A stretch of 64,000 nucleotides of DNA from Macrostomum lignano (taxonomy: Eukaryota): positions 62,001 through 126,000 of the forward strand of contig NIVC01000633.1 in NCBI GenBank assembly GCA_002269645.1, in the 5' to 3' direction. Within the stretch, counting starts at the first letter, position 1. Each line of letters starts with the position of its first letter. Shown here one piece after another: positions 1-64,000 of this stretch. A program made the position numbers and the translations under genes. Under the pieces are notes generated by a model that was given only the letters and a program-made list of their open reading frames with translations, did no database searches and was not told the DNA's origin.

Positions 1-830
1 ATTCCTCACTGTAGTGCCTGTCACTCCTCACTCTGTAGTGTCTGTCACTCACTCTGTAGTGTCTGCCACTCCTCACTCTGTAGTGTCTGTCATTCCTCAC
101 TGTAGTGCCTGTCACTCCTCACTCTGTAGTGTCTGTCACTCACTCTGTAGTGTCGTCTGTCACTCCTCACTGTAGTGCCTGTCACTCCTCACTCTGTAGT
201 GTCTGTCATTCCTCACTCTGTAGTGTCTGTCACTCCTCACTCTGTAGTGTCTGTCACTCCTCACTCTGTAGTGCCTGTCACTCCTCACTCTGTAGTGTCT
301 GTCATTCCTCACTCTGTAGTGTCTGTCACTCCTCACTCTGTAGTGTCTGTCACTCCTCACTCTGTAGTGTCTGTCACTCCCCACACCACCGAGTCTGTCA
401 TTCCTCACTCTGTAGTGTCTGTCACTCCTCACTCTGTAGTGTCTGTCACTCCTCACTCTGTAGTGTCTGTCACTCCTCACTCTGTAGTGTCTGTCACTCC
501 CCACACCACCGAGTCTGTCACTCCCCACACCACCGAGTCTCACTCCCCACACCACCGAGTCTCACTCTCCACACCACCGAGTCTGTCACTCATCACCACA
601 ATGTCTGTCACTCATCACCACAGTGTCTGTCACTCCTCACTCTGTAGTGTCTGTCACTCCCCACACCACCGAGTCTGTCACTCCCCACACCACCGAGTCT
701 CACTCCCCACACCACCGAGTCTGTCACTCCCCACACCACCGAGTCTCACTCCCCACACCACCGAGTCTGTCACTCATCACCACAGTGTGTGTCACTCCCC
801 ACACCACCCAGTCCGTCACTCATCACCAGT
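1..830. repeat. 24-bp minisatellite with two variants (CACTCCTCACTCTGTAGTGTCTGT grading into CACTCCCCACACCACCGAGTCTGT), intronic
   Basis: Tandem units read directly; the array ends just before the acceptor CCCGCAG at 851-857. Confidence 0.95.
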
Positions 831-857
831 GTCTGTAACTCCCCCTGCCGCCCGCAG

Positions 858-2293
858 CCGTTGGACTTCGATCCGCAGACCGGAGAATTCGTCGGGGCCC
901 GCGCGGCCCGCCAGCAGTACGAGCGCAGCCTTAGCAACAGCTCGGCGCCGAAGCCCAAAGCCCCCGTGGCCCTGGAGATGGGCGAGGGCGGCGTCTACGA
1001 GAACCAGCCGCAGAAGCTGCTGCCTGACGTGGTGCAGTACCAGGCTGGCGGCGGCGGCGAGCTTGGCGACATCCGCGGCACCGCCAGCGCCGCCAAGCGG
1101 CAGCTGCTGCTCCGACAGCGCGAGGCGGAGGAGGCCGCCAGAGCCGGCCGGCCTGGAATGGTGAATTTTGCTGCTGCTGCTGCTGCTGCTGCCGCTGTGT
1201 GTGTGCTGCTGCTGGCTGTTGCACTGCAGCTGCGGCACATTGCCTGACGCCTCCTCTCTGCGTGCGCACCGCAGCTGGCTGGCGGCAGGTATTGGCGCAG
1301 TTCTGTCTGTGTCTGTGTCTGTGTGTGTCTGTCTGTGTCTGTGTGTTGTGTCTGTGTGTGTCTGTCTGTGTGCTGTGTGTGTCTGTCTGTGTGCTGTGTC
1401 TGTGTCTGTGTGCTGTGTCTGTGTGCTGTGTCTGTGTCTGTGTGCTGTGTCTGTGTGCTGTGTCTGTGTGCTGTGTCTGTGTGCTGTGTCTGTGTGCTGT
1501 GTCTGTGTGCTGTCTGTGTGCTGTGTCTGTGTCTGTGTGCTGTGTCTGTGTCTGTGTGCTGTGTCTGTGTGCTGTGTCTGTGTGCTGTGTCTGTGTGCTG
1601 TGTCTGTGTCTGTGTGCTGTGTCTGTGTGCTGTCTGTGTGCTGTGTCTGTGTGTGTCTGTGTGCTGTGTCTGTGCGTTGTTTCTGTCTGCTGTGTCTGTG
1701 TGCTGTGTCTGTGTGCTGTGTGTCTGTGTGTTGTCTGTCTGTCTGTTGTTTTTGTCTGCTGTGTGTCTGTTTGCTCTGTCTGTCTGTCTACTGTGTCTGT
1801 CTGTGTGTTGTGTCTGCTGTGTCTGTCTGTGTGTTGTGTCTGCTGTGTCTATCTGTGTGTTGTGTCTGCTGTGTCTGTCTGTTTGTTGTGTATGTCTGCT
1901 GTGTGCTAACATAACATAACTAATGTGTCAGTTTGTTGTCTGTGATCTAATTGTTCAGTTAGGGGAATGTCTGCTGTGTCTGTCTGTTTGTTCTGCCTAC
2001 ATGTATTACTTTTGTCACCTGTGCGCTCTGCTATACTCGTAGTTGGCCCAATTTCACTCAATGCATTTTTAGTTTTTGTCTTTTAATGTCGCGCACTTTA
2101 AAGCTCACAGAAATCTCTGCTCGCAGCTTCTCACGCAGCTCCGCCCCCTCCAACCGCCTCTCCCATCGCACTGCTCGGACCCGCCCTGCAGATTGACATC
2201 TGGGCCGAGCTCTCAGAGCACAGTGGCGTCTTCGAGAACGATCCGCAGCAGCGGCCTGCTGACCTCATCTGGAGCGGCCGCTCCGATGATTGA
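858..2293 (+). CDS. Partial gene (5' exons outside the window or unresolved): protein with repeated G-V-[YF]-E-N-x-P...D-[VL]-[VI] motifs
   Basis: Exon 858-1160 (acceptor cccgcag, donor ATG|gtgaat, 303 nt) splices in phase 0 to exon 2192-2293 (ccctgcag|ATTGAC...TGA). GC3-rich codons. GGVYENQPQKLLPDVV and SGVFENDPQQRPADLI are copies of one motif. Confidence 0.6.
1302..1905. repeat. TG/TC-rich cryptic microsatellite (TGTCTGTGTGC-like)
   Basis: Low-complexity run read directly. Confidence 0.95.
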
Positions 2294-2452
2294 TGAAGCT
2301 TACATTTACTTCGGGAGTTGAGGGGAAGTTGAGGGAGTTGGAACTTAAGGGGAGCAAAGCTTTGCCGCACGGCTCAGCACCGCTGTAGTTTAGCTGGGAG
2401 CTCTGCCAGGGGCGTAGCTGGCGTCGGGAGTTTACTCGGCCTCCAGTAGCAA

Positions 2453-2990
2453 CCCAAGCCCCAACAACACCCCAACCTCCACAACACCCCAACCACCACA
2501 ACACCCCAACCTCCAGCGGCACCCCAATTCCCACAACACCCCAGCCCCCACAACACCCCAACCCCCACAACACCCCAGCCCCCACAATACCCTAATTCAA
2601 GCAGCACCCCAACCCCCACAACACCCCAGCCCCCACAACACCCCAGCCCCCACAACACCCCAGCCCCCACAACACCCCAGCCCCCACAACACCCCAACCC
2701 CAAGCAGCACCCACCCAAGCAGCACCCCACCCCAAGCAGCACACAACCCCCACAATACCCTAATTCAAGCAGCACCCCAACCCCCACAACACCCCAAGCA
2801 GCACCCCACCCCAAGCAGCACCCACCCCAAGCAGCACCCCACCCCAAGCAGCACACAACCCCCACAATACCCTAATTCAAGCAGCACCCCAACCCCCACA
2901 ACACCCCAAACCACACAACACCCCAACCCTAAGCAGCACCCCACCCCAAGCAGCACCTCAACCCCCACAACACCCCAACCCCTAGCAGCA
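2453..2990. repeat. C/A-rich ~17-bp minisatellite (CCCCCACAACACCCCAG-like)
   Basis: Tandem degenerate units. Confidence 0.9.
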
Positions 2991-3654
2991 CCAAATTTCT
3001 CTATTTCAAACGATAGCTACACCCTTGAATTCCGAGCAACTACTATAAGTAGGGAAAAAATTCTTATCAGTGCTTTTGACAAATCCAGTGACTTCTGCCT
3101 GCTATATCCGAGTACCAATGCTTAGTGTACATTGGGAGCCTTAATGCAACTGTTAAGAGTATGCTATAAAAGTACTTGTCGGTTCCCTCGCGGCTGTTCA
3201 CCTCACACATTACAATAATTTTCATGCTGGCTTGCCTTGCGTGTTTGTAGCCAGATTCGATTCACCATATACTACTGCTGCTTAACGGTTTGCAGTTCCG
3301 TGCATGCAGGTATTTATTTCCTAATGTAGGCCTTACTGTTAGAGTTTTACTCGCTTGCGGTATCATTCTGTATGGAATTCTTTTTGTGTAAGCTAAATTT
3401 GTTAATTGCTTTTAATTTGAGCACACTTGTCCGTATTTAGAAGTCCTTGAATGCAGCTAAGAGTAATAAATGCTCATTGCTCTGGCATGCCTTTTTCTGC
3501 TCTGCTGGGTCGGCTGCGCTACTCTGTCTAGCAAAAGTAAATGAAAGTAAAACGGCATGCAAACTAATGCCGTTTTACTTGTGCTACAGTAAATAAATGC
3601 AACGCTTTTTAATGTAGGAAGCGTGTTAACCTTATATATAGCGCATGCAGCGGA

Positions 3655-4120
3655 ATGTACACCCTGACACCCTGTGTACATACAGTAGAGTGTACACCCT
3701 GTGTACATACAGTAGAGTGTACACCCTGTGTACATACAGTAGAGTGTACATCCTGTGTACATACAGTAGAGTGTACACCCTGTGTACATACAGTAGAGTG
3801 TACACCCTGTGTACATACAGTAGAGTGCACACCCTGTGTACATACAGTAGAGTGTACACCCTGTGTACATACAGTAGAGTGTACACCCTGTGTACATACA
3901 GTAGAGTGTACACCCTGTGTACATACAGTAGAGTATACACCCTGTGTACATACAGTAGAGTGTACACCCTGTGTACATACAGTAGAGTGTACACCCTGTG
4001 TACATACAGTAGAGTGTACATCCTGTGTACATACAGTAGAGTATACACCCTGTGTACATACAGTAGAGTATACACCCTGTGTACATACAGTAGAATGTAC
4101 ACACTGTACATACAGCGGAT
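3655..4120. repeat. 27-bp minisatellite CCCTGTGTACATACAGTAGAGTGTACA
   Basis: About 17 near-identical units. Confidence 0.95.
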
Positions 4121-4224
4121 TGTACATCCTATGTATTGTACTCGTATATACAGTGGAAATTTCAGTCCATATCTAGTTCACACAGCAGAGTGTACACTCT
4201 ATGTACGTGCATCAGATTGTACAG

Positions 4225-4827
4225 CCGCTGGAGTGCGGTTGTAGTCAGCCAGTATCCGCATGGTTTTACCCGCCTCTCCGACCTGTATCGCGCGCCTCCC
4301 CATCAAACCTCTACTAACCAACCCGCTCGCCACTCTGCGCCCCAGCCGCCGGTCTCAAAGCCGCAGCAACCGCGGCAGCAGCAGCAGCAGCTGGACTTTG
4401 ACTACTCGGCGCCGGTGTCGGACGCCACGGTGTCGGAGTCGCAGCCGACGCCCCTGCCAGACGGCGTGGTGCGCAGCGGCGCCCCGACCCCGCCGACGAG
4501 CTGCCGCCGGCCAACGCCGCCCGCTCGGCGCTGCAGCTGTGGCGCGGCAAAGAGGAGGAGGTGGACGCGTCGGGCGCACCGAATCCCGAGACTGCCGAGC
4601 GGCGCCAGCGCGAGCTGCGGGACGGCGCCAGGCAGCAGCGCCAGGCGGCGGCAAACCGCAATGTCCGCCTGCCACAGCGCCAGGAGCCGCAACGCGGCGA
4701 CGGCGATGACGAGGGCGACGGCGAGATCGTCGGCGAAGGCGTAGCCGACGAGCTGCCTGCCGAGGGGACGGCCAGGAGCCTCCGTTCGCTGTTCGACGGC
4801 TGCCAGCAGCAGCAGCAGGCGGCCTGA
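4225..4827 (+). CDS. Terminal exon of the same repeat-motif protein family, with a 1-nt frameshift in a C-run at 4482-4485 (sequencing error or pseudogene)
   Basis: Acceptor tgtacag|CCG. Frame 1 gives ...LDFDYSAPVSDATVSESQPTPLPDGVVRSG; adding one C joins it to the frame giving PDPADELPPANAARSALQLWRGKEEEVDASG...ELPAEGTARSLRSLFDGCQQQQQAA*. Confidence 0.55.
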
Positions 4828-5689
4828 CCGGTTGACCCCGCGGGACCCCTGCACCCTGAACTCTGCTCAAAGTGACACCAGCGACAGGACTGCGGCATCC
4901 CTCCCGAATACTGATGTACATTTAAGGCTATCCGCTATACGCTATACGCTATCAACGCCATTGCATGCCTGCCTACTCATTTCCGTCTCGCCGATAATCC
5001 AGTAGCATGTTGTGCGCATATTTTTAATTTTTTAATCAGTTGAAATTTTTAATGTCTTTTTACGAGCTAGCTGCCGATGGTTAATATTAATATTTTATCA
5101 ATACTGCATGTTCTGCACTTACTACTCGCGCTCTTATTGCATACACAGTAGCGAGAATTGCGCGCAGCTGCTGCTTTTTTTGTCTGCATGAACTTTTTAT
5201 ATTGTGTTAAACGAAAAATCTTTGAAAATTTTCCTGGTTTCACTTCCCGCCAATTCCGAGGCAAAATTTACGATGTTTTATGCTTCTTTTAATTATACGC
5301 GATTTCGCTTCCGTTTTCAATTAAAAAATTATTATTATTCTCGTTTCGCTTTTGTGCCCGCAGTTGCGTCATTTCTGCCGCCACTGCTGCTGCAACTTCA
5401 AACTGTACAATAGCAATACTTGCGCAAGTATTGACTGTGCTCTGTGTGCGCTGCAATTCAAGTCTGCGCTGCTTTGTGTTGCGCTCCCTTCTCGCACTTC
5501 TCTTGGCTCTTTTTTAATTAGTTTGTCCGCTAAGCAATAAACGCATTGATGCTCTGAGGAGGTCGCCGATTGAGACCGCTTTGTGCATTCAGTAATTTCT
5601 GTGCGGCTTCTGCGGTCTTCTTTTACTAGCATTGCACAGTGCTGCCAAGTATAAGAACACTTCTGCAGTATGTTCTGTGGTCTTTTTGG

Positions 5690-6984
5690 GGTTGCGGGTT
5701 TTGGGGTGTGTTTTGGGGTGTGTTTTGGGGTTGGTGTTTTGGGGTTTGTGTTTTGGGGTTGTGTATTTTGGGGTTTGTGTTTTGTGGTTGTGTTTTGGGG
5801 TTGTGTGTTTTGGGGTTGTGTATTTTGGGGTTTCTGTTTTGTGGTTGTGTTTTGGGGTTGTGTATTTTGGGGTTGTGTGTTTTGGGGTTGTGTATTTTGG
5901 GGTTTCTGTTTTGTGGTTGTGTTTTGGGGTTGTGTATTTTGGGGTTGTGTGTTTTGGGGTTGTGTATTTTGGGGTTTCTGTTTTGTGGTTGTGTTTTGGG
6001 GTTGCGTGTTTTGGGGTTGCGTTTCTTGGGGTTGCGTGTTTTGGGGTTGCGTGTTTTGGGGTTGCGTGTTTTGGGGTTGTGTGTTTTGGGGTTGCGTGTT
6101 TTGGGGTTGTGTTTTGGGGTTGTGTATTTTGGGGTTGTGTGTTTTGGGGTTGTGTTTTGGGGTTGTGTATTTTGGGGTTTCTGTTTTGTGGTTGTGTTTT
6201 GGGGTGGTTATGTATTTTGGGGTTGTGTGTTTTGGGGTTGTGTATTTTGGGGTTTCTGTTTTGTGGTTGTGTTTTGGGGTTGCGTGTTTTGGGGTTGTGT
6301 GTTTTGGGGTTGTGTATTTTGGGGTTTCTGTTTTGTGGTTGTGTTTTGGGGTTGTGTATTTTGGGGTTGTGTGTTTTAGGGTTGTGTATTTTGGGGTTTC
6401 TGTTTTGTGGTTGTGTTTTGGGGTTGCGTGTTTTGGGGTTGCGTTTCTTGGGGTTGCGTGTTTTGGGGTTGCGTGTTTTGGGGTTGCGTTTCTTGGGGTT
6501 GCGTGTTTTGGGGTTGCGTGTTTTGGGGTTGGTGTTTTGGGGTTGCGTGCTTTGGGGTTGCGTGTTTTAAGGTTATGTGTTTTGGGGTTGCGTGTTTTGT
6601 GGTTGGTGTTTTAAGGTTGTGTGTTTTAGGGGTTGTGTGTTTTGGGGTTGGTGTTTTAAGGTTGTGTGTTTTGGGGTTGCGTGTTTTGGGGTTGGTGTTT
6701 TGGGGTTGGTGTTTTAAGTTTGTGTGTTTTGGGGTTGGTGTTTTGGGGTTGCGTGTTTTGGGGTTGCATGTTTTAAGGTTGTGTGTTTTGGGGTTTGTGT
6801 TTTGGGGTTGGTGTTTTAAGGTTGTGTGTTTTGGGGTTGGTGTTTTGGGGTTGCGTGTTTTTGGGTTGGTGTTTTGGGGTTGCGTGTTTTGGGGTTGCGT
6901 GTTTTGGGGTTGGTGTTTTAAGGTTGTGTGTTTTGGGGTTGCGTGTTTTGGGGTTGCGTGTTTTAAGGTTGGTGTTTTGGGGTC
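5690..6984. repeat. G/T-rich ~15-bp minisatellite with a TTTTGGGG core
   Basis: Dozens of TTTTGGGGTTGTGTG-like units. Confidence 0.95.
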
Positions 6985-7640
6985 TGATGATCATAGAGCT
7001 GCATTGACACTAGCCTGATGGTCATAGAGCTGCATTCACACTAGCCTGATGGTCATAGAGCTGCATTCACACTAGCCTGATGGTCATAGAGCTGCATTCA
7101 CACTAGCCTGATGGTCATATAGAGCTGCATTCACACTATCCTGATGGTCATAGAGCTGCATTGACACTAGCCTGATGGTCATAGAGCTGCATTGACACTA
7201 GCCTGATGGTCATATAGAGCTGCATTCACACTAGCCTGATGGTCATAGAGCTGCATTCACACTAGCCTGATGGTGATAGAGCTGCATTCACACTAGCCTG
7301 ATGGTGATAGAGCTGCATTCACACTAGCCTGATGGTGATAGAGCTGCATTCACACTAGCCTGATGGTGATAGAGCTGCATTCACACTAGCCTGATGGTCA
7401 TAGAGCTGCATTGACACTATCCTGATGGTCATAGAGCTGCATTGACACTAGCCTGATGGTCATAGAGCTGCATTCACACTAGCCTGATGGTGATAGAGCT
7501 GCATTCACACTAGCCTGATGGTCATAGAGCTGCATTGACACTAGCCTAATGGTCATAGAGCTGCATTGACACTAGCCTGATGGTGATAGAGCTGCATTCA
7601 CACTAGCCTGATGGTCATATAGAGCTGCATTCACACTAGC
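6985..7640. repeat. 31-bp minisatellite TGATGGTCATAGAGCTGCATTCACACTAGCC
   Basis: About 21 tandem units. Confidence 0.95.
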
Positions 7641-8011
7641 TCCAATGCACAACAGGTAGTCCTTAAATTCGTGCTGTCTTGGTCCCAATACTAGACCAGC
7701 TTGTCAGTGCAGTCCATGGCGACCAGAAATGATCAGAGAAGAGAATCTTTAACAATCGCTGCTCATCCGGACTCCGTTGGGCGGGGAGTCAGCTGTTGCC
7801 GCTGCGAGAGAGCCGCAGTCTTGTAAAAGCAAAATATAATTGTACGGTGCCTAAATTGCGTGCAGCTGCAGGTTGCAGGTTACTTTCTCACCTTAAAGAA
7901 CTAAGCTCGCAACTAAAAACAAAACTTGTTCAGCGTCTACTCAGCCTCGAATTCTGGGATTTTGTCCTCGCATCGCAGACTTTCTTGACTCGGGCGATCA
8001 CTTTTGAATCT

Positions 8012-11000
8012 TCAGTCTCCGAGCTGCTGCCGGCCCTGCACCGCAGCGAGAGCGGCAGCGGCCAGCAGCAGCAGCGACTCGGACAGTCCGCAGGCCACAG
8101 GCGCGACTCCGCTGGCCTGATCGGACTGGAACCCGACCGGGATTTCGTTGGCCTGCAGGCTGTTGCACAGCTGGCCCACGCAGATCAGGCAGCCCGACAC
8201 GAACTGCAGAGTCCGGCAGTCAAATTTGCCGCAGCCTCCCATCAGGCTGACTTTGTTTGGGGTGTCCTGCGGGGTTCAGGAAGATTTGGGGTGTTCTGCG
8301 GGGTTCAGGAAGATTTGGGGTGTCTTGCGGGTTTCAGGAAGATTTGGGGTGTCCTGCGGGGTTCAGGAAGATTTGGGGTGTTCTGCGGGGTTCAGGGAGA
8401 TTTGGGGTGTTCTGCGGGGTTCAGGAAGATTTGGGGTGTCCTGCGGGTTTCAGGAAGATTTGGGGATGTCCCTCAGGTCTGGAAGATTGTCCCTCAGGTC
8501 TGGAAGATTTGGGGATGTCTCTCAGGTCTGGAAGATTTGGGGATGTCCCTCAGGTCTGGAAGATTTGGGGTGTCCTGCGGGGCTCAGGAGGATTTGGGAT
8601 GTCCTGTGGGGATCAGCATTGGGGATGTCCTGCGGGGATCAGCATTGGGGATGTCCTGTGGGGATCAGCATTGGGGATGTCCTGTGGGGATCAGCATTGG
8701 GGATGTCCTGCGGGGCTCAGGAGGATTTGGGATGTCCTGTGGGGATCAGGATTGGGGATGTCCTGCGGGGATCAGCATTGGGGATGTCCTGTGGGGATCA
8801 GGATTGGGGATGTCCTGCGGGGATCAGGATTGGGGGTGTCCTGCGGGGCTCAGGAGGATTTGGGATGTCCTGCGGGGCTCAGGAGGATTTGGGATGTCCT
8901 GCGGGGCTCAGGAGGATTTGGGATGTCCTGCGGGGATCAGGAGGATTTGGGATGTCCCTTTTAGAGTTCCGAAGTTTCAAGAATGGCTGGGCCGTGCCTC
9001 ACAGAGTAGCCAGTCGCGAAGTTGGGATCCGGTTCAGTGAGCTCAATTCGATGGCAGCTGTTGATGCCGGCACCGCAGTAGGCGGGCTCCTCCTTCACCT
9101 GCGGCACGTACTCCTTCTTGTCGCCATAAAAGATCTGCCTGACATCTCCGCTGTAGCTGTAGCATTGGCTGTGCTTCTGCTCGACTCTCTTCAGCAAGCC
9201 CGTGTTGCACCTGTCTGCACCGCTGCAGACCAGGCAGTTCGACGGGTCCTGCTTGCACTCGTCGCCTTTGGCGCAGTGCGCTTCGTAAACCTGCGGCATA
9301 AGTTAGTTAGTTGGTCAGTTTGCACGGGGATTGGCGCGCATGGATAAATACTCGCACGCACGGACAGCTCACACCGGGTGTTCAGGGGTCCTGACTTTCT
9401 CGTTGCCAGGTATGTACACTCTCTGTGTCTCTGGGGCTGGCATGTACACTCTCTGTGTCTCTGTGGCTGGCATGTACACTCTCTGTGTCTCTGGGGCTGG
9501 CATGTACACTCTCTGTGTCTCTGGGGCTGGCATGTACACTCTCTGTGTCTCTGGGGCTGGCATGTACACTCTCTGTGTCTCTGTGGCTGGCATGTACACT
9601 CTCTGTGTCTCTGGGGCTGGCATGTACACTCTCTGTGTCTCTGTGGCTGGCATGTACACTCTCTGTGTCTCTGTGGCTGGCATGTACACTCTCTGTGTCT
9701 CTGGGGCTGGCATGTACATCTCTGTGTCTCTGGGGCTGGCATGTACACTCTCTGTGTCTCTGTGGCTGGCATGTACACTCTCTGTGTCTCTGGGGCTGGC
9801 ATGTACACTCTCTGTGTCTCTGGGGCTGGCATGTACACTCTCTGTGTCTCTGGGGCTGGCTTTTATGAGCCAGAACTGCGCGAGTCATGAATTCGTCAGC
9901 TAGTTTTTGTTCTAAACGAGACAGGGACCGGAGGGTCAGAAAGGCAGGGACTGGAGGGTCAGAGAGGCAGGGACCGGAGGGTCAGAAAGGCAGGGACCGG
10001 AGGGTCAGAGAGGCAGGGACTGGAGGGTCAGAAAGGCAGGGACCGGAGGGTCAGAGAGGCAGGGACTGGAGGGTCAGAAAGACAGGGACCGGAGGGTCAG
10101 AGAGGCAGGGACTGGAGGGTCAGAGAGGCAGGGACCGGAGGGTCAGAGAGGCAGGGACTGGAGGGTCAGAAAGGCAGGGACCGGAGGGTCAGAGAGGCAG
10201 GGACTGGAGGGTCAGAAAGGCAGGGACCGGAGGGTCAGAGAGGCAGGGACCGGAGAGTCAGAGAGGCAGGGACTGGAGGGTCAGAAAGACAGGGACCGGA
10301 GGGTCAGAGAGGCAGGGACTGGAGGGTCAGAGAGGCAGGGACTAGAGGGTCAGAGAGGCAGGGACTGGAGGGTCAGAGAGGCAGGGACTGGAGTATCAGA
10401 GAGGTAGGGACTGGAGGGTCAGAGAGGCAGGGACTGGAGGGTCAGAAAGGCAGGGACTGGAGGGTCAGAAAGGCAGGGACTGGAGGGTCAGAGAGGTAGG
10501 GACTGGAGGGCCAGAGAGGTAGGGACCGGAGAGTCAGAGAGACAGGGACTGAAGAGTCAGAGAGGTACGGACCGGAGGGTCAGAGAGGCAGGGACTGGAG
10601 GGTCAGAGAGGCAGGGACTGAAAGGTCAGAGAGGCAGGGACTGGAGGGTCAGAGAGGCAGGGACTGGAGGGTCAGAGAGGCAGGGACTGAAAGGTCAGAG
10701 AGGTAGGGACTGGAGGGTCAGAGAGGCAGGGACTGAAAGGTCAGAGAGGTAGGGACTGGAGGGTCAGAGAGGTAGGGACTGGAGGGTCAGAGAGGCAGGG
10801 ACTGAAAGGTCAGAGAGGTAGGGACTGGAGGGTCAGAGAGGTAGGGACTGAAGAGTCAGAGAGGCAGGTGTCCCGCACAGGCGAAGTCGCAGTGCAGCCT
10901 CACGAGAGTCCTCTCGTCGCTGGCCAGCTGGATTCTCTCGAAGCAGCCGGTGTGGAAGGAGGCGCAGGGCTCCGAGTAGTTCTGCTGGCTGAAGTCCACG

Positions 11001-11174
11001 GCAACCAGGCATTCCAAGGACGCTGCTCGGTCTGCAGTTTCGCCAGGTTCAACGAGTACCATGAGTGGTTCGACGAACCTGGAATATTAGAATCGAATCG
11101 AGCTGATAAGGGAGAAACTTACGAGTGGCTGCGGAAAGGATGATCAAACATGCGATAAGCTGATTGAGCTGCAT
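8012..11174 (-). CDS. Secreted, GPI-anchored protein with two Ly6/uPAR (three-finger-like) domains, ~240 aa
   Basis: Exons 11174-11123, 11031-10904, 9290-9003 and 8266-8012 total 723 nt in frame. Signal peptide MQLNQLIACLIILSAAT; domain ends CLVCSGADRCN and CLICVGQLCN; hydrophobic C-terminal GPI-type tail SESLLLLAAAALAAV. Confidence 0.8.
8255..8958. repeat. 28-29-bp minisatellite GATTTGGGGTGTCCTGCGGGGTTCAGGAA in Ly6 intron 3
   Basis: Tandem units; the array edge overlaps the exon-4 acceptor. Confidence 0.95.
9412..9860. repeat. 30-bp minisatellite ATGTACACTCTCTGTGTCTCTGGGGCTGGC (Ly6 intron 2)
   Basis: About 15 units. Confidence 0.95.
9920..10865. repeat. 23-bp purine-rich minisatellite AGGGACTGGAGGGTCAGAGAGGC (Ly6 intron 2)
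   Basis: About 40 units. Confidence 0.95.
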
Positions 11175-11369
11175 CGCTGAGTTCACCACACCGTTCAGCT
11201 TCCAATCGAATTGTTTATTTCGAGTTTAGAGCGCTCTTACTTATTAAAATGCCGTGTGCAGCTACTCAAAACGGTCTGGTCTGTGTTGGCTGTCTACATT
11301 TTTCTGCGCCGCGTACGAAATGTCTATGGGTCAGGCCTAGCTGGTTAATTAGTAAACCTATTTGGTTAC

Positions 11370-11748
11370 CGGATGAGGCTGACCTCTGGTTACTGAGTGA
11401 GGCTGACCTCTGGTTGCTGGATGAGGCTGACCTCTGGTTACTGGATGAGGCTGACCTCTGGTTACTGGATGAGGCTGACCTCTGGTTACTGGATGAGGCT
11501 GACCTCTGGTTACTGGGTGAGGCTGACCTCTGGTTACTGGATGAGGCTGACCTCTGCTGGTTACTGAATGAGGCTGACCTCTGGTTACCGGATGAGGCTG
11601 ACCTCTGGTTACTGGATGAGGCTGACCTCTGGTTACTGGATGAGGCTGACCTCTGGTTACTGGATGAGGCTGACCTCTGGTTACTGGATGAGGCTGACCT
11701 CTGGTTACTGGATGAGGCTGACCTCTGGTTACTGGATGAGGCTGACCT
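11370..11748. repeat. 24-bp minisatellite GGATGAGGCTGACCTCTGGTTACT
   Basis: About 15 units. Confidence 0.95.
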
Positions 11749-12095
11749 CCCCTTGCTGGGGGTATGTCCACCAATTAGCATCTTACATTTTCTACGAAGT
11801 ACATTACAAACTGCATGTGTTTGTAGGATGGCGGCAAGGCCCTCAAAATTCCCTCGAAAGGCCCTCGAATGAGATTTTGACTGGCAACTTCTGTCAACAC
11901 TGCAGAGTAGCCTAGCGGCTCACCGCAAATACACGAATTCAAGGCACATCCAGATATTTATTGAACCACTCATATGTAAATTAGCAAGCCCTTTCTTTTT
12001 CAGGTGTGTCAATTCAGACACATACAATGGATGAGCGCCTACAGAAAAGAGATAATAAATTTCCCGATGAAAAAGTACATTCACTGCTAGATAGA

Positions 12096-13050
12096 TGATT
12101 CCCGTTTGATCAGCAGCTGCAGTGTGACACCTGCTGCCTTGATTCCCGTTTGATCAGCAGCTGCAGTGTGACACCTGCTGCCTTGATCCCCGTTTGATCA
12201 GCAGCTGCAGTGTGACACCTGCTGCCTTGATCCCCGTTTGATCAGCAGCTGCAGTGTGACACCTGCTGCCTTGATTCCCGTTTGATCAGCAGCTGCAGTG
12301 TGACACCTGCTGCCTTGATTCCCGTTTGATCAGCAGCTGCAGTGTGACACCTGCTGCCTTGATTCCCGTTTGATCAGCAGCTGCAGTGTGACACCTGCTG
12401 CCTTGATTCCCGTTTGATCAGCAGCTGCAGTGTGACACCTGCTGCCTTGATTCCCGTTTGATCAGCAGCTGCAGTGTGACACCTGCTGCCTTGATTCCCG
12501 TTTGATCAGCAGCTGCAGTGTGACACCTGCTGCCTTGATTCCCGTTTGATCAGCAGCTGCAGTGTGACACCTGCTGCCTTGATTCCCGTTTGATCAGCAG
12601 CTGCAGTGTGACACCTGCTGCCTTGATACCCGTTTGATCAGCAGCTGCAGTGTGACACCTGCTGCCTTGATTCCCGTTTGATCAGCAGCTGCAGTGTGAC
12701 ACCTGCTGCCTTGATTCCCGTTTGATCAGCAGCTGCAGTGTGACACCTGCTGCCTTGATTCCCGTTTGATCAGCAGCTGCAGTGTGACACCTGCTGCCTT
12801 GATTCCCGTTTGATCAGCAGCTGCAGTGTGACACCTGCTGCCTTGATTCCCGTTTGATCAGCAGCTGCAGTGTGACACCTGCTGCCTTGATTCCCGTTTG
12901 ATCAGCAGCTGCAGTGTGACACCTGCTGCCTTGATTCCCGTTTGATCAGCAGCTGCAGTGTGACACCTGCTGCCTTGATACCCGTTTGATCAGCAGCTGC
13001 AGTGTGACACCTGCTGCCTTGATTCCCGTTTGATCAGCACCTGCAGTGTG
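12096..13050. repeat. 44-bp minisatellite TGATTCCCGTTTGATCAGCAGCTGCAGTGTGACACCTGCTGCCT
   Basis: About 21 near-perfect units with no spacers. Confidence 0.97.
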
Positions 13051-13616
13051 CCTTGGTTCCTGCTCATTAAGCAGCAAGCAACTCAAAAAACGTTTCTGAA
13101 ATTGGTGTTGAAATGTTCAGCCCAGCATTGCAAGACTTATTGTTACCGAAATAAATTTTTGATTCGTGACTGTAGAAATTAAAATGTCTATTTTTACAGT
13201 ACCTGCAGACTATTGATTTGCAATTATTTTTTGCGCATTGAGCTGCTGCGAGTCTCAGGTCTAAAACTGGTTGACTTTGGCAGTTAAACTGGCTGGCCGA
13301 CAGCTCAAACGCCGCCAGTTTCTCTGCCCCTCCACCACTGCGAGGCCGGGCCCAATGCTTTGAGCACAAGCCTCCAGTCAGCCCAGCATGCAGCCAGGTG
13401 ACTGGCCGTGAAAAACTTATTTTAATTGCATGCATCTCTCGCCGTATCTGTCTAAGCCAGAGGTTGCGGAATCCCAGCCTCCGCTGGGTGGGCGATGTTG
13501 CCGGAAAACAATCCACTTTGGCCAATTACCTGCATGCTGAGCGGCCCGGCAAAAAGGTTGAAAACAACAGCGTTTGTCTGGGAAAACCTGCCCCATGTTT
13601 TTGCGCGGCGCGTCGC

Positions 13617-13945
13617 TGAGCCGAAGTGAGACAGACGGACGCCTGAAAGTCACTGACTGCCTTGAGCCGAAGTGAGACAGACGGACGCCTGAAAGTCATT
13701 GACTGCCTTGAGCCGAAGTGAGACAGACGGACGCCTGAAAGTCACTGACTGCCTTGAGCCGAAGTGAGACAGACGGACGCCTGAAAGTCATTGACTGCCT
13801 TGAGCCGAAGTGAGACAGACGGACGCCTGAAAGTCACTGACTGCCTTGAGCCGAAGTGAGACAGACGGACGCCTGAAAGTCACTGACTGCCTTGAGCCGA
13901 AGTGAGACAGACGGACGCCTGAAAGTCACTGACTGCCTTGAGCTG
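13617..13945. repeat. 46-bp minisatellite directly upstream of the DEG/ENaC-1 ATG
   Basis: About 7 units of TGAGCCGAAGTGAGACAGACGGACGCCTGAAAGTCACTGACTGCCT. Confidence 0.95.
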
Positions 13946-13947
13946 AA

Positions 13948-16900
13948 ATGAGCGCAGCAGCTCAGACGCCGAGCGGCAACGCTGTCGTTGCCGACTCCTC
14001 ACGCAGAGACAGGGATCCGCGCCAGTTCGTGGCCAGCTTCCTGGACTACACCACCGCGCACGGACTCGGCCGCTTCGCTCACCAGTCCAGCCTGCTGGGC
14101 AGGATGATCTGGCTGACCTTCCTGCTCGGCACCTACAGCGGCTTCGTCTACCACCTGTACACCCTGTTCGGCAGGTTCCTCACCGCTCCGGTGCTCACCA
14201 CCATGACAATGTCCACGCTGTCGTACGAGTTCCCGGATGTGTACATCTGTCCCGCACAAGCCGTCACACTGAGCAGGGCCATTGAGCAGATGCCGATAGG
14301 CCTAATCAACTGGAGAGAGAATGACAGGACAGTCCCGATCGATTTCAAAATACACTTCTATGAGTTCGACTTGGAGTCTCGGAACTACGCTGCGCAGAAC
14401 AAGCCGGCGCAAGCTCTGATGAATGTGCTGCAGAGTGCCGAGAGCTCGCTCATGGCCGAGCTGCAGTTCCCCAAGAGCAGTGAGCTCCTAATATATCTGC
14501 ATCTAAAAGTTCATCTTTCTCAGTATTTTATGAGTAGTTCACTGAGTCCCACTGTGCAACGAACTTCTCAGGCAGAGTGGAGTGCAGGACCACGCTCTCC
14601 GGTGAGGAGTACTCGGGCAACGCCAGTGTTGCGGTTGTCTACGACCGGACGAAGATGCGAGTCACGGCTTCGAACATTTCTGGCGTGCTGCCGCCATTCA
14701 GGACGTACAGGCAGTGCATGCAATGGAACGATGCGGCTCAGAGGCTGAGAAGTGTGAACACCAGTTTAACACACAGCCTCGCTGACCGACTGCTGGCGCT
14801 GAACTTCTCCGACAGCGAGTCTCGCTGTCGCTCCCCGCCAGGGCTCCCGCTGTCCGAGTTTTTCCCCATCGCGAATCGTGAGTCAAGAGATTGGTTTCGC
14901 AAGCTTTATTCAGCTTTATTCGACATTCCAACCGAACCTGGAATTACAGGCCCCATGCTGCGGCTTGTTGGTTGCTTTGAGGCGAACTTCACCGACCATG
15001 AATTCAACTACACCTGCGACACGGAAGGCATTGTGACTCACGAGACCTGCGCTCACTGTTGCGCTTCGCTCGACTTCAGCCACATCGCGCTGCAAGTTGA
15101 CAGCTGCCTGTGCGGAGCGAGTCCCCCAAGCTCCGGCAATGACAGCGGCGTCTGCAGCAGTCGCTGCGCCAGCAACGATCAGCAGCACTGCGGGTCAGCA
15201 TCCGCCATCACGGTGCTGCAGATCGGAGACACAGGTGAGTCTCTTGAATTCTCATCAGCAGAAGCCTCTATAACTCTAGCCGAGGCTCAATCCGCTTGCA
15301 GAGCCGAGGCCGCTGCAGGTGGGAAACTTCAGCAACCTCACAGTCTTCTCGCACGGGCCCTACTGCTTCTTCACTGATGAGCGAGACAGGCTGGGCGCTG
15401 CGTTCTGCGATGTGCCTTTCTGCCGTGAGTGAGTTTGCCATACCGAGGATTACCTCCTCAGTTACACCGCACCAATGCTACACTTTTGCAGCGATGTCAG
15501 GTGCTTACGACTGCATCGTGAGCTCTGAGAACAAGACCCTTGAGCGGCTGACTCGGGCCCGGTACACCGGTAGGAAGAACTACACAATCACTGGGAAGCC
15601 GTGCGTGCCGTGGAGCAAGCTGGAGAAGATACAAGAGGATACGTACATAAGAATGGGTAACTATGCGACCGCTGCATGCACAGAATGCCATAAAATGCCC
15701 GAGTTCGAATTCATATCCATGACTTGCAAACGCCGACTACTCACAGGTTATAATTACCACAAGCAGTTCGGATTTCACATTCAGACTCCGGATTTCAATC
15801 CCAACAGCAGCGACAATTTCTGCCGATCGGCACAGATCGTTATCGACCACGGGTCGTACTTTAGTTCGCACGAGGCTTCGTAAGAAAATCTTCCTATCGA
15901 ATTCTTTCTTTGACTTCTGCTGCATAAAACTTTAAAGATGTTTAACTCAACCTCTGCTTCTAACTCGTATTTATAAAAAATAATTTCAGTCGCTTCGCAC
16001 AAGAAATGTCTGATGTGCCGGGCTGCATTCCGGACATCATGGGCTGGGGCGGTCTGTTTGATGCTGACTTCGAGCCCTGCGAGATCCCGCTGTGTTGTAA
16101 GTCGCTTTTTCAGGGCCTTTAGAGCCCTCTTTGTTGAACAAACGATTGATAGGAAATTCGCATTACAAAATTTCTTCCCTAATCCAGCATTCACATAACA
16201 TTTAACAGATGCCGCGGTCCCCAGCGTGACGGGCGCCGTCAGAGACTCAGTCGGCAGCCACCTGCTGGCCCGACAGTTCGGCAGCGACCTCAACGCCGGC
16301 CTCGCCGAGTGCAGCTTTGCTGGCCAGAAGTGCACCAAGGACGACTTTGTGAACGTCGCCCACCCGCAGCTGGGCATGTGCCACAAGTTTCTCAAGCAGC
16401 GCTTCACCGCCAACATGACCAGCACGCAGTTGGCGGAGAGCCAGCTGTCCATCAAGTACTTCACGGACTCGACAGACTCCAAGGGTCAGACGGTGTCCAA
16501 CATCAACAAGCTGACGCGGGTGGTGCGAGACAGCCACGGCTCCGATGCGACTCAGGTCGCATTCAAGGTGAGTCTTCGTCGGTCGCTGAGCGTCTCAGTG
16601 TCTCACGCAATCTCTGAGCTTGGCTGCTCAACCGCGAACCCGCAGGCGGTCATCGTCCCGGATAGCTCGTTCCCGTGGGCCTCGAAGGGAATCGATGTGG
16701 CCACCGCTCAGCGCATGGACGTGCAGCTGAGGTTCGACAAGTATTCCAGACTGTCAACTACATCAAGGCCCTGCCTTGAGACTACGGAGCCGATCACCTA
16801 CCGACTGCCGTCCTGGAAGTCAGCTCCATTTAATGAGAACCCGGAGTGAGTCTTGATGCAGAAACATTTTATCGCCGTGAAGACTGCGCACTGACTGATC

Positions 16901-18242
16901 AATGATTCCCTTTACAGCGACAGTTTCGACTTAAATGCGGTTGCCATGGTGACTGATTGGTGGCTGAAAGTTGCCGCAATGGAAGTGCAGCTTCGGAAGC
17001 AGAAGCAAGGTGCATTGAGGTATGGACCATAGGCTTTAGCTTGTGCGAGTGTGACTGCCAGGTTTGCAAAAGTTGCACGCATTTCCTAAATTTGCAGTTC
17101 GCTGTCGGAATTCGACTTAGAATTCAAGCTGACTGACCGAGACGACTGCATCAACACACACGTTGTGAAGAAGTTCATCGCGGAATGCCACTGCCTGCCG
17201 TCGTTCCTGCCGATTCCGGTGGAGTACTTTTCGAATTACACCTACTGTTTTGCTTTTCAAGCCGCTGGAAACGTTTCCATGGAAACGGACATGTGCTACA
17301 GAAAGCAGAAGTCGAAGGTGCTGGAGTACCAGTTTGCTGCGGTCCGGCTGTGCCAGTCTCCCTGCCGTACAGCCGAGTACAGCGTCCGCCACATCACCTA
17401 TCCGTGGCCGAACCTGAACGGTCTGCAGTCGTTCTCGTTTCTGAAAGCCCTGGCCACCGCGTTTGGATACGGCAGCAACCCCAGCGGCCTGAGGGGCCTG
17501 AACAGCATCTACAGCATCTACCTGAGATCCCTGAGGGATTCGGCAATTCCTGTCAGCAATCGGAGCGCGACAGAAATCCTGAGCTTTCAAAACGAGCTGA
17601 CGGTGCTGCAGAACCGACTGGCTCAGCTGACGGTCCAGGCCTGGACGTCATTCGGCCAGGAGATCTTGGAGGAGGAGGCCTACCCGGCCAAGAACCTCGT
17701 GGCCGACATTGGAGGTGACAATGAGCAGATTCTGTACTCAGTGACCCTTGAGATGACAATGAGCAGATTGTGTACTCAGTGACCCTTGAGGTGACAATGA
17801 GCAGATTCTGTACTCAGTGACCCTGGAGGCGACAATGAGCAGATTGTGTACTCAGTGACCCTTGAGATGACAATGAGCAGATTGTGTACTCAGTGACCCT
17901 GGATCCCAAGTCTCTCAGGAATGTCAGCTTTCGCATCTCATGCCTAAAATTGCAGGTACCTTGGGTCTTTGGTCGGGAATTTCCATTCTGACCGTTTGCG
18001 AGCTGCTCGAGCTGCTCATCTACATCGGCCTGGCCATCGGCTACAAATTCCACAGAGTCGCTGCGCCCCGCAACCGGAACAATGGCGGCCCTGGAGCCAA
18101 CAACAACTTCAACAACAATTGCACCAATACCGGCAGTGTCACAACCGTGGCCGCATCTGTTGCTGGGTGCTCGGAGATGACACAGTCGGCTGTGAGTCAG
18201 GATTCTGTTCAGGTTGAGTTGGAGTCCAATTCCAGGATGTAA
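13948..18242 (+). CDS. DEG/ENaC/ASIC-superfamily channel subunit (paralog 1) with a kringle[WSC]-kringle insertion, ~1037 aa
   Basis: 11 exons (13948-14479, 14572-14877, 14950-15234, 15302-15424, 15492-15656, 15747-15879, 15990-16096, 16209-16567, 16646-16845, 17098-17714, 17956-18242) total 3114 nt in frame. TTAHG pre-TM1 motif, TM1, FPDVYIC, CSFAGQKC...GMCHKF, Cys-rich thumb, and LVADIGGTLGLWSGISILTVCE TM2. Confidence 0.92.
16940..16953. promoter_or_regulatory. Candidate RFX X-box GTTGCCATGGTGAC in DEG/ENaC-1 intron 8
   Basis: Matches GTNRCC-N(0-3)-RGYAAC with one mismatch; adjacent reverse CCAAT (CTGATTGG). Confidence 0.4.
17715..17900. repeat. 38-bp minisatellite starting exactly at the donor of the last DEG/ENaC-1 intron
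   Basis: Five units of GTGACAATGAGCAGATTCTGTACTCAGTGACCCTTGAG. Confidence 0.95.
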
Positions 18243-18794
18243 CGCGAAGTTGTGAATGTGGTTTGAGAATTGATGCCGGAAACTAGTCCAAGAAGTCTGA
18301 GAAGTACAGGTCCAAGCCCATGAACATCTATTGACATCTGTTGGCCTTGCTGTGCTTGGGAGCTCCTATCTACTAAAGAATTATATAAGCAAATTTTAAA
18401 GAATGTTTTTTAATTACAAGTATGTTTCACTCGCTTCAGTTTAAATCTTTAATAACAAACCTAACGATGTACGAGTATGTTTGGTAAGACATTTTGATGT
18501 TAGTCCTCTTCATCTGTTTGTCAGATCAGAAATAGTTTTCACTGAAACCTTTTTCTTTTGCTTACCTGTTTTTTTCCCTTCCTCTTACAAAACTTGACCT
18601 TTTAAATTCTTATTGTCACTCCTGAATAAATTTGTTTTAATTTAGACGTGCCTGTAGACACTTTTCCACCGATGGCTGCACTTTCTCGGCATCTAACTCA
18701 GAGAAGCGTTGAACTTTTTAACCCTGAAAAAGTTACTGAAACTTTATCATGAATACCAAGATAGACTTTAATACGCAATACAACAGCTGCTAGT

Positions 18795-19163
<369 letters not shown>

Positions 19164-19497
19164 AATTATTTGATTTATCATTCATTCAGTCTGAAACAGC
19201 CAGACCAGATCATTTGCGCCAATGGCTCGTGGCGAGGGAAAAAGACCAGACCGCCAAGACGATTTCCTTCGATGGCGTGTCCCCCTTTAGTGACACCAAA
19301 CCCGAGTGTGATGTACCGCTGTCCTGTCTTTGTCTGCACCCCGTCACGCTGTACTCCAACTGGAGCTTTGGCACCTTCGAGAGCGCCAAAATCATAAACG
19401 AGGATGAAGATATGCATTAGTGGCGGAGCCCATTAAATGGAGTTTGATGTCAATCCGGAGCTTCCATATAGCAGCGCCGCTGCAACAGCAGTCGCGT

Positions 19498-19962
19498 GAC
19501 GTCACTGCTGAGGGAACGTCACTGCTGAGGGAACGTCACTGCTGAGGGAACGCCACTGCTGAGGGAACGCCACTGCTGAGGGAACGTCACTGCTGAGGGA
19601 ACGTCACTGCTGAGGGAACGTCACTGCTGAGGGAACGCCACTGCTGAGGGAACGCCACTGCTGAGGGAACGTCACTGCTGAGGGAACGTCACTGCTGAGG
19701 GAACGTCACTGCTGAGGGAACGTCACTGCTGAGGGAACGTCACTGCTGAGGGAACGCCACTGCTGAGGGAACGCCACTGCTGAGGGAACGTCACTGCTGA
19801 GGGAACGTCACTGCTGAGGGAACGTCACTGCTGAGGGAACGTCACTGCTGAGGGAACGTCACTGCTGAGGGAACGTCACTGCTGAGGGAACGCCACTGCT
19901 GAGGGAACGCCACTGCTGAGGGAACGTCACTGCTGAGGGAACGTCACTGCTGAGGGAACGTC
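19498..19962. repeat. 17-bp minisatellite GTCACTGCTGAGGGAAC
   Basis: About 27 units. Confidence 0.97.
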
Positions 19963-20790
19963 TGGAGAAGCTGGAGAATGGCGCGCGCTCGATCCGTCAG
20001 CGACCAACGTCAGGTTCCACACACCTTCAGAAAGCAGGAGGCTAAGAAGCTGGAGTAAATGCAGCGGCAGGGCAAGCTGACGGTGAAGTTTGACGCTCGA
20101 TCACTGCCGCATCGGCATCAGACTCCTTGGTTGGCTGCTCTCAGACCGAGGTCGCCCCGGAGGATCAGCCTGAGGATTCCGATGAGGATTCTTTGAGCGC
20201 CACATCGAGTCACTATCCGAGAACGAACTTCTTTCTCTGCTTACCGGAGCGTCACATGCCGGAGCCATCGAGTCTCGCACCAGCTGCGAAGAAGACTGAG
20301 ACAATCAGGTGGAGGCCAGAGCTCAGCTTCTACTACCGATTCGTGCCTTGAGTCAGATCGACATTCGGTTTTTGGCATTCTGCTCGGAGAATCAGAGCGG
20401 TAGGGATGCCCCGAGTTCACGAGAGAGCTCAGTCTTAATGCCCCTGTTGCTCAGACTTCCCTATGCACCAAGCTGCCACACCAGGGAGTCAACAGCATCA
20501 TTAATTTAATCAAAATTTAATCAAAATCACCTGCCACCTGCTTGGTCCACAGCGGCTGGCACGGCCTTGCAAAAAAATTAATTAGTCCAATTGGACTTCT
20601 CATTTTTAATCTTTCAAATCCATTTCAATTTGCAGATAGGTAATTTTCAGTTTTCAGCACTAAATTGAAGGCAACAAGCGCTTGGTTCAGGGCGGTTTCA
20701 CAAGTTTATCCGATTTGATGTCGGATAATTACGAGGCTGGCAAACAATCGAAGTTAAAGCTCTACTCGTTTTCAGGGTCTTGCAGACAGC

Positions 20791-20836
20791 GGGTAGGGTT
20801 AGGGTTAGGGCTAGGATTAGGGTTAGGGTTAGGGGG
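20791..20836 (+). repeat. Interstitial telomeric-type (TTAGGG)n tract
   Basis: GGGTAGGGTTAGGGTTAGGGCTAGGATTAGGGTTAGGGTTAGGGGG. Confidence 0.8.
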
Positions 20837-21083
20837 TGGCGGCGCGTTGACAATGGCGGCAGCTCGATCCTGCGCTCGTCTGCAAAGTCGCCTGCCAGGT
20901 TTAGTGAAATGCGCCGCTAATTTTGCCCGTCAGAGCGTTATATTGAATAGCACCAGTTAGTTGAGTGGGAAATGATGGTACACCCTTGCATACATTGTAG
21001 TGGCAGCTTCCGTGGTTCCCTAAAGGATGCTATACAGAGCTTTGTGCAATCTGGTGGAAGCAAAGGCAACCTTAAAGTCCATA

Positions 21084-21245
21084 ACCGCTGTGTTCGGCTG
21101 TGGAGACTGGCACAGCCGGACCCCAGCAAACTGGCACTCCAGCACCACCTTCAACTGTTGCTATCTTTAGCACATGTCCGTTTCCATGGACACGTTTCCA
21201 CCAGCTTGAGAATCAAAACAGTGAAGGTGTCAATGAACTATTTAT
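21084..21245 (-). pseudogene. Decayed inverted fragment of DEG/ENaC-1 exon 10
   Basis: The reverse complement aligns to ~17225-17385 (GGAAACGT.TCCATGGAAACGGACATGTGCTA; GGTCCGGCTGTGCCAGTCTCC) with in-frame stops (TAC->TAA, AAG->TAG) and indels. Confidence 0.85.
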
Positions 21246-23411
21246 AAAATACATGGACTGCTCAAGCAGAAGGGCAAGAAACTAAATGTTAGAAGGCAGG
21301 TTTTATGAATCTATTTTATCATCCCGTTTCAAATTTTTGTTACACATTCATTAAGCTAAGAATGATACGCTGGTAAAACAGATTCATAAAGCCAATGAGT
21401 CTAGTTGTTCCATTTTTATGATTGTTAGGCATAGGGCATGTACGATTGTAATGTACGGAGGATATACAATTAGCATCCTATTGATGCTAACCACACCGGG
21501 ACTCTCGAAATCGGGCTTCCGACTAGAAGGGGCTTTGCACTTACCTGCCAACTAGTGTCTTTTTGCTGTCAATCTCAAAGTCATAGCCGATGATAAGGGA
21601 CACTGCTGGGACTAGATCGCATTGGCCATGCAGGTACAGAGGGGACTTGTGCAGGGGATTCTTGCAGTGGCGAGACTATGGGGTAGCTACACGTACTATT
21701 ACATTGCTAAATACGAAGATATGTACTTTTGGCCTTCAACGCGCCAAACAGCCTCTCCTAGCGCTGATGATAGGCTAACTCGAACATCAGAGACCGCATG
21801 ATTCATCACCCGAGCCGCTTGGCTAACCTATAGTGCACAGAGTACATCTCCGGAGCCGATTCTGCACTATTGGCAATTTCGCTAACTGATTTGATAGATT
21901 GATCGACTGAGAACTGCCTTGCCATTGGTCCACTGTGACCGGCGCCTACTAGCTTAGCTACTCATCTGAGCCATCGGCGAACAAAGAAATAAAACCGATA
22001 AAAATAACTGTTAGATTTAACCTTCTCCTTAGATCACTTCACACTTTAGATTGAATTGGAGTTTTAGCTGACTACTAGCAGTATTATTGAATGACTTCTG
22101 CCTCGATTACAGCACTACTGAACAAAATAAGCAAAAGTGTGCGCCTAATCCAGCTACTGAAACAGGGGACAGATAAGGAATCACCCAATCAAGCAAGTCT
22201 AGGCAGCCTCTCACCAAACCAATCAGAAACTCAACAGCCGAAGACCAGGTAATCCACAGTGACCGAATCGGCTTAGTGCTTCGCAGCTGTAGGCCCGAGA
22301 TGATGCTGATGTCACAATATTCGCTGATAGCTAGCAGGTGATGCTCTTCACTTTGATGTTCACTGCTGATGACCGGGGGGACTCGTCCTTGATGATGATG
22401 GGGGGAAGTCGCAATCCGGGGATCAAGAAACGACGGTCAATTCCTGGCCGGTGGAGCCAAGGGTGGCACCCGGTCGCACGAAGGTTTGCAGGGGTAGCAC
22501 CCGGAAAGGGGGGGTAGCACCCGGAAAGGTGCCATCCGAGCGGGCCAAAAACACCGGTTTAAATAGCCGCCAACTGGACCGCAGTTTGTTATAATGGGAG
22601 ACGTCGATTCTGATTGGCTGAGCCGATTTGTTAAAATGAGCGTCGAATTTTCTCATTGGCTAAGCTTGTTGCTACCCAGAATTACGTGACCGGGAGATCC
22701 TATCAGTTCCCTCGGGGTCGTAAAAACATGACAGGTGCGGCCATAAATCAATCAAAATCGCAACAAAATGATTTATGACTTTTCGCGTAGAATTGACAAA
22801 AATTGATGAAAAAATACATTAGAAAGCTCTTATTAAATAGAAAGTGAAGATAATCAAGAGAAATCACTAATCGCTAATCCTAAAGTACTTTTAGGGGTAA
22901 AACGCATAGCTGTCAAAGCTGTCACACGCTTGAGTGAACACGAACAATAGGCCCTGACCTCATAAATATTGATGGCCTGTCAAAATGAGGAGAAAAAAGC
23001 TATCATTCGCATCCCCTCAGACCATCTGGCGCCCGCCTCAACACTGAGTGAGGCGCAGGTGGCTGTCAGACCAGCTTCGAAAGCGATGATTTATGACCCA
23101 AAAAGCTGCGCCTATGTTATTATGACTGCTAGTATGACCAAACATTATATCTAGTATAGATTCTATGACAATTCGCAGAAAAAGGATAAAAATGCCCATT
23201 GCCCACTGTTAGTAGGCTGGTAAGTTTAGAGCCCATGTGCTAGCGCGTGATTTGGAAAAAAGTGCGTCCTCATCACTACATACTAAAAATGAGTTGTTTG
23301 CTTGCTTGTTTGTGCGCAATCGATTTTCTCCCGAACGGCTTAACCTATTTTCTATAGCTATAAGAAAGGCGAGAAAAATCAAAGATGAACATTGGTCTTC
23401 CTTCTAATAAT

Positions 23412-23560
23412 TGGGTTGCGTTGTGTATGGGTTAGAGCGTCGGACTCACGAATTGAAGGTCGGGGGTTCGATTCTCAACCCACTCGAAACAATTTTGTGT
23501 CCTTGAGCAAGACACTCAACTATATGCATTGCTTCAGTTCATCCAGCTGTAAAATGGGTG
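23412..23560 (+). mobile_element. tRNA-derived SINE with a CORE-like domain
   Basis: tRNA-like head (loop CTCACGA, B-box GGTTCGATTC) followed by TGTGTCCTTGAGCAAGACACT...CTTCAGTTCATCCAGCTGTAAAATGGG, which resembles the MIR/CORE consensus. Confidence 0.7.
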
Positions 23561-25316
23561 CCAGCATTAGCTGGGGTTTGGGTTAGGGTGGCGACCCAGT
23601 CCTTGGACTGAACAGCCGTACGCAGCCTCCAGATGCGCCGCACAATAGCTGCGGCTGAGCTGTCGGTTGCACATCTGGCCAAACTGGGGCAAGGTGTAAT
23701 CAACTATTGCTTGCTCCCTGTCACTGCGTGGAGGAGCCAGCAGCAAAAAGTCTCCTCTGGCCTGGCGACGCGAAAAAAACATGGTAGACATGTTAGACAT
23801 GGTAGACATACAAGCGCGCGGATAATGTACGCACTCATACGCACGCTCACACGAGGCTTACAGCGGCCCTGGCTTTCTAATCGTCAGACATGTACACCCT
23901 CGGCGCCTTGGTGGTTGGTTCTCATGCGATTGAATCGCACGGAAATCCCCGACAGCCGAATTAATGCCATGGGTCGCAGAGTGAGACTCCTCAGCCGATG
24001 CTTGATGTGGTTGGGTTATGATTAACGCGTTAGGACAGCTGGCTACTTAAACAGCATTACGTACTACTATAAAGAGTAGCAACCTGGCATGTGGCTCTAC
24101 TTCTACTAGCATAGTGATCCTCGTTACCCCAGCATGTTTAAAGCTGCTAATTGCAAATTAGCTCGTAGAACTGTAGTGTGCTCTGCATATGAGAAGTACT
24201 TTTCCGCACTCGAGCACTTTGGAAGGAAATTTTTTCGAGTCTGCACGATTCATCATTCTCTATTGGGACAGTTGCTGGCGCCAATTATTGGGCTTACAAA
24301 TCGAGCGAAATCGAAACCGCCCGCATTTTGCATAATTTTATAGGCATGCTGTGCGGTTCACTGATTGCTGACGGACACTCGCGAATCCAGCGAGGAGGCC
24401 AGCGACCCCGCCTCGCCTGTGCACAGAGCATATGAGACAAGCCCCCGGCACATTTTCGGAATCAAACCCAGGCACTTTGGTGGATGTGTCGGACTTCATC
24501 AGAATCTGATTTTGAATTCTGATTTAAGTTACCTACTGCCCCCGCCGCGTGCGCATGCAGGCAGCGACGCCGTCCAATCTGAAGCCCTGGGAGACTGGGA
24601 ATCCCAGAGGACAGAAGCATCGAACCCATTGAGCAGAGCTGCATGCTCACTGGAAAGCCGGATGTTAATGCTTTTTGTTGTTGCTGGTGCGGAGTTTGGG
24701 GATCGTGAGGTGCAGAGCAGATCAGCGGCAAATGCGTCAGACTCTCAAGCCTGGTTCGAGTGCAAGGCCCACATTCATATGGGGCTTGTGCTCAAAAGTT
24801 ATAACCTTGCCAAGTGTCGCTTATGATGTCTAACCACCATACACAGTGCATACTAGCTTGCACGTTGACCATGAGAAAGCCAGGGCTGCTGAACACGCTG
24901 TGTGTGCCTGCTCACCGTATCCGTGTGCAAGTGGGTGGTCAGAGTGGGTGTTCAGTATAGAATTAGCTCGGAATTGAAAAATGAATTTTTACGAAGTCCT
25001 GAGCGGGTCTCTGACACTGTCAGCTCACCAAATTTTGTTGCTTGTCTGCTTGCTCAAAGACTGCTCACAGCGGAATTTTCGAAATCATGTTAAAAGCACA
25101 AAAGCCCCCAGCATCCAGATCTCCATCGATGCTCCTGGAGTCGCAGAGCTCATTTCTGAGAATAAGAAGCAACAAATCGATCAGAGCTGCTTCTTTTGCA
25201 AGCTTTTTCTTGGCTGAGCCGCTCGCAGGATTGATCCTCGCAATGGCTCGGGCCTGTGTGCGTCAGGCCCGACATCAGATGGTGGCAGATACGGAAAAGC
25301 TATTACAAACATTTAG

Positions 25317-25680
25317 GGGGGCTGTAGCCCAGCGGTAGCGCAGCTGCTCTGGTGTGCCAGCGACCCAGGCTCGATTCCAAGTGCAGTCACATTAATTTGG
25401 GGCTGAATTGGAATCTCGGCTTGGCTCTGCTCGTGCAATTAACGGCCTTGAGAGCCAACCCCCCAAGGCGCAGTGAAGTGTACATGCCCAACGATAATAT
25501 AAAGTTAGGGCCGCTGTACACTCCTGTGTGAGTGTGTGCCTGCGTACGTATCCGCGCGCTTGTATGCCTGCTCAGGGGAGTCGGCGGAATGGGCAGTAAT
25601 GCCTCTCGCCGGTTGTGTGCCTATGTCGCTTAAAGTGCGCCAGGGTGCACACAACCCCCCTGCCTCTAATAAAAAAAAAT
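25317..25680 (+). mobile_element. ~365-bp tRNA-derived SINE, copy A
   Basis: A-box TAGCCCAGCGG, B-box-like GGCTCGATTCC, A-rich 3' tail; near-identical inverted copy at 28030-28392. Confidence 0.8.
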
Positions 25681-28029
25681 TACAAACATTTATCCATGGA
25701 GTGCACCGGAACCGCACAGAGCAGTGAGGCGGCTAATAAATGTAGGCCAAGAGTTTTTAAAAGTACAATCATGAGGCTTCTCTTGGTAGACGTGGGACAC
25801 GATAGCAAAGACAGGGACAATAACCAATAAGAGGATGGAACACTTTCGAGAACTTCTTCACCAGCAGTCTGTCGACCAGGCTTCCTGCTCCGCTAATCTT
25901 TATAACCTGAGCTTCATCGCTCCGCAACGTGAACAACCGGGCGTCTCTTGAGTGTCAGTAGCAATGAAATTGACTTGACGTGACGTGACGCAGCTGCTCC
26001 AGACACCTGATTTTGGTGAGACAATCATTAGCAGGAGATCAGGATTGGAGCCAGTCGTTACTTGACAAATGCTTCGGAAAATTCCAGGAAACTGTACAGA
26101 GCACCTGAAACAGCCTCACCTGTACTGTAGTCCGATACGAAGACTTTCCTCAGCAGTGCATTCTGTGCGCTCTCCAGGACGCGATGAAGAACCATAATTA
26201 GTCAAGTCGCGGGGTTTCCCAGCTGGAGTCGCCGACGCCGCAGCAGGTCACTTTTGGACGGACTACCAGGCCTGCGCGGCAATGAAGTGCCGTGTTGACT
26301 TTCAGGTCAGATGCCGATCTTGAAAGTGGTGCGCAGCAGGCCAGTATGTACCATCGCAATTTCGCGGTTCGCGGCGACAATGTCGGTTCCATAGACCGCC
26401 AAGGGAGACAAAGTGCTGGCATTCCAACGAATGACCGAATTTCCGACGGCCTGCAAAAGTTATCGAAATTACCCCTGATCTACTGGTTGATTTCGGATGC
26501 ACACGGACGGGCAGTTTGGGGAATCTCGCAACTGTGCACGGAATCCATTTAATATCGACCGCGGCTCGAGAGACGCAGGATGAGCGGTAAGGAGGTGGGC
26601 GAAGTCATGACGTTTGGCTGTGCGCAGGGAACAGGAAGATTGGGAACGTCGAAGCAGTCACCGCAGTAGATGCCAGAGCTTGTAGGAATCTTCAAAAAGA
26701 GGCCGAGATCAGCCTGCAGATGGGGCGCTGGCCTGCTTAAAGAGCTTGTGCAGTCGAAAAGCCTATCCAATTGTGTTTGAGGCTCAACTGCCTCAGGCGC
26801 TCAGACTATGGGAAGGTCCAGACTCTCTGAGCCATGCAGAGCGAGAGCCAACGATTAAATACAGGAATATCTGGTTTGTTACTACAGCTAAAATTTTTTG
26901 TGTGGGAGTCCAGACAAAGATGGCAGCAACTGAATTTAATATATTAAATATGGTATTTAACAGTAGTGTTGAATTATTATCATGCATGTCCGCGGTCTGT
27001 GACTGCAGGGCTGAGCAGCCGCATCCAGACCCCGGCGTTGAAACTGGGAAAGGATTTTTTATAAAAGCCCAGCTCATTTAATTTTTTACTAGGGGTTGAT
27101 TATTAAAATGAATTTGTCGATGAAAACGGCTCAGAAGCAGCGTTCGTAGAGCAGACAGTGCAGGTGACGGTGCCGAGGGCTCGTGTTTTATTGTGACAAA
27201 GCACCTGCCTGCTTTACCCCAACCGGCCTCATAAAATGGCGACTGAGAGCTGGGGAGGCCGCTGGGCTGCTGCACGGATCCCCTCTGATAAATGAGCTGA
27301 GCCGCAGGGTCTGACAACTAATTCTAACAAAGTAATTAAGCGAAAAAATGATCCGCAAACCCATGGTCCTGCGTTTGCCAACGAAAAGGAAGGAAACGCT
27401 ATTTTGAGGCCTTTAAAAATTTAGTCATGATCTCCGAGCGGAGAATATGTTTTAGAATTACCTGGGCATACATGACTCGTATGTACTGCAGCAGATAGGC
27501 GACGCTATGATCAGCTGCACACCTCAGCTGAGTAGCAGTGACTTAGACAGTGGTCGAAGTTGAGTCGTCGTGTTGACGGTTGGGAGGTGGGGCAAACTTC
27601 TCTTACGCGCGCGCGTCCCTTGTCAGCCTCGTCCTACCTGACCGCGTGACTCTGGGTTAACTCGACATTTCATGAGCCCCCCCCCCCTGCAGCTCATCAA
27701 TACCAGTGCTCATATGCTGTCCCGACTGATTCGTGCTGCCACAGTCGGTGCAGGAAGTGCCGCTGCTGACTCTGCTCTGAGACGCTGCTGCTATATGGGA
27801 GTCGAGTATTGCTTGATGGTGTGCTCCCTCCTTATGTTCCATGAATGGTCCTTGGCTGCTATTAACTGTGAGGGCATCCGGAAGCAATTGTTCACTTCTT
27901 CGATGAAGGCACTCGATGAGTGATGGGCCCGGAGATGCACCTAATTCGGTCCGGTCAGGCAGGCGAACTGAGACTCCAACTGAGGCTTTGAGTCCAGGAG
28001 TTCACCTTGACTGCTCAGGTGATTTTTTT

Positions 28030-28392
28030 ATTATTTTTTTAGAGGCAGGGGGGGTTGTGTGCACCCTGGCGCACTTTAAGCGATATTGGCACACAGCCGG
28101 CGAGAGGCATTACTGCCCATTCCGCCGACTCCCCTGAGCAGGCATACAAGCGCGTGGATACGTACGCAGGCACACACTCACACAGGAGTGTACAGCGGCC
28201 CTAACTTTATATTATCGTTAGGCATGTACACTTTACTGCGCCTTGGGGGGTTGGCTCTCAAGGCCGTTAATTGCACGAGCAGAGCCAAGCCGAGATTCCA
28301 ATTCAGCCCCAAATTAATGTGACTGCACTTGGAATCGAGCCTGGGTCGCTGGCACACCAGAGCAGCTGCGCTACCGCTGGGCTACGGCCCCC
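28030..28392 (-). mobile_element. ~365-bp tRNA-derived SINE, copy B (inverted)
   Basis: Reverse complement of 25317-25680 with few substitutions. Confidence 0.8.
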
Positions 28393-28867
28393 CTCTGCTC
28401 AGGTGATGCCTGGATTGGCTCAATGAGGTCTAGCTGCCATCGCCTCACTCAGAGCTGGGTAAAACAGTTTTCATGTGTGTTACGAGCCCGAGAGAAGAGT
28501 GCCATTGAAATGGCACACAAATGCAATTCGCATTAAACTCACGCCGACGGAGACTCGGTTTTGCTACATGTCAAATGTGGCGGCTGGCTTGTTTAACTGG
28601 CTCTGGTACGGCTGCCCCCGACTCCACTGCAGCCGTCAAGCAGTTTAGAGAGAATAGAGACAAATGTTGCCAAGCCGCACTAGCATTGGACTCAGACTGC
28701 TCTGGGATGGGCAGTATGAGGGTCAGATGATCAGCTCTAGCCAGTGCAGAGCAGGGAGTCATCGGGGGGGGGGGGTAGCTCCGCGCTTAAACAAATTTAT
28801 TTTTTGTTTATGCTCATTTCAAAAATTAATTTCATGCGTCTGAATTTTGTGCCAATGTGTCCGCGCC

Positions 28868-29435
28868 AGTTACGTCACCTCAAAGCTGTCTCGCGCGAGA
28901 CAGTTACGTCACCTCTAAGCTGTCTCGCGCGAGACAGTTACGTCACCTCTAAGCTGTCTCGCGCGAGACAGTTACGTCACCTCTAAGCTGTCTCGCGCGA
29001 GACAGTTACGTCACCTCTAAGCTGTCTCGCGCCAGTTACGTCACCTCTAAGCTGTCTCGCGCGAGACAGTTACGTCACCTCTAAGCTGTCTCGCGCCAGT
29101 TACGTCACCTCTAAGCTGTCTCGCGCCAGTTACGTCACCTCTAAGCTGTCTCGCGCCAGTTACGTCACCTCTAAGCTGTCTCGCGCCAGTTACGTCACCT
29201 CTAAGCTGTCTCGCGCGAGACAGTTACGTCACCTCTAAGCTGTCTCGCGCCAGTTACGTCACCTCTAAGCTGTCTCGCACCAGTTACGTCACCTCTAAGC
29301 TGTCTCGCACCAGTTACGTCACCTCTAAGCTGTCTCGCGCCAGTTACGTCACCTCTAAGCTGTCTCGCGCGAGACAGTTACGTCACCTCTAAGCTGTCTC
29401 GCGCCAGTTACGTCACCTCTAAGCTGTCTCGCGTC
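28868..29435. repeat. 30/34-bp minisatellite CAGTTACGTCACCTCTAAGCTGTCTCGCGC(GAGA)
   Basis: About 18 units in two length variants. Confidence 0.97.
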
Positions 29436-30024
29436 ACGATGAGAAAGCCAGGGCCGCTGTACACTCTGTATGATCACAGTCCAGAGCCCCCTGAAACAGG
29501 ATCGAAACAGGGAACCAACTGTTCTCGATCGAAGTGCTTCTACTTCGTTTCCTGGAAAATTTCAGGAGGCAGATTTTACTAAAAATACATTACGAAGATT
29601 GGAGGTTTTCATATTTTCAGCACAAAGAATTGTAATTAATTTTTATAGGAGACAGACCCAATGTTCATCTTTTGATTTTCATAGAGCTTTTCATTTAGAA
29701 ATATTAGGATTCTATGGTAATTTTATATCCTATGCTTACATGTCTTATGGCTAAAAATCATTAAAAATGGCATAAATCAACTGTTTTAATGATTATATGA
29801 ATCTGTTTTATCAATCTGTTGCACATTTAGAACAGGTCTGTATGATCACAGATCAAAGACCTCTATGAATATCAACAGTTATAAGAAAGGCAATAAATAT
29901 CAAAATATGAACATAGAGTCTGCCTTTTATCACAAGGAATAACAATATTTGTGCCAAACAAACGAAAACTTCCAATCTCCGTATTGTGTTTTTTTGTGTA
30001 TTGCCTCCAAAAATTTTCCAAGAG

Positions 30025-30141
30025 ACAGTTTCTCATCCTACTTGAGCAGCTCTTGGTCATGGTCTTACGGCTTTCCACCGCATAGTTTCTCATCCTACTT
30101 GAGCAGTTCTTGGTCATGGTCTTACGGCTTTCCACCGCATA
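30025..30141. repeat. 57-bp direct tandem duplication
   Basis: AGTTTCTCATCCTACTTGAGCAG...CCACCGCAT occurs twice with one mismatch. Confidence 0.9.
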
Positions 30142-30864
30142 GGCTCATGTGTGCCTGCATTATTTATTTTACTAATTGCATAAAGTAGCCAGACAAGACT
30201 TGATTTACAATGCAACCGTGCTTTGCGCCAAAATAGGGTGACTTGACGACTTTAAAATTTGTTTTAAAAACGTTCAGAGGCTTTATTAAAGTGAAAATAG
30301 GCATAAGACGGTAAGCGTTGTACACGAAGCAATATCAAGAGAGACGATTGTGTAGAGAACAGTTGTGCAAGTAGCTGAGAGCATGCTGTGCTGCTGCACT
30401 TACATGTAGCAGAAAAATAATAACACGTGCATTCATAAAAGTTTTGAAGCTGGTTTGGTGAGCGCATGAAATCTGTGGTGAGTTGAGTTGCTCAAAGTTA
30501 ACAGTAAAATTATCAAGTTGCTTACGAGTGCTTTGTAGAAAAGGGGAGCCAATCTTAACTGCTGGCCACTTTTTGCTGCACCTGAATCTGAATGGAACAC
30601 GGAAGGCGCACAAAAATCCATGAAATTGTGGGGCAAAACTCCAGTGAGGGTCCAGCGTGTACGCAGAGGGGGCCACCATCAGCCCCCTACATAAATTTCC
30701 CGCTTCCAAATACTAAATGAAAGAGGCAACCAAGTTCTACGACAGGAGCTCAAATTTTACCACCTCTTGGGCAGGGCATCCATCGCCTGGGAGACAGGGG
30801 TACGGGAGCCACTGAAAACCTGTAAGCATCCTGTCAGATAGAGAGCCTAACCCATGCGGGCCAG

Positions 30865-31020
30865 AGGAGGGGAGAGAGGAGAGAGAATATAGAAGGGAGA
30901 TGAGAGATAAGAGAAAGGAGAGGAGAGACGAGGAGATGAGAGAGAAAAGAGAGAAGAGAAGAGAAGAGAGGAGAGAGAAAGAGACAGAGGAGATTAGATA
31001 GAAGAGAGCTGAGAAGAGAC
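30865..31020. repeat. GA-rich homopurine tract
   Basis: Read directly. Confidence 0.85.
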
Positions 31021-32089
31021 AAGCCGTGAGCGTGCCGGATTGCTATTGTGAAGTTTCAAAGCACCCGAGGGCCGGATAGAGAGGCTTTGCAGGCGGGAGT
31101 CTGCGGACCCCTGGTGAAGGATCTCAACGCCCTAATCTGAGATGACGCCAAAATTATTATTAGATATTAAAATGAAAAAATCATATAGGCAATGAAAATT
31201 AAGGACACCAAATACGAGCTATTGACACCACGCCTATTAGGCCTCCTGCGTACGGCACTCCATTGGTCATGCAGAGGTTCCCCACAAAGGCCACCAATTT
31301 CTGATCCCTGATTCCCGAAATTCCCCTCTAGATCTGCCGCCGTTCGCTGCTCAAGAGCTCAGTGACAAATATTGGCCTGCGCTAGCAGCTAGTGCAACAT
31401 GTGGCAGGATATGCTTGGTGATCAATTGTTGTGTACACGCTGGCTGCAAACTCTGGCGTCAGGAAACGCTTCTAGTGCGATATTACTAGCAGCTATTGAT
31501 TTTCTAAAAATATGTTTTGGGGATTCCCAATGGTTTAACCAAGAAGGTCCCGCTGGGTGAACTCAGTCCTACAACCGCTATTGTCACTAGATAGCCTTGA
31601 CACATGTATGCACGAGTATGCACGGGCAATGTGAAAAAGTGCTTTATATTGTATAAAGCTTGCACCGCCACAACCAAGCTTCATAATAATGTCACTTGCA
31701 CTTCATTCATTTCTGCAGCCAAAAGACCACAGTCCACAATGCCTCGCTTAATCAACTGCATCCCCCCAGCAACAGCGTTCAACACTGCTGCATTCTCATG
31801 CATTCTCATGGAATTCTCCCTCATTGTTGTCCTAAGTCCAAAGATATGCAATCTGGGACCTGCAAAGAAATTGGTGATTAAAATTTCTGTGTGAAAGCTT
31901 TAGATTGAAAGCTTGTTCCCAGGGACTTCCAGGTTAGGTGAGGGCAGCGCAAAGTCAGGGTCTCCTCAATGTTTGCGGTTCTGTTTAATGTGCTGGTAGT
32001 GAAAAAGGTTAAACAACTTGGGAGGACCCAAAACTAACAGCTTTAGAGAGATTTACAAGAATGGAGGCCGCACACCGGGATTGGGAGGC

Positions 32090-35000
32090 TCAGACTTGAG
32101 CATTATTATGCCTTACTGCGTCCGTATCGAGCGCGACCATCTCTGACTCCGGCCTGGCCGACTCTTCGGGCTGACCGTCGGCGTTTTTTGACTGCATCCG
32201 GGACTGCGCCTGCACTCTGGCAGCCAGCGCCTGTCCCAGGTAGATGAAGAGCTCCAGCAGCTCGCAGATAGTTAGGATTGAGATGCCGGACCAGAGACCC
32301 AGAGCTCCTGAAATTCATTTTGTATTAACGGTTTTTCAATACTGAAAGACTTGTTGAGCATGATCAACCTGGACCACTTACCCCCGATGTCGGCCACCAG
32401 GTTCTTGGCTGGGTAGGCCTCCTCCTCTGAGACTTCGTGGCCGCGGGACTGCCAGGCCTGGACCGTCAGCTGAGCCAGGCGGTTCTGCAACGCCGCCAGC
32501 TCGCTTTCGAAGCTCTGAATTGCCTCGGTGCTCCGGTTGATGACGGGAGTGTCAGAGAGGTTCTGAGCCTTAAGGTAAAGGTAGTAGATGCTTGAGGCGC
32601 CTCTCATCAAGCTGATATCGTGTCGATAGCCAAAGTCGGCGGCCAACTTCTTCAGAAAGTCGAGAGACTGCACCGAGAGCAAGTTCGGCCACGGGTAGGT
32701 GATGTAGCGGGTGCTGAAGTCGGTCTTGCTGCAGGGCGACTTGCATTCGTTCATGGCTTCAAAATGGTACTGCGTGATCTTCGACACCTGCTCAATGTAG
32801 CACTTCTCAGTGTTGGCCGAAATGTTTCCCCTTGAGTACATGTCGAAGCAGTAGCTGAGCTTTTTGAACCGCTCTTCTTGAATGGGAAGCATCCCCGGCA
32901 GGCATCGGCAGGTGTTGGTGAATTTTTCGACAACATAAGTGTTGACGCAGTTCTCTCTGTCCGAGACTTTGAACTGACTACCCGAGACTGTCAGTGCGCT
33001 GAAGTCATGGAGATTATTGCGAAATTCGATTTGACATGCTGAAATTCCCAGAAGCAGAGAAGCGCAAAAAAGGAGGGTTTTATGCAAAATCTTACCTTGA
33101 GCCGTTCAGTTTAAGCAGCGCGTTGCGAAACATAGACAGCTTCAGCGTCCAGTTGGAACATCGCATAATTTCCTGCGCGTCCGAGTTGACGCTGGAAGCA
33201 AATTTTTAGTTTTAAACAGCTTTGATATTTACAATATTGCAGACTAAATATAAGGAAATAAAACTTTTTGCTTTCTTTACCCAGAGTCCTCATTTGACGT
33301 AAACAGCTTCCATGACGGCAGTCGGTAGGTGATTGGCTCCGTAGTCTCAAGGCAAGGCCTCGATGAGGTGGACAGTCTGGAGTACTTGTCGAATCTAAGA
33401 TGCACGTCCATGCGCTGAGCGGTGGCCACATTGACGCCCTTTGAGGCCCACGGGAACGAGCTATCCGGGACGATGACCGCCTGCGGGTTCGCGGTTGAGC
33501 AGCCAAGCTCAGAGATTGCGTGAGACACTGAGACGCTCAGCGACCGACGAAGACTCACCTTGAATGCGACCTGAGTCGCATCGGAGCCGTGGCTGTCTCG
33601 CACCACCCGCGTCAGCTTGTCGATGTTGGACACCGTCTGACCCTTGGAGTCTGTCGAGTCCGTGAAGTACTTGATGGACAGCTGGCTCTCCGCCAACTGC
33701 GTGCTGGTCATGTTGGCGGTGAAGCGCTGCTTGAGAAACTTGTGGCACATGCCCAGCTGCGGGTGGGCGACGTTCACAAAGTCGTCCTTGGTGCACTTCT
33801 GGCCAGCGAAGCTGCAGTCGGCGAGGCCGGCGTTGAGGTCGCTGCCGAACTGTCGGGCCAGCAGGTGGTCACCGACGGAGTCTCTGATTGTGGCTGTCAC
33901 GCTGGGGACCTCGGTGTCTAAAGAAATTCATTCGGTACAGAATGCTCTGAAAACAATGCCTAGAATATAATAATAAATAATAACTGAGAAACAGATCCAG
34001 CTCAATGGTCACTGGCACAACTCACAACAGAGTGGCACGTTACAGGTCTGAAAGATCATGTTAAACAGGTAGCCAAATTTTATCGTAATGGACGGAATGT
34101 TGACCCAGAAATCTTCCGGTATGCACACAGGAACCTCCGAATCGATGGCGCTAAACCGCCTAAAACAATAGGAAAGATTTTGGAGCGCTGCAACAAGCAC
34201 ACATACGCTACTTGCGATGCAATAGAAGCTTACTGGAAATCCTTGGGCCCGTGGATGTTGACAGAATCGACCACAACGCTAACCGGACGGCAGTAATTGT
34301 CGCTCTCGCCTTCAAGCCTGTCCGGAGTCTGGATAAGCATTTCCCGCACTTCGTCCATGAAGCCAACTTCCGAACCTAAATTGGAATTTGACTGGTTCGG
34401 TCAGGCGAAATTAAATTTGCCAGCGGCACAGGTGAGCAATGCAATCGAAGCTCTTACCGCGGCGCGCCTTGAGAACTTGCTCAATTGTGGACAGCTGACT
34501 CCAGGGCATGCACCGCCGGCCAGTGCTGGTGACGTTCCGCCGTCCGGTGTAGCGCGACAGCCTTTGCTGCTGAGTCAGCTTGTCCTCGGAGCTCACGATG
34601 CAGTCGTAGTTTCTCGAAATTTCTGGATTGAGCGATGGAACGTCAAGTATTTCATTCACGAATCGAAGTCGTCTTTGAAAGGAAAAGTCAGGCAACATGT
34701 TGGAAACTCACGGCAGTAGGGAATTTCGCAGAATGCAGCGTTCAGCTTGTCGCTCAGCTCATCCGCGAAAAAGCAGTAGGGCCCGCTGGAGATTGCGTCC
34801 AGGTCGCTGAAGTTCGCGACGTGCAACGGCCTGCTGCCTACAAAGTGGAATGCGTGCCTTGAGCTGCGAGTTACGAGTCTGCAGAATGACCTGATTTTGC
34901 CAGCAATATACAAGTGACCATAAAAATCTGTCCCAGCTCGTCAACTTATCGGTTTTATTGAGCTACTTTTGAGTAGCAACCAATCTCTAACCCGCTCTCC

Positions 35001-36294
35001 GACTATCCCACCTACCGTTGTCCCGAATCTGCAGAACAGTGACGGCAGTTTCCGATCCACAGATTGCCGAATTGTCGTGGAGGCAGGAGGCGTTGCACAC
35101 GCTGCTGCTGTTCTCGTAGCCGCCAATGCTGCTCCCGCAGAAGCAGTCCTGGCGGCTGATCGCCATGTACTGGAAGCTGCGCCTGCCGCAGCATTCAGCG
35201 CAGGTTTCGAGCGAGCTCAAGCCGCCCCGGTAGCAGGTGAAGTTGAACGAACTCGAGTTGGTCAGCGCAAGGGGAAGGCAGCCGGCGTGCCGAAACACCG
35301 AGCCTGTGGTGTTGGCAGGACCGGAAATCTCCATCCGTGTGACCTGATCGAGACAAACAAATCGGACAAACAGATGGAAACTCACGGCTAGCGATAGGAA
35401 AGAACTCAGACAGAGGCAGCCCAGGCGGCGAGCGGCACCGGGACTCGCTGTCTGAAAAGTTCAGCGCCAGCAGTCTGTTAGCCAGGCCACTTTCGCCGAG
35501 GCTCAGCAGTTTTTGAGCTGCATCGTTCCACCTCATGCACTGCTTGACGCCTCTGTACGGACTGGGCGTGAACGCCGAAGTGTTGATGGACGTCACAGTC
35601 ATAGTGGTGAATCCGTAGACAACTGCTGAGCTCACATTCCCGGAGTACTCTTCTCCAGAGGGCGTTCTTCGACACTTGGCTGCGTCGGCTGAAGAAATGA
35701 AATTGCGTTTTAGGATTGGGTTCATGGCAATGGTTTGAAGAGCAACTCGTCCAGACTGCACAGTGCGCGCTGTCTTCACAGCAGTCAGGAGGACTCACCG
35801 ATATCGAAAAACTGAAAGTAAGACATTATGATCTCCTCCATGCTGTGCAGAACGCTCAGCAAAGCCTTCGTCATGTCGTTCAGCTCCAAATCGTACCGTC
35901 CGCTGGAGAGATCAAACGAGTAAATTCCGATTTTTTCCTCGACGCTTTTCTTTAAGAAAAACTCGCCAAAGGTGACGTCGTTTTGGGGCAGCTTTTTAAA
36001 AATCCTGCTCATGGTAACGGCGTTAGTTGGGCAGATGTACACATCCGGGAACTCGAACTGTAGAGTGGACACGGTCATTTTAGTGAGCACCGGAGCCTGC
36101 AGAAACCTCTCGAACAGGGTGGACAGGTGGTAGGCAAAGCCGCTGTAGGTGGCGAGCAGGAAGGAGACCCAGATCACCCTGCCGATGAGGTTGGACTGCT
36201 CGGAGAAGCGGCCCAGCCCGTGGGCGGTGGTGTAGCCGCAGAACCGCTTCACGGGCGAGCTGAGTCCTTCCGGTGCGTCAGAGCTGCTGCCCAT
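32090..36294 (-). CDS. DEG/ENaC/ASIC-superfamily channel subunit (paralog 2) with a kringle[WSC]-kringle insertion, ~1015 aa
   Basis: 11 exons (36294-35799, 35688-35386, 35303-35016, 34837-34712, 34622-34458, 34375-34234, 34159-34026, 33917-33559, 33480-33281, 32998-32382, 32307-32090) total 3048 nt in frame. Intron positions and phases are the same as paralog 1. TTAHG, FPDVYICP and LVADIGGALGLWSGISILTICE are present. Confidence 0.92.
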
Positions 36295-37839
36295 GGCTGA
36301 GAACTCGGCTGAGAAGTTAACCAATGAAGCTAGTTAGTCAATTTAGTTTTGCGACGCGAATGCAGTTGCTTGCTTGCATTAAAAATGGCATGAAAGCTTG
36401 GTCACCGGCTTATATCGCTCCTGCTGGGGTCGGTCAGTTCATAGCTATGAATAATGACCCCCAGGCTGTCCCTCATTGGCCAGCTCACTCAGAGAAGCCT
36501 GTCACTTGGCTGTGTCGTGGCCTGCTAGCTGACAAGAGAGTAAAAAGAACAGAGTAACAGAGTAATAAAAAGCGAGCCACAAAGTTTCCATCCAAAAAAC
36601 ATTTTGAACAACATTCATTCGGGCGAACACGGCAAAACTGTTGTGCAGTTAATTCTTTTTATAATTGCAGCTGTTTGCTCAAGCTGCAGGGGGTGAGCAT
36701 GCAAGGTGGATAGTACAATGGCACAACTGCAGCCAGAGTGCCTCAGCTGGTACTCAAATTTATTGCACGTGAACGAGTGCATGACAAGTTAGTGACTGCA
36801 AAGATATATAGAAACGATATGGGTGAGTGCAGAATCTCAGGCATTTTGAATCAACTTGAACTGTCCAAATTTTTTCAACAATTTTTCTGTTGCTTCTAAT
36901 AAATAGGGGGGATTCTTTCCTCTCATAGAAATCCGAACAGATGTTAGAGGCGAGTTAGGAAACTCTGTATGCAGCTTAAACCTTTTGTTTTATCAAGGCG
37001 TGCGGGGCAGGGTTGCGAGCCCTGGTGCCTAAGATTATAAATGCAGCTTTTCAAAAAGAATTGAACCAAAATGGTTTCTTTAATACGCTCGTTAGATATC
37101 AGTAAACAGTTGGTCCTCTCGTCCTTATCCAGACTATGTATTCCTTTGCTATTGGCCTTGCCCGATCTCACAATCGTCTTGCGTTAAAAACGTTACCTGT
37201 CACAGGCTGTCACACCACTGACAATTGATGGGATCAGTGACAGCTCAATCCACAAAAATGATATGAAGCAGGTAGCTGCCCACAAAGCAGCCGATTTAAA
37301 CGGAAGCCAATTCGCTAAATGGAGAGCTGAATTTTTCCAAGTTTGAGCTGGACAATAAAACTGATAAACTACTGAGCCTGGTAAAATGCTAATTTGGGTA
37401 AAAGGAGCCTGAGAATTCTGTGGAAGATTGCTTAATGCATGCCTTTCGACCGCCCCGTTCTGACAATTAGTAACAGGCTTGCTGATTAACTCTGAGCAAA
37501 TTGAATTGCCTCTGCGGGTCTGTGGGCCATAAACTGGCAAAAACCGTGCATGCAGGCAGGCAAGCGATGCCAACAGTTATTAGGGATGGGAAATAAAAAA
37601 TACCCAAGCTGCCAGGGGGTGACAGAAGCTCCCTTCCCCTGCGCACCTCAGCACTAATTGGAACTGCATCCTGCATGTTTTTTTTAAGCTGAATGTTTTA
37701 CAAACTGAAGGCAGATGACGTTGCCTTCATACCAGGCACATGAAAGCCGGGCTCTGAGCTGTAAATTGCTTGCACTATCGCCCAGTTCAATGCTATTCAA
37801 TAGTTGATGTACATGATGCATCCTGTCCTTCGATCAAAG

Positions 37840-39320
37840 CGCATGCTGCAGCTGACAGTGTCCCAATGGTCAAAGCACACGCTGCAGCTGACAGTGTCCC
37901 AATGGTCAAAGCACACGCTGCAGCTGACAGTGTCCCAATGGTCAAAGCACACGCTGCAGCTGACAGTGTCCCAATGGTCAAAGCACATGCTGCAGCTGAC
38001 TGTCCCAATGGTCAAAGCACACGCTGCAGCTGACAGTGTCCCAATGGTCAAAGCACACGCTGCAGCTGACAGTGTCCCAATGGTCAAAGCACACGCTGCA
38101 GCTGACAGTGTCCCAATGGTCAAAGCAAATGCTGCAGCTGACAGTGTCCCAATGGTCAAAGCACACGCTGCAGCTGACAGTCCCAATGGTCAAAGCACAC
38201 GCTGCAGCTGACAGTGTCCCAATGGTCAAAGCACACGCTGCAGCTGACAGTGTCCCAATGGTCAAAGCAAATGCTGCAGTTGACAGTGTCCCAATGGTCA
38301 AAGCACACGCTGCAGCTGACAGTGTCCCAATGGTCAAAGCACACGCTGCAGCTGACAGTGTCCCAATGGTCAAAGCACACGCTGCAGCTGACAGTGTCCC
38401 AATGGTCAAAGCAAATGCTGCAGTTGACAGTGTCCCAATGGTCAAAGCACACGCTGCAGCTGACAGTGTCCCAATGGTCAAAGCAAATGCTGCAGTTGAC
38501 AGTGTCCCAATGGTCAAAGCACACGCTGCAGCTGACAGTGTCCCAATGGTCAAAGCACATGCTGCAGCTGACAGTGTCCCAATGGTCAAAGCAAATGCTG
38601 CAGTTGACAGTGTCCCAATGGTCAAAGCACACGCTGCAGCTGACAGTGTCCCAATGGTCAAAACACATGCTGCAGCTGACAGTGTCCCAATGGTCAAAGC
38701 ACATGCTGCAGCTGACAGTGTCCCAATGGTCAAAGGACATGCTGCAGCTGACAGTGTCCCAATGGTCAAAGCACACGCTGCAGCTGACAGTGTCCCAATG
38801 GTCAAAGCACATGCTGCAGCTGACAGTGTCCCAATGGTCCAATTGGTCAAAGCACACGCTGCAGCTGACAGTCCCAATGGTCCAGATGGTCAAAGCACAC
38901 GCTGCAGCTGACAGTCCCAATGGTCCAGATGGTCAAAGCACACGCTGCAGCTGACAGTCCCAATGGTCCAATTGGTCAAAGCACACGCTGCAGCTGACAG
39001 TCCCAATGGTCCAGATGGTCAAAGCACACGCTGCAGCTGACAGTCCCAATGGTCCAGATGGTCAAAGCACACGCTGCAGCTGACAGTCCCAATGGTCCAA
39101 TTGGTCAAAGCACACGCTGCAGCTGACAGTCCCAATGGTCCAATTGGTCAAAGCACACGCTGCAGCTGACAGTCCCAATGGTCCAATTGGTCAAAGCACA
39201 CGCTGCAGCTGACAGTCCCAATGGTCCAGATGGTCAAAGCACACGCTGCAGCTGACAGTCCCAATGGTCCCAATGGTCAAAGCACACGCTGCAGCTGACA
39301 GTCCCAATGGTCCAGATGGC
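37840..39320. repeat. 36-bp minisatellite TGCAGCTGACAGTGTCCCAATGGTCAAAGCACACGC, with a longer variant at the right end
   Basis: About 40 units. Confidence 0.97.
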
Positions 39321-39699
39321 CAAAGCTTGATGTCCCAACAGTGGTTGAATAAGCCGCATACTGTTATAAGCATACATTATTAGTCCAATTGTCAAAAGCA
39401 GCAAAACCACCACGGTGCATTCTCAGGCGGCATGCAAATGCTTTAATAATTTTCACGCGCATGCCTGACCAAGCAATCTAGATTTTACAGCGGACTAGGC
39501 TAGGCTGCTGGCTACTCTGAAAATAAAAAGGCGCAAAGGAACTCGAGTGAAATTGAATCCACGCCAGCGGCAGTGCAGCGCAAGGCGACCAACAGACTCA
39601 CAGGTGCAAATTGGGCACCCCAGTATATTATCAAGACGATGCTCACTCAAACTCTGCTAGCACACGCAAGCCCCAGTCAGCAACATCAAGTCTTTCCAA

Positions 39700-40086
39700 T
39701 CAGTCCTCGCCAGCGTCCTCGTCCGCCTCCTCGCTGTTGATGTTGAAGTAGCGCAGCTCGAAGGTCTCCCGGTTGGAGGCGACCACCCGCAGCCAGTCGC
39801 GCAGCGAGTTCTTCTTCAGGTACTTCTTGGTCAGGTACTTGAGGTAACGCTTGGAGAACGGGATGTCGGCCGTGACCGTCACCTTGCTCTTGTTGCGCTC
39901 AACGTTCACCAGGTTCTGCAGGTTGTTGGTCTTGCCCTGCACCTTGATGCGCTCGGTGAGGAACTTCTCAAAGCTTGCCACGTCCATGATGCCGTCCTCA
40001 ACGGGGTGCGTGCAGTCCAACACGAACTTGCTGGTCTGCTTCTTCTTCTTGCCCTTCAGGTTGGACCGGCGTGGCACCTTCGGCAT
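39700..40086 (-). CDS. RPL22: 60S ribosomal protein L22 (eL22)
   Basis: [24 protein letters not shown]...[27 protein letters not shown]...ELRYFNI. Acceptor 5 nt before the ATG; likely non-coding exon 1 ending at 40921. Confidence 0.97.
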
Positions 40087-40119
40087 TGCGGCTGCAGCCA
40101 GGTGGCGGGGATGAGGGTT

Positions 40120-40900
40120 GCCAAGGTTTGATTGCACCTCAGAATGCCTAAATCCCCTGCACCTAAGCATATCTCAGTAGCCAGAATGCTATAGATCTCA
40201 CCCCTAGGCCTATGCATTATCTCAATAGCCAGAATGCTATAGATTTCACCCCTACGCCTATGCATTATCTCATTAGCCAGAATGCTATAGATCTCACCCC
40301 TACGCCTATGCATTATCTCATTAGCCAGAATGCTATAGATCTCACCCCTACGCCTATGCATTATCTCATTAGCCAGAATGCTATAGATCTCACCCCTATG
40401 CCTATGCATTATCTCATTAGCCAGAATGCTATAGATCTCACCCCTACGCCTATGCATTATCTCATTAGCCAGAATGCTATAGATCTCAACTCTACGCCTA
40501 TGCATTATCTCATTAGCCAGAATGCTATAGATCTCACCCCTACGCCTATGCATTATCTCATTAGCCAGAATGCTATAGATCTCAACTCTACGCCTATGCA
40601 TTATCTCAACAGTCAGAATGCCTAAATCTCACCCCTAGGCCAATGCATATCTCATTAGCCAGAATGCTATAGATCTCACCCCTACGCCTATGCATATCTC
40701 ATTAGCCAGAATGCTATAGATCTCAACTCTACCCCTATGCATATCTCATTAGCCAGAATGCTATAGATCTCACCCCTAGGCCTATGCATATCTCATTAGC
40801 CAGAATGCTATAGATCTCACCCCTACGCCTATGCATTATTTCAACAGTCAGAATGCCTAAATCTCACCCTAGTCTTATGCATATCTCATCAGCCAGAATG
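40120..40900. repeat. ~48-bp minisatellite in the RPL22 5'UTR intron
   Basis: About 16 units of TATAGATCTCACCCCTACGCCTATGCATTATCTCATTAGCCAGAATGC. Confidence 0.95.
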
Positions 40901-40989
40901 CTATGCACTAAAACATTTACCTACAAGAGCTGCAAATGCTATTTCAGAGCTACAGCAAGCAAATGGAATACAAATTAAAGTAAAAAGCC

Positions 40990-41012
40990 TTAAATAGCGG
41001 TTGCCTAGCAAC
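40990..41012 (-). promoter_or_regulatory. Candidate RPL22 core promoter: X-box GTTGCCTAGCAAC plus a TATTTAA TATA-like box
   Basis: X-box-consensus motif at 41000-41012; TATTTAA immediately downstream on the minus strand; donor TGTAG|GTAAAT at 40920. Confidence 0.45.
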
Positions 41013-41249
41013 GCTGACTGAAGCCTCGATAATTTATTTTACGAGTCCATGCAAAAATGTATTTAAAGCTTGCACAGTTAGCAGACAGAATAAACTGGAG
41101 GGGTTATGGTAGGAATTGCATAATTTTTACACTTCACTCAACTCCCGACGGATAATGGAAACAAACGGAACAGATGCCGTCTTTTGTCTTTAGCTTAGCA
41201 TACTACTGTACAAAGTAGAGACTTGCGAATTCTTTTCAATCTGCGCCCA

Positions 41250-41807
41250 TCAGCGCATGCCGTGAGGCGGCAGGCCGCCGCCCATCGGGCCGTGCCTGGG
41301 CGGGAAGCCCCTGGGCGGCCCCAGCATTGGCGGCATCCGGTGTCCACCAATGCCGCCGAGACCGCCGCCGGCCACGCCAGAAGGAGGTGGCGGCGGGCCA
41401 CCGCGGAAGCCGGGCGGCGGGCCGGCGCCGTACGGATGGTGATGCGGCGGCTGCTGGTGGTGGCCGAGGCTCACCGGCGGGGGGATCATCGCCCCGGCTG
41501 GCGGGCCGCCGCGCGAACCCAGAGGCATCGGCGGCGGCGGCAGAGACGGCGGAGCCTGGTGGAATCCGGCAGAGGTAGGCGGCGGCGGCGGCATGGACAT
41601 CGGCGGGCCGCGGCCAGGCCTGGCAGCGCCGGACTTGAACGCGGCGGTTGTGTTGTCAACCAGCTTCTGCACCTGCTCCTCCAGCCATTTCTGGTAGTAC
41701 ATGCGAACTGCATCCCGGTGGTGCCGGCCGCTGCAGTGCGTTTTGCGCACCGAACGCGAGTCGTGCGTCAGGAAGGTGTCGCAGTAGTCGCAGTAAAACT
41801 TAGGCAT
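41250..41807 (-). CDS. SNRPC: U1 snRNP protein C (intronless CDS)
   Basis: [30 protein letters not shown] matrin-type zinc finger followed by a Pro/Gly-rich tail. Confidence 0.97.
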
Positions 41808-41914
41808 GGCATGAAAGTTTGCGGCGTGCAGATGAATTCGCTGGCTTAGAAACTTTTATGCCTGTTCCTTTTATCCTACTGTTAGTAAAAATGTACGAGT
41901 TCAGAATGGCCAGA

Positions 41915-42920
41915 TGAGACTGCAGGTGAGATGCAGGGAATGGCTGTAAGAGACTGCAGGTGAGATGTAGGGAATGGCTGTAAGAGACTGCAGGTGAGAT
42001 GTAAGGAATGGCTGTAAGAGACTGCATGTGAGATGTAGGGAATGGCTGTAAGAGACTGCATGTAAGATGTAGGGAATGGCTGTAAGAGACTGCAGGTGAG
42101 ATGCAGGGAATGGCTGTAAGAGACTGCAGGTGAGATGTAGGGAATGGCTGTAAGAGACTGCAGGTGAGATGTAGGGAATGGCTGTAAGAGACTGCAGGTG
42201 AGATGTGGGGAATGGCTGTAAGAGACTGCAGGTGAGATGTGGGGAATGGCTGTAAGAGACTGCAGGTGAGATGTAGGGAATGGCTGTAAGAGACTGCAGG
42301 TGAGATGTGGGGAATGGCTGTAAGAGACTGCAGGTGAGATGTGGGGAATGGCTGTAAGAGACTGCAGGTGAGATGTAGGGAATGGCTGTAAGAGACTGCA
42401 GGTGAGATGTAGGGAATGGCTGTAAGAGACTGCAGGTGAGATGTAGGGAATGGCTGTAAGAGACTGCAGGTGAGATGTAGGGAATGGCTGTAAGAGACTG
42501 CAGGTGAGATGCAGGGAATGGCTGTAAGAGACTGCAGGTGAGATGTAGGGAATGGCTGTAAGAGACTGCAGGTGAGATGTAGGGAATGGCTGTAAGAGAC
42601 TGTAGGTGAGATGTAGGGAATGGCTGTAAGAGACTGCAGGTGAGATGTAGGGAATGGCTGTAGGAGTGCAGGTGAGATGCAGGGAATGGCTGGAGGAGAG
42701 TACAGGTGAGATGCAGGGAATGGCTGTAAGAGACTGCAGGTGAGATGTAGGGAATGGCTGTAAGAGACTGCAGGTGAGATGTAGGGAATGGCTGTAAGAG
42801 ACTGCAGGTGAGATGTAGGGAATGGCTGTAAGAGACTGCAGGTGAGATGTAGGGAGTGGCTGTAAGAGACTGCAGGTGAGATGTAGGGAATGGCTGTAGG
42901 AGCGCAGGTGAGATGCAGGG
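41915..42920. repeat. 34-bp minisatellite GACTGCAGGTGAGATGTAGGGAATGGCTGTAAGA
   Basis: About 29 units. Confidence 0.97.
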
Positions 42921-43544
42921 AGTGCCCTAAATTCACTTAGTCTTCCTACAAAAACGCGATAAAAACAAAAGAAGTTCTGAATGCAGACAGGCATTAAGAA
43001 TCAACTAATAATTAAATAAGAATTTACTTTGTGAATGGCAATTTAGAGCATTGCCCACCGACATGTGCACACGAAGAATGCAGAATGTGAGCAGACTATC
43101 TCTATCTCTATTGCTGACCAACTATACTCAAAAATCTTGAGCACTATTACAATATATATAAATATGGAAATGAGGAGACACACAGAGCCGCCTTTGGGAA
43201 CCAAAGCAGTTAGGCAAGATGTGAGCGGAGACGGCGCAGGGGAATAAACAACCGGGGATGCTCAAGCCAGAGGCAACTCAAGCAAAATCTCAGAGAGACA
43301 GACAGAACAGAAGAGGCAAAGGAAAGACCGAATTACCGACAGCATTAAGCAGATTAAATTGAATGGATTAGACGCTCGGCTCCGATAGACAAAATGCACC
43401 TGGAAACGCACTGATTGGCATGCTAAATTTGCAAACTGGATTATTCCGAATTAAAGTCGATTTCGCACTCAAGGAACACGGGACTAGCGAATCAGTATGG
43501 AGGCATCACAGGTTCAATAATTACAGAATCAGCTTGAGCAATCG

Positions 43545-43810
43545 ACACTCGACACTCGAGTGACAATCGACACTCACTGACAATCGACTCTCACAGACAA
43601 TCGACTCCCGCTGACAATCGACTCTCACTGACAATCGACTTTCATTAACAGTCGCATCCCATAAACAGTCAAATCCCATAAACAACCAAATACCAAAACA
43701 GTCAAATCTCATAAACAGTCAAATCCCATAAACAACCAAATACCAAAACAGTCAAATCCCATAAACAGTCAAATCTCATAAACAGTCGAATCCCATACAC
43801 AATCGAATCC
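43545..43810. repeat. Two short 17-bp tandem arrays (GACAATCGACTCTCACT; CCCATAAACAGTCAAAT) next to the TXNDC11 stop codon
   Basis: Read directly. Confidence 0.85.
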
Positions 43811-43829
43811 CACTAGCAACCAAAGCTCC

Positions 43830-46800
43830 TCAGTCGGCCCATTGGTCGGCGGCTCCACCAGCCAGTTGCAGCCAGTCGACCTCGACCTCGCCGGACGCAT
43901 CGGCAGCCGCATTGTCGGCCAGCAGGCGCCGCAGCCGGGCCAGCAGCTGCAGGCTGCGGTCCCGCTTCCTGGAGCAGGCGTCCACCAGCCTGGCGCAGCG
44001 GGCCAGCACGCGGCCGAAAGCACGAGCCCGAAGTCGCAGCGACACTGCATTATCGGCATCGCTGGCCGGCTCCAGCAAGTCACCGGCGCCGGCCAGCCGC
44101 CTCCAGTTACCAACGATGAGGCGGCCGAGTTGCCAGTGGGCCTCGGCCAGGCGGTCGCCGGCGAACTGCGCTAGCTCGAGCGCCCCGTCCAGCCGGGCCT
44201 GCAGCCGGATGGCGTGGCCGGCGAGCCTCTCGGCCTGCCAGGCCGGACAGCTGCCGCGGCAGGGCACCAGGCCGGCCCAGGCGCGCGGCCCAATAGAGGC
44301 GGCCGAGTGGCGCGCGAGGAAGTCCAGCAGGCCGGCAGCGGTGGCCGGACCGTTGTAGGGCACTGGGTCGGACCCGGCATCCCCGGGGAACAGTAGCAGG
44401 GCCGGCAGCCGGGACGGCTGCCAGGTGGCGTCCAGGTCGTTGGCGGACACGTCGACGAAGCCGATGGGCAGCCGGCTGCCGAACAGCAGCGACAATCTGG
44501 TTGTCATGGCAACTAGCGGGGCGCAGTAGACACAGGCGGGGGAATGGAACAGCACCAAGGCGTCGCAGCTGCGGTTCAGCGCGAAGCCGGGCAAAGTGGC
44601 AGCGGTGAGGGTCGCCGGCAGGGCGGTCCGGGACGGCGGCATCAGCGGCTGCATTGGCGGCCGGTGGAACGGGCGGAGCTCGCCGGCGTGGTGGCGCGTG
44701 AGGAGCTCCAAGATGGCCTGCAGGCTGGCCGGGCCGGGCAGTCGGGTGGCGGAGCCGCCGCCGTCGGCCAGGTCAACAATGACGGCGTGGCGGACAGCCG
44801 TGCTGGCGGCGGGGCCGAGGAGGCCGCGGAGAAGCTGCGGGTGCAGGCGGGAGCTGGCCAGCGCCAGGCCGAGTGTCCGGTTGCCGCCGGCGGCGCAGGC
44901 AAGGCGGTGAAGGCTGCGGGCGGCGGCGATCAGCTGAGGCGATGCGGCTGCTGCGGAGAAGCCAGACAGACGGTCGGGCGGGTGCGGCGATGAGGCGGAG
45001 AGGCTGGCCAGCAGGCAGAGCCGGTGCAGGCGGCCGCTGAGCATCATGGCCTCCGAGGCCGATGGCCGCTGGCCGAAAAGCCGCTGCCAGGCCGTCGCAA
45101 CTGGCGCATAGCAACCGCCGGCGAGCTCCTTGGAGACGGCGAGGTCCGAGCAAACCCGGCGAAGAGAGGCCGCCTCAGCCGCCAGCCGCCGGTCGTGTGC
45201 CACCCGCGCCAAGGCGGCGGCAATGGCCGTATCGAAGCCGTCTGCGGACTCCGCGCTGTCGTCAGCTTCGGCGGCACCGTCGGCCTCCGCGTCGGAGCCT
45301 CCACCGCTGGCGTTGCAGCCTCGCGCGTACACCGCGTCAACGAAGCGCAGCCAGCTGAGGCCGGGAGAGTCCCAGTGCCGCGGTCCGGGCTCGAACAGCA
45401 GCAGGACGGGCCGCGGCACCGCTGCGGGCCTGGCGGGCAGCAGCAGCTGGTCGGCGAGGCGGCGCGACTTGCTGCCAGGGGACTGCAGCACGGAGAGCCG
45501 CGACGGCCGCCGGTGCTGCCGCAGCCAGCCGAGCAGCTCCGAGCAGCTCAGGGGACGGGCGATGTCCGGTGTCTGGAGATGAAGAGGGCGAGAAGCGGAT
45601 GATGCCGGCTCTGTCTCAAAAGGCCAGGTTGAACCGAATGGATAATGCAAAGAGCATGATGAGACGTGCTCAGGCGCACTGAGCTTTGCTGAATCATCTG
45701 GACTTAATCAGTAAAATATATTTGCTGAATTGGCAGCATACAAACAAGTCACTACTTCCTTTCGCTTCCTGCCTGACAGACCCACAATTTCATGCACATC
45801 CAACAGCACACAAGTAACCTACCAGACTTCAAACCAACCTACCAGACTTCAAACTAACCTACCAGGCTTCAAGCTAAGCTACCAGACTTCAAACTAACCT
45901 ATCAGACTTCAAACCAATTTACCAGACTTCAAACTAAGCTACCAGACTTCCAACTTCAAACCAACCTACCAGACTTCAAACTAAGCTACCAGACTTTAAA
46001 CCAACCTACCAGACTTCAAACTAAGCTACCAGACTTCAAACTAAGCTACCAGACTTCAAACTAACCTACAAGGCTTCAAGCTAACCTACCAGACTTCAAG
46101 CTAACCTACCAGACTTCAAACTAACCTACCAGGCTTCAAGCTAACCTACCAGACTTCAAACTAAGCTACGAGACTTTAAACTAAGCTACCAGACTTTAAA
46201 CCAACCTACCAGACTTCAAACTAAGCTACCAGACTTCAAACTAAGCTACCAGACTTCAAACTAACCTACCAGGCTTCAAGCTAACCTACCAGACTTCAAG
46301 CTAACCTACCAGACTTCAAACTAACCTACCAGGCTTCAAGCTAACCTACCAGACTTCAAACTAAGCTACCAGACTTCAAACTAAGCTACCAGACTTTAAA
46401 CTAAGCTACCAGACGCATACCAACCTACCAGAGCCACGTCCTCGCTGCGCAACAGAATGATCTGGCCATTGTGGCCGCACTGGAACTTGTCAGAGGTGTC
46501 GAACTCGGGCAGAAGGAACGGCACCGGGGCGAACATGTCGAAGGCGTGCACCGAGGCGGCATAGAACTGGTGCAGTCCGGGGATCGCGGGCCCCGCAGAC
46601 AGGTTGTAGCAGCCGATGACCACATTCTGTGGGGATTCGCCAGAGTGAGCACTTGCACACCGAGGACTCAATAATACGATACGAAATTGGAAGAGTTAGA
46701 CAACGAAAAGAAGACGCAGTGGACAGAAAGACAGGCACACAGTAAGATTCAGCATTTCAGAGAGCGCATTAGCGATTCCAAGAGAAACAAACTGAAGAGA

Positions 46801-49800
46801 AAGGACATCATTACTTACAGTAGCATTAATTAAAAATTGTGACACAAGCTTGATCACAAATTGCAATTCACAGATTCGATAATATGTGAAATTTACCTGG
46901 GCCGCGAAGCCTATCCTAGATAGGCTGGGAAAAGGGGAGATTTTAGGGAATAATCTAAAGTACACAGATCTTGCACTTTTATCTACTACAGATCTTTATG
47001 TGATAATAGAGCACCCGAAAATCTCCAAACACTGCAGACGGAAATCTCACCCCCATCCCAGACATGGCAGACGGAAATCTCACCCCCATCCCAGACGGAA
47101 ATCTCTCCTCCATCTCCAGACACGGCAGCGGAAATCTCACCCCATCCCAGACGCATTTTCGCAAAAAGTACACCCGGCACTCACATCGTACAGCTGCGTG
47201 AACTTCAACAGCTCGGCATCGGAACGGACAGTCCGGTAGCCCAGCGGAGCCTCCGTCAGGAAGCGCTGCAGGTGCGCCAGGTCGAGTGGTCCAGAGTAGG
47301 CGACTTCGCTGAGGCCCGGCAGCAGCAGGACGAAGGCTGGGAAGCGGACGGTGTGGAACCGCTGCCAGCACTCGCCTGGAACAGGTCGGGGGTTGAAGAC
47401 CTGTCTTCAATGATGGCCCTGAGGGGCTGAGAGTGCCCCAGCAACTGAGGATCTGGGAGGCTGGCCCAGCAACTGAGGATCTGGGAGTGTGGCCCAGCAA
47501 CTGAGGATCTGGGAGGGTGGCTCAGCAACTGAGGATCTGGGAGGGTGGCTCAGCAACTGAGGATCTGGGAGGGTGGCTCAGCAACTGAGGATCTGGGAGG
47601 GTGGCTCAGCAACTGAGGATCTGGGAGGGTGGCGGCACAGCCCCAAGACTCAGAATCACACTGTACACAACAGCAAAGCAAACCATAAAAATTTCAGAGC
47701 TCCACTAAAGCTCAGACAATTCGCCATGACATCCCAGCAGAACTCACTGGAGACATTCCAGCAGGCCACAGCGGCAAAGGTCAGCTGAGGATTAAGCAAG
47801 GCCAGAGACGAAAACGTGGGCTTGGCCTGGACAGACTCGGCATCCCAGGGCGCATACAGCATGAGCAGGTGGTCCTGCCGGCTGCGGTTCAGCGGGTGCA
47901 GGAAGCCTAGACTGCCATCGGGGTGGTCAGCCAAGACCAGGTGCTCACCAGCTGGGAACAGGGGCCTGTACTGCTGGTAGCGAACCTCCTTTGATCTGTC
48001 AGATAAGGTGTGGAGCAGTTAGTTGATAATTAGCCCGCTTGCCATATAAAACAGATTTTTCATATAAAACAAACTAACATTTATGTGAATTCTCAAAGGC
48101 ACAAAGACTTCTCAAATTAGCAGAGAAATGCTAATATATTAAAGACAGAAAGTGCTAAGATGCTAAGGAACACTTAAATAACACTATATACTTTTTTGTT
48201 ATTATTGATATCTTTCAACTTCTCATTAGTTTGTCATTTAGGGAATGCATACTATATAGAAGTCTACAATTAAGTGTTAGATGATTACTAATGGCCATAG
48301 TAAATAATGTAAATACATAAAATGCTAGTGCTTTAAGCTGGGCCTATAAAATATTTTTAAATAAATAGAACCTAGACAAATTTGATACTAAAAATTGAAG
48401 CAACAAAAATCTAAATATTTATAATATAGCATATAATGTAAAATAGGCTATTGTTAAGCATGATAGCTAAAAATGCATTTCAAATTGAATAGCAGCTAGA
48501 CATTTGGGTTTTAAAATAGTATTTCACCCAAAAGCTGTTGTTTTGGTTAAATATAGTTGGTTTTCAATTAAAAATTAAGAAAGAAAAGAAAGAAGAAAGA
48601 AAAGTAATTGCCTCTATGTAGCAAAGTTTACATACAATGTATTACACTCAACAAATACTACTATTTTCCTTGCAAATAGATTGCACTATTATAAAGATAA
48701 AAAATAATACATAGAAATAGATATATACCATGTGTACCAAGGACCTTAGTATATACCATGATTATGTCAAGTATACAACTTTGTGTTATGATTGTGTTAC
48801 ATTGCACCTGCTGCTTACCTTGCACCTGCTGCTCACCTTGCATCTGCTACTCACCTTGCACCTACTGCTCACCTTGCCCCTGCTGCTCACCTTGCACCTG
48901 CTGCTCACCTTGCACCTGCTGCTCACCTTGCACCTGCTGCTCACCTTGCACCTGCTGCTTACCTTGCACCTGCTGCTCACCTTGCATCTGCTACTCACCT
49001 TGCACCTACTGCTCACCTTGCCCCTGCTGCTCACCTTGCACCTGCTGCTCACCTTGCACCTGCTGCTCACCTTGCACCTGCTGCTCACCTTGCACCTGCT
49101 GCTTACCTTGCCCCTGCTGCTTACCTTGCCCCTGCTGCTTACCTTGCACCTGCTACTCACCTTGCACCTGCTGCTCACTTTGCACCTGCTGCTCACCTTG
49201 CACCTGCTGCTCACCTTGCACCTGCTGCTCACCTTGCACCTGCTGCTCACCTTGCACCTGCTGCTCACCTTGCACCTGCTGCTCACCTTGCACCTGCTGC
49301 TCACCTTGCACCTGCTGCTCACCTTGCACCTGCTGCTCACCTTGCATCTAATGATCTGCTGCTCACCTTGCACCTGCTGCTCACTTTGCACCTGCTGCTC
49401 ACTTTGCACCTGCTGCTCACCTTGCACCTGCTGCTTACCTTGCATCTGCTGCTCACCTTGCACCTGCTGCTTACCTTGCATCTGCTGCTCACCTTGCATC
49501 TGATGATCTGCTGCTTACCTTGCACCTGCTGCTCACTTTGCACCTGCTGCTCACCTTGCACCTGCTGCTCACCTTGCACCTGCTGCTCACCTTGCATCTG
49601 CTGCTCACTTTGCACCTGCTGCTCACCTTGCACCTACTGCTCACCTTGCACCTGCCACTCACCTTGCATCTGCTGCTCACCTTGCACCTGCTGCTTACCT
49701 TGCCTCTGCTGCTCACTTTGCACCTGCTGCTCACCTTGCACCTGCTGCTCACTTTGCACCTGCTGCTCACCTCGCACCTGCTGCTTACCTTGCAGGGTCC

Positions 49801-52307
49801 ATTCAGGCAGGGTCAGGCCCAAACCCATTAATGTATGGACTGCTTGCTGTGCAATGCTAGGGCACCCAACACTGACAATAGAGTGGACTTTGTTCATTCC
49901 CAGGCTCTGTGGCGCGCTATCTGACATGCCTTGCTTTAAAATGTGACCTTTGCTTGCAGGGCCACATATTTTGTTGTTGTTGTCAGGTATATTAGGGACT
50001 TTATATACATATTGCATTAAGTCTATAGTCTAGATTATGGTAGGTAAATGCCAAAATGAAAATTTAAGTTTTCAATTTTATGCTAATATAATTTTTTAAC
50101 AAAAATTTTATAGGAATAAAGTTGTTCTTATGGCACCTTTTTATGATGTATACCACAGATTTTCAGGCATAAAATCTACCTTTTGGACTTTGGGCCATAG
50201 CATTATACTCCTGATAATAATATATTGTTACTAAACCTTTTTGCGGCAAGTGACAAAGGCCACTTTTTTACTATAAGGCTTAGCCACTAGGTCAAGTAGG
50301 CCTATGGTTTTTTTAAATCAGTTGTTAAACTTTGATATAGACTTTAGTGAGGGTCCCATGACTTGCCAATATGCATATAAAAAAACAAATTTTAATAAAA
50401 AATAGGTTTATTACAAATTAAATCTTTTTTAATGCAATTAGGCTTATATAGAATAAAAAGCAAACATAAACTAAGAGAAAAATATTTTGTTATAAAGAAA
50501 AAACTTTTTAAAATTATTTATTTGGCTTTTATTAAGATGATAATAGAAAATCATTTTTAATAGAAATGGTTTTTTAAAAAACTGTGACATTTACAAAGAA
50601 TGGACCTATGCATTTGCATTTTTAAAATTGAAAAAATAAAAAGTTCTAATATAAAAGTTTATTCGAATGTTTAGCCAATATAATATTAAAACTTTTTCAA
50701 CTTTTAACAATTTTTTAAATATGCTTAAACTAGATAAATTTATGATTATTATATTAATATCTATTTAATAGTTTAAATTTATTGCCCCTAGTAAGCAAAC
50801 AATTTTTAGTATGCTAAAGTATGTCTACTAAAAGAGGAAGAGTTAATATATATATTATATTATATAACAAAAAATAGTAAAAAAGGTCTTCTGTGGTTCT
50901 CTTATATATTTTAGTCTTAAAAACTAAAGACTAGTTATCAAAACAAAAGTAAGATCAGATGTCTTTTTACTTATAGAAATGCAAATTTGATTAGTGACTA
51001 GTCAAATAAAAAAATATTAAAAAATAAGTTAATAACTTATAAAATTTTATTAGGCTAGTCTTACCTTTAGCTTAGTTAAAAATAAAACTATTCCTTACAT
51101 TATTTCTTAGTTTATATATTGATTATTGGTATAGGACCAAGACCACCACACTTGAGGAGCTAGGAGAAGAATTTGGCTCAATGTACTATTGAATGGTGCT
51201 AGAGAGGAGATGAGTAGATAGAAGAGCTAGCAGGACAAGCCTATAAGAGAGAAACCTATGAGAGCCACACTCTGGATCATGTAGTATATACCTGAAAATT
51301 TGGGTATGCATTGGCCTTGCATACCAAAATTAGGCATGCACAGTTGGTGTACATCACTCCTGAGAAAATAGTTATGCACACTTAGCATGCACTTTATAGA
51401 ATCACATGTAAGAGTTATTGTGAAGTAGAAAAAATAAAAAAATATAATTTTTAAGTATAAATTTCTAGCTTTTCAATAAATTTTAAGCTTGTAAAAAAGC
51501 ATTTAAACAAATACTTGCATGATTCCATTATTTGCTATAGATAAAATCACCAAAAAAGCATAAAAAATCAACCAAATTAGATGTTAATAAGGGTCTATTG
51601 CGCAATTTTAAAAAATCATAATTATTGTCATAACGTAAAAAGGGGTCATTTATTGTTGTAACAATATTGTCATATTTTTGAAAATGGGTTTGCACTAAAT
51701 TTTTTTGGCATACATTCAATTTTTGTTTGGGCATACACTTAGCATGCTCTGGACTATGGTATGAGAAGAATAGCAATGCTAGAAGATTGGTAGCCCTCCC
51801 TCAATTCCAGGAGCCAGTAATAGTTGTGGCAATCTTGGTGTATGGTGGTCTTAGTCATGCGCCTGATTATCAGTCCTTATTACATATAGGTTATAACAAT
51901 AAGGATAATTAGATAGCCTAAATAAGACTATAAGCATTATAATTCAATTATATTTCAAATTAAGATTATAAGATTAATTATAAAAATGGGCTTATAGCTT
52001 AAAACAAAAAATAAATGAGTTCTTACCTTAATATAGTAATATTAGATAAAAACCAAAGTGCACTCAAACATAAAACAACAACTAGTTCTTTGTTTTTTGA
52101 ATAGAACATACTAATTGCACCATGAAATCTAATAAAAAAGGATGATGGTTTGGCTGAATCAAAGTGATTCTGTGACACTTCTAAATCATTACATGTTGAA
52201 TCAAGATAAGAAGACTGAAGCTTCTTACTTTGTGTTTCTAATTGACTAGAGCAAGTCGAAGTAGAAGTGTCAGAGTCATTATTAGCAGTTGCACTTTTTT
52301 CCTCCAT
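43830..52307 (-). CDS. TXNDC11: Thioredoxin domain-containing protein 11 (EFP1) ortholog, ~886 aa
   Basis: Exons 52307-52027, 47995-47748, 47375-47185, 46626-46429 and 45572-43830 total 2661 nt in frame. N-terminal TM segment; Trx-like LLMLYAPWDAES...FAAVACW; second Trx HSPACVYC...FVDVSANDL...RLPALLLFP; C-terminal helical/coiled region. The architecture matches TXNDC11 as I recall it. Confidence 0.85.
45815..46410. repeat. 20-bp minisatellite ACCAGACTTCAAACTAAGCT in TXNDC11 intron 4
   Basis: About 29 units. Confidence 0.95.
47035..47630. repeat. Two small intronic minisatellites (~33 bp at 47035-47155; 28 bp CAGCAACTGAGGATCTGGGAGGGTGGCT at 47435-47630) on either side of TXNDC11 exon 3
   Basis: Read directly. 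Confidence 0.9.
48800..49790. repeat. 18-bp minisatellite TTGCACCTGCTGCTCACC in TXNDC11 intron 1
   Basis: About 55 units. Confidence 0.97.
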
Positions 52308-53612
52308 TAATGATTAAATTAGCCTACATTGTATGCAGTTACAAACTAGTAGCAATGGTACTCTTTTACACAACTCACAATAAATCAATCTAGTATGTTC
52401 ATATATTGCAGAATCAGAATTGGGCTTTACAATAAAACCTACACAGTTAAATTCTAAAACCTAGTGACCTTGCTGACCTAGTCCTAGACTCCTAGTTTAA
52501 GAATCGTGGTCGCGACTCGCGAGTCTTGCTTTAAAGTGAATCCACTATTCGATCAGGGGCTAAACTGAAAACTATAGCAATGTACTCATTGGACCAACTT
52601 CCCCTGTCGTGGAACGGTAGATAAGCTTATGATTTAACAAAAAATTAACAAAACCACCAAATCAAGGTATACGTCAAATTTTGGTTGGCCCAAACGTGTT
52701 GTTTCATTACGTTTGAAAATGTTGTTCCACAGTAAACCAAAGTCAACTAATTCAAAAGGCATAGCTATACCATAAAGGCTGCTAATATTACTTATAAACT
52801 TACTTTAAAATAATTTTATAAAGTTGTTTATTAGCTTAAACAGTTTAGGATTGTCAGTTTTGATACCTCAGTTTCAGACAAAATTTAACTTAAAAATATT
52901 TATGATAAATTTTTCGATCGTTTATAGTTCCCACCAATCCAAATCCAAATAGATATAGCAATAGTAACCATAACCATAGTAACTATTGTAGAATTATGTT
53001 CGGACAAATATGTAATTTTGGCCCCAGTACATAATTTTTCTTTCTAGGTTTTAATGATATTTTTGGTTTGGTTGAATTTTTGGTTTAAATCAGGCGTTTC
53101 AGGTATTTTTCTAAGCTGAAGTCAACTAGCTTTCATTCCGTGTTGTAAATAACAAACTGTTATAAACTTTTAATTTTTCTAGTTCTCGAACTTAATAACA
53201 CATTTAGCAAAGTATGCAATGGTTCTGTTTAGCTATGTGCTCTCGGCTCTCGGCTCTGCACCGAATTTCTATAATATTAAAAATAGAAGACAATCTAGCC
53301 TATTCTGACTGATCCTTTGTTTAAAAATGAATCACATGATGGAATTTATGCAACTTTTAGAAATATTGTCTTTTTCTCTATGGTATACTGTACTACAGCA
53401 ATCTTAAATCGTTGATAGCATATAAAACTCTTCTAGAACTTGTCTTTGAAAGTTCTAATGGAAATTCTAATGAAAATTAGAAATAAAAATTCTAATGAAG
53501 TTCTAATGAAAACTATGATTCTAATGAATTCTAATTCTAAATTCTAATCTTCATGATTTATAAGTTAGCACACACTTTTTCATTTTTATCTCATCTTGCA
53601 TTTTTTGTTTAA

Positions 53613-54447
53613 CCATTTGGAAGCCAAAGGCCTGCACTGCAGGCCATACCGAAACGGCCCAGAAACCCAGAGATTGAAAAATGTCTATGGCATCAAAAAC
53701 CATCTCCCAATCACTAAAGCAAGTGCCCAGTATGGCCTGCTGTGCAGGCCATGACTGATTTAAAGACGTTCATTATGCATTCCCATTGTGTTTTCACTCA
53801 AATGGGAAATGTTAAAGGGGAAATAAAGCGTGGATGAATTAGCATGGATCTGGACAGAGACCAGGATTTCCGGGACATTGGCTGCAGCAAAATACTGTCT
53901 TCTTAGCTGGAACGTCAGGTTTCAAATTCGGAATCGTTTGCTTGGGCGAGTCTGGGCTTCCGTTGCTGGGAGTCGTCCGTGTATATGTGGTATCCTTCGC
54001 CCAGCACTTCGCGGCTAAGCTCAACAACAACTCTCGCTCTCTTCCTCGCCATTTTCTGCACTCTCCTGCTGGAACTCCCTGACTGCCAACCACATTCGCT
54101 CATTGGTCCATGTGACAAGACTGTGGTGAGAAACTCTTCAGTCAGGAAGATTGATAAAAACTCAAAAACCGTCGAGTCATTGCTTGATAAAGCGTCTTCC
54201 GAATCGGAATCGAGTCCCAGTCTACGCAAGGCGTCACTTTTAGCTGTCCTATTCGGCGGCGTAGAAGCCATTTGTGGGTAGGAAGGTTTGAACAGGAGCT
54301 AGCTGAAAAACTCTGTGATATACTTTACTTCTGGGCTTCTAGGGTGTGCACTCGATTCAGCAAAAAAGACAAATTTGTCTATGGACTGCTCTGCAGGCCT
54401 TTGGGCTTTTAAGCCATCTTACAGAACCAAGCTTGGGCGCGAAGTGG
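53613..54447 (-). mobile_element. Internally deleted, non-autonomous piggyBac-type DNA transposon
   Basis: TTAA on both sides (53609-12, 54448-51). Termini CCATTT / CCACTT; subterminal inverted repeats GCC(C)AAAGGCCTGCA..GCAG.CCAT with short left and long right spacers. Transposase remnants FLTEEFLTTVL and VVVELSREVLGEGYHIYTD. Confidence 0.75.
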
Positions 54448-54759
54448 TTAAGGCTTGTTTAAGGCTTGTTCTTACTCCCAGCAAATTGACTTTTAAATCA
54501 CATGACTGATTTGCAAAGCGACGAAAAAATATTTACAGGTCGTGCGGTCACTGCGATCGAACAAAAATGGTCTAGTTTTATGGTGGTGTGAACAGTCCTT
54601 ATCGTGGATAATTTTACCGCTTTGTTATTGCCGAACCATTGTGCTTGTTACTTTAAACAAATCTATTGTTTCAAACTACGCGTATATTCGCCAAATGAAA
54701 CGAAAAGCTAACTAAAAAAATATTCATGCTTTGCATCAGCTACTGAGCCAACTAAAATA

Positions 54760-56123
54760 ATGGAGAACTGGCCAAGACAGCAGGAGGCGGAGATGTACTT
54801 GCAGAAGCATAAAATTCGCGAATTGTTCAACAACCTGAGCGCTCAGTTGATTTTTGAGCAGCCGAGTGAGTTTATTTTTGGTACAAGTTATACAAATTGC
54901 AAATTTATTTTACCTTCATGAAGTTATGCACACCTGAGACTTAACCGTCTTGTCGCTCCACTCGCAGACGACCCCAAAGCCTTCATGGTGGAGCACCTGA
55001 AGACCCTGGCGGGCAGCAAGGCGGCCCCGGAGAAGGCACCCTGCCTGTTTGACGACTCCAACCTGACTGCCATCTTCCACATGCTGGACGCGGCGGGCCG
55101 CGGTTACGTGACGAAGAACCAGTACGCTGAGGCCATGGAGACGCTGGGCCTCAGCCATTTCGATCGGTACCCGCCCGGCGGGGACAATGACATGATCACC
55201 CTCGACACCTTCGTCAGGGAAGGGTGAGCGACATCTTTGGCTGGGGCAGCTGGTGTCAAGTGGCTCCAAATATACTGAAAATCAAAAGTTTCCGGGGAGC
55301 TAAGAAAAGTAGTTTAGAGCAGAATGACCCAGCGCAGAGCAGATTTGGCCCAGGTCAGTTCACAGCTTAATGTCCTGCTGAAATTTTGTAGAGCACAGCG
55401 TTTAAAAAGCTCAGGCAACCAACCAAACAACCAACCCACCAAACCCTCCAACCCATCAACCCTCCAACCCACCAACCCTCCAACCCATCAACCCACCAAC
55501 CCACCAACCCACCAACCCTAGCCCTCCAACCCACCAACCCTCCAACCCATCAACCCACCAACCCTCCAACCCACCAACCCTCCAACCCTCCAACCCACCA
55601 ACCCTCCAACCCACCAACCCTCCAACCCATCAACCCACCAACCCTAGCCCTCCAACCCACCAACCCTCTAACCCATCAACCCACCAACCCACCAACCCTC
55701 TAACCCATCAACCCACCAACCCACCAACCCTCCAACCCATCAACCCACCAACCCTAGCCCTCCAACCCACCAACCCTCTAACCCATCAACCCACCAACCC
55801 ACCAACCCTCCAACCCACCAACCCACCAACCAACCAACCTACCAACCCACCAACCAACCAACCCACCAACCAACCAACCCACCAACCCACCAACCCACCA
55901 ACCCACCAACCCACCAATCCTCCAACCCTCCAACCCTCCAACCCACCAGACCAAACTCAACAACCCACCAGCGAACCAAACCGAACAATCAACAAACCAT
56001 CAAATCACCAACCCACCAACCCACCAACCCACAAAAATCAAAACCAACAACCCACCAAGTCACCAACCCTCCGCTTTCAGCCGCAAGGGCCTCACAAAAC
56101 AGTCAGCGACCTACAGCGGCTGA
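54760..56123 (+). CDS. EFCAB10: EF-hand calcium-binding domain-containing protein 10 (RIIa-like docking domain + EF-hand)
   Basis: Exons 54760-54865, 54968-55223 and 56081-56123. Protein QQEAEMYLQKHKIRELFNNLSAQLIFEQP...LFDDSNLTAIFHMLDAAGRGYVTKNQYAEAMETLGL...ITLDTFVREG...SATYSG*. Confidence 0.85.
55420..56070. repeat. C/A-rich low-complexity array (CCACCAACCCTCCAAC-like) in EFCAB10 intron 2
   Basis: Read directly. Confidence 0.95.
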
Positions 56124-57030
56124 TATATTTTTGGCTTTGTTCGTCGGAATTTGAATCGAGATTGATTTCAACAAGCATGAAATAATTCACTTTTAGCTCT
56201 GGGCATGATACTCCAGTGCATGCTGGATTCTGAAAGTTCAAATTTACTTACAATCCATAGCTTGTAATTTAAAAATACATTTTAATGTTGTTGTTTTAAG
56301 ACTTTTTTCTAAAATATTTTACTTGCGGTATGGAAATGTACTTTGTTTTGTATGATTTTCTTATATTTTAACTAAAAAAACAACATGATTAGAAAAAATT
56401 GAGGATTTTTGGTCATGCCAAGAAGGAATTGTGAGGTTTATTTATATTTAAATCTCCTGATCAAAAAAAGAAATTTAGAACTCGCATGCTCGCATACTGC
56501 AAGTAGGCTGAGCTGCACATTTCTGACCGAATGAAAAAAACCCGGAAAACTTTTAGTTGGATTGATAAACTTTGGAGCTGGAATTTAGTTTAGCGAGATT
56601 CAACGGATCACTGATGGCCAGGGCTCAGGTAAAATGTTTCTGAAATGGAACAGGACTTCGGGGCAATTTAAAACTCAGTTGCTGAATGACAGCTCGAGTT
56701 GAAGCAAAACAACTTTTGTATTAAAAAATCTTATGAGGATGAAGACCTGAAACACTAGTTTTTTATCTTATTTTCTATTTTATCGGCTTTTGCCAGCTGC
56801 TCTACTATCAGTAGAAAAAACAGCGCTTGTTCTTACCATTTATAAGAAGCCAAATATCTATTGACTTCTAATCTGCTTCCCTGTAGCTCTATTGCAATGG
56901 AATCAAAGCGGATGTCCGAGTTCCAGATCCGGAGTCAAATGGTGCCAACTCTGCTACTAAGAGTAGTTCATTACAGTTTGAAAAATAGAGTTTTTTCTTA
57001 GAAATAGAGTCAATCCCGGGCCCTCGGAGC

Positions 57031-63893
<6,863 letters not shown>

Positions 63894-64000
63894 CTGAAGA
63901 AGTCAAGGAGGTGGAATGCGATTCTTCGGATTCTTTTTCAGCCTGCCTGAAGTGGATACGAGCATAGCATTTAAATTGACGTTCATTTAACTTCCCGGTT

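What the first reader, a model, noticed from the sequence alone, without database searches (positions are those of the whole stretch)
13948..18242. DEG/ENaC ion channel carrying two kringle domains and a WSC domain in its finger region
Seen: a complete DEG/ENaC frame (HG motif, TM1, FPDVYIC, thumb cysteines, TM2) is interrupted between FPDVYIC and CSFAGQKC by ~373 aa. The insert holds two 6-Cys kringle patterns (C..Y.G...C..W...CR.P...P.C...C.IP.C) and a WSC domain. Established: this region is the finger domain, where vertebrate ENaC has its protease-released GRIP segment, nematode degenerins have regulatory Cys-rich inserts, and FaNaC binds its peptide. Kringles bind proteins or lysine ligands; WSC domains are carbohydrate-binding or cell-surface stress-sensing modules (yeast Wsc1, Kremen, polycystin-1). 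Inference: a trimeric channel with built-in receptor modules (6 kringles + 3 WSC per trimer), potentially gated by glycan, matrix or protease contact, or by mechanical tethering. I do not recognise this architecture from any described DEG/ENaC.
Basis: partly seen in the sequence, partly recalled or inferred. Interest (0 to 1): 0.92.

Follow-up and report, generated by a model that had tools for sequence, protein, structure and literature searches.

The report
Flatworm sodium channel with kringle–WSC insert
This is an intact Macrostomum lignano (flatworm) DEG/ENaC ion-channel gene whose outer "finger" region carries two divergent kringle domains, with a sugar-binding-type WSC domain nested inside the first. 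This built-in receptor-like module is seen in about ten paralogs of this one species, and I found no paper describing it.

Summary
Window 13948-18242 (+) encodes a clean 12-exon, all GT-AG, 1071-aa DEG/ENaC subunit (Pfam ASC E 3.4e-38). A 374-aa cysteine-rich module sits between ASC profile positions 98 and 148, the finger region.

- **WSC:** passes Pfam's threshold when scanned alone.
- **Kringles:** both fall below Pfam's threshold. Profile-profile comparison with bona fide kringles gives 97% probability (E about 1e-11). Reversed and shuffled controls give 2.7% or less.
the WSC exon lies inside kringle 1, between Cys3 and Cys4, so this is a nested domain. There are 12 exons, not 11.

The organism is Macrostomum lignano. 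A second paralog with identical intron positions lies in the same window (about 36294-32094, minus strand). About ten paralogs exist, and every cysteine of the module is invariant among the five or six aligned. A search of 1.84 billion representative proteins found the whole module only in this species, always inside a DEG/ENaC.

UniProt auto-names these proteins "WSC domain-containing protein". No paper describes the architecture.

Function is inferred, not shown. The most likely role is a ligand or matrix-tether sensor coupled to gating through the finger. No furin sites support an ENaC-like protease switch. I rate this a new variant of a known kind.

The parts
13948..14479 (+). Exon 1 (aa 1-178): cytosolic N-terminus with HG motif (H38-G39), TM1 (53-74), beta1 FPDVYIC (95-101) and the first part of the finger. 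It ends in phase 1.
   Evidence: Pfam ASC profile 1-98 matches aa 31-127. P0001 is identical here.
14572..14877 (+). Exon 2 (aa 178-280, phase 1-1): N-terminal half of kringle 1. Cys1 C182, Y191-x-G193, Cys2 C226-x-x-W229, Cys3 C263-R-x-P. It has a 22-residue loop insertion and a helical NDAA...LL segment.
   Evidence: hhalign of this half alone matches kringle template positions 1-29, P 6.5e-5. The full kringle 1 alignment is. These residues are invariant in 5-6 paralogs.
14950..15234 (+). Exon 3 (aa 280-375, phase 1-1): WSC domain with 10 Cys (C288...C360), nested between Cys3 and Cys4 of kringle 1.
   Evidence: Pfam WSC 33.7 bits against a cut-off of 27.8. Best PDB sequence hits are Kremen1 and yeast Wsc1. 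The AlphaFold model of the paralog matches Wsc1 7PZ2 with TM 0.69-0.73.
15302..15424 (+). Exon 4 (aa 375-416, phase 1-1): C-terminal part of kringle 1. GPYC(396)FF...FC(410)DVPFC(415) supplies Cys4-6.
   Evidence: hhalign alone matches kringle template 65-87, probability 95.8%, P 6.5e-9. It aligns with the C-halves of tandem kringles.
15492..16096 (+). Exons 5-7 (15492-15656, 15747-15879, 15990-16096; aa 416-551): kringle 2. C423, Y440-T-G, C453-x-x-W456, N494-F-C496-R, P525-G-C527, C545, C550, with long loop insertions. Together these exons are phase 1-1.
   Evidence: hhalign probability 97.5%, E 5e-12. All 64 PDB profile hits are kringles. Pfam Kringle is sub-threshold at 17 bits.
16209..17714 (+). 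Exons 8-11 (16209-16567, 16646-16845, 16918-17019, 17098-17714; aa 551-977): rest of the finger (alpha3 equivalent, by spacing), CSFAGQKC (585-592), beta-ball/palm, thumb cysteines (788-860), knuckle and pre-TM2 DIGG.
   Evidence: Pfam ASC profile 148-285 and 296-455. Matches to FaNaC in the PDB search.
17956..18242 (+). Exon 12 (aa 977-1071 plus stop): TM2 with G-I-S selectivity motif (984-986) and an Asn-rich cytosolic tail.
   Evidence: Aligned with FaNaC TM2.
32094..36294 (-). Paralogous gene B (= BOX15_Mlig006056g1 / P0002, 1049 aa, 56% identical): same 12-exon structure and the same kringle1[WSC]-kringle2 insert. It is convergent with gene A, about 14 kb away.
   Evidence: tblastn; exon map; protein alignment.

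Best explanation
**Shown.** This is an intact gene for a DEG/ENaC (ASC-family) channel subunit of the flatworm Macrostomum lignano. A rigid, disulfide-rich, probably glycosylated module of 374 aa is built into the finger region. The module is kringle 1 with a WSC domain nested in its Cys3-Cys4 loop, followed seven residues later by kringle 2.

**Origin (inferred).** The module was assembled by exon shuffling. Exons 2, 3, 4 and 5, and exons 6+7 together, are each phase 1-1 units. The WSC is a single symmetric exon lying within kringle 1. The module has since been kept under purifying selection through the radiation of about ten paralogs.

**Mechanism (inferred, not shown).**
- The subunit forms a canonical trimeric Na+ channel; all pore and gating motifs are present.
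- By spacing, the module sits at the alpha2/alpha3 turn of the finger. These are the helices that move on agonist binding in FaNaC and pull the thumb to open the pore.
- I therefore propose it acts as a built-in extracellular receptor or tether. Binding of a glycan or protein partner (WSC = carbohydrate or surface contacts; non-lysine-type kringles = protein contacts, as in Kremen or ROR), or force transmitted from such an anchor, would displace alpha2/alpha3 and gate or modulate the channel.
For: **Gene integrity.** 12 exons, GT-AG throughout, no stop codons. Eight of the 11 splice junctions are identical in the independent UniProt model P0001.

**Channel identity.** ASC 132 bits. Best solved relatives are FaNaC (E 2.9e-13) and ASIC5. 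HG, FPxVxxC, DIGG and GxS motifs are present.

**Insert position.** Between ASC profile positions 98 and 148.

**Domain identity.**, with controls. The profile of the insert hits multi-kringle proteins across the kringle 1-C / kringle 2-N junction with E down to 1e-24 in a library of 1.84 billion proteins. The AlphaFold model of the gene B insert has pLDDT 79 and pTM 0.72. Its top Foldseek hits are Kremen1 (KR-WSC-CUB, about 210 aligned columns) and the yeast Wsc1 mechanosensor domain.

**Selection.** All 22 cysteines and the hallmark residues are invariant across paralogs that are 31-50% identical in the insert. The insert diverges only slightly faster than the core.

**Expression.** The GenBank models of paralogs P0002 and P0011 include the insert. 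They derive from an RNA-seq genome-guided transcriptome (PMC5730564).

**Gating relevance of the site.** In FaNaC1 the agonist moves alpha2/alpha3a by 3-5 A and thereby the thumb and the pore. This corner of the trimer matters for gating across the superfamily (PMC11026163).
Against: - There are no functional, localisation or ligand data of any kind.
- Placement at alpha2/alpha3 rests on spacing relative to FaNaC and ASIC anchors, not on a structure of the whole ectodomain.
- Pfam does not call either kringle.
- Foldseek returned no isolated kringle structure in its top 50.
- The second AlphaFold model was helped by an alignment that I seeded with kringle and WSC fragments, so it is not independent of the sequence evidence.
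- That model is of paralog B, not of gene A.
- By my reading of the alignment against residue numbering recalled from memory, the canonical kringle lysine-binding residues are absent. The binding specificity is therefore unknown.
- Skipping exons 2-7 would stay in frame, so an insert-less isoform could be the main product of gene A.
Confidence: 0.5

Rival explanations
1. The module is an anchoring, sorting or adhesion device rather than a gating element. It fixes the channel to a particular extracellular matrix, cuticle-like or ciliary surface, or to a partner cell. Gating would then be by another stimulus (peptide, protons, direct membrane stretch).
For: WSC and kringle domains are generic binding modules. 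A membrane-bound multi-kringle protein in flatworm anchor cells is proposed to hold a lysine-rich adhesive (PMC9229212). The core is closest to peptide-gated FaNaCs. The module is a compact, independently folding unit (pTM 0.72).
Against: The insertion sits in the part of the finger that drives gating in FaNaC rather than at a terminus or a peripheral loop. It is joined to the flanking finger sequence with no long low-complexity linker visible on either side. No data discriminate this from the main explanation.
Confidence: 0.25
2. The module is an ENaC-GRIP-like autoinhibitory domain. The channel would be silent until a protease excises part of the insert.
For: It lies in the finger, the region that also holds ENaC's protease-sensitive sites. 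PMC11026163 notes protease-binding sites in this corner of ENaC. The precise position of ENaC's GRIP segment is my recollection and was not checked here. Kringles are common in protease systems.
Against: There is no furin-type R-x-K/R-R motif in gene A, P0002, P0005, P0008 or P0011. The 22 paired cysteines would hold cleaved fragments together. The fold is unrelated to GRIP.
Confidence: 0.07
3. Annotation artefact or minor isoform. The kringle/WSC exons are usually skipped, or belong to a separate nested transcript. The real product would be an ordinary DEG/ENaC of about 698 aa.
For: Exons 2-7 together are phase 1-1, so skipping them keeps the frame and gives a better contiguous ASC match (144 bits). 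The only database model of gene A itself (P0001) has retained introns and a spurious N-terminus.
Against: The same exons with the same intron positions are kept, with invariant cysteines, in about ten paralogs. RNA-seq-derived GenBank models of paralogs join them to the channel exons. Introns are 67-112 nt, and the module has no start codon, signal peptide or terminator of its own. No insert-less close relative was found.
Confidence: 0.1
4. Gene A is a decaying duplicate in a recently duplicated, repeat-rich genome and makes no functional channel.
For: The window is packed with minisatellites. One array runs into the start codon and another sits in intron 11. A stray thumb-exon fragment lies at 21229-21101.
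Against: The reading frame is uninterrupted, all splice sites are canonical, and every family-invariant residue is retained.
Confidence: 0.03

Closest known systems
FMRFamide-gated Na+ channels (FaNaC) and neighbouring spiralian DEG/ENaC clades
   Same: ASC fold and motifs. FaNaCs are the best sequence matches among solved structures (7YVB E 2.9e-13, 8ON7 E 1.7e-12). The finger is the ligand-sensing, gating-driving element (PMC11026163).
   Different: A FaNaC finger has about 89 residues between beta1 and the CxxxGxxC motif; here there are about 483, including the 374-aa module. There is no evidence of peptide gating. The three M. lignano DEG/ENaCs tested by Dandamudi et al. 2022 are different genes, and the two whose sequences I read are of ordinary length.
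Kremen1/2 (kringle-WSC-CUB Wnt/Dkk co-receptors)
   Same: The only well-known family I recall that pairs a kringle with a WSC domain. It is the top Foldseek hit of the model (5FWV, E 1e-5, about 210 aligned columns) and the top PDB sequence hit of the WSC.
   Different: In Kremen the domains are sequential and followed by a CUB domain and a single TM helix. Here the WSC is nested inside the kringle, a second kringle follows, there is no CUB, and the module is embedded in a channel. RMSD is about 17 A over the joint alignment, so the domain arrangement differs.
ENaC finger/GRIP domain
   Same: A lineage-specific accessory domain inserted in the DEG/ENaC finger that controls gating.
   Different: Unrelated fold; GRIP works by furin-type cleavage, and those motifs are absent here.
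C. elegans degenerins (MEC-4/MEC-10) with cysteine-rich ectodomain regions and extracellular tether partners
   Same: Extra cysteine-rich extracellular segments, and a proposed link to extracellular matrix for mechanical gating (from my own knowledge, not checked here).
   Different: Those cysteine-rich regions are not kringle or WSC. The matrix-binding modules there reside on separate proteins, whereas here they are fused into the channel.
WSC-bearing surface sensors: yeast Wsc1, polycystin-1
   Same: A WSC domain in the ectodomain of a mechano- or surface-sensing membrane protein. The Wsc1 sensor domain superposes on the model's WSC with TM about 0.7.
   Different: Those proteins are not pore-forming DEG/ENaC subunits. 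The WSC here has two extra invariant cysteines (10 against 8).

Membership tests
DEG/ENaC (Pfam ASC, PF00858) | Match to the ASC profile above the gathering score | tested here: met
   132.3 bits against a cut-off of 23.6, E 3.4e-38. 144 bits with the insert removed.
DEG/ENaC (Pfam ASC, PF00858) | Two TM helices flanking a large ectodomain; HG motif before TM1; FPxVTxC after TM1; GxS in TM2 | tested here: met
   H38-G39; TM1 53-74; FPDVYIC 95-101; TM2 979-1006 with G984-I-S986. All are invariant in paralogs where present.
DEG/ENaC (Pfam ASC, PF00858) | Forms a trimeric amiloride-sensitive cation channel | not testable with these tools
   Needs expression and electrophysiology.
Kringle (PF00051) | Match to the Pfam Kringle profile above the gathering score (34.3 bits) | tested here: not met
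   Kringle 2: 17.2 bits (15.6 alone). Kringle 1: no hit.
Kringle (PF00051) | Homology to bona fide kringles by profile-profile comparison, with controls | tested here: met
   Kringle 2 probability 97.5%, E 5e-12. Kringle 1 (WSC excised) probability 97.1%, E 7e-11, covering template 1-87 of 87. Reversed and 20 shuffled controls give probability 2.7% or less. 64 of 64 PDB hits are kringles.
Kringle (PF00051) | Six cysteines in the C1...C6 pattern with Y-x-G, C-x-x-W, C-R-x-P and P-x-C landmarks | tested here: met
   Kringle 1: C182, C226, C263, C396, C410, C415. Kringle 2: C423, C453, C496, C527, C545, C550. All are invariant in paralogs. The 1-6, 2-4, 3-5 disulfide pairing itself could not be checked because no coordinates were available.
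Kringle (PF00051) | Compact contiguous domain of about 80 residues | tested here: not met
   Kringle 1 is 146 aa and is split by a 95-aa WSC. Kringle 2 is 135 aa with long loop insertions.
Kringle (PF00051) | Lysine-binding pocket (anionic NPDxD, aromatic PW / W-x-Y) | tested here: inconclusive
   In the alignments these positions read RSPPG / GPY / AAF in kringle 1 and RSAQI / PGC / FEP in kringle 2. The residue roles are recalled from memory, and not all kringles bind lysine.
WSC (PF01822) | Match to the Pfam WSC profile above the gathering score (27.8 bits) | tested here: met
   33.7 bits for the exon 3 product alone; 27.0 bits in the context of the whole protein. Paralog P0011 scores 39.1 bits.
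WSC (PF01822) | WSC fold | tested here: met
   Tested for paralog B only. The AlphaFold WSC region has pLDDT 79-93. Foldseek matches Wsc1 7PZ2 with TM 0.69-0.73 and RMSD 2.4-3.3 A.
Kremen family | Sequential KR-WSC-CUB ectodomain on a single-pass receptor | tested here: not met
   No CUB hit. The WSC is nested, not sequential. The host protein is a two-TM channel.
ENaC GRIP-type protease switch | Furin-type cleavage motifs flanking an inhibitory tract in the finger | tested here: not met
   No R-x-K/R-R in gene A or in 4 of 5 paralogs.

The most novel reading that the evidence does not exclude
A fused receptor-channel: a DEG/ENaC that carries its own Kremen-like kringle/WSC binding module in the gating finger. 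An extracellular glycan or protein, or force through a matrix anchor, would then open a sodium channel directly without separate tether proteins. The roughly ten-member family, seen so far only in Macrostomum lignano, would be a set of differently tuned contact, matrix or chemical sensors.
Probability: 0.3. Interest if true: 0.85.

Novelty: new variant of a known kind. Interest (0 to 1): 0.66.

Why it matters
How DEG/ENaC channels are coupled to what lies outside the cell is a long-standing question, above all for the 'tether' model of mechanosensation. In known cases the matrix-binding parts sit on separate proteins.

Here recognisable binding modules are fused into the finger, the region shown structurally to drive gating in FaNaC. 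This gives a natural one-polypeptide system in which binding and gating can be dissected by deletion and domain swap.

Macrostomum lignano has transgenesis (PMC5730564), and RNAi and in situ hybridisation are used in related flatworm work (PMC9229212), so the biology is testable.

It is also a clean example of exon shuffling producing a domain nested within a domain: a phase 1-1 WSC exon inside a kringle, itself inside an ion-channel ectodomain. It further shows that standard Pfam thresholds miss both kringles, so database architecture searches would not reveal it.

Tried and rejected
1. **AlphaFold with paralogs only.** The insert with five paralogs as alignment gave mean pLDDT 46. The model was unusable and was not searched.
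2. **Spliced gene A sequence for structure prediction.** I used P0001 and P0002 substrings instead.
3. **MAFFT with whole kringles added (A7).** Their C-halves were misplaced onto the WSC, so the alignment was discarded. I replaced it with tandem-kringle junction fragments, which aligned correctly (A8 and A9).
4. **Word-indexed protein search with the insert profile.** It returned only 3 M. lignano proteins and missed obvious relatives. The exhaustive representative search was used for conclusions.
5. **Search for a donor gene.** I looked for a non-channel protein with KR+WSC, or with the nested arrangement, among the top 150 profile hits. None was found: hits are pure multi-WSC or pure multi-kringle proteins.
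6. **Have these channels already been tested?** The three M. lignano DEG/ENaCs in Dandamudi et al. 2022 have different gene IDs. The two whose sequences I read have different N-termini and ordinary length.
7. **Insert-less close relatives.** The apparent ASC-only hits of about 500 aa (P0162, P0163, P0165) are truncated models that start inside kringle 2.
8. **Foldseek for kringle structures.** None appeared in the top 50. Kringles have little regular secondary structure and these carry long insertions, so I do not count this as strong evidence against.
9. **Expression data for these genes in the literature.** None found.


Full report
**1. What is in the sequence**

I translated 13900-18300 in three frames and joined the open segments at GT-AG sites. 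This gives one 12-exon coding sequence on the + strand:

| Exon | Coordinates |
|---|---|
| 1 | 13948-14479 |
| 2 | 14572-14877 |
| 3 | 14950-15234 |
| 4 | 15302-15424 |
| 5 | 15492-15656 |
| 6 | 15747-15879 |
| 7 | 15990-16096 |
| 8 | 16209-16567 |
| 9 | 16646-16845 |
| 10 | 16918-17019 |
| 11 | 17098-17714 |
| 12 | 17956-18242 |

All 11 introns (67-241 nt) are GT-AG, and the product is 1071 aa.

An independent database model, UniProt A0A1I8IV52 (P0001), is residue-for-residue identical across eight of the 11 junctions. It differs only by retaining introns 2 and 8, mis-modelling intron 11 so that TM2 is lost, and carrying a spurious N-terminal extension from repeat DNA.

**2. Organism and family**

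All significant protein hits are from the free-living flatworm Macrostomum lignano.

The window holds a second paralog on the minus strand at about 36294-32094. This is BOX15_Mlig006056g1 (P0002), 56% identical to gene A and convergent with it. It has the same 12 exons and matching intron positions.

Counting distinct sequences gives about ten family members:
- gene A
- P0002/P0004
- P0003/P0005
- P0006/P0010
- P0007/P0018
- P0008
- P0011/P0155
- P0014+P0165
- P0035
- P0162/P0163

Some of these may be copies from this genome's known redundancy (PMC5730564). Apparent short 'ASC-only' relatives are truncated models that begin inside kringle 2. I found no close relative lacking the insert.

**3. 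The channel part**

Pfam ASC scores 132 bits, E 3.4e-38. The following are all present and invariant among paralogs:
- HG motif (H38-G39)
- TM1 (53-74)
- FPDVYIC (95-101)
- CSFAGQKC (585-592)
- thumb cysteines (788-860)
- DIGG and TM2 with G-I-S (984-986)

Among solved structures the best sequence matches are FMRFamide-gated channels (7YVB 2.9e-13; 8ON7 1.7e-12), then ASIC5, then ASIC1.

The ASC profile is interrupted. Positions 1-98 match residues 31-127 and positions 148-285 match residues 580-721. Joining exon 1 directly to exon 8 gives one contiguous match (profile 1-285) and a higher score of 144 bits.

The foreign module therefore lies in the variable finger region. By spacing relative to FaNaC1 and ASIC1 anchors, about 74 residues precede it (room for alpha1 and alpha2) and about 34 follow it before the CxxxGxxC motif (room for alpha3). 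This alpha2/alpha3 placement is inferred, not modelled.

**4. The insert**

*WSC.* The exon 3 product scores 33.7 bits against Pfam WSC (cut-off 27.8). Its only meaningful PDB sequence hits are Kremen1 and the yeast Wsc1 sensor domain.

*Kringle 2 (exons 5-7).*
- Pfam gives only 17 bits (cut-off 34.3).
- A profile of six paralogs hits 64 PDB sequences at E up to 10, and every one is a kringle protein: prothrombin, ROR1/2, tPA, HGF, uPA, plasminogen, apo(a). The best E is 8.8e-4.
- hhalign against 12 bona fide kringles taken from Pfam-verified multi-kringle proteins gives probability 97.5%, E 5e-12.

*Kringle 1.*
- Pfam sees nothing.
- When the WSC exon is excised, the exon 2 plus exon 4 product aligns to the whole kringle template (1-87 of 87) with probability 97.1%, E 7e-11. 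All six cysteines are in register.
- Taken separately, exon 2 matches template 1-29 (P 6.5e-5) and exon 4 matches template 65-87 (P 6.5e-9).
- The WSC is therefore nested in the Cys3-Cys4 loop of kringle 1.

*Controls.* The reversed kringle profile, 20 column-shuffled profiles, and the WSC profile against the kringle profile all give probability 2.7% or less. Cysteine richness does not explain the matches.

*Exhaustive search.* In a search of 1.84 billion representative proteins, the insert profile hits multi-kringle proteins through the stretch spanning the end of kringle 1 and the start of kringle 2. This is the pattern expected for tandem kringles (E down to 1e-24). Those fragments align column for column.

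*Composition.* The module has 22 cysteines (6 + 10 + 6) and 12 of the protein's 17 N-glycosylation sequons.

**5. Structure prediction**

| Model | Target | Alignment | Result |
|---|---|---|---|
| 1 | gene A insert via the P0001 substring | 5 paralogs | mean pLDDT 46, unusable |
| 2 | gene B insert (P0002) | 43 rows: paralogs plus WSC fragments plus tandem-kringle fragments | mean pLDDT 79, pTM 0.72 |

Foldseek against the PDB puts Kremen1 first (KR-WSC-CUB; E 1e-5; 203-224 aligned columns, but RMSD about 17 A). The Wsc1 mechanosensor domain is next (TM 0.69-0.73).

Caveats:
- The alignment was seeded with the very families being tested.
- The model is of the paralog, not gene A.
- I had no coordinates to check disulfides.
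- No isolated kringle structure appeared in the top 50.

**6. Conservation, origin and expression**

Every cysteine of the module and the landmark residues are invariant across the five or six aligned paralogs. The landmarks are Y-x-G, C-x-x-W, C-R-x-P, GPYC and IQTPD. These paralogs are only 31-50% identical in the insert. The insert is slightly more diverged than the core: 48/41/37/31/31% against 54-65% down to 36-39%. This indicates purifying selection since before the family radiated.

Exons 2, 3, 4 and 5 are each phase 1-1, and exons 6+7 together are phase 1-1. This is the classic signature of shuffled extracellular modules. Skipping exon 3 alone would restore a contiguous kringle, and skipping exons 2-7 would give an ordinary channel.

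The GenBank BOX15_Mlig models come from an RNA-seq genome-guided transcriptome (PMC5730564). The full-length, insert-containing P0002 and P0011 are therefore transcript-backed. Gene A itself has only the weaker P0001 model.

**7. Distribution**

In the exhaustive search, proteins matching the whole module are exclusively M. lignano DEG/ENaCs. No non-channel KR+WSC protein that could be the donor turned up among the top 150.

One limit applies: other Macrostomum species are probably poorly represented in that library.

**8. Mechanism**

*Shown:* architecture, intactness, conservation and position.

*Inferred:* in FaNaC1 the agonist pocket is made by finger helices alpha1-alpha3. Agonist binding moves alpha2/alpha3a by 3-5 A, which drags the thumb and dilates the pore. 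The authors note that this corner matters for gating across the superfamily (PMC11026163). A rigid 374-aa binding module spliced into that turn is well placed to transmit ligand binding or tether force to the gate.

The kringles lack the canonical lysine-pocket residues. This is my reading of the alignments, with residue roles recalled from memory. They more likely make protein contacts, as in Kremen or ROR.

A protease switch of the ENaC type is disfavoured because no furin motifs are present.

A pure anchoring role cannot be separated from a gating role with the present data.

**9. Known or new**

Literature searches found no description of this architecture. The term pairs were ENaC/degenerin with kringle, WSC with amiloride-sensitive channel, degenerin with WSC, Macrostomum with kringle, ENaC or amiloride-sensitive.

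The M. lignano DEG/ENaCs tested electrophysiologically by Dandamudi et al. 2022 are different genes; the two whose sequences I read are of ordinary length.

The proteins do exist in UniProt, auto-named 'WSC domain-containing protein' with WSC+ASC. The kringles are not annotated there, because they fall below threshold.

**Verdict.** This is a real feature and a new variant of a known kind. It is of solid interest to channel and domain-evolution specialists, with its function still open.

Noticed in passing
window 32094-36294 (-): A second, full-length paralog of the same kringle1[WSC]-kringle2 DEG/ENaC (BOX15_Mlig006056g1). It is convergent with gene A and has the same 12-exon layout. The window copy differs from the GenBank protein at a few percent of residues, which suggests another haplotype or duplicated copy.
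   Followed up: yes
window 21101-21229 (-): An isolated fragment about 70% identical to gene A residues 818-859 (thumb, exon 11), with no other channel exons nearby. It is probably a pseudo-exon remnant.
   Followed up: partly
window 13617-13952: A 46-bp minisatellite (7.3 copies, 97% matches) runs right into the start codon. The ATG at 13948 sits where the repeat unit has GTG, in the last, degenerate copy. The true 5' end (possibly a trans-splice acceptor) is unverified.
   Followed up: partly
window 17712-17900: A 38-bp x 5 tandem array fills most of intron 11, the one long intron (241 nt). The older gene model P0001 read through it and lost TM2.
   Followed up: partly
window 62580-63878 (-): A large exon encoding a polycystin-2-like cation channel (Pfam PKD_channel E 6e-81, Polycystin_dom E 3.5e-55). 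This is another sensory-type channel gene in the same window.
   Followed up: partly
window 39700-40170 (-) and 41250-41807 (-): Housekeeping genes: ribosomal protein L22e (E 5e-49) and a U1-C-type zinc-finger protein (zf-U1, E 7.6e-19).
   Followed up: partly
window 43830-45650 (-): A 606-aa GC-rich (about 67%) open reading frame with no Pfam match. It may be a real single-exon gene or a chance ORF in GC-rich DNA.
   Followed up: no
whole window (e.g. 9-844, 5684-7640, 9918-10868, 12096-13050, 37834-39326, 57587-59252, 60595-61449): About 40 distinct minisatellite or microsatellite arrays cover a large part of the window. They generate many long spurious ORFs and strong local GC- and AT-skew swings.
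   Followed up: partly
gene A exons 2-7 (14572-16096): Exons 2, 3, 4 and 5 are each phase 1-1, and exons 6+7 together are phase 1-1. In-frame isoforms lacking the WSC alone or the whole module are therefore possible and worth looking for in RNA-seq.
   Followed up: partly

What the first reader, a model, noticed from the sequence alone, without database searches (positions are those of the whole stretch)
14572..15424. WSC domain nested inside a kringle, on its own symmetric phase 1-1 exon
Seen: kringle 1 Cys1-3 (VEC, RQC.QW, SRCRSP) are in exon 14572-14877 and Cys4-6 (GPYCF...FCDVPFC) are in exon 15302-15424. Between them is a 285-nt exon encoding a whole WSC domain (VGCF...TCAHCC...CLCG...CSSRC...CGS...TVLQI). 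All flanking introns are phase 1. Paralog 2 has the same layout (303/288/126 nt). Skipping the WSC exon would restore a continuous in-frame kringle, and skipping the whole 1119-nt insert also keeps frame. Established: phase 1-1 exons are the classic signature of exon shuffling in extracellular modules. Inference: a domain-in-domain insertion into the loop after CRxP, and possibly an alternatively spliced switch.
Basis: partly seen in the sequence, partly recalled or inferred. Interest (0 to 1): 0.85.

Follow-up and report, generated by a model that had tools for sequence, protein, structure and literature searches.

The report
WSC domain nested inside a kringle
In a flatworm (Macrostomum lignano) sodium-channel gene, one small disulfide-knotted module (a kringle) is split in two by a whole second module (a WSC domain) carried on its own exon. 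This is a clean, apparently undescribed case of exon shuffling placing one domain inside another, on the outer face of an ion channel.

Summary
Exons 14572-14877, 14950-15234 and 15302-15424 are GT-AG bounded, have lengths divisible by three, and are all flanked by phase-1 introns. The middle exon encodes a complete Pfam WSC domain. The outer two exons encode Cys1-3 and Cys4-6 of a divergent kringle. Pfam misses this kringle, but a profile-profile comparison of the two halves joined matches the full length of 122 canonical kringles (98% probability, E 2e-13). Each half alone also matches its proper part of the kringle.

The same exon layout occurs in paralog g2 in this window and in three more distant M. 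lignano paralogs whose GenBank models come from RNA-seq. An AlphaFold model of g2 is confident (pLDDT 82, pTM 0.77), and its WSC part superposes on yeast Wsc1. I could not check the disulfide geometry.

The host gene is a DEG/ENaC channel. The cassette kringle1(WSC)-kringle2 sits in its extracellular domain, probably the finger. It was found only in M. lignano among 1.8 billion representative proteins.

The proposed splicing switch has no support: none of 13 database models that contain both halves skips the WSC exon. Function is inferred to be a ligand- or matrix-binding module that tunes gating. I rate it a new variant of known kinds, of moderate interest.

The parts
13948..18242 (+). Gene g1, a DEG/ENaC channel. 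My model has 12 exons and 1071 aa: 13948-14479, 14572-14877, 14950-15234, 15302-15424, 15492-15656, 15747-15879, 15990-16096, 16209-16567, 16646-16845, 16918-17019, 17098-17714, 17956-18242.
   Evidence: All junctions are GT-AG and the reading frame is open. Pfam ASC E 3.5e-36. The HG motif (TAHGLGRF) and the TM2 motif GLWSGIS are present. The 78-nt intron 16568-16645 is inferred from the transcript-based model of the g2 twin.
14572..14877 (+). g1 exon 2: N-half of kringle 1 (aa 178-279), with Cys1 (VEC), GEEYSG, Cys2 (QCMQWN) and Cys3 (SRCRSPPG). Phase 1-1.
   Evidence: Kringle HMM positions 1-17 and 21-57 match in order, 13.1 bits against a shuffle maximum of 6.7. hhalign gives 93.6% probability to kringle positions 1-61.
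14950..15234 (+). g1 exon 3: complete WSC domain (aa 280-374) with 10 Cys. Phase 1-1.
   Evidence: Pfam WSC E 4.4e-8, profile 2-81 of 82. The g2 counterpart, in the AF2 model, superposes on Wsc1 (7pz2, TM 0.71) and matches Kremen1.
15302..15424 (+). g1 exon 4: C-half of kringle 1 (aa 375-415), with a return linker (RPLQV...) followed by Cys4 (GPYCFF), Cys5 and Cys6 (AAFCDVPFC). Phase 1-1.
   Evidence: Kringle HMM positions 57-83, 18.3 bits against a shuffle maximum of 7.9. hhalign 96.1%. Multi-kringle proteins match this part together with the next exon at E down to 2e-21 in 1.84e9 proteins.
15492..16096 (+). g1 exons 5-7 (15492-15656, 15747-15879, 15990-16096): kringle 2 (aa 416-550). It is uninterrupted by another domain but has a Cys3-Cys4 loop of about 30 residues. 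The internal introns are phase 1 and phase 2.
   Evidence: Pfam Kringle reaches only E 0.008. All 40 PDB profile hits are kringle proteins. Custom HMM 31 bits, hhalign 97.8%. UniProt names fragments that begin at this domain 'Kringle domain-containing'.
32090..36294 (-). Gene g2, a paralog about 50% identical to g1 in the cassette. Cassette exons: 35688-35386 (kringle 1 N-half, 303 nt), 35303-35016 (WSC, 288 nt), 34837-34712 (kringle 1 C-half, 126 nt). Kringle 2 exons: 34622-34458, 34375-34234, 34159-34026.
   Evidence: It is 98.5% identical, across every junction of the cassette, to GenBank PAA48513.1, which is a transcript-based model. This gene supplied the AF2 target.

Best explanation
g1 and g2 belong to a Macrostomum lignano subfamily of DEG/ENaC sodium channels. 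Their extracellular domain carries a grafted cassette of about 370 residues: kringle 1, with a WSC domain nested in it, followed by kringle 2.

Shown:
- The WSC domain lies on its own class 1-1 exon, between the exon for Cys1-3 and the exon for Cys4-6 of kringle 1.
- The whole cassette is itself bounded by phase-1 introns.

Inferred, on how it arose: exon shuffling put a WSC exon into an intron within the Cys3-Cys4 loop of a kringle, and put the cassette into the channel gene.

Inferred, on how it folds:
- All three kringle disulfides (1-6, 2-4, 3-5) join an N-half Cys to a C-half Cys. The two halves therefore have to fold together around the insert.
- The first and last strands of a WSC are neighbours in its sheet, so it can sit in a loop.
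- The Cys1-Cys6 bond brings each kringle's ends together, so the tandem cassette can sit in a loop of the channel.

Inferred, on function: the cassette projects from the finger domain at the outer upper corner of the trimer. There it acts as a built-in binding module for a glycan, matrix or protein partner, or as a mechanical tether, that modulates gating.
For: Architecture:
- Exon borders and phases.
- WSC passes the Pfam threshold.
- The joined halves match a full kringle: hhalign 98.0%, E 2.4e-13, template positions 1-83. Each half alone matches its proper part.
- HMM scores are far above 3000 shuffles.
- MAFFT, unsupervised, places the six Cys of 96 kringles on g2 C9, C54, C88 / C222, C237, C242, with the WSC as one gap.
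- All 10 tested multi-kringle hits that match the C-half plus the kringle 2 N-half are Pfam kringle proteins.
- All six kringle 1 Cys are conserved in every paralog that has the region.

Layout across paralogs:
- Exons of 303/300/123, 297/312/123 and 297/276/123 nt, all phase 1, in three further paralogs with RNA-seq-based models (PMC5730564).
- The g2 junctions are identical to those of PAA48513.1.

Fold:
- AF2 gives pLDDT 81.7 and pTM 0.77. That pTM is too high unless the N-half, the WSC and the C-half form one rigid unit.
- The WSC part matches Wsc1 (TM 0.71) and Kremen1.
- WSC strand order is beta1-beta5-beta3-beta4-beta2, and the kringle disulfide pattern is as in Kremen1 (PMC5014086).

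Host and location:
- Pfam ASC. The closest solved relatives are FaNaC channels.
- The insertion point lies between segments that align to FaNaC1 residues 84 and 168. That span holds the finger helices, alpha1 F97 and alpha2 F129.
- There are 12 N-glycosylation sequons in the 373-aa cassette.
Against: - Pfam does not call either kringle at its gathering score. The best hit is 16.9 bits against 34.3, and only for the kringle 2 N-half.
- Kringle 1 has non-canonical loops: 23 extra residues before Cys2, and two confidently predicted helices between Cys2 and Cys3.
- The AF2 alignment contained canonical kringles, so the model leans toward a kringle.
- No coordinates were available, so no disulfide was verified. 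Foldseek gave no kringle-only hit.
- The first AF2 run, with a shallow alignment, failed.
- The mapping to the finger domain rests on weak alignments in that region.
- Nothing here tests binding, gating or expression.
- No donor gene for the cassette was found.
Confidence: 0.72

Rival explanations
1. The WSC exon is a cassette exon. Cells switch between a channel with kringle 1 plus WSC and one with a plain kringle 1 by skipping exon 3.
For: Exon 3 is 285 nt and phase 1-1, so skipping keeps the reading frame. Some older UniProt models of paralogs do differ in exon content in this region, but they drop exon 4, not exon 3 (P0003, P0004, P0006).
Against: None of 13 database models with both kringle halves lacks the WSC. 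RNA-seq-derived GenBank models of four paralog loci all include it. Both linkers between kringle and WSC are conserved (GLPL..F and PL.[VI]) and are modelled with confidence, which suggests an obligate unit. Symmetric phase is a general property of shuffled modules and is not evidence of regulated skipping.
Confidence: 0.1
2. The flanking Cys-rich segments are not two halves of one kringle. They would be lineage-specific extensions of the WSC, or remnants of two different kringles (kringle-WSC-kringle with internal losses), that merely retain kringle-like motifs and do not form the canonical fold.
For: Pfam finds no kringle in kringle 1. Loop lengths are non-canonical and helices are predicted between Cys2 and Cys3. 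The disulfides are unverified. A hybrid origin from two kringles cannot be told apart from an insertion using present data.
Against: The halves match complementary, non-overlapping, collinear parts of the kringle profile (positions 1-61 and 61-83). There are exactly three Cys on each side, conserved in all paralogs, and none of the three kringle bonds can form within a single half. pTM 0.77 points to a single compact unit.
Confidence: 0.12
3. Gene-model artefact: the three exons belong to different transcripts, or the introns are mis-called, so that no single protein has the nested arrangement.
For: I could obtain no transcript data for g1 itself. One UniProt model of g1 (A0A1I8IV52) reads through the 72-nt in-frame intron 14878-14949. 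My own first model missed a 78-nt intron inside 'exon 8'.
Against: The GenBank RNA-seq-based model PAA48513.1, which has three copies in the assembly, reproduces all cassette junctions of g2 residue for residue. Three more paralogs have the same exon layout in transcript-based models. The corresponding intron in g2 is 82 nt and cannot be read through in frame.
Confidence: 0.03

Closest known systems
Kremen1/2 ectodomain (kringle-WSC-CUB)
   Same: It pairs the same two domain types, kringle and WSC, in one extracellular unit. In Kremen1 the two pack tightly and together bind DKK1 (PMC5014086). The Kremen1 structures 5fws, 5fwu, 5fwv and 5fwt are among the best Foldseek matches of the model.
   Different: In Kremen the domains are in series (kringle, then WSC), not nested. 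Kremen also has a CUB domain and a single-pass anchor. Here there is no CUB, a second kringle follows, and the host is a two-TM ion channel. The superposition has an rmsd of 14-17 A, so the relative arrangement differs.
DEG/ENaC channels with elaborated finger domains (FaNaC, ENaC, C. elegans degenerins)
   Same: The channel core matches: Pfam ASC, HG motif, GxS-type TM2. FaNaC is the closest solved relative. In this superfamily the finger is the variable, gating-relevant corner: it holds the peptide site in FaNaC and the protease and ion sites in ENaC, and it is a proposed matrix-tether site in mechanosensitive members (PMC11026163).
   Different: Known finger elaborations are family-specific helices and loops, not recognisable mobile modules. 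I found no report of a DEG/ENaC channel carrying kringle or WSC domains. Three M. lignano channels tested by Dandamudi et al. (Mlig049925.g2, Mlig051885.g1, Mlig041003.g1) gave no peptide response (PMC9234716). I could not tell whether they belong to this subfamily.
Class 1-1 exon-shuffled extracellular modules (Patthy)
   Same: The WSC exon, both kringle half-exons and the whole cassette are bounded by phase-1 introns. This is the signature described for shuffled metazoan modules (PMC8001218).
   Different: Shuffled modules are normally strung in series between other modules. Here one module is placed inside another, and each half of the recipient module sits on its own 1-1 exon.
Known nested extracellular domains (laminin L4 inside an LE module; integrin beta I-like inside hybrid inside PSI). 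Recalled from general knowledge, not tested here.
   Same: A globular domain is inserted between the cysteines of a small disulfide-rich module, so that the host module's disulfides bridge the insert.
   Different: The domain types and the host protein differ. No kringle with a nested domain is known to me or was found in the literature searches.

Membership tests
Kringle (Pfam PF00051) | Scores above the Pfam gathering threshold (34.3 bits) | tested here: not met
   Kringle 1 with the WSC removed gives no hit. Kringle 2 gives 15.6-16.9 bits, E 0.008-0.02, for its N-half only.
Kringle (Pfam PF00051) | Six conserved Cys with the flanking motifs in canonical order (C..G..Y.G, C..W, CR.P, PWC-like, C.[IV]P.C) | tested here: met
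   g1 has VEC/GEEYSG, QCMQWN, SRCRSPPG, GPYCFF and FCDVPFC. These are conserved in all paralogs. MAFFT aligns them with the Cys, Y, G, W and R of 96 kringles.
Kringle (Pfam PF00051) | Significant profile-level homology over the full domain length | tested here: met
   hhalign against 122 kringles: kringle 1 minus WSC 98.0%, E 2.4e-13, template 1-83; kringle 2 97.8%, E 1.1e-12. HMM scores are above all 3000 shuffles. All PDB hits are kringles.
Kringle (Pfam PF00051) | Disulfides 1-6, 2-4 and 3-5 and the kringle fold | not testable with these tools
   The AF2 model is confident (pLDDT 81.7, pTM 0.77), but coordinates are not returned. Foldseek cannot bridge the 130-residue insert.
Kringle (Pfam PF00051) | Compact domain of about 80 residues with about 11 residues between Cys3 and Cys4 | tested here: not met
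   Kringle 1 has about 133 residues between Cys3 and Cys4, or about 38 without the WSC. Kringle 2 has about 30. Kringle 1 also has 23 extra residues before Cys2.
WSC (Pfam PF01822) | Scores above the Pfam gathering threshold (27.8 bits) over the whole profile | tested here: met
   The exon 3 translation scores 33.7 bits, E 4.4e-8, profile 2-81 of 82. Scored within the full-length protein it drops to 27.0 bits.
WSC (Pfam PF01822) | WSC/PAN-like fold | tested here: met
   The g2 model against Wsc1 7pz2: E 1.5e-5, TM 0.71 normalised to the target, rmsd 2.6-3.6 A. Kremen1 and the glyoxal oxidase WSC are also hit.
WSC (Pfam PF01822) | Eight conserved Cys (four disulfides) | tested here: met
   There are ten Cys in the exon: the canonical eight positions plus a conserved extra pair (TC and the second C of CC). 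Paralogs P0007/P0153 have lost two.
DEG/ENaC (Pfam PF00858, ASC) | Pfam match, two TM segments, HG motif before TM1, G/SxS motif in TM2 | tested here: met
   ASC E 3.5e-36. TAHGLGRF, IWLTFLLGTYSGF... and GLWSGISILT are present. FaNaC, ASIC and PPK are the PDB hits.
Kremen family | Serial kringle-WSC-CUB ectodomain on a single-pass membrane protein | tested here: not met
   There is no CUB, the order is nested rather than serial, and the host is a two-TM channel.
Class 1-1 shuffled module | Domain boundaries coincide with phase-1 introns on both sides | tested here: met
   g1 and g2. P0009, P0161 and P0153 loci.

The most novel reading that the evidence does not exclude
The cassette kringle1(WSC)-kringle2 is a built-in extracellular receptor or tether on a DEG/ENaC channel. 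Binding of a matrix glycan or protein, or force transmitted through it, to the nested kringle-WSC unit on the finger domain would gate the channel directly. That would make this a self-contained mechanosensitive or ligand-gated channel, in which the accessory matrix-binding function that is separate in other systems has been fused into the pore-forming subunit by exon shuffling.
Probability: 0.25. Interest if true: 0.8.

Novelty: new variant of a known kind. Interest (0 to 1): 0.55.

Why it matters
There are three reasons.

1. It is a clear natural example of exon shuffling placing a folded module inside the disulfide framework of another small module, rather than only stringing modules in series. 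The exon structure still records the event.

2. It shows that standard domain annotation misses such cases. These proteins are labelled only 'WSC domain-containing', and the split kringle is invisible to Pfam.

3. It gives a DEG/ENaC channel recognisable binding modules on its gating-relevant outer corner. How extracellular partners or tethers gate this superfamily is an open question. A channel with a built-in kringle/WSC module in a transgenic, RNAi-tractable flatworm would make that question directly testable.

Tried and rejected
- Pfam on kringle 1 with the WSC removed gave no hit.
- Single-sequence and 3-4-sequence profile searches of PDB gave only E 0.01-3, although every hit was a kringle.
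- hhalign of kringle 1 against kringle 2, using 3-4 sequences each, found nothing useful.
- The first AF2 run, with a 6-row alignment, failed at pLDDT 33.
I therefore used the database twin of g2 (P0001) as the target.
- Adding kringle halves and WSC domains as separate alignment rows misaligned the N-halves. Whole kringles without WSC rows aligned correctly.
- Foldseek gave no kringle-only match.
- Contig look-ups for P0002 and P0003 found nothing.
- I looked for nested kringle-WSC arrangements outside M. lignano among hits whose match ran from the WSC into the C-half region (P0011, P0124, P0145, P0090). All were spurious extensions without the Cys.
- I looked for a donor of the kringles. The closest are ostracod (Darwinula) multi-kringle proteins and unnamed metagenome proteins, so no donor was identified.
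- I considered whether the kringle 2 intron after Cys3 is homologous to the kringle 1 introns that flank the WSC. The phase (2 against 1) and the position differ, so I make no such claim.
- I rejected a bacterial or viral reading of the window. It has spliced eukaryotic genes with GT-AG introns of 70-240 nt.
Full report
**1. What is at the coordinates**

The window is spliced eukaryotic DNA. The best database matches are all Macrostomum lignano.

- 14572-14877, 306 nt
- 14950-15234, 285 nt
- 15302-15424, 123 nt

All three are read in the frame that leaves one base of a split codon in the upstream exon, which is phase 1.

Their translation runs as follows:
- Exon 2: ...VEC RTTLSGEEYSG ... YRQCMQWND ... 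SESRCRSPPGLPLSEFFPIAN
- Exon 3: a 95-residue segment with ten Cys
- Exon 4: RPLQVGNFSNLTVFSHGPYCFFTDERDRLGAAFCDVPFC

A second copy, g2, lies on the minus strand with exons of 303, 288 and 126 nt: 35688-35386, 35303-35016 and 34837-34712. All its introns there are also phase 1. The descriptive part of the finding is therefore correct.

**2. The gene**

Extending the model in both directions gives a 12-exon gene, g1 (13948-18242, + strand). Its product is a DEG/ENaC channel:
- Pfam ASC at E 3.5e-36
- HG motif before TM1
- GLWSGIS motif in TM2

Exons 2-7 total 1119 nt (aa 178-550) and form an insert in the extracellular domain: kringle 1 N-half / WSC / kringle 1 C-half / kringle 2. The insert as a whole is also bounded by phase-1 introns.

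g2 (36294-32090, - strand) has the same structure.

A GenBank protein from the RNA-seq-based annotation of assembly NIVC01 is 98.5% identical to my g2 model. This is PAA48513.1, present in three near-identical copies. It is identical across every junction of the cassette (annotation method in PMC5730564). The same comparison showed that I had missed a 78-nt phase-0 intron inside 'exon 8' (g1 16568-16645; g2 33558-33481). It also showed that the last exon of g2 is probably different from my model.

**3. Is the middle exon a WSC domain?**

Yes.
- The exon translation alone passes Pfam's threshold: 33.7 bits against 27.8, E 4.4e-8, profile positions 2-81 of 82.
- In the AlphaFold model of the g2 segment, this part superposes on the yeast Wsc1 sensor domain (7pz2: E 1.5e-5, TM 0.71 normalised to the target, rmsd 2.6-3.6 A).
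- It also matches the Kremen1 structures and a glyoxal oxidase WSC.

**4. Are the flanking exons two halves of one kringle?**

Pfam says no at its threshold. Kringle 1 with the WSC removed gives no hit, and kringle 2 gives only 16.9 bits for its N-half. I therefore tested the idea in other ways.

(a) PDB searches.
- Single sequences and small profiles returned only kringle proteins, in the correct register, but at weak E-values: 3 of 3 and 4 of 4 hits for kringle 1, 40 of 40 for the kringle 2 profile.
- The single kringle 2 sequence gave 7 kringle proteins among 11 hits.

(b) A profile of the whole insert searched against 1.84 billion representative proteins.
- After the family itself, it found multi-kringle proteins at E 2e-21 to 1e-10.
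- These match profile positions 203-272 repeatedly. That span is the kringle 1 C-half plus the kringle 2 N-half, which is exactly what tandem kringles should do.
- All ten that I checked are Pfam kringle proteins, E 1e-46 to 1e-117.

(c) A kringle HMM that I built from those hits, using the 124 sequences a six-Cys pattern picked out (two turned out not to be kringles and were dropped before the hhalign test).
- The joined g1 halves score 26.8 bits, against a maximum of 9.6 in 3000 shuffles.
- One alignment runs from Cys2 to Cys6 straight across the exon 2/exon 4 junction.
- The N-half alone scores 13.1 against 6.7, with HMM positions 1-17 and 21-57 in order.
- The C-half alone scores 18.3 against 7.9, at HMM positions 57-83.

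(d) Profile-profile comparison with hhalign.

| Query | Probability | E-value | Kringle positions matched |
|---|---|---|---|
| Joined halves | 98.0% | 2.4e-13 | 1-83 |
| N-half alone | 93.6% | 2.2e-7 | 1-61 |
| C-half alone | 96.1% | 2.9e-9 | 61-83 |
| Kringle 2 | 97.8% | 1.1e-12 | 7-83 |

(e) MAFFT, given the family and 96 canonical kringles with no guidance, aligned the kringle Cys, Y, G, W and R on g2 residues C9, Y18, G20, C54, W57, C88, R89 / C222, C237, C242. It treated the WSC as a single long insertion.

(f) UniProt itself names N-terminally truncated models that begin at kringle 2 'Kringle domain-containing protein'.

The sequence evidence for a split, divergent kringle is strong.

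**5. Structure**

The first AlphaFold run, with a 6-row alignment, was useless (pLDDT 33).

With the alignment, the model of the g2 kringle1+WSC segment (245 aa) has mean pLDDT 81.7 and pTM 0.77. Low confidence is limited to residues 1-3, to 31-46 (the family-specific loop before Cys2) and to 211-213.

The WSC makes up only about 40% of the chain, so a pTM of 0.77 requires the N-half, the WSC and the C-half to be placed confidently relative to one another. In other words, the model is one compact unit.

Caveats:
- The alignment contained canonical kringles, which biases the model towards a kringle.
- Coordinates are not returned, so I could not measure the Cys-Cys distances.
- Foldseek aligns sequentially. 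It found WSC-containing structures and no isolated kringle.
- The model puts two helices between Cys2 and Cys3, which canonical kringles lack.

The result is compatible with one kringle but does not prove it.

An argument from established kringle chemistry helps here. All three kringle disulfides (1-6, 2-4, 3-5; Kremen1 C32-C114, C55-C95, C84-C109 in PMC5014086) link one of the first three Cys to one of the last three. Neither half can satisfy its cysteines alone. All six are conserved in every paralog that covers the region.

The WSC sheet order beta1-beta5-beta3-beta4-beta2 (same paper) makes its first and last strands neighbours. This fits a domain that enters and leaves through one loop. 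That last step is my inference.

**6. Distribution and conservation of the layout**

Whole-cassette matches occur only in M. lignano proteins. They represent at least eight paralog lineages:
- g1 / P0005
- g2 / P0001 / P0169
- P0002 / P0004
- P0003 / P0006
- P0007 / P0153
- P0009 / P0157
- P0010 / P0161
- P0012, P0018 and P0171

A search with the channel part alone again found only M. lignano proteins as close relatives, and all of them carry the cassette or are fragments that begin inside it.

I fetched the loci of three distant paralogs with RNA-seq-based models and mapped their exons:

| Paralog (locus) | Kringle 1 N-half | WSC | Kringle 1 C-half | Intron phases |
|---|---|---|---|---|
| P0009 (L001) | 303 nt | 300 nt | 123 nt | all 1 |
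| P0161 (L002) | 297 nt | 312 nt | 123 nt | all 1 |
| P0153 (L003) | 297 nt | 276 nt | 123 nt | all 1 |

The nested exon layout therefore predates the family's diversification.

The linkers are conserved on both sides of the WSC: GLPL..F after Cys3 and PL.[VI] before Cys4.

No hit outside the family has a WSC inside a kringle. The few alignments that ran from the WSC into the C-half region were spurious.

**7. Alternative splicing**

Skipping exon 3 would keep the frame, but I found no sign of it.
- All 13 database models with both the Cys3 and Cys4 motifs have 118-153 residues between them.
- These include the transcript-based GenBank models.
- Three older UniProt models (P0003, P0004, P0006) skip exon 4 rather than exon 3, and P0002 has a short exon 4. 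I cannot tell whether those are isoforms or annotation errors.
- I had no RNA-seq reads, so the switch is unsupported rather than excluded.

**8. Where the cassette sits and what it may do**

The closest solved channels are the FMRFamide-gated FaNaCs, followed by ASIC5 and ASIC1.
- The g1 segment before the insert aligns to FaNaC1 residues 6-84.
- The conserved 'LAECSFAGQKC' segment, about 30 residues after the insert, aligns weakly to FaNaC1 residues 168-198.
- The insertion point therefore falls among the finger helices, alpha1 F97 and alpha2 F129. This mapping is approximate.

The FaNaC structure paper describes this outer corner as gating-relevant across the superfamily. It holds the peptide site in FaNaC and the ion and protease sites in ENaC, and it is a proposed matrix-tether site in mechanosensitive members (PMC11026163).

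What is known of the two domain types:
- Kringles and WSC domains are binding modules.
- In Kremen1 the two together bind DKK1 (PMC5014086).
- In yeast Wsc1 the WSC domain is the sensor head of a cell-wall mechanosensor (7pz2 title; PMC9024836).
- The g1 cassette carries 12 N-glycosylation sequons, as expected for an exposed ectodomain.

My best reading is that the cassette is a built-in ligand- or matrix-binding module, or a tether, that modulates gating. That functional step is inference only.

**9. Comparison with what is known**

The nearest domain-level relative is Kremen, but there the domains are serial and a CUB domain follows.

The nearest channels are FaNaC-like. Dandamudi et al. tested three M. 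lignano channels from a branch next to FaNaCs and saw no peptide response (PMC9234716). I could not link their gene identifiers to this family.

Phase 1-1 modules are the classic shuffling units (PMC8001218). Domains nested in small disulfide modules are known elsewhere, for example laminin L4 inside an LE module and the integrin beta subunit. That is from general knowledge and was not tested here.

Literature searches found no kringle with a nested domain and no DEG/ENaC channel with kringle or WSC domains. The proteins exist in databases only as uncharacterised 'WSC domain-containing protein'.

**10. Verdict**

- The domain-in-domain reading is well supported at sequence level and is compatible with the structure model.
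- The splicing-switch idea is unsupported.

It is a new variant of known kinds: a new architecture, both for a kringle and for a DEG/ENaC channel, so far restricted to one flatworm. Interest is moderate, and would be higher if the cassette proves to gate the channel.

Noticed in passing
window 16209-16845 (+) and 33917-33281 (-): My 'exon 8' of g1 and g2 is 93-95% identical in DNA (blastn 16212-16819 against 33914-33307, 95.4%). Every other exon pair is 52-73% identical. This looks like a gene-conversion tract confined to one part of the channel ectodomain. The identity runs through the 78-nt intron inside it.
   Followed up: partly
window 16568-16645 (+); 33558-33481 (-): There is a 78-nt, in-frame, stop-free intron (GTGAGT...CAG) inside what reads as one long exon. 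GenBank's transcript-based model removes it, while older UniProt models keep it.
   Followed up: partly
window 14878-14949 (+): The intron between the kringle 1 N-half exon and the WSC exon of g1 is 72 nt, in frame and without a stop. UniProt model A0A1I8IV52 reads through it. Retention would add 24 residues to the linker instead of breaking the frame.
   Followed up: partly
window 17715-17955 (+): The last intron of g1 contains about five tandem copies of a unit of about 45 nt. Each copy begins with the donor-site sequence GTGACAATGAGCAGATT, so the splice donor is reiterated.
   Followed up: no
window 21101-21229 (-): An isolated fragment is 70% identical to g1 aa 844-885. It is probably a scrap of a channel pseudogene lying between the two convergent paralogs.
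   Followed up: no
paralog models P0003, P0004, P0006 and P0002 (not in the window): Three UniProt models of other paralogs join the WSC exon directly to the first kringle 2 exon, dropping the kringle 1 C-half. P0002 has a shortened C-half exon. These are either annotation errors or isoforms that would break the kringle.
   Followed up: partly
window 62583-63902 (-): A long open frame encodes a polycystin-type cation channel: Pfam PKD_channel E 7e-81 and Polycystin_dom E 2e-56. It is a second, unrelated channel gene at the edge of the window.
   Followed up: partly
window 39703-40173 (-) and 41253-41855 (-): Exons of housekeeping genes: ribosomal protein L22e (E 5e-49) and a U1-type zinc finger, like U1 snRNP C (E 8e-19).
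   Followed up: partly
window, many places: about 80-3100, 3460-4240, 5370-7015, 8120-11900, 18700-19150, 37800-38950, 41800-43000, 48700-49950, 55400-56200, 57240-59300, 59800-61500, 61900-62540: The window is very rich in minisatellite-like tandem repeats that read as long open frames in several frames at once, for example DRQT, DEADLWLL and PTHQPSNP units. There is an AT-rich block at about 50-54 kb (GC 27-34%) and a GC-rich block at 44-46 kb (GC 67%).
   Followed up: no
hits P0016, P0019, P0025 (not in the window): Unnamed ENA and Logan proteins combine 6-8 kringles with a rhodopsin-type 7TM receptor domain. This is an unusual architecture, seen only in passing.
   Followed up: no
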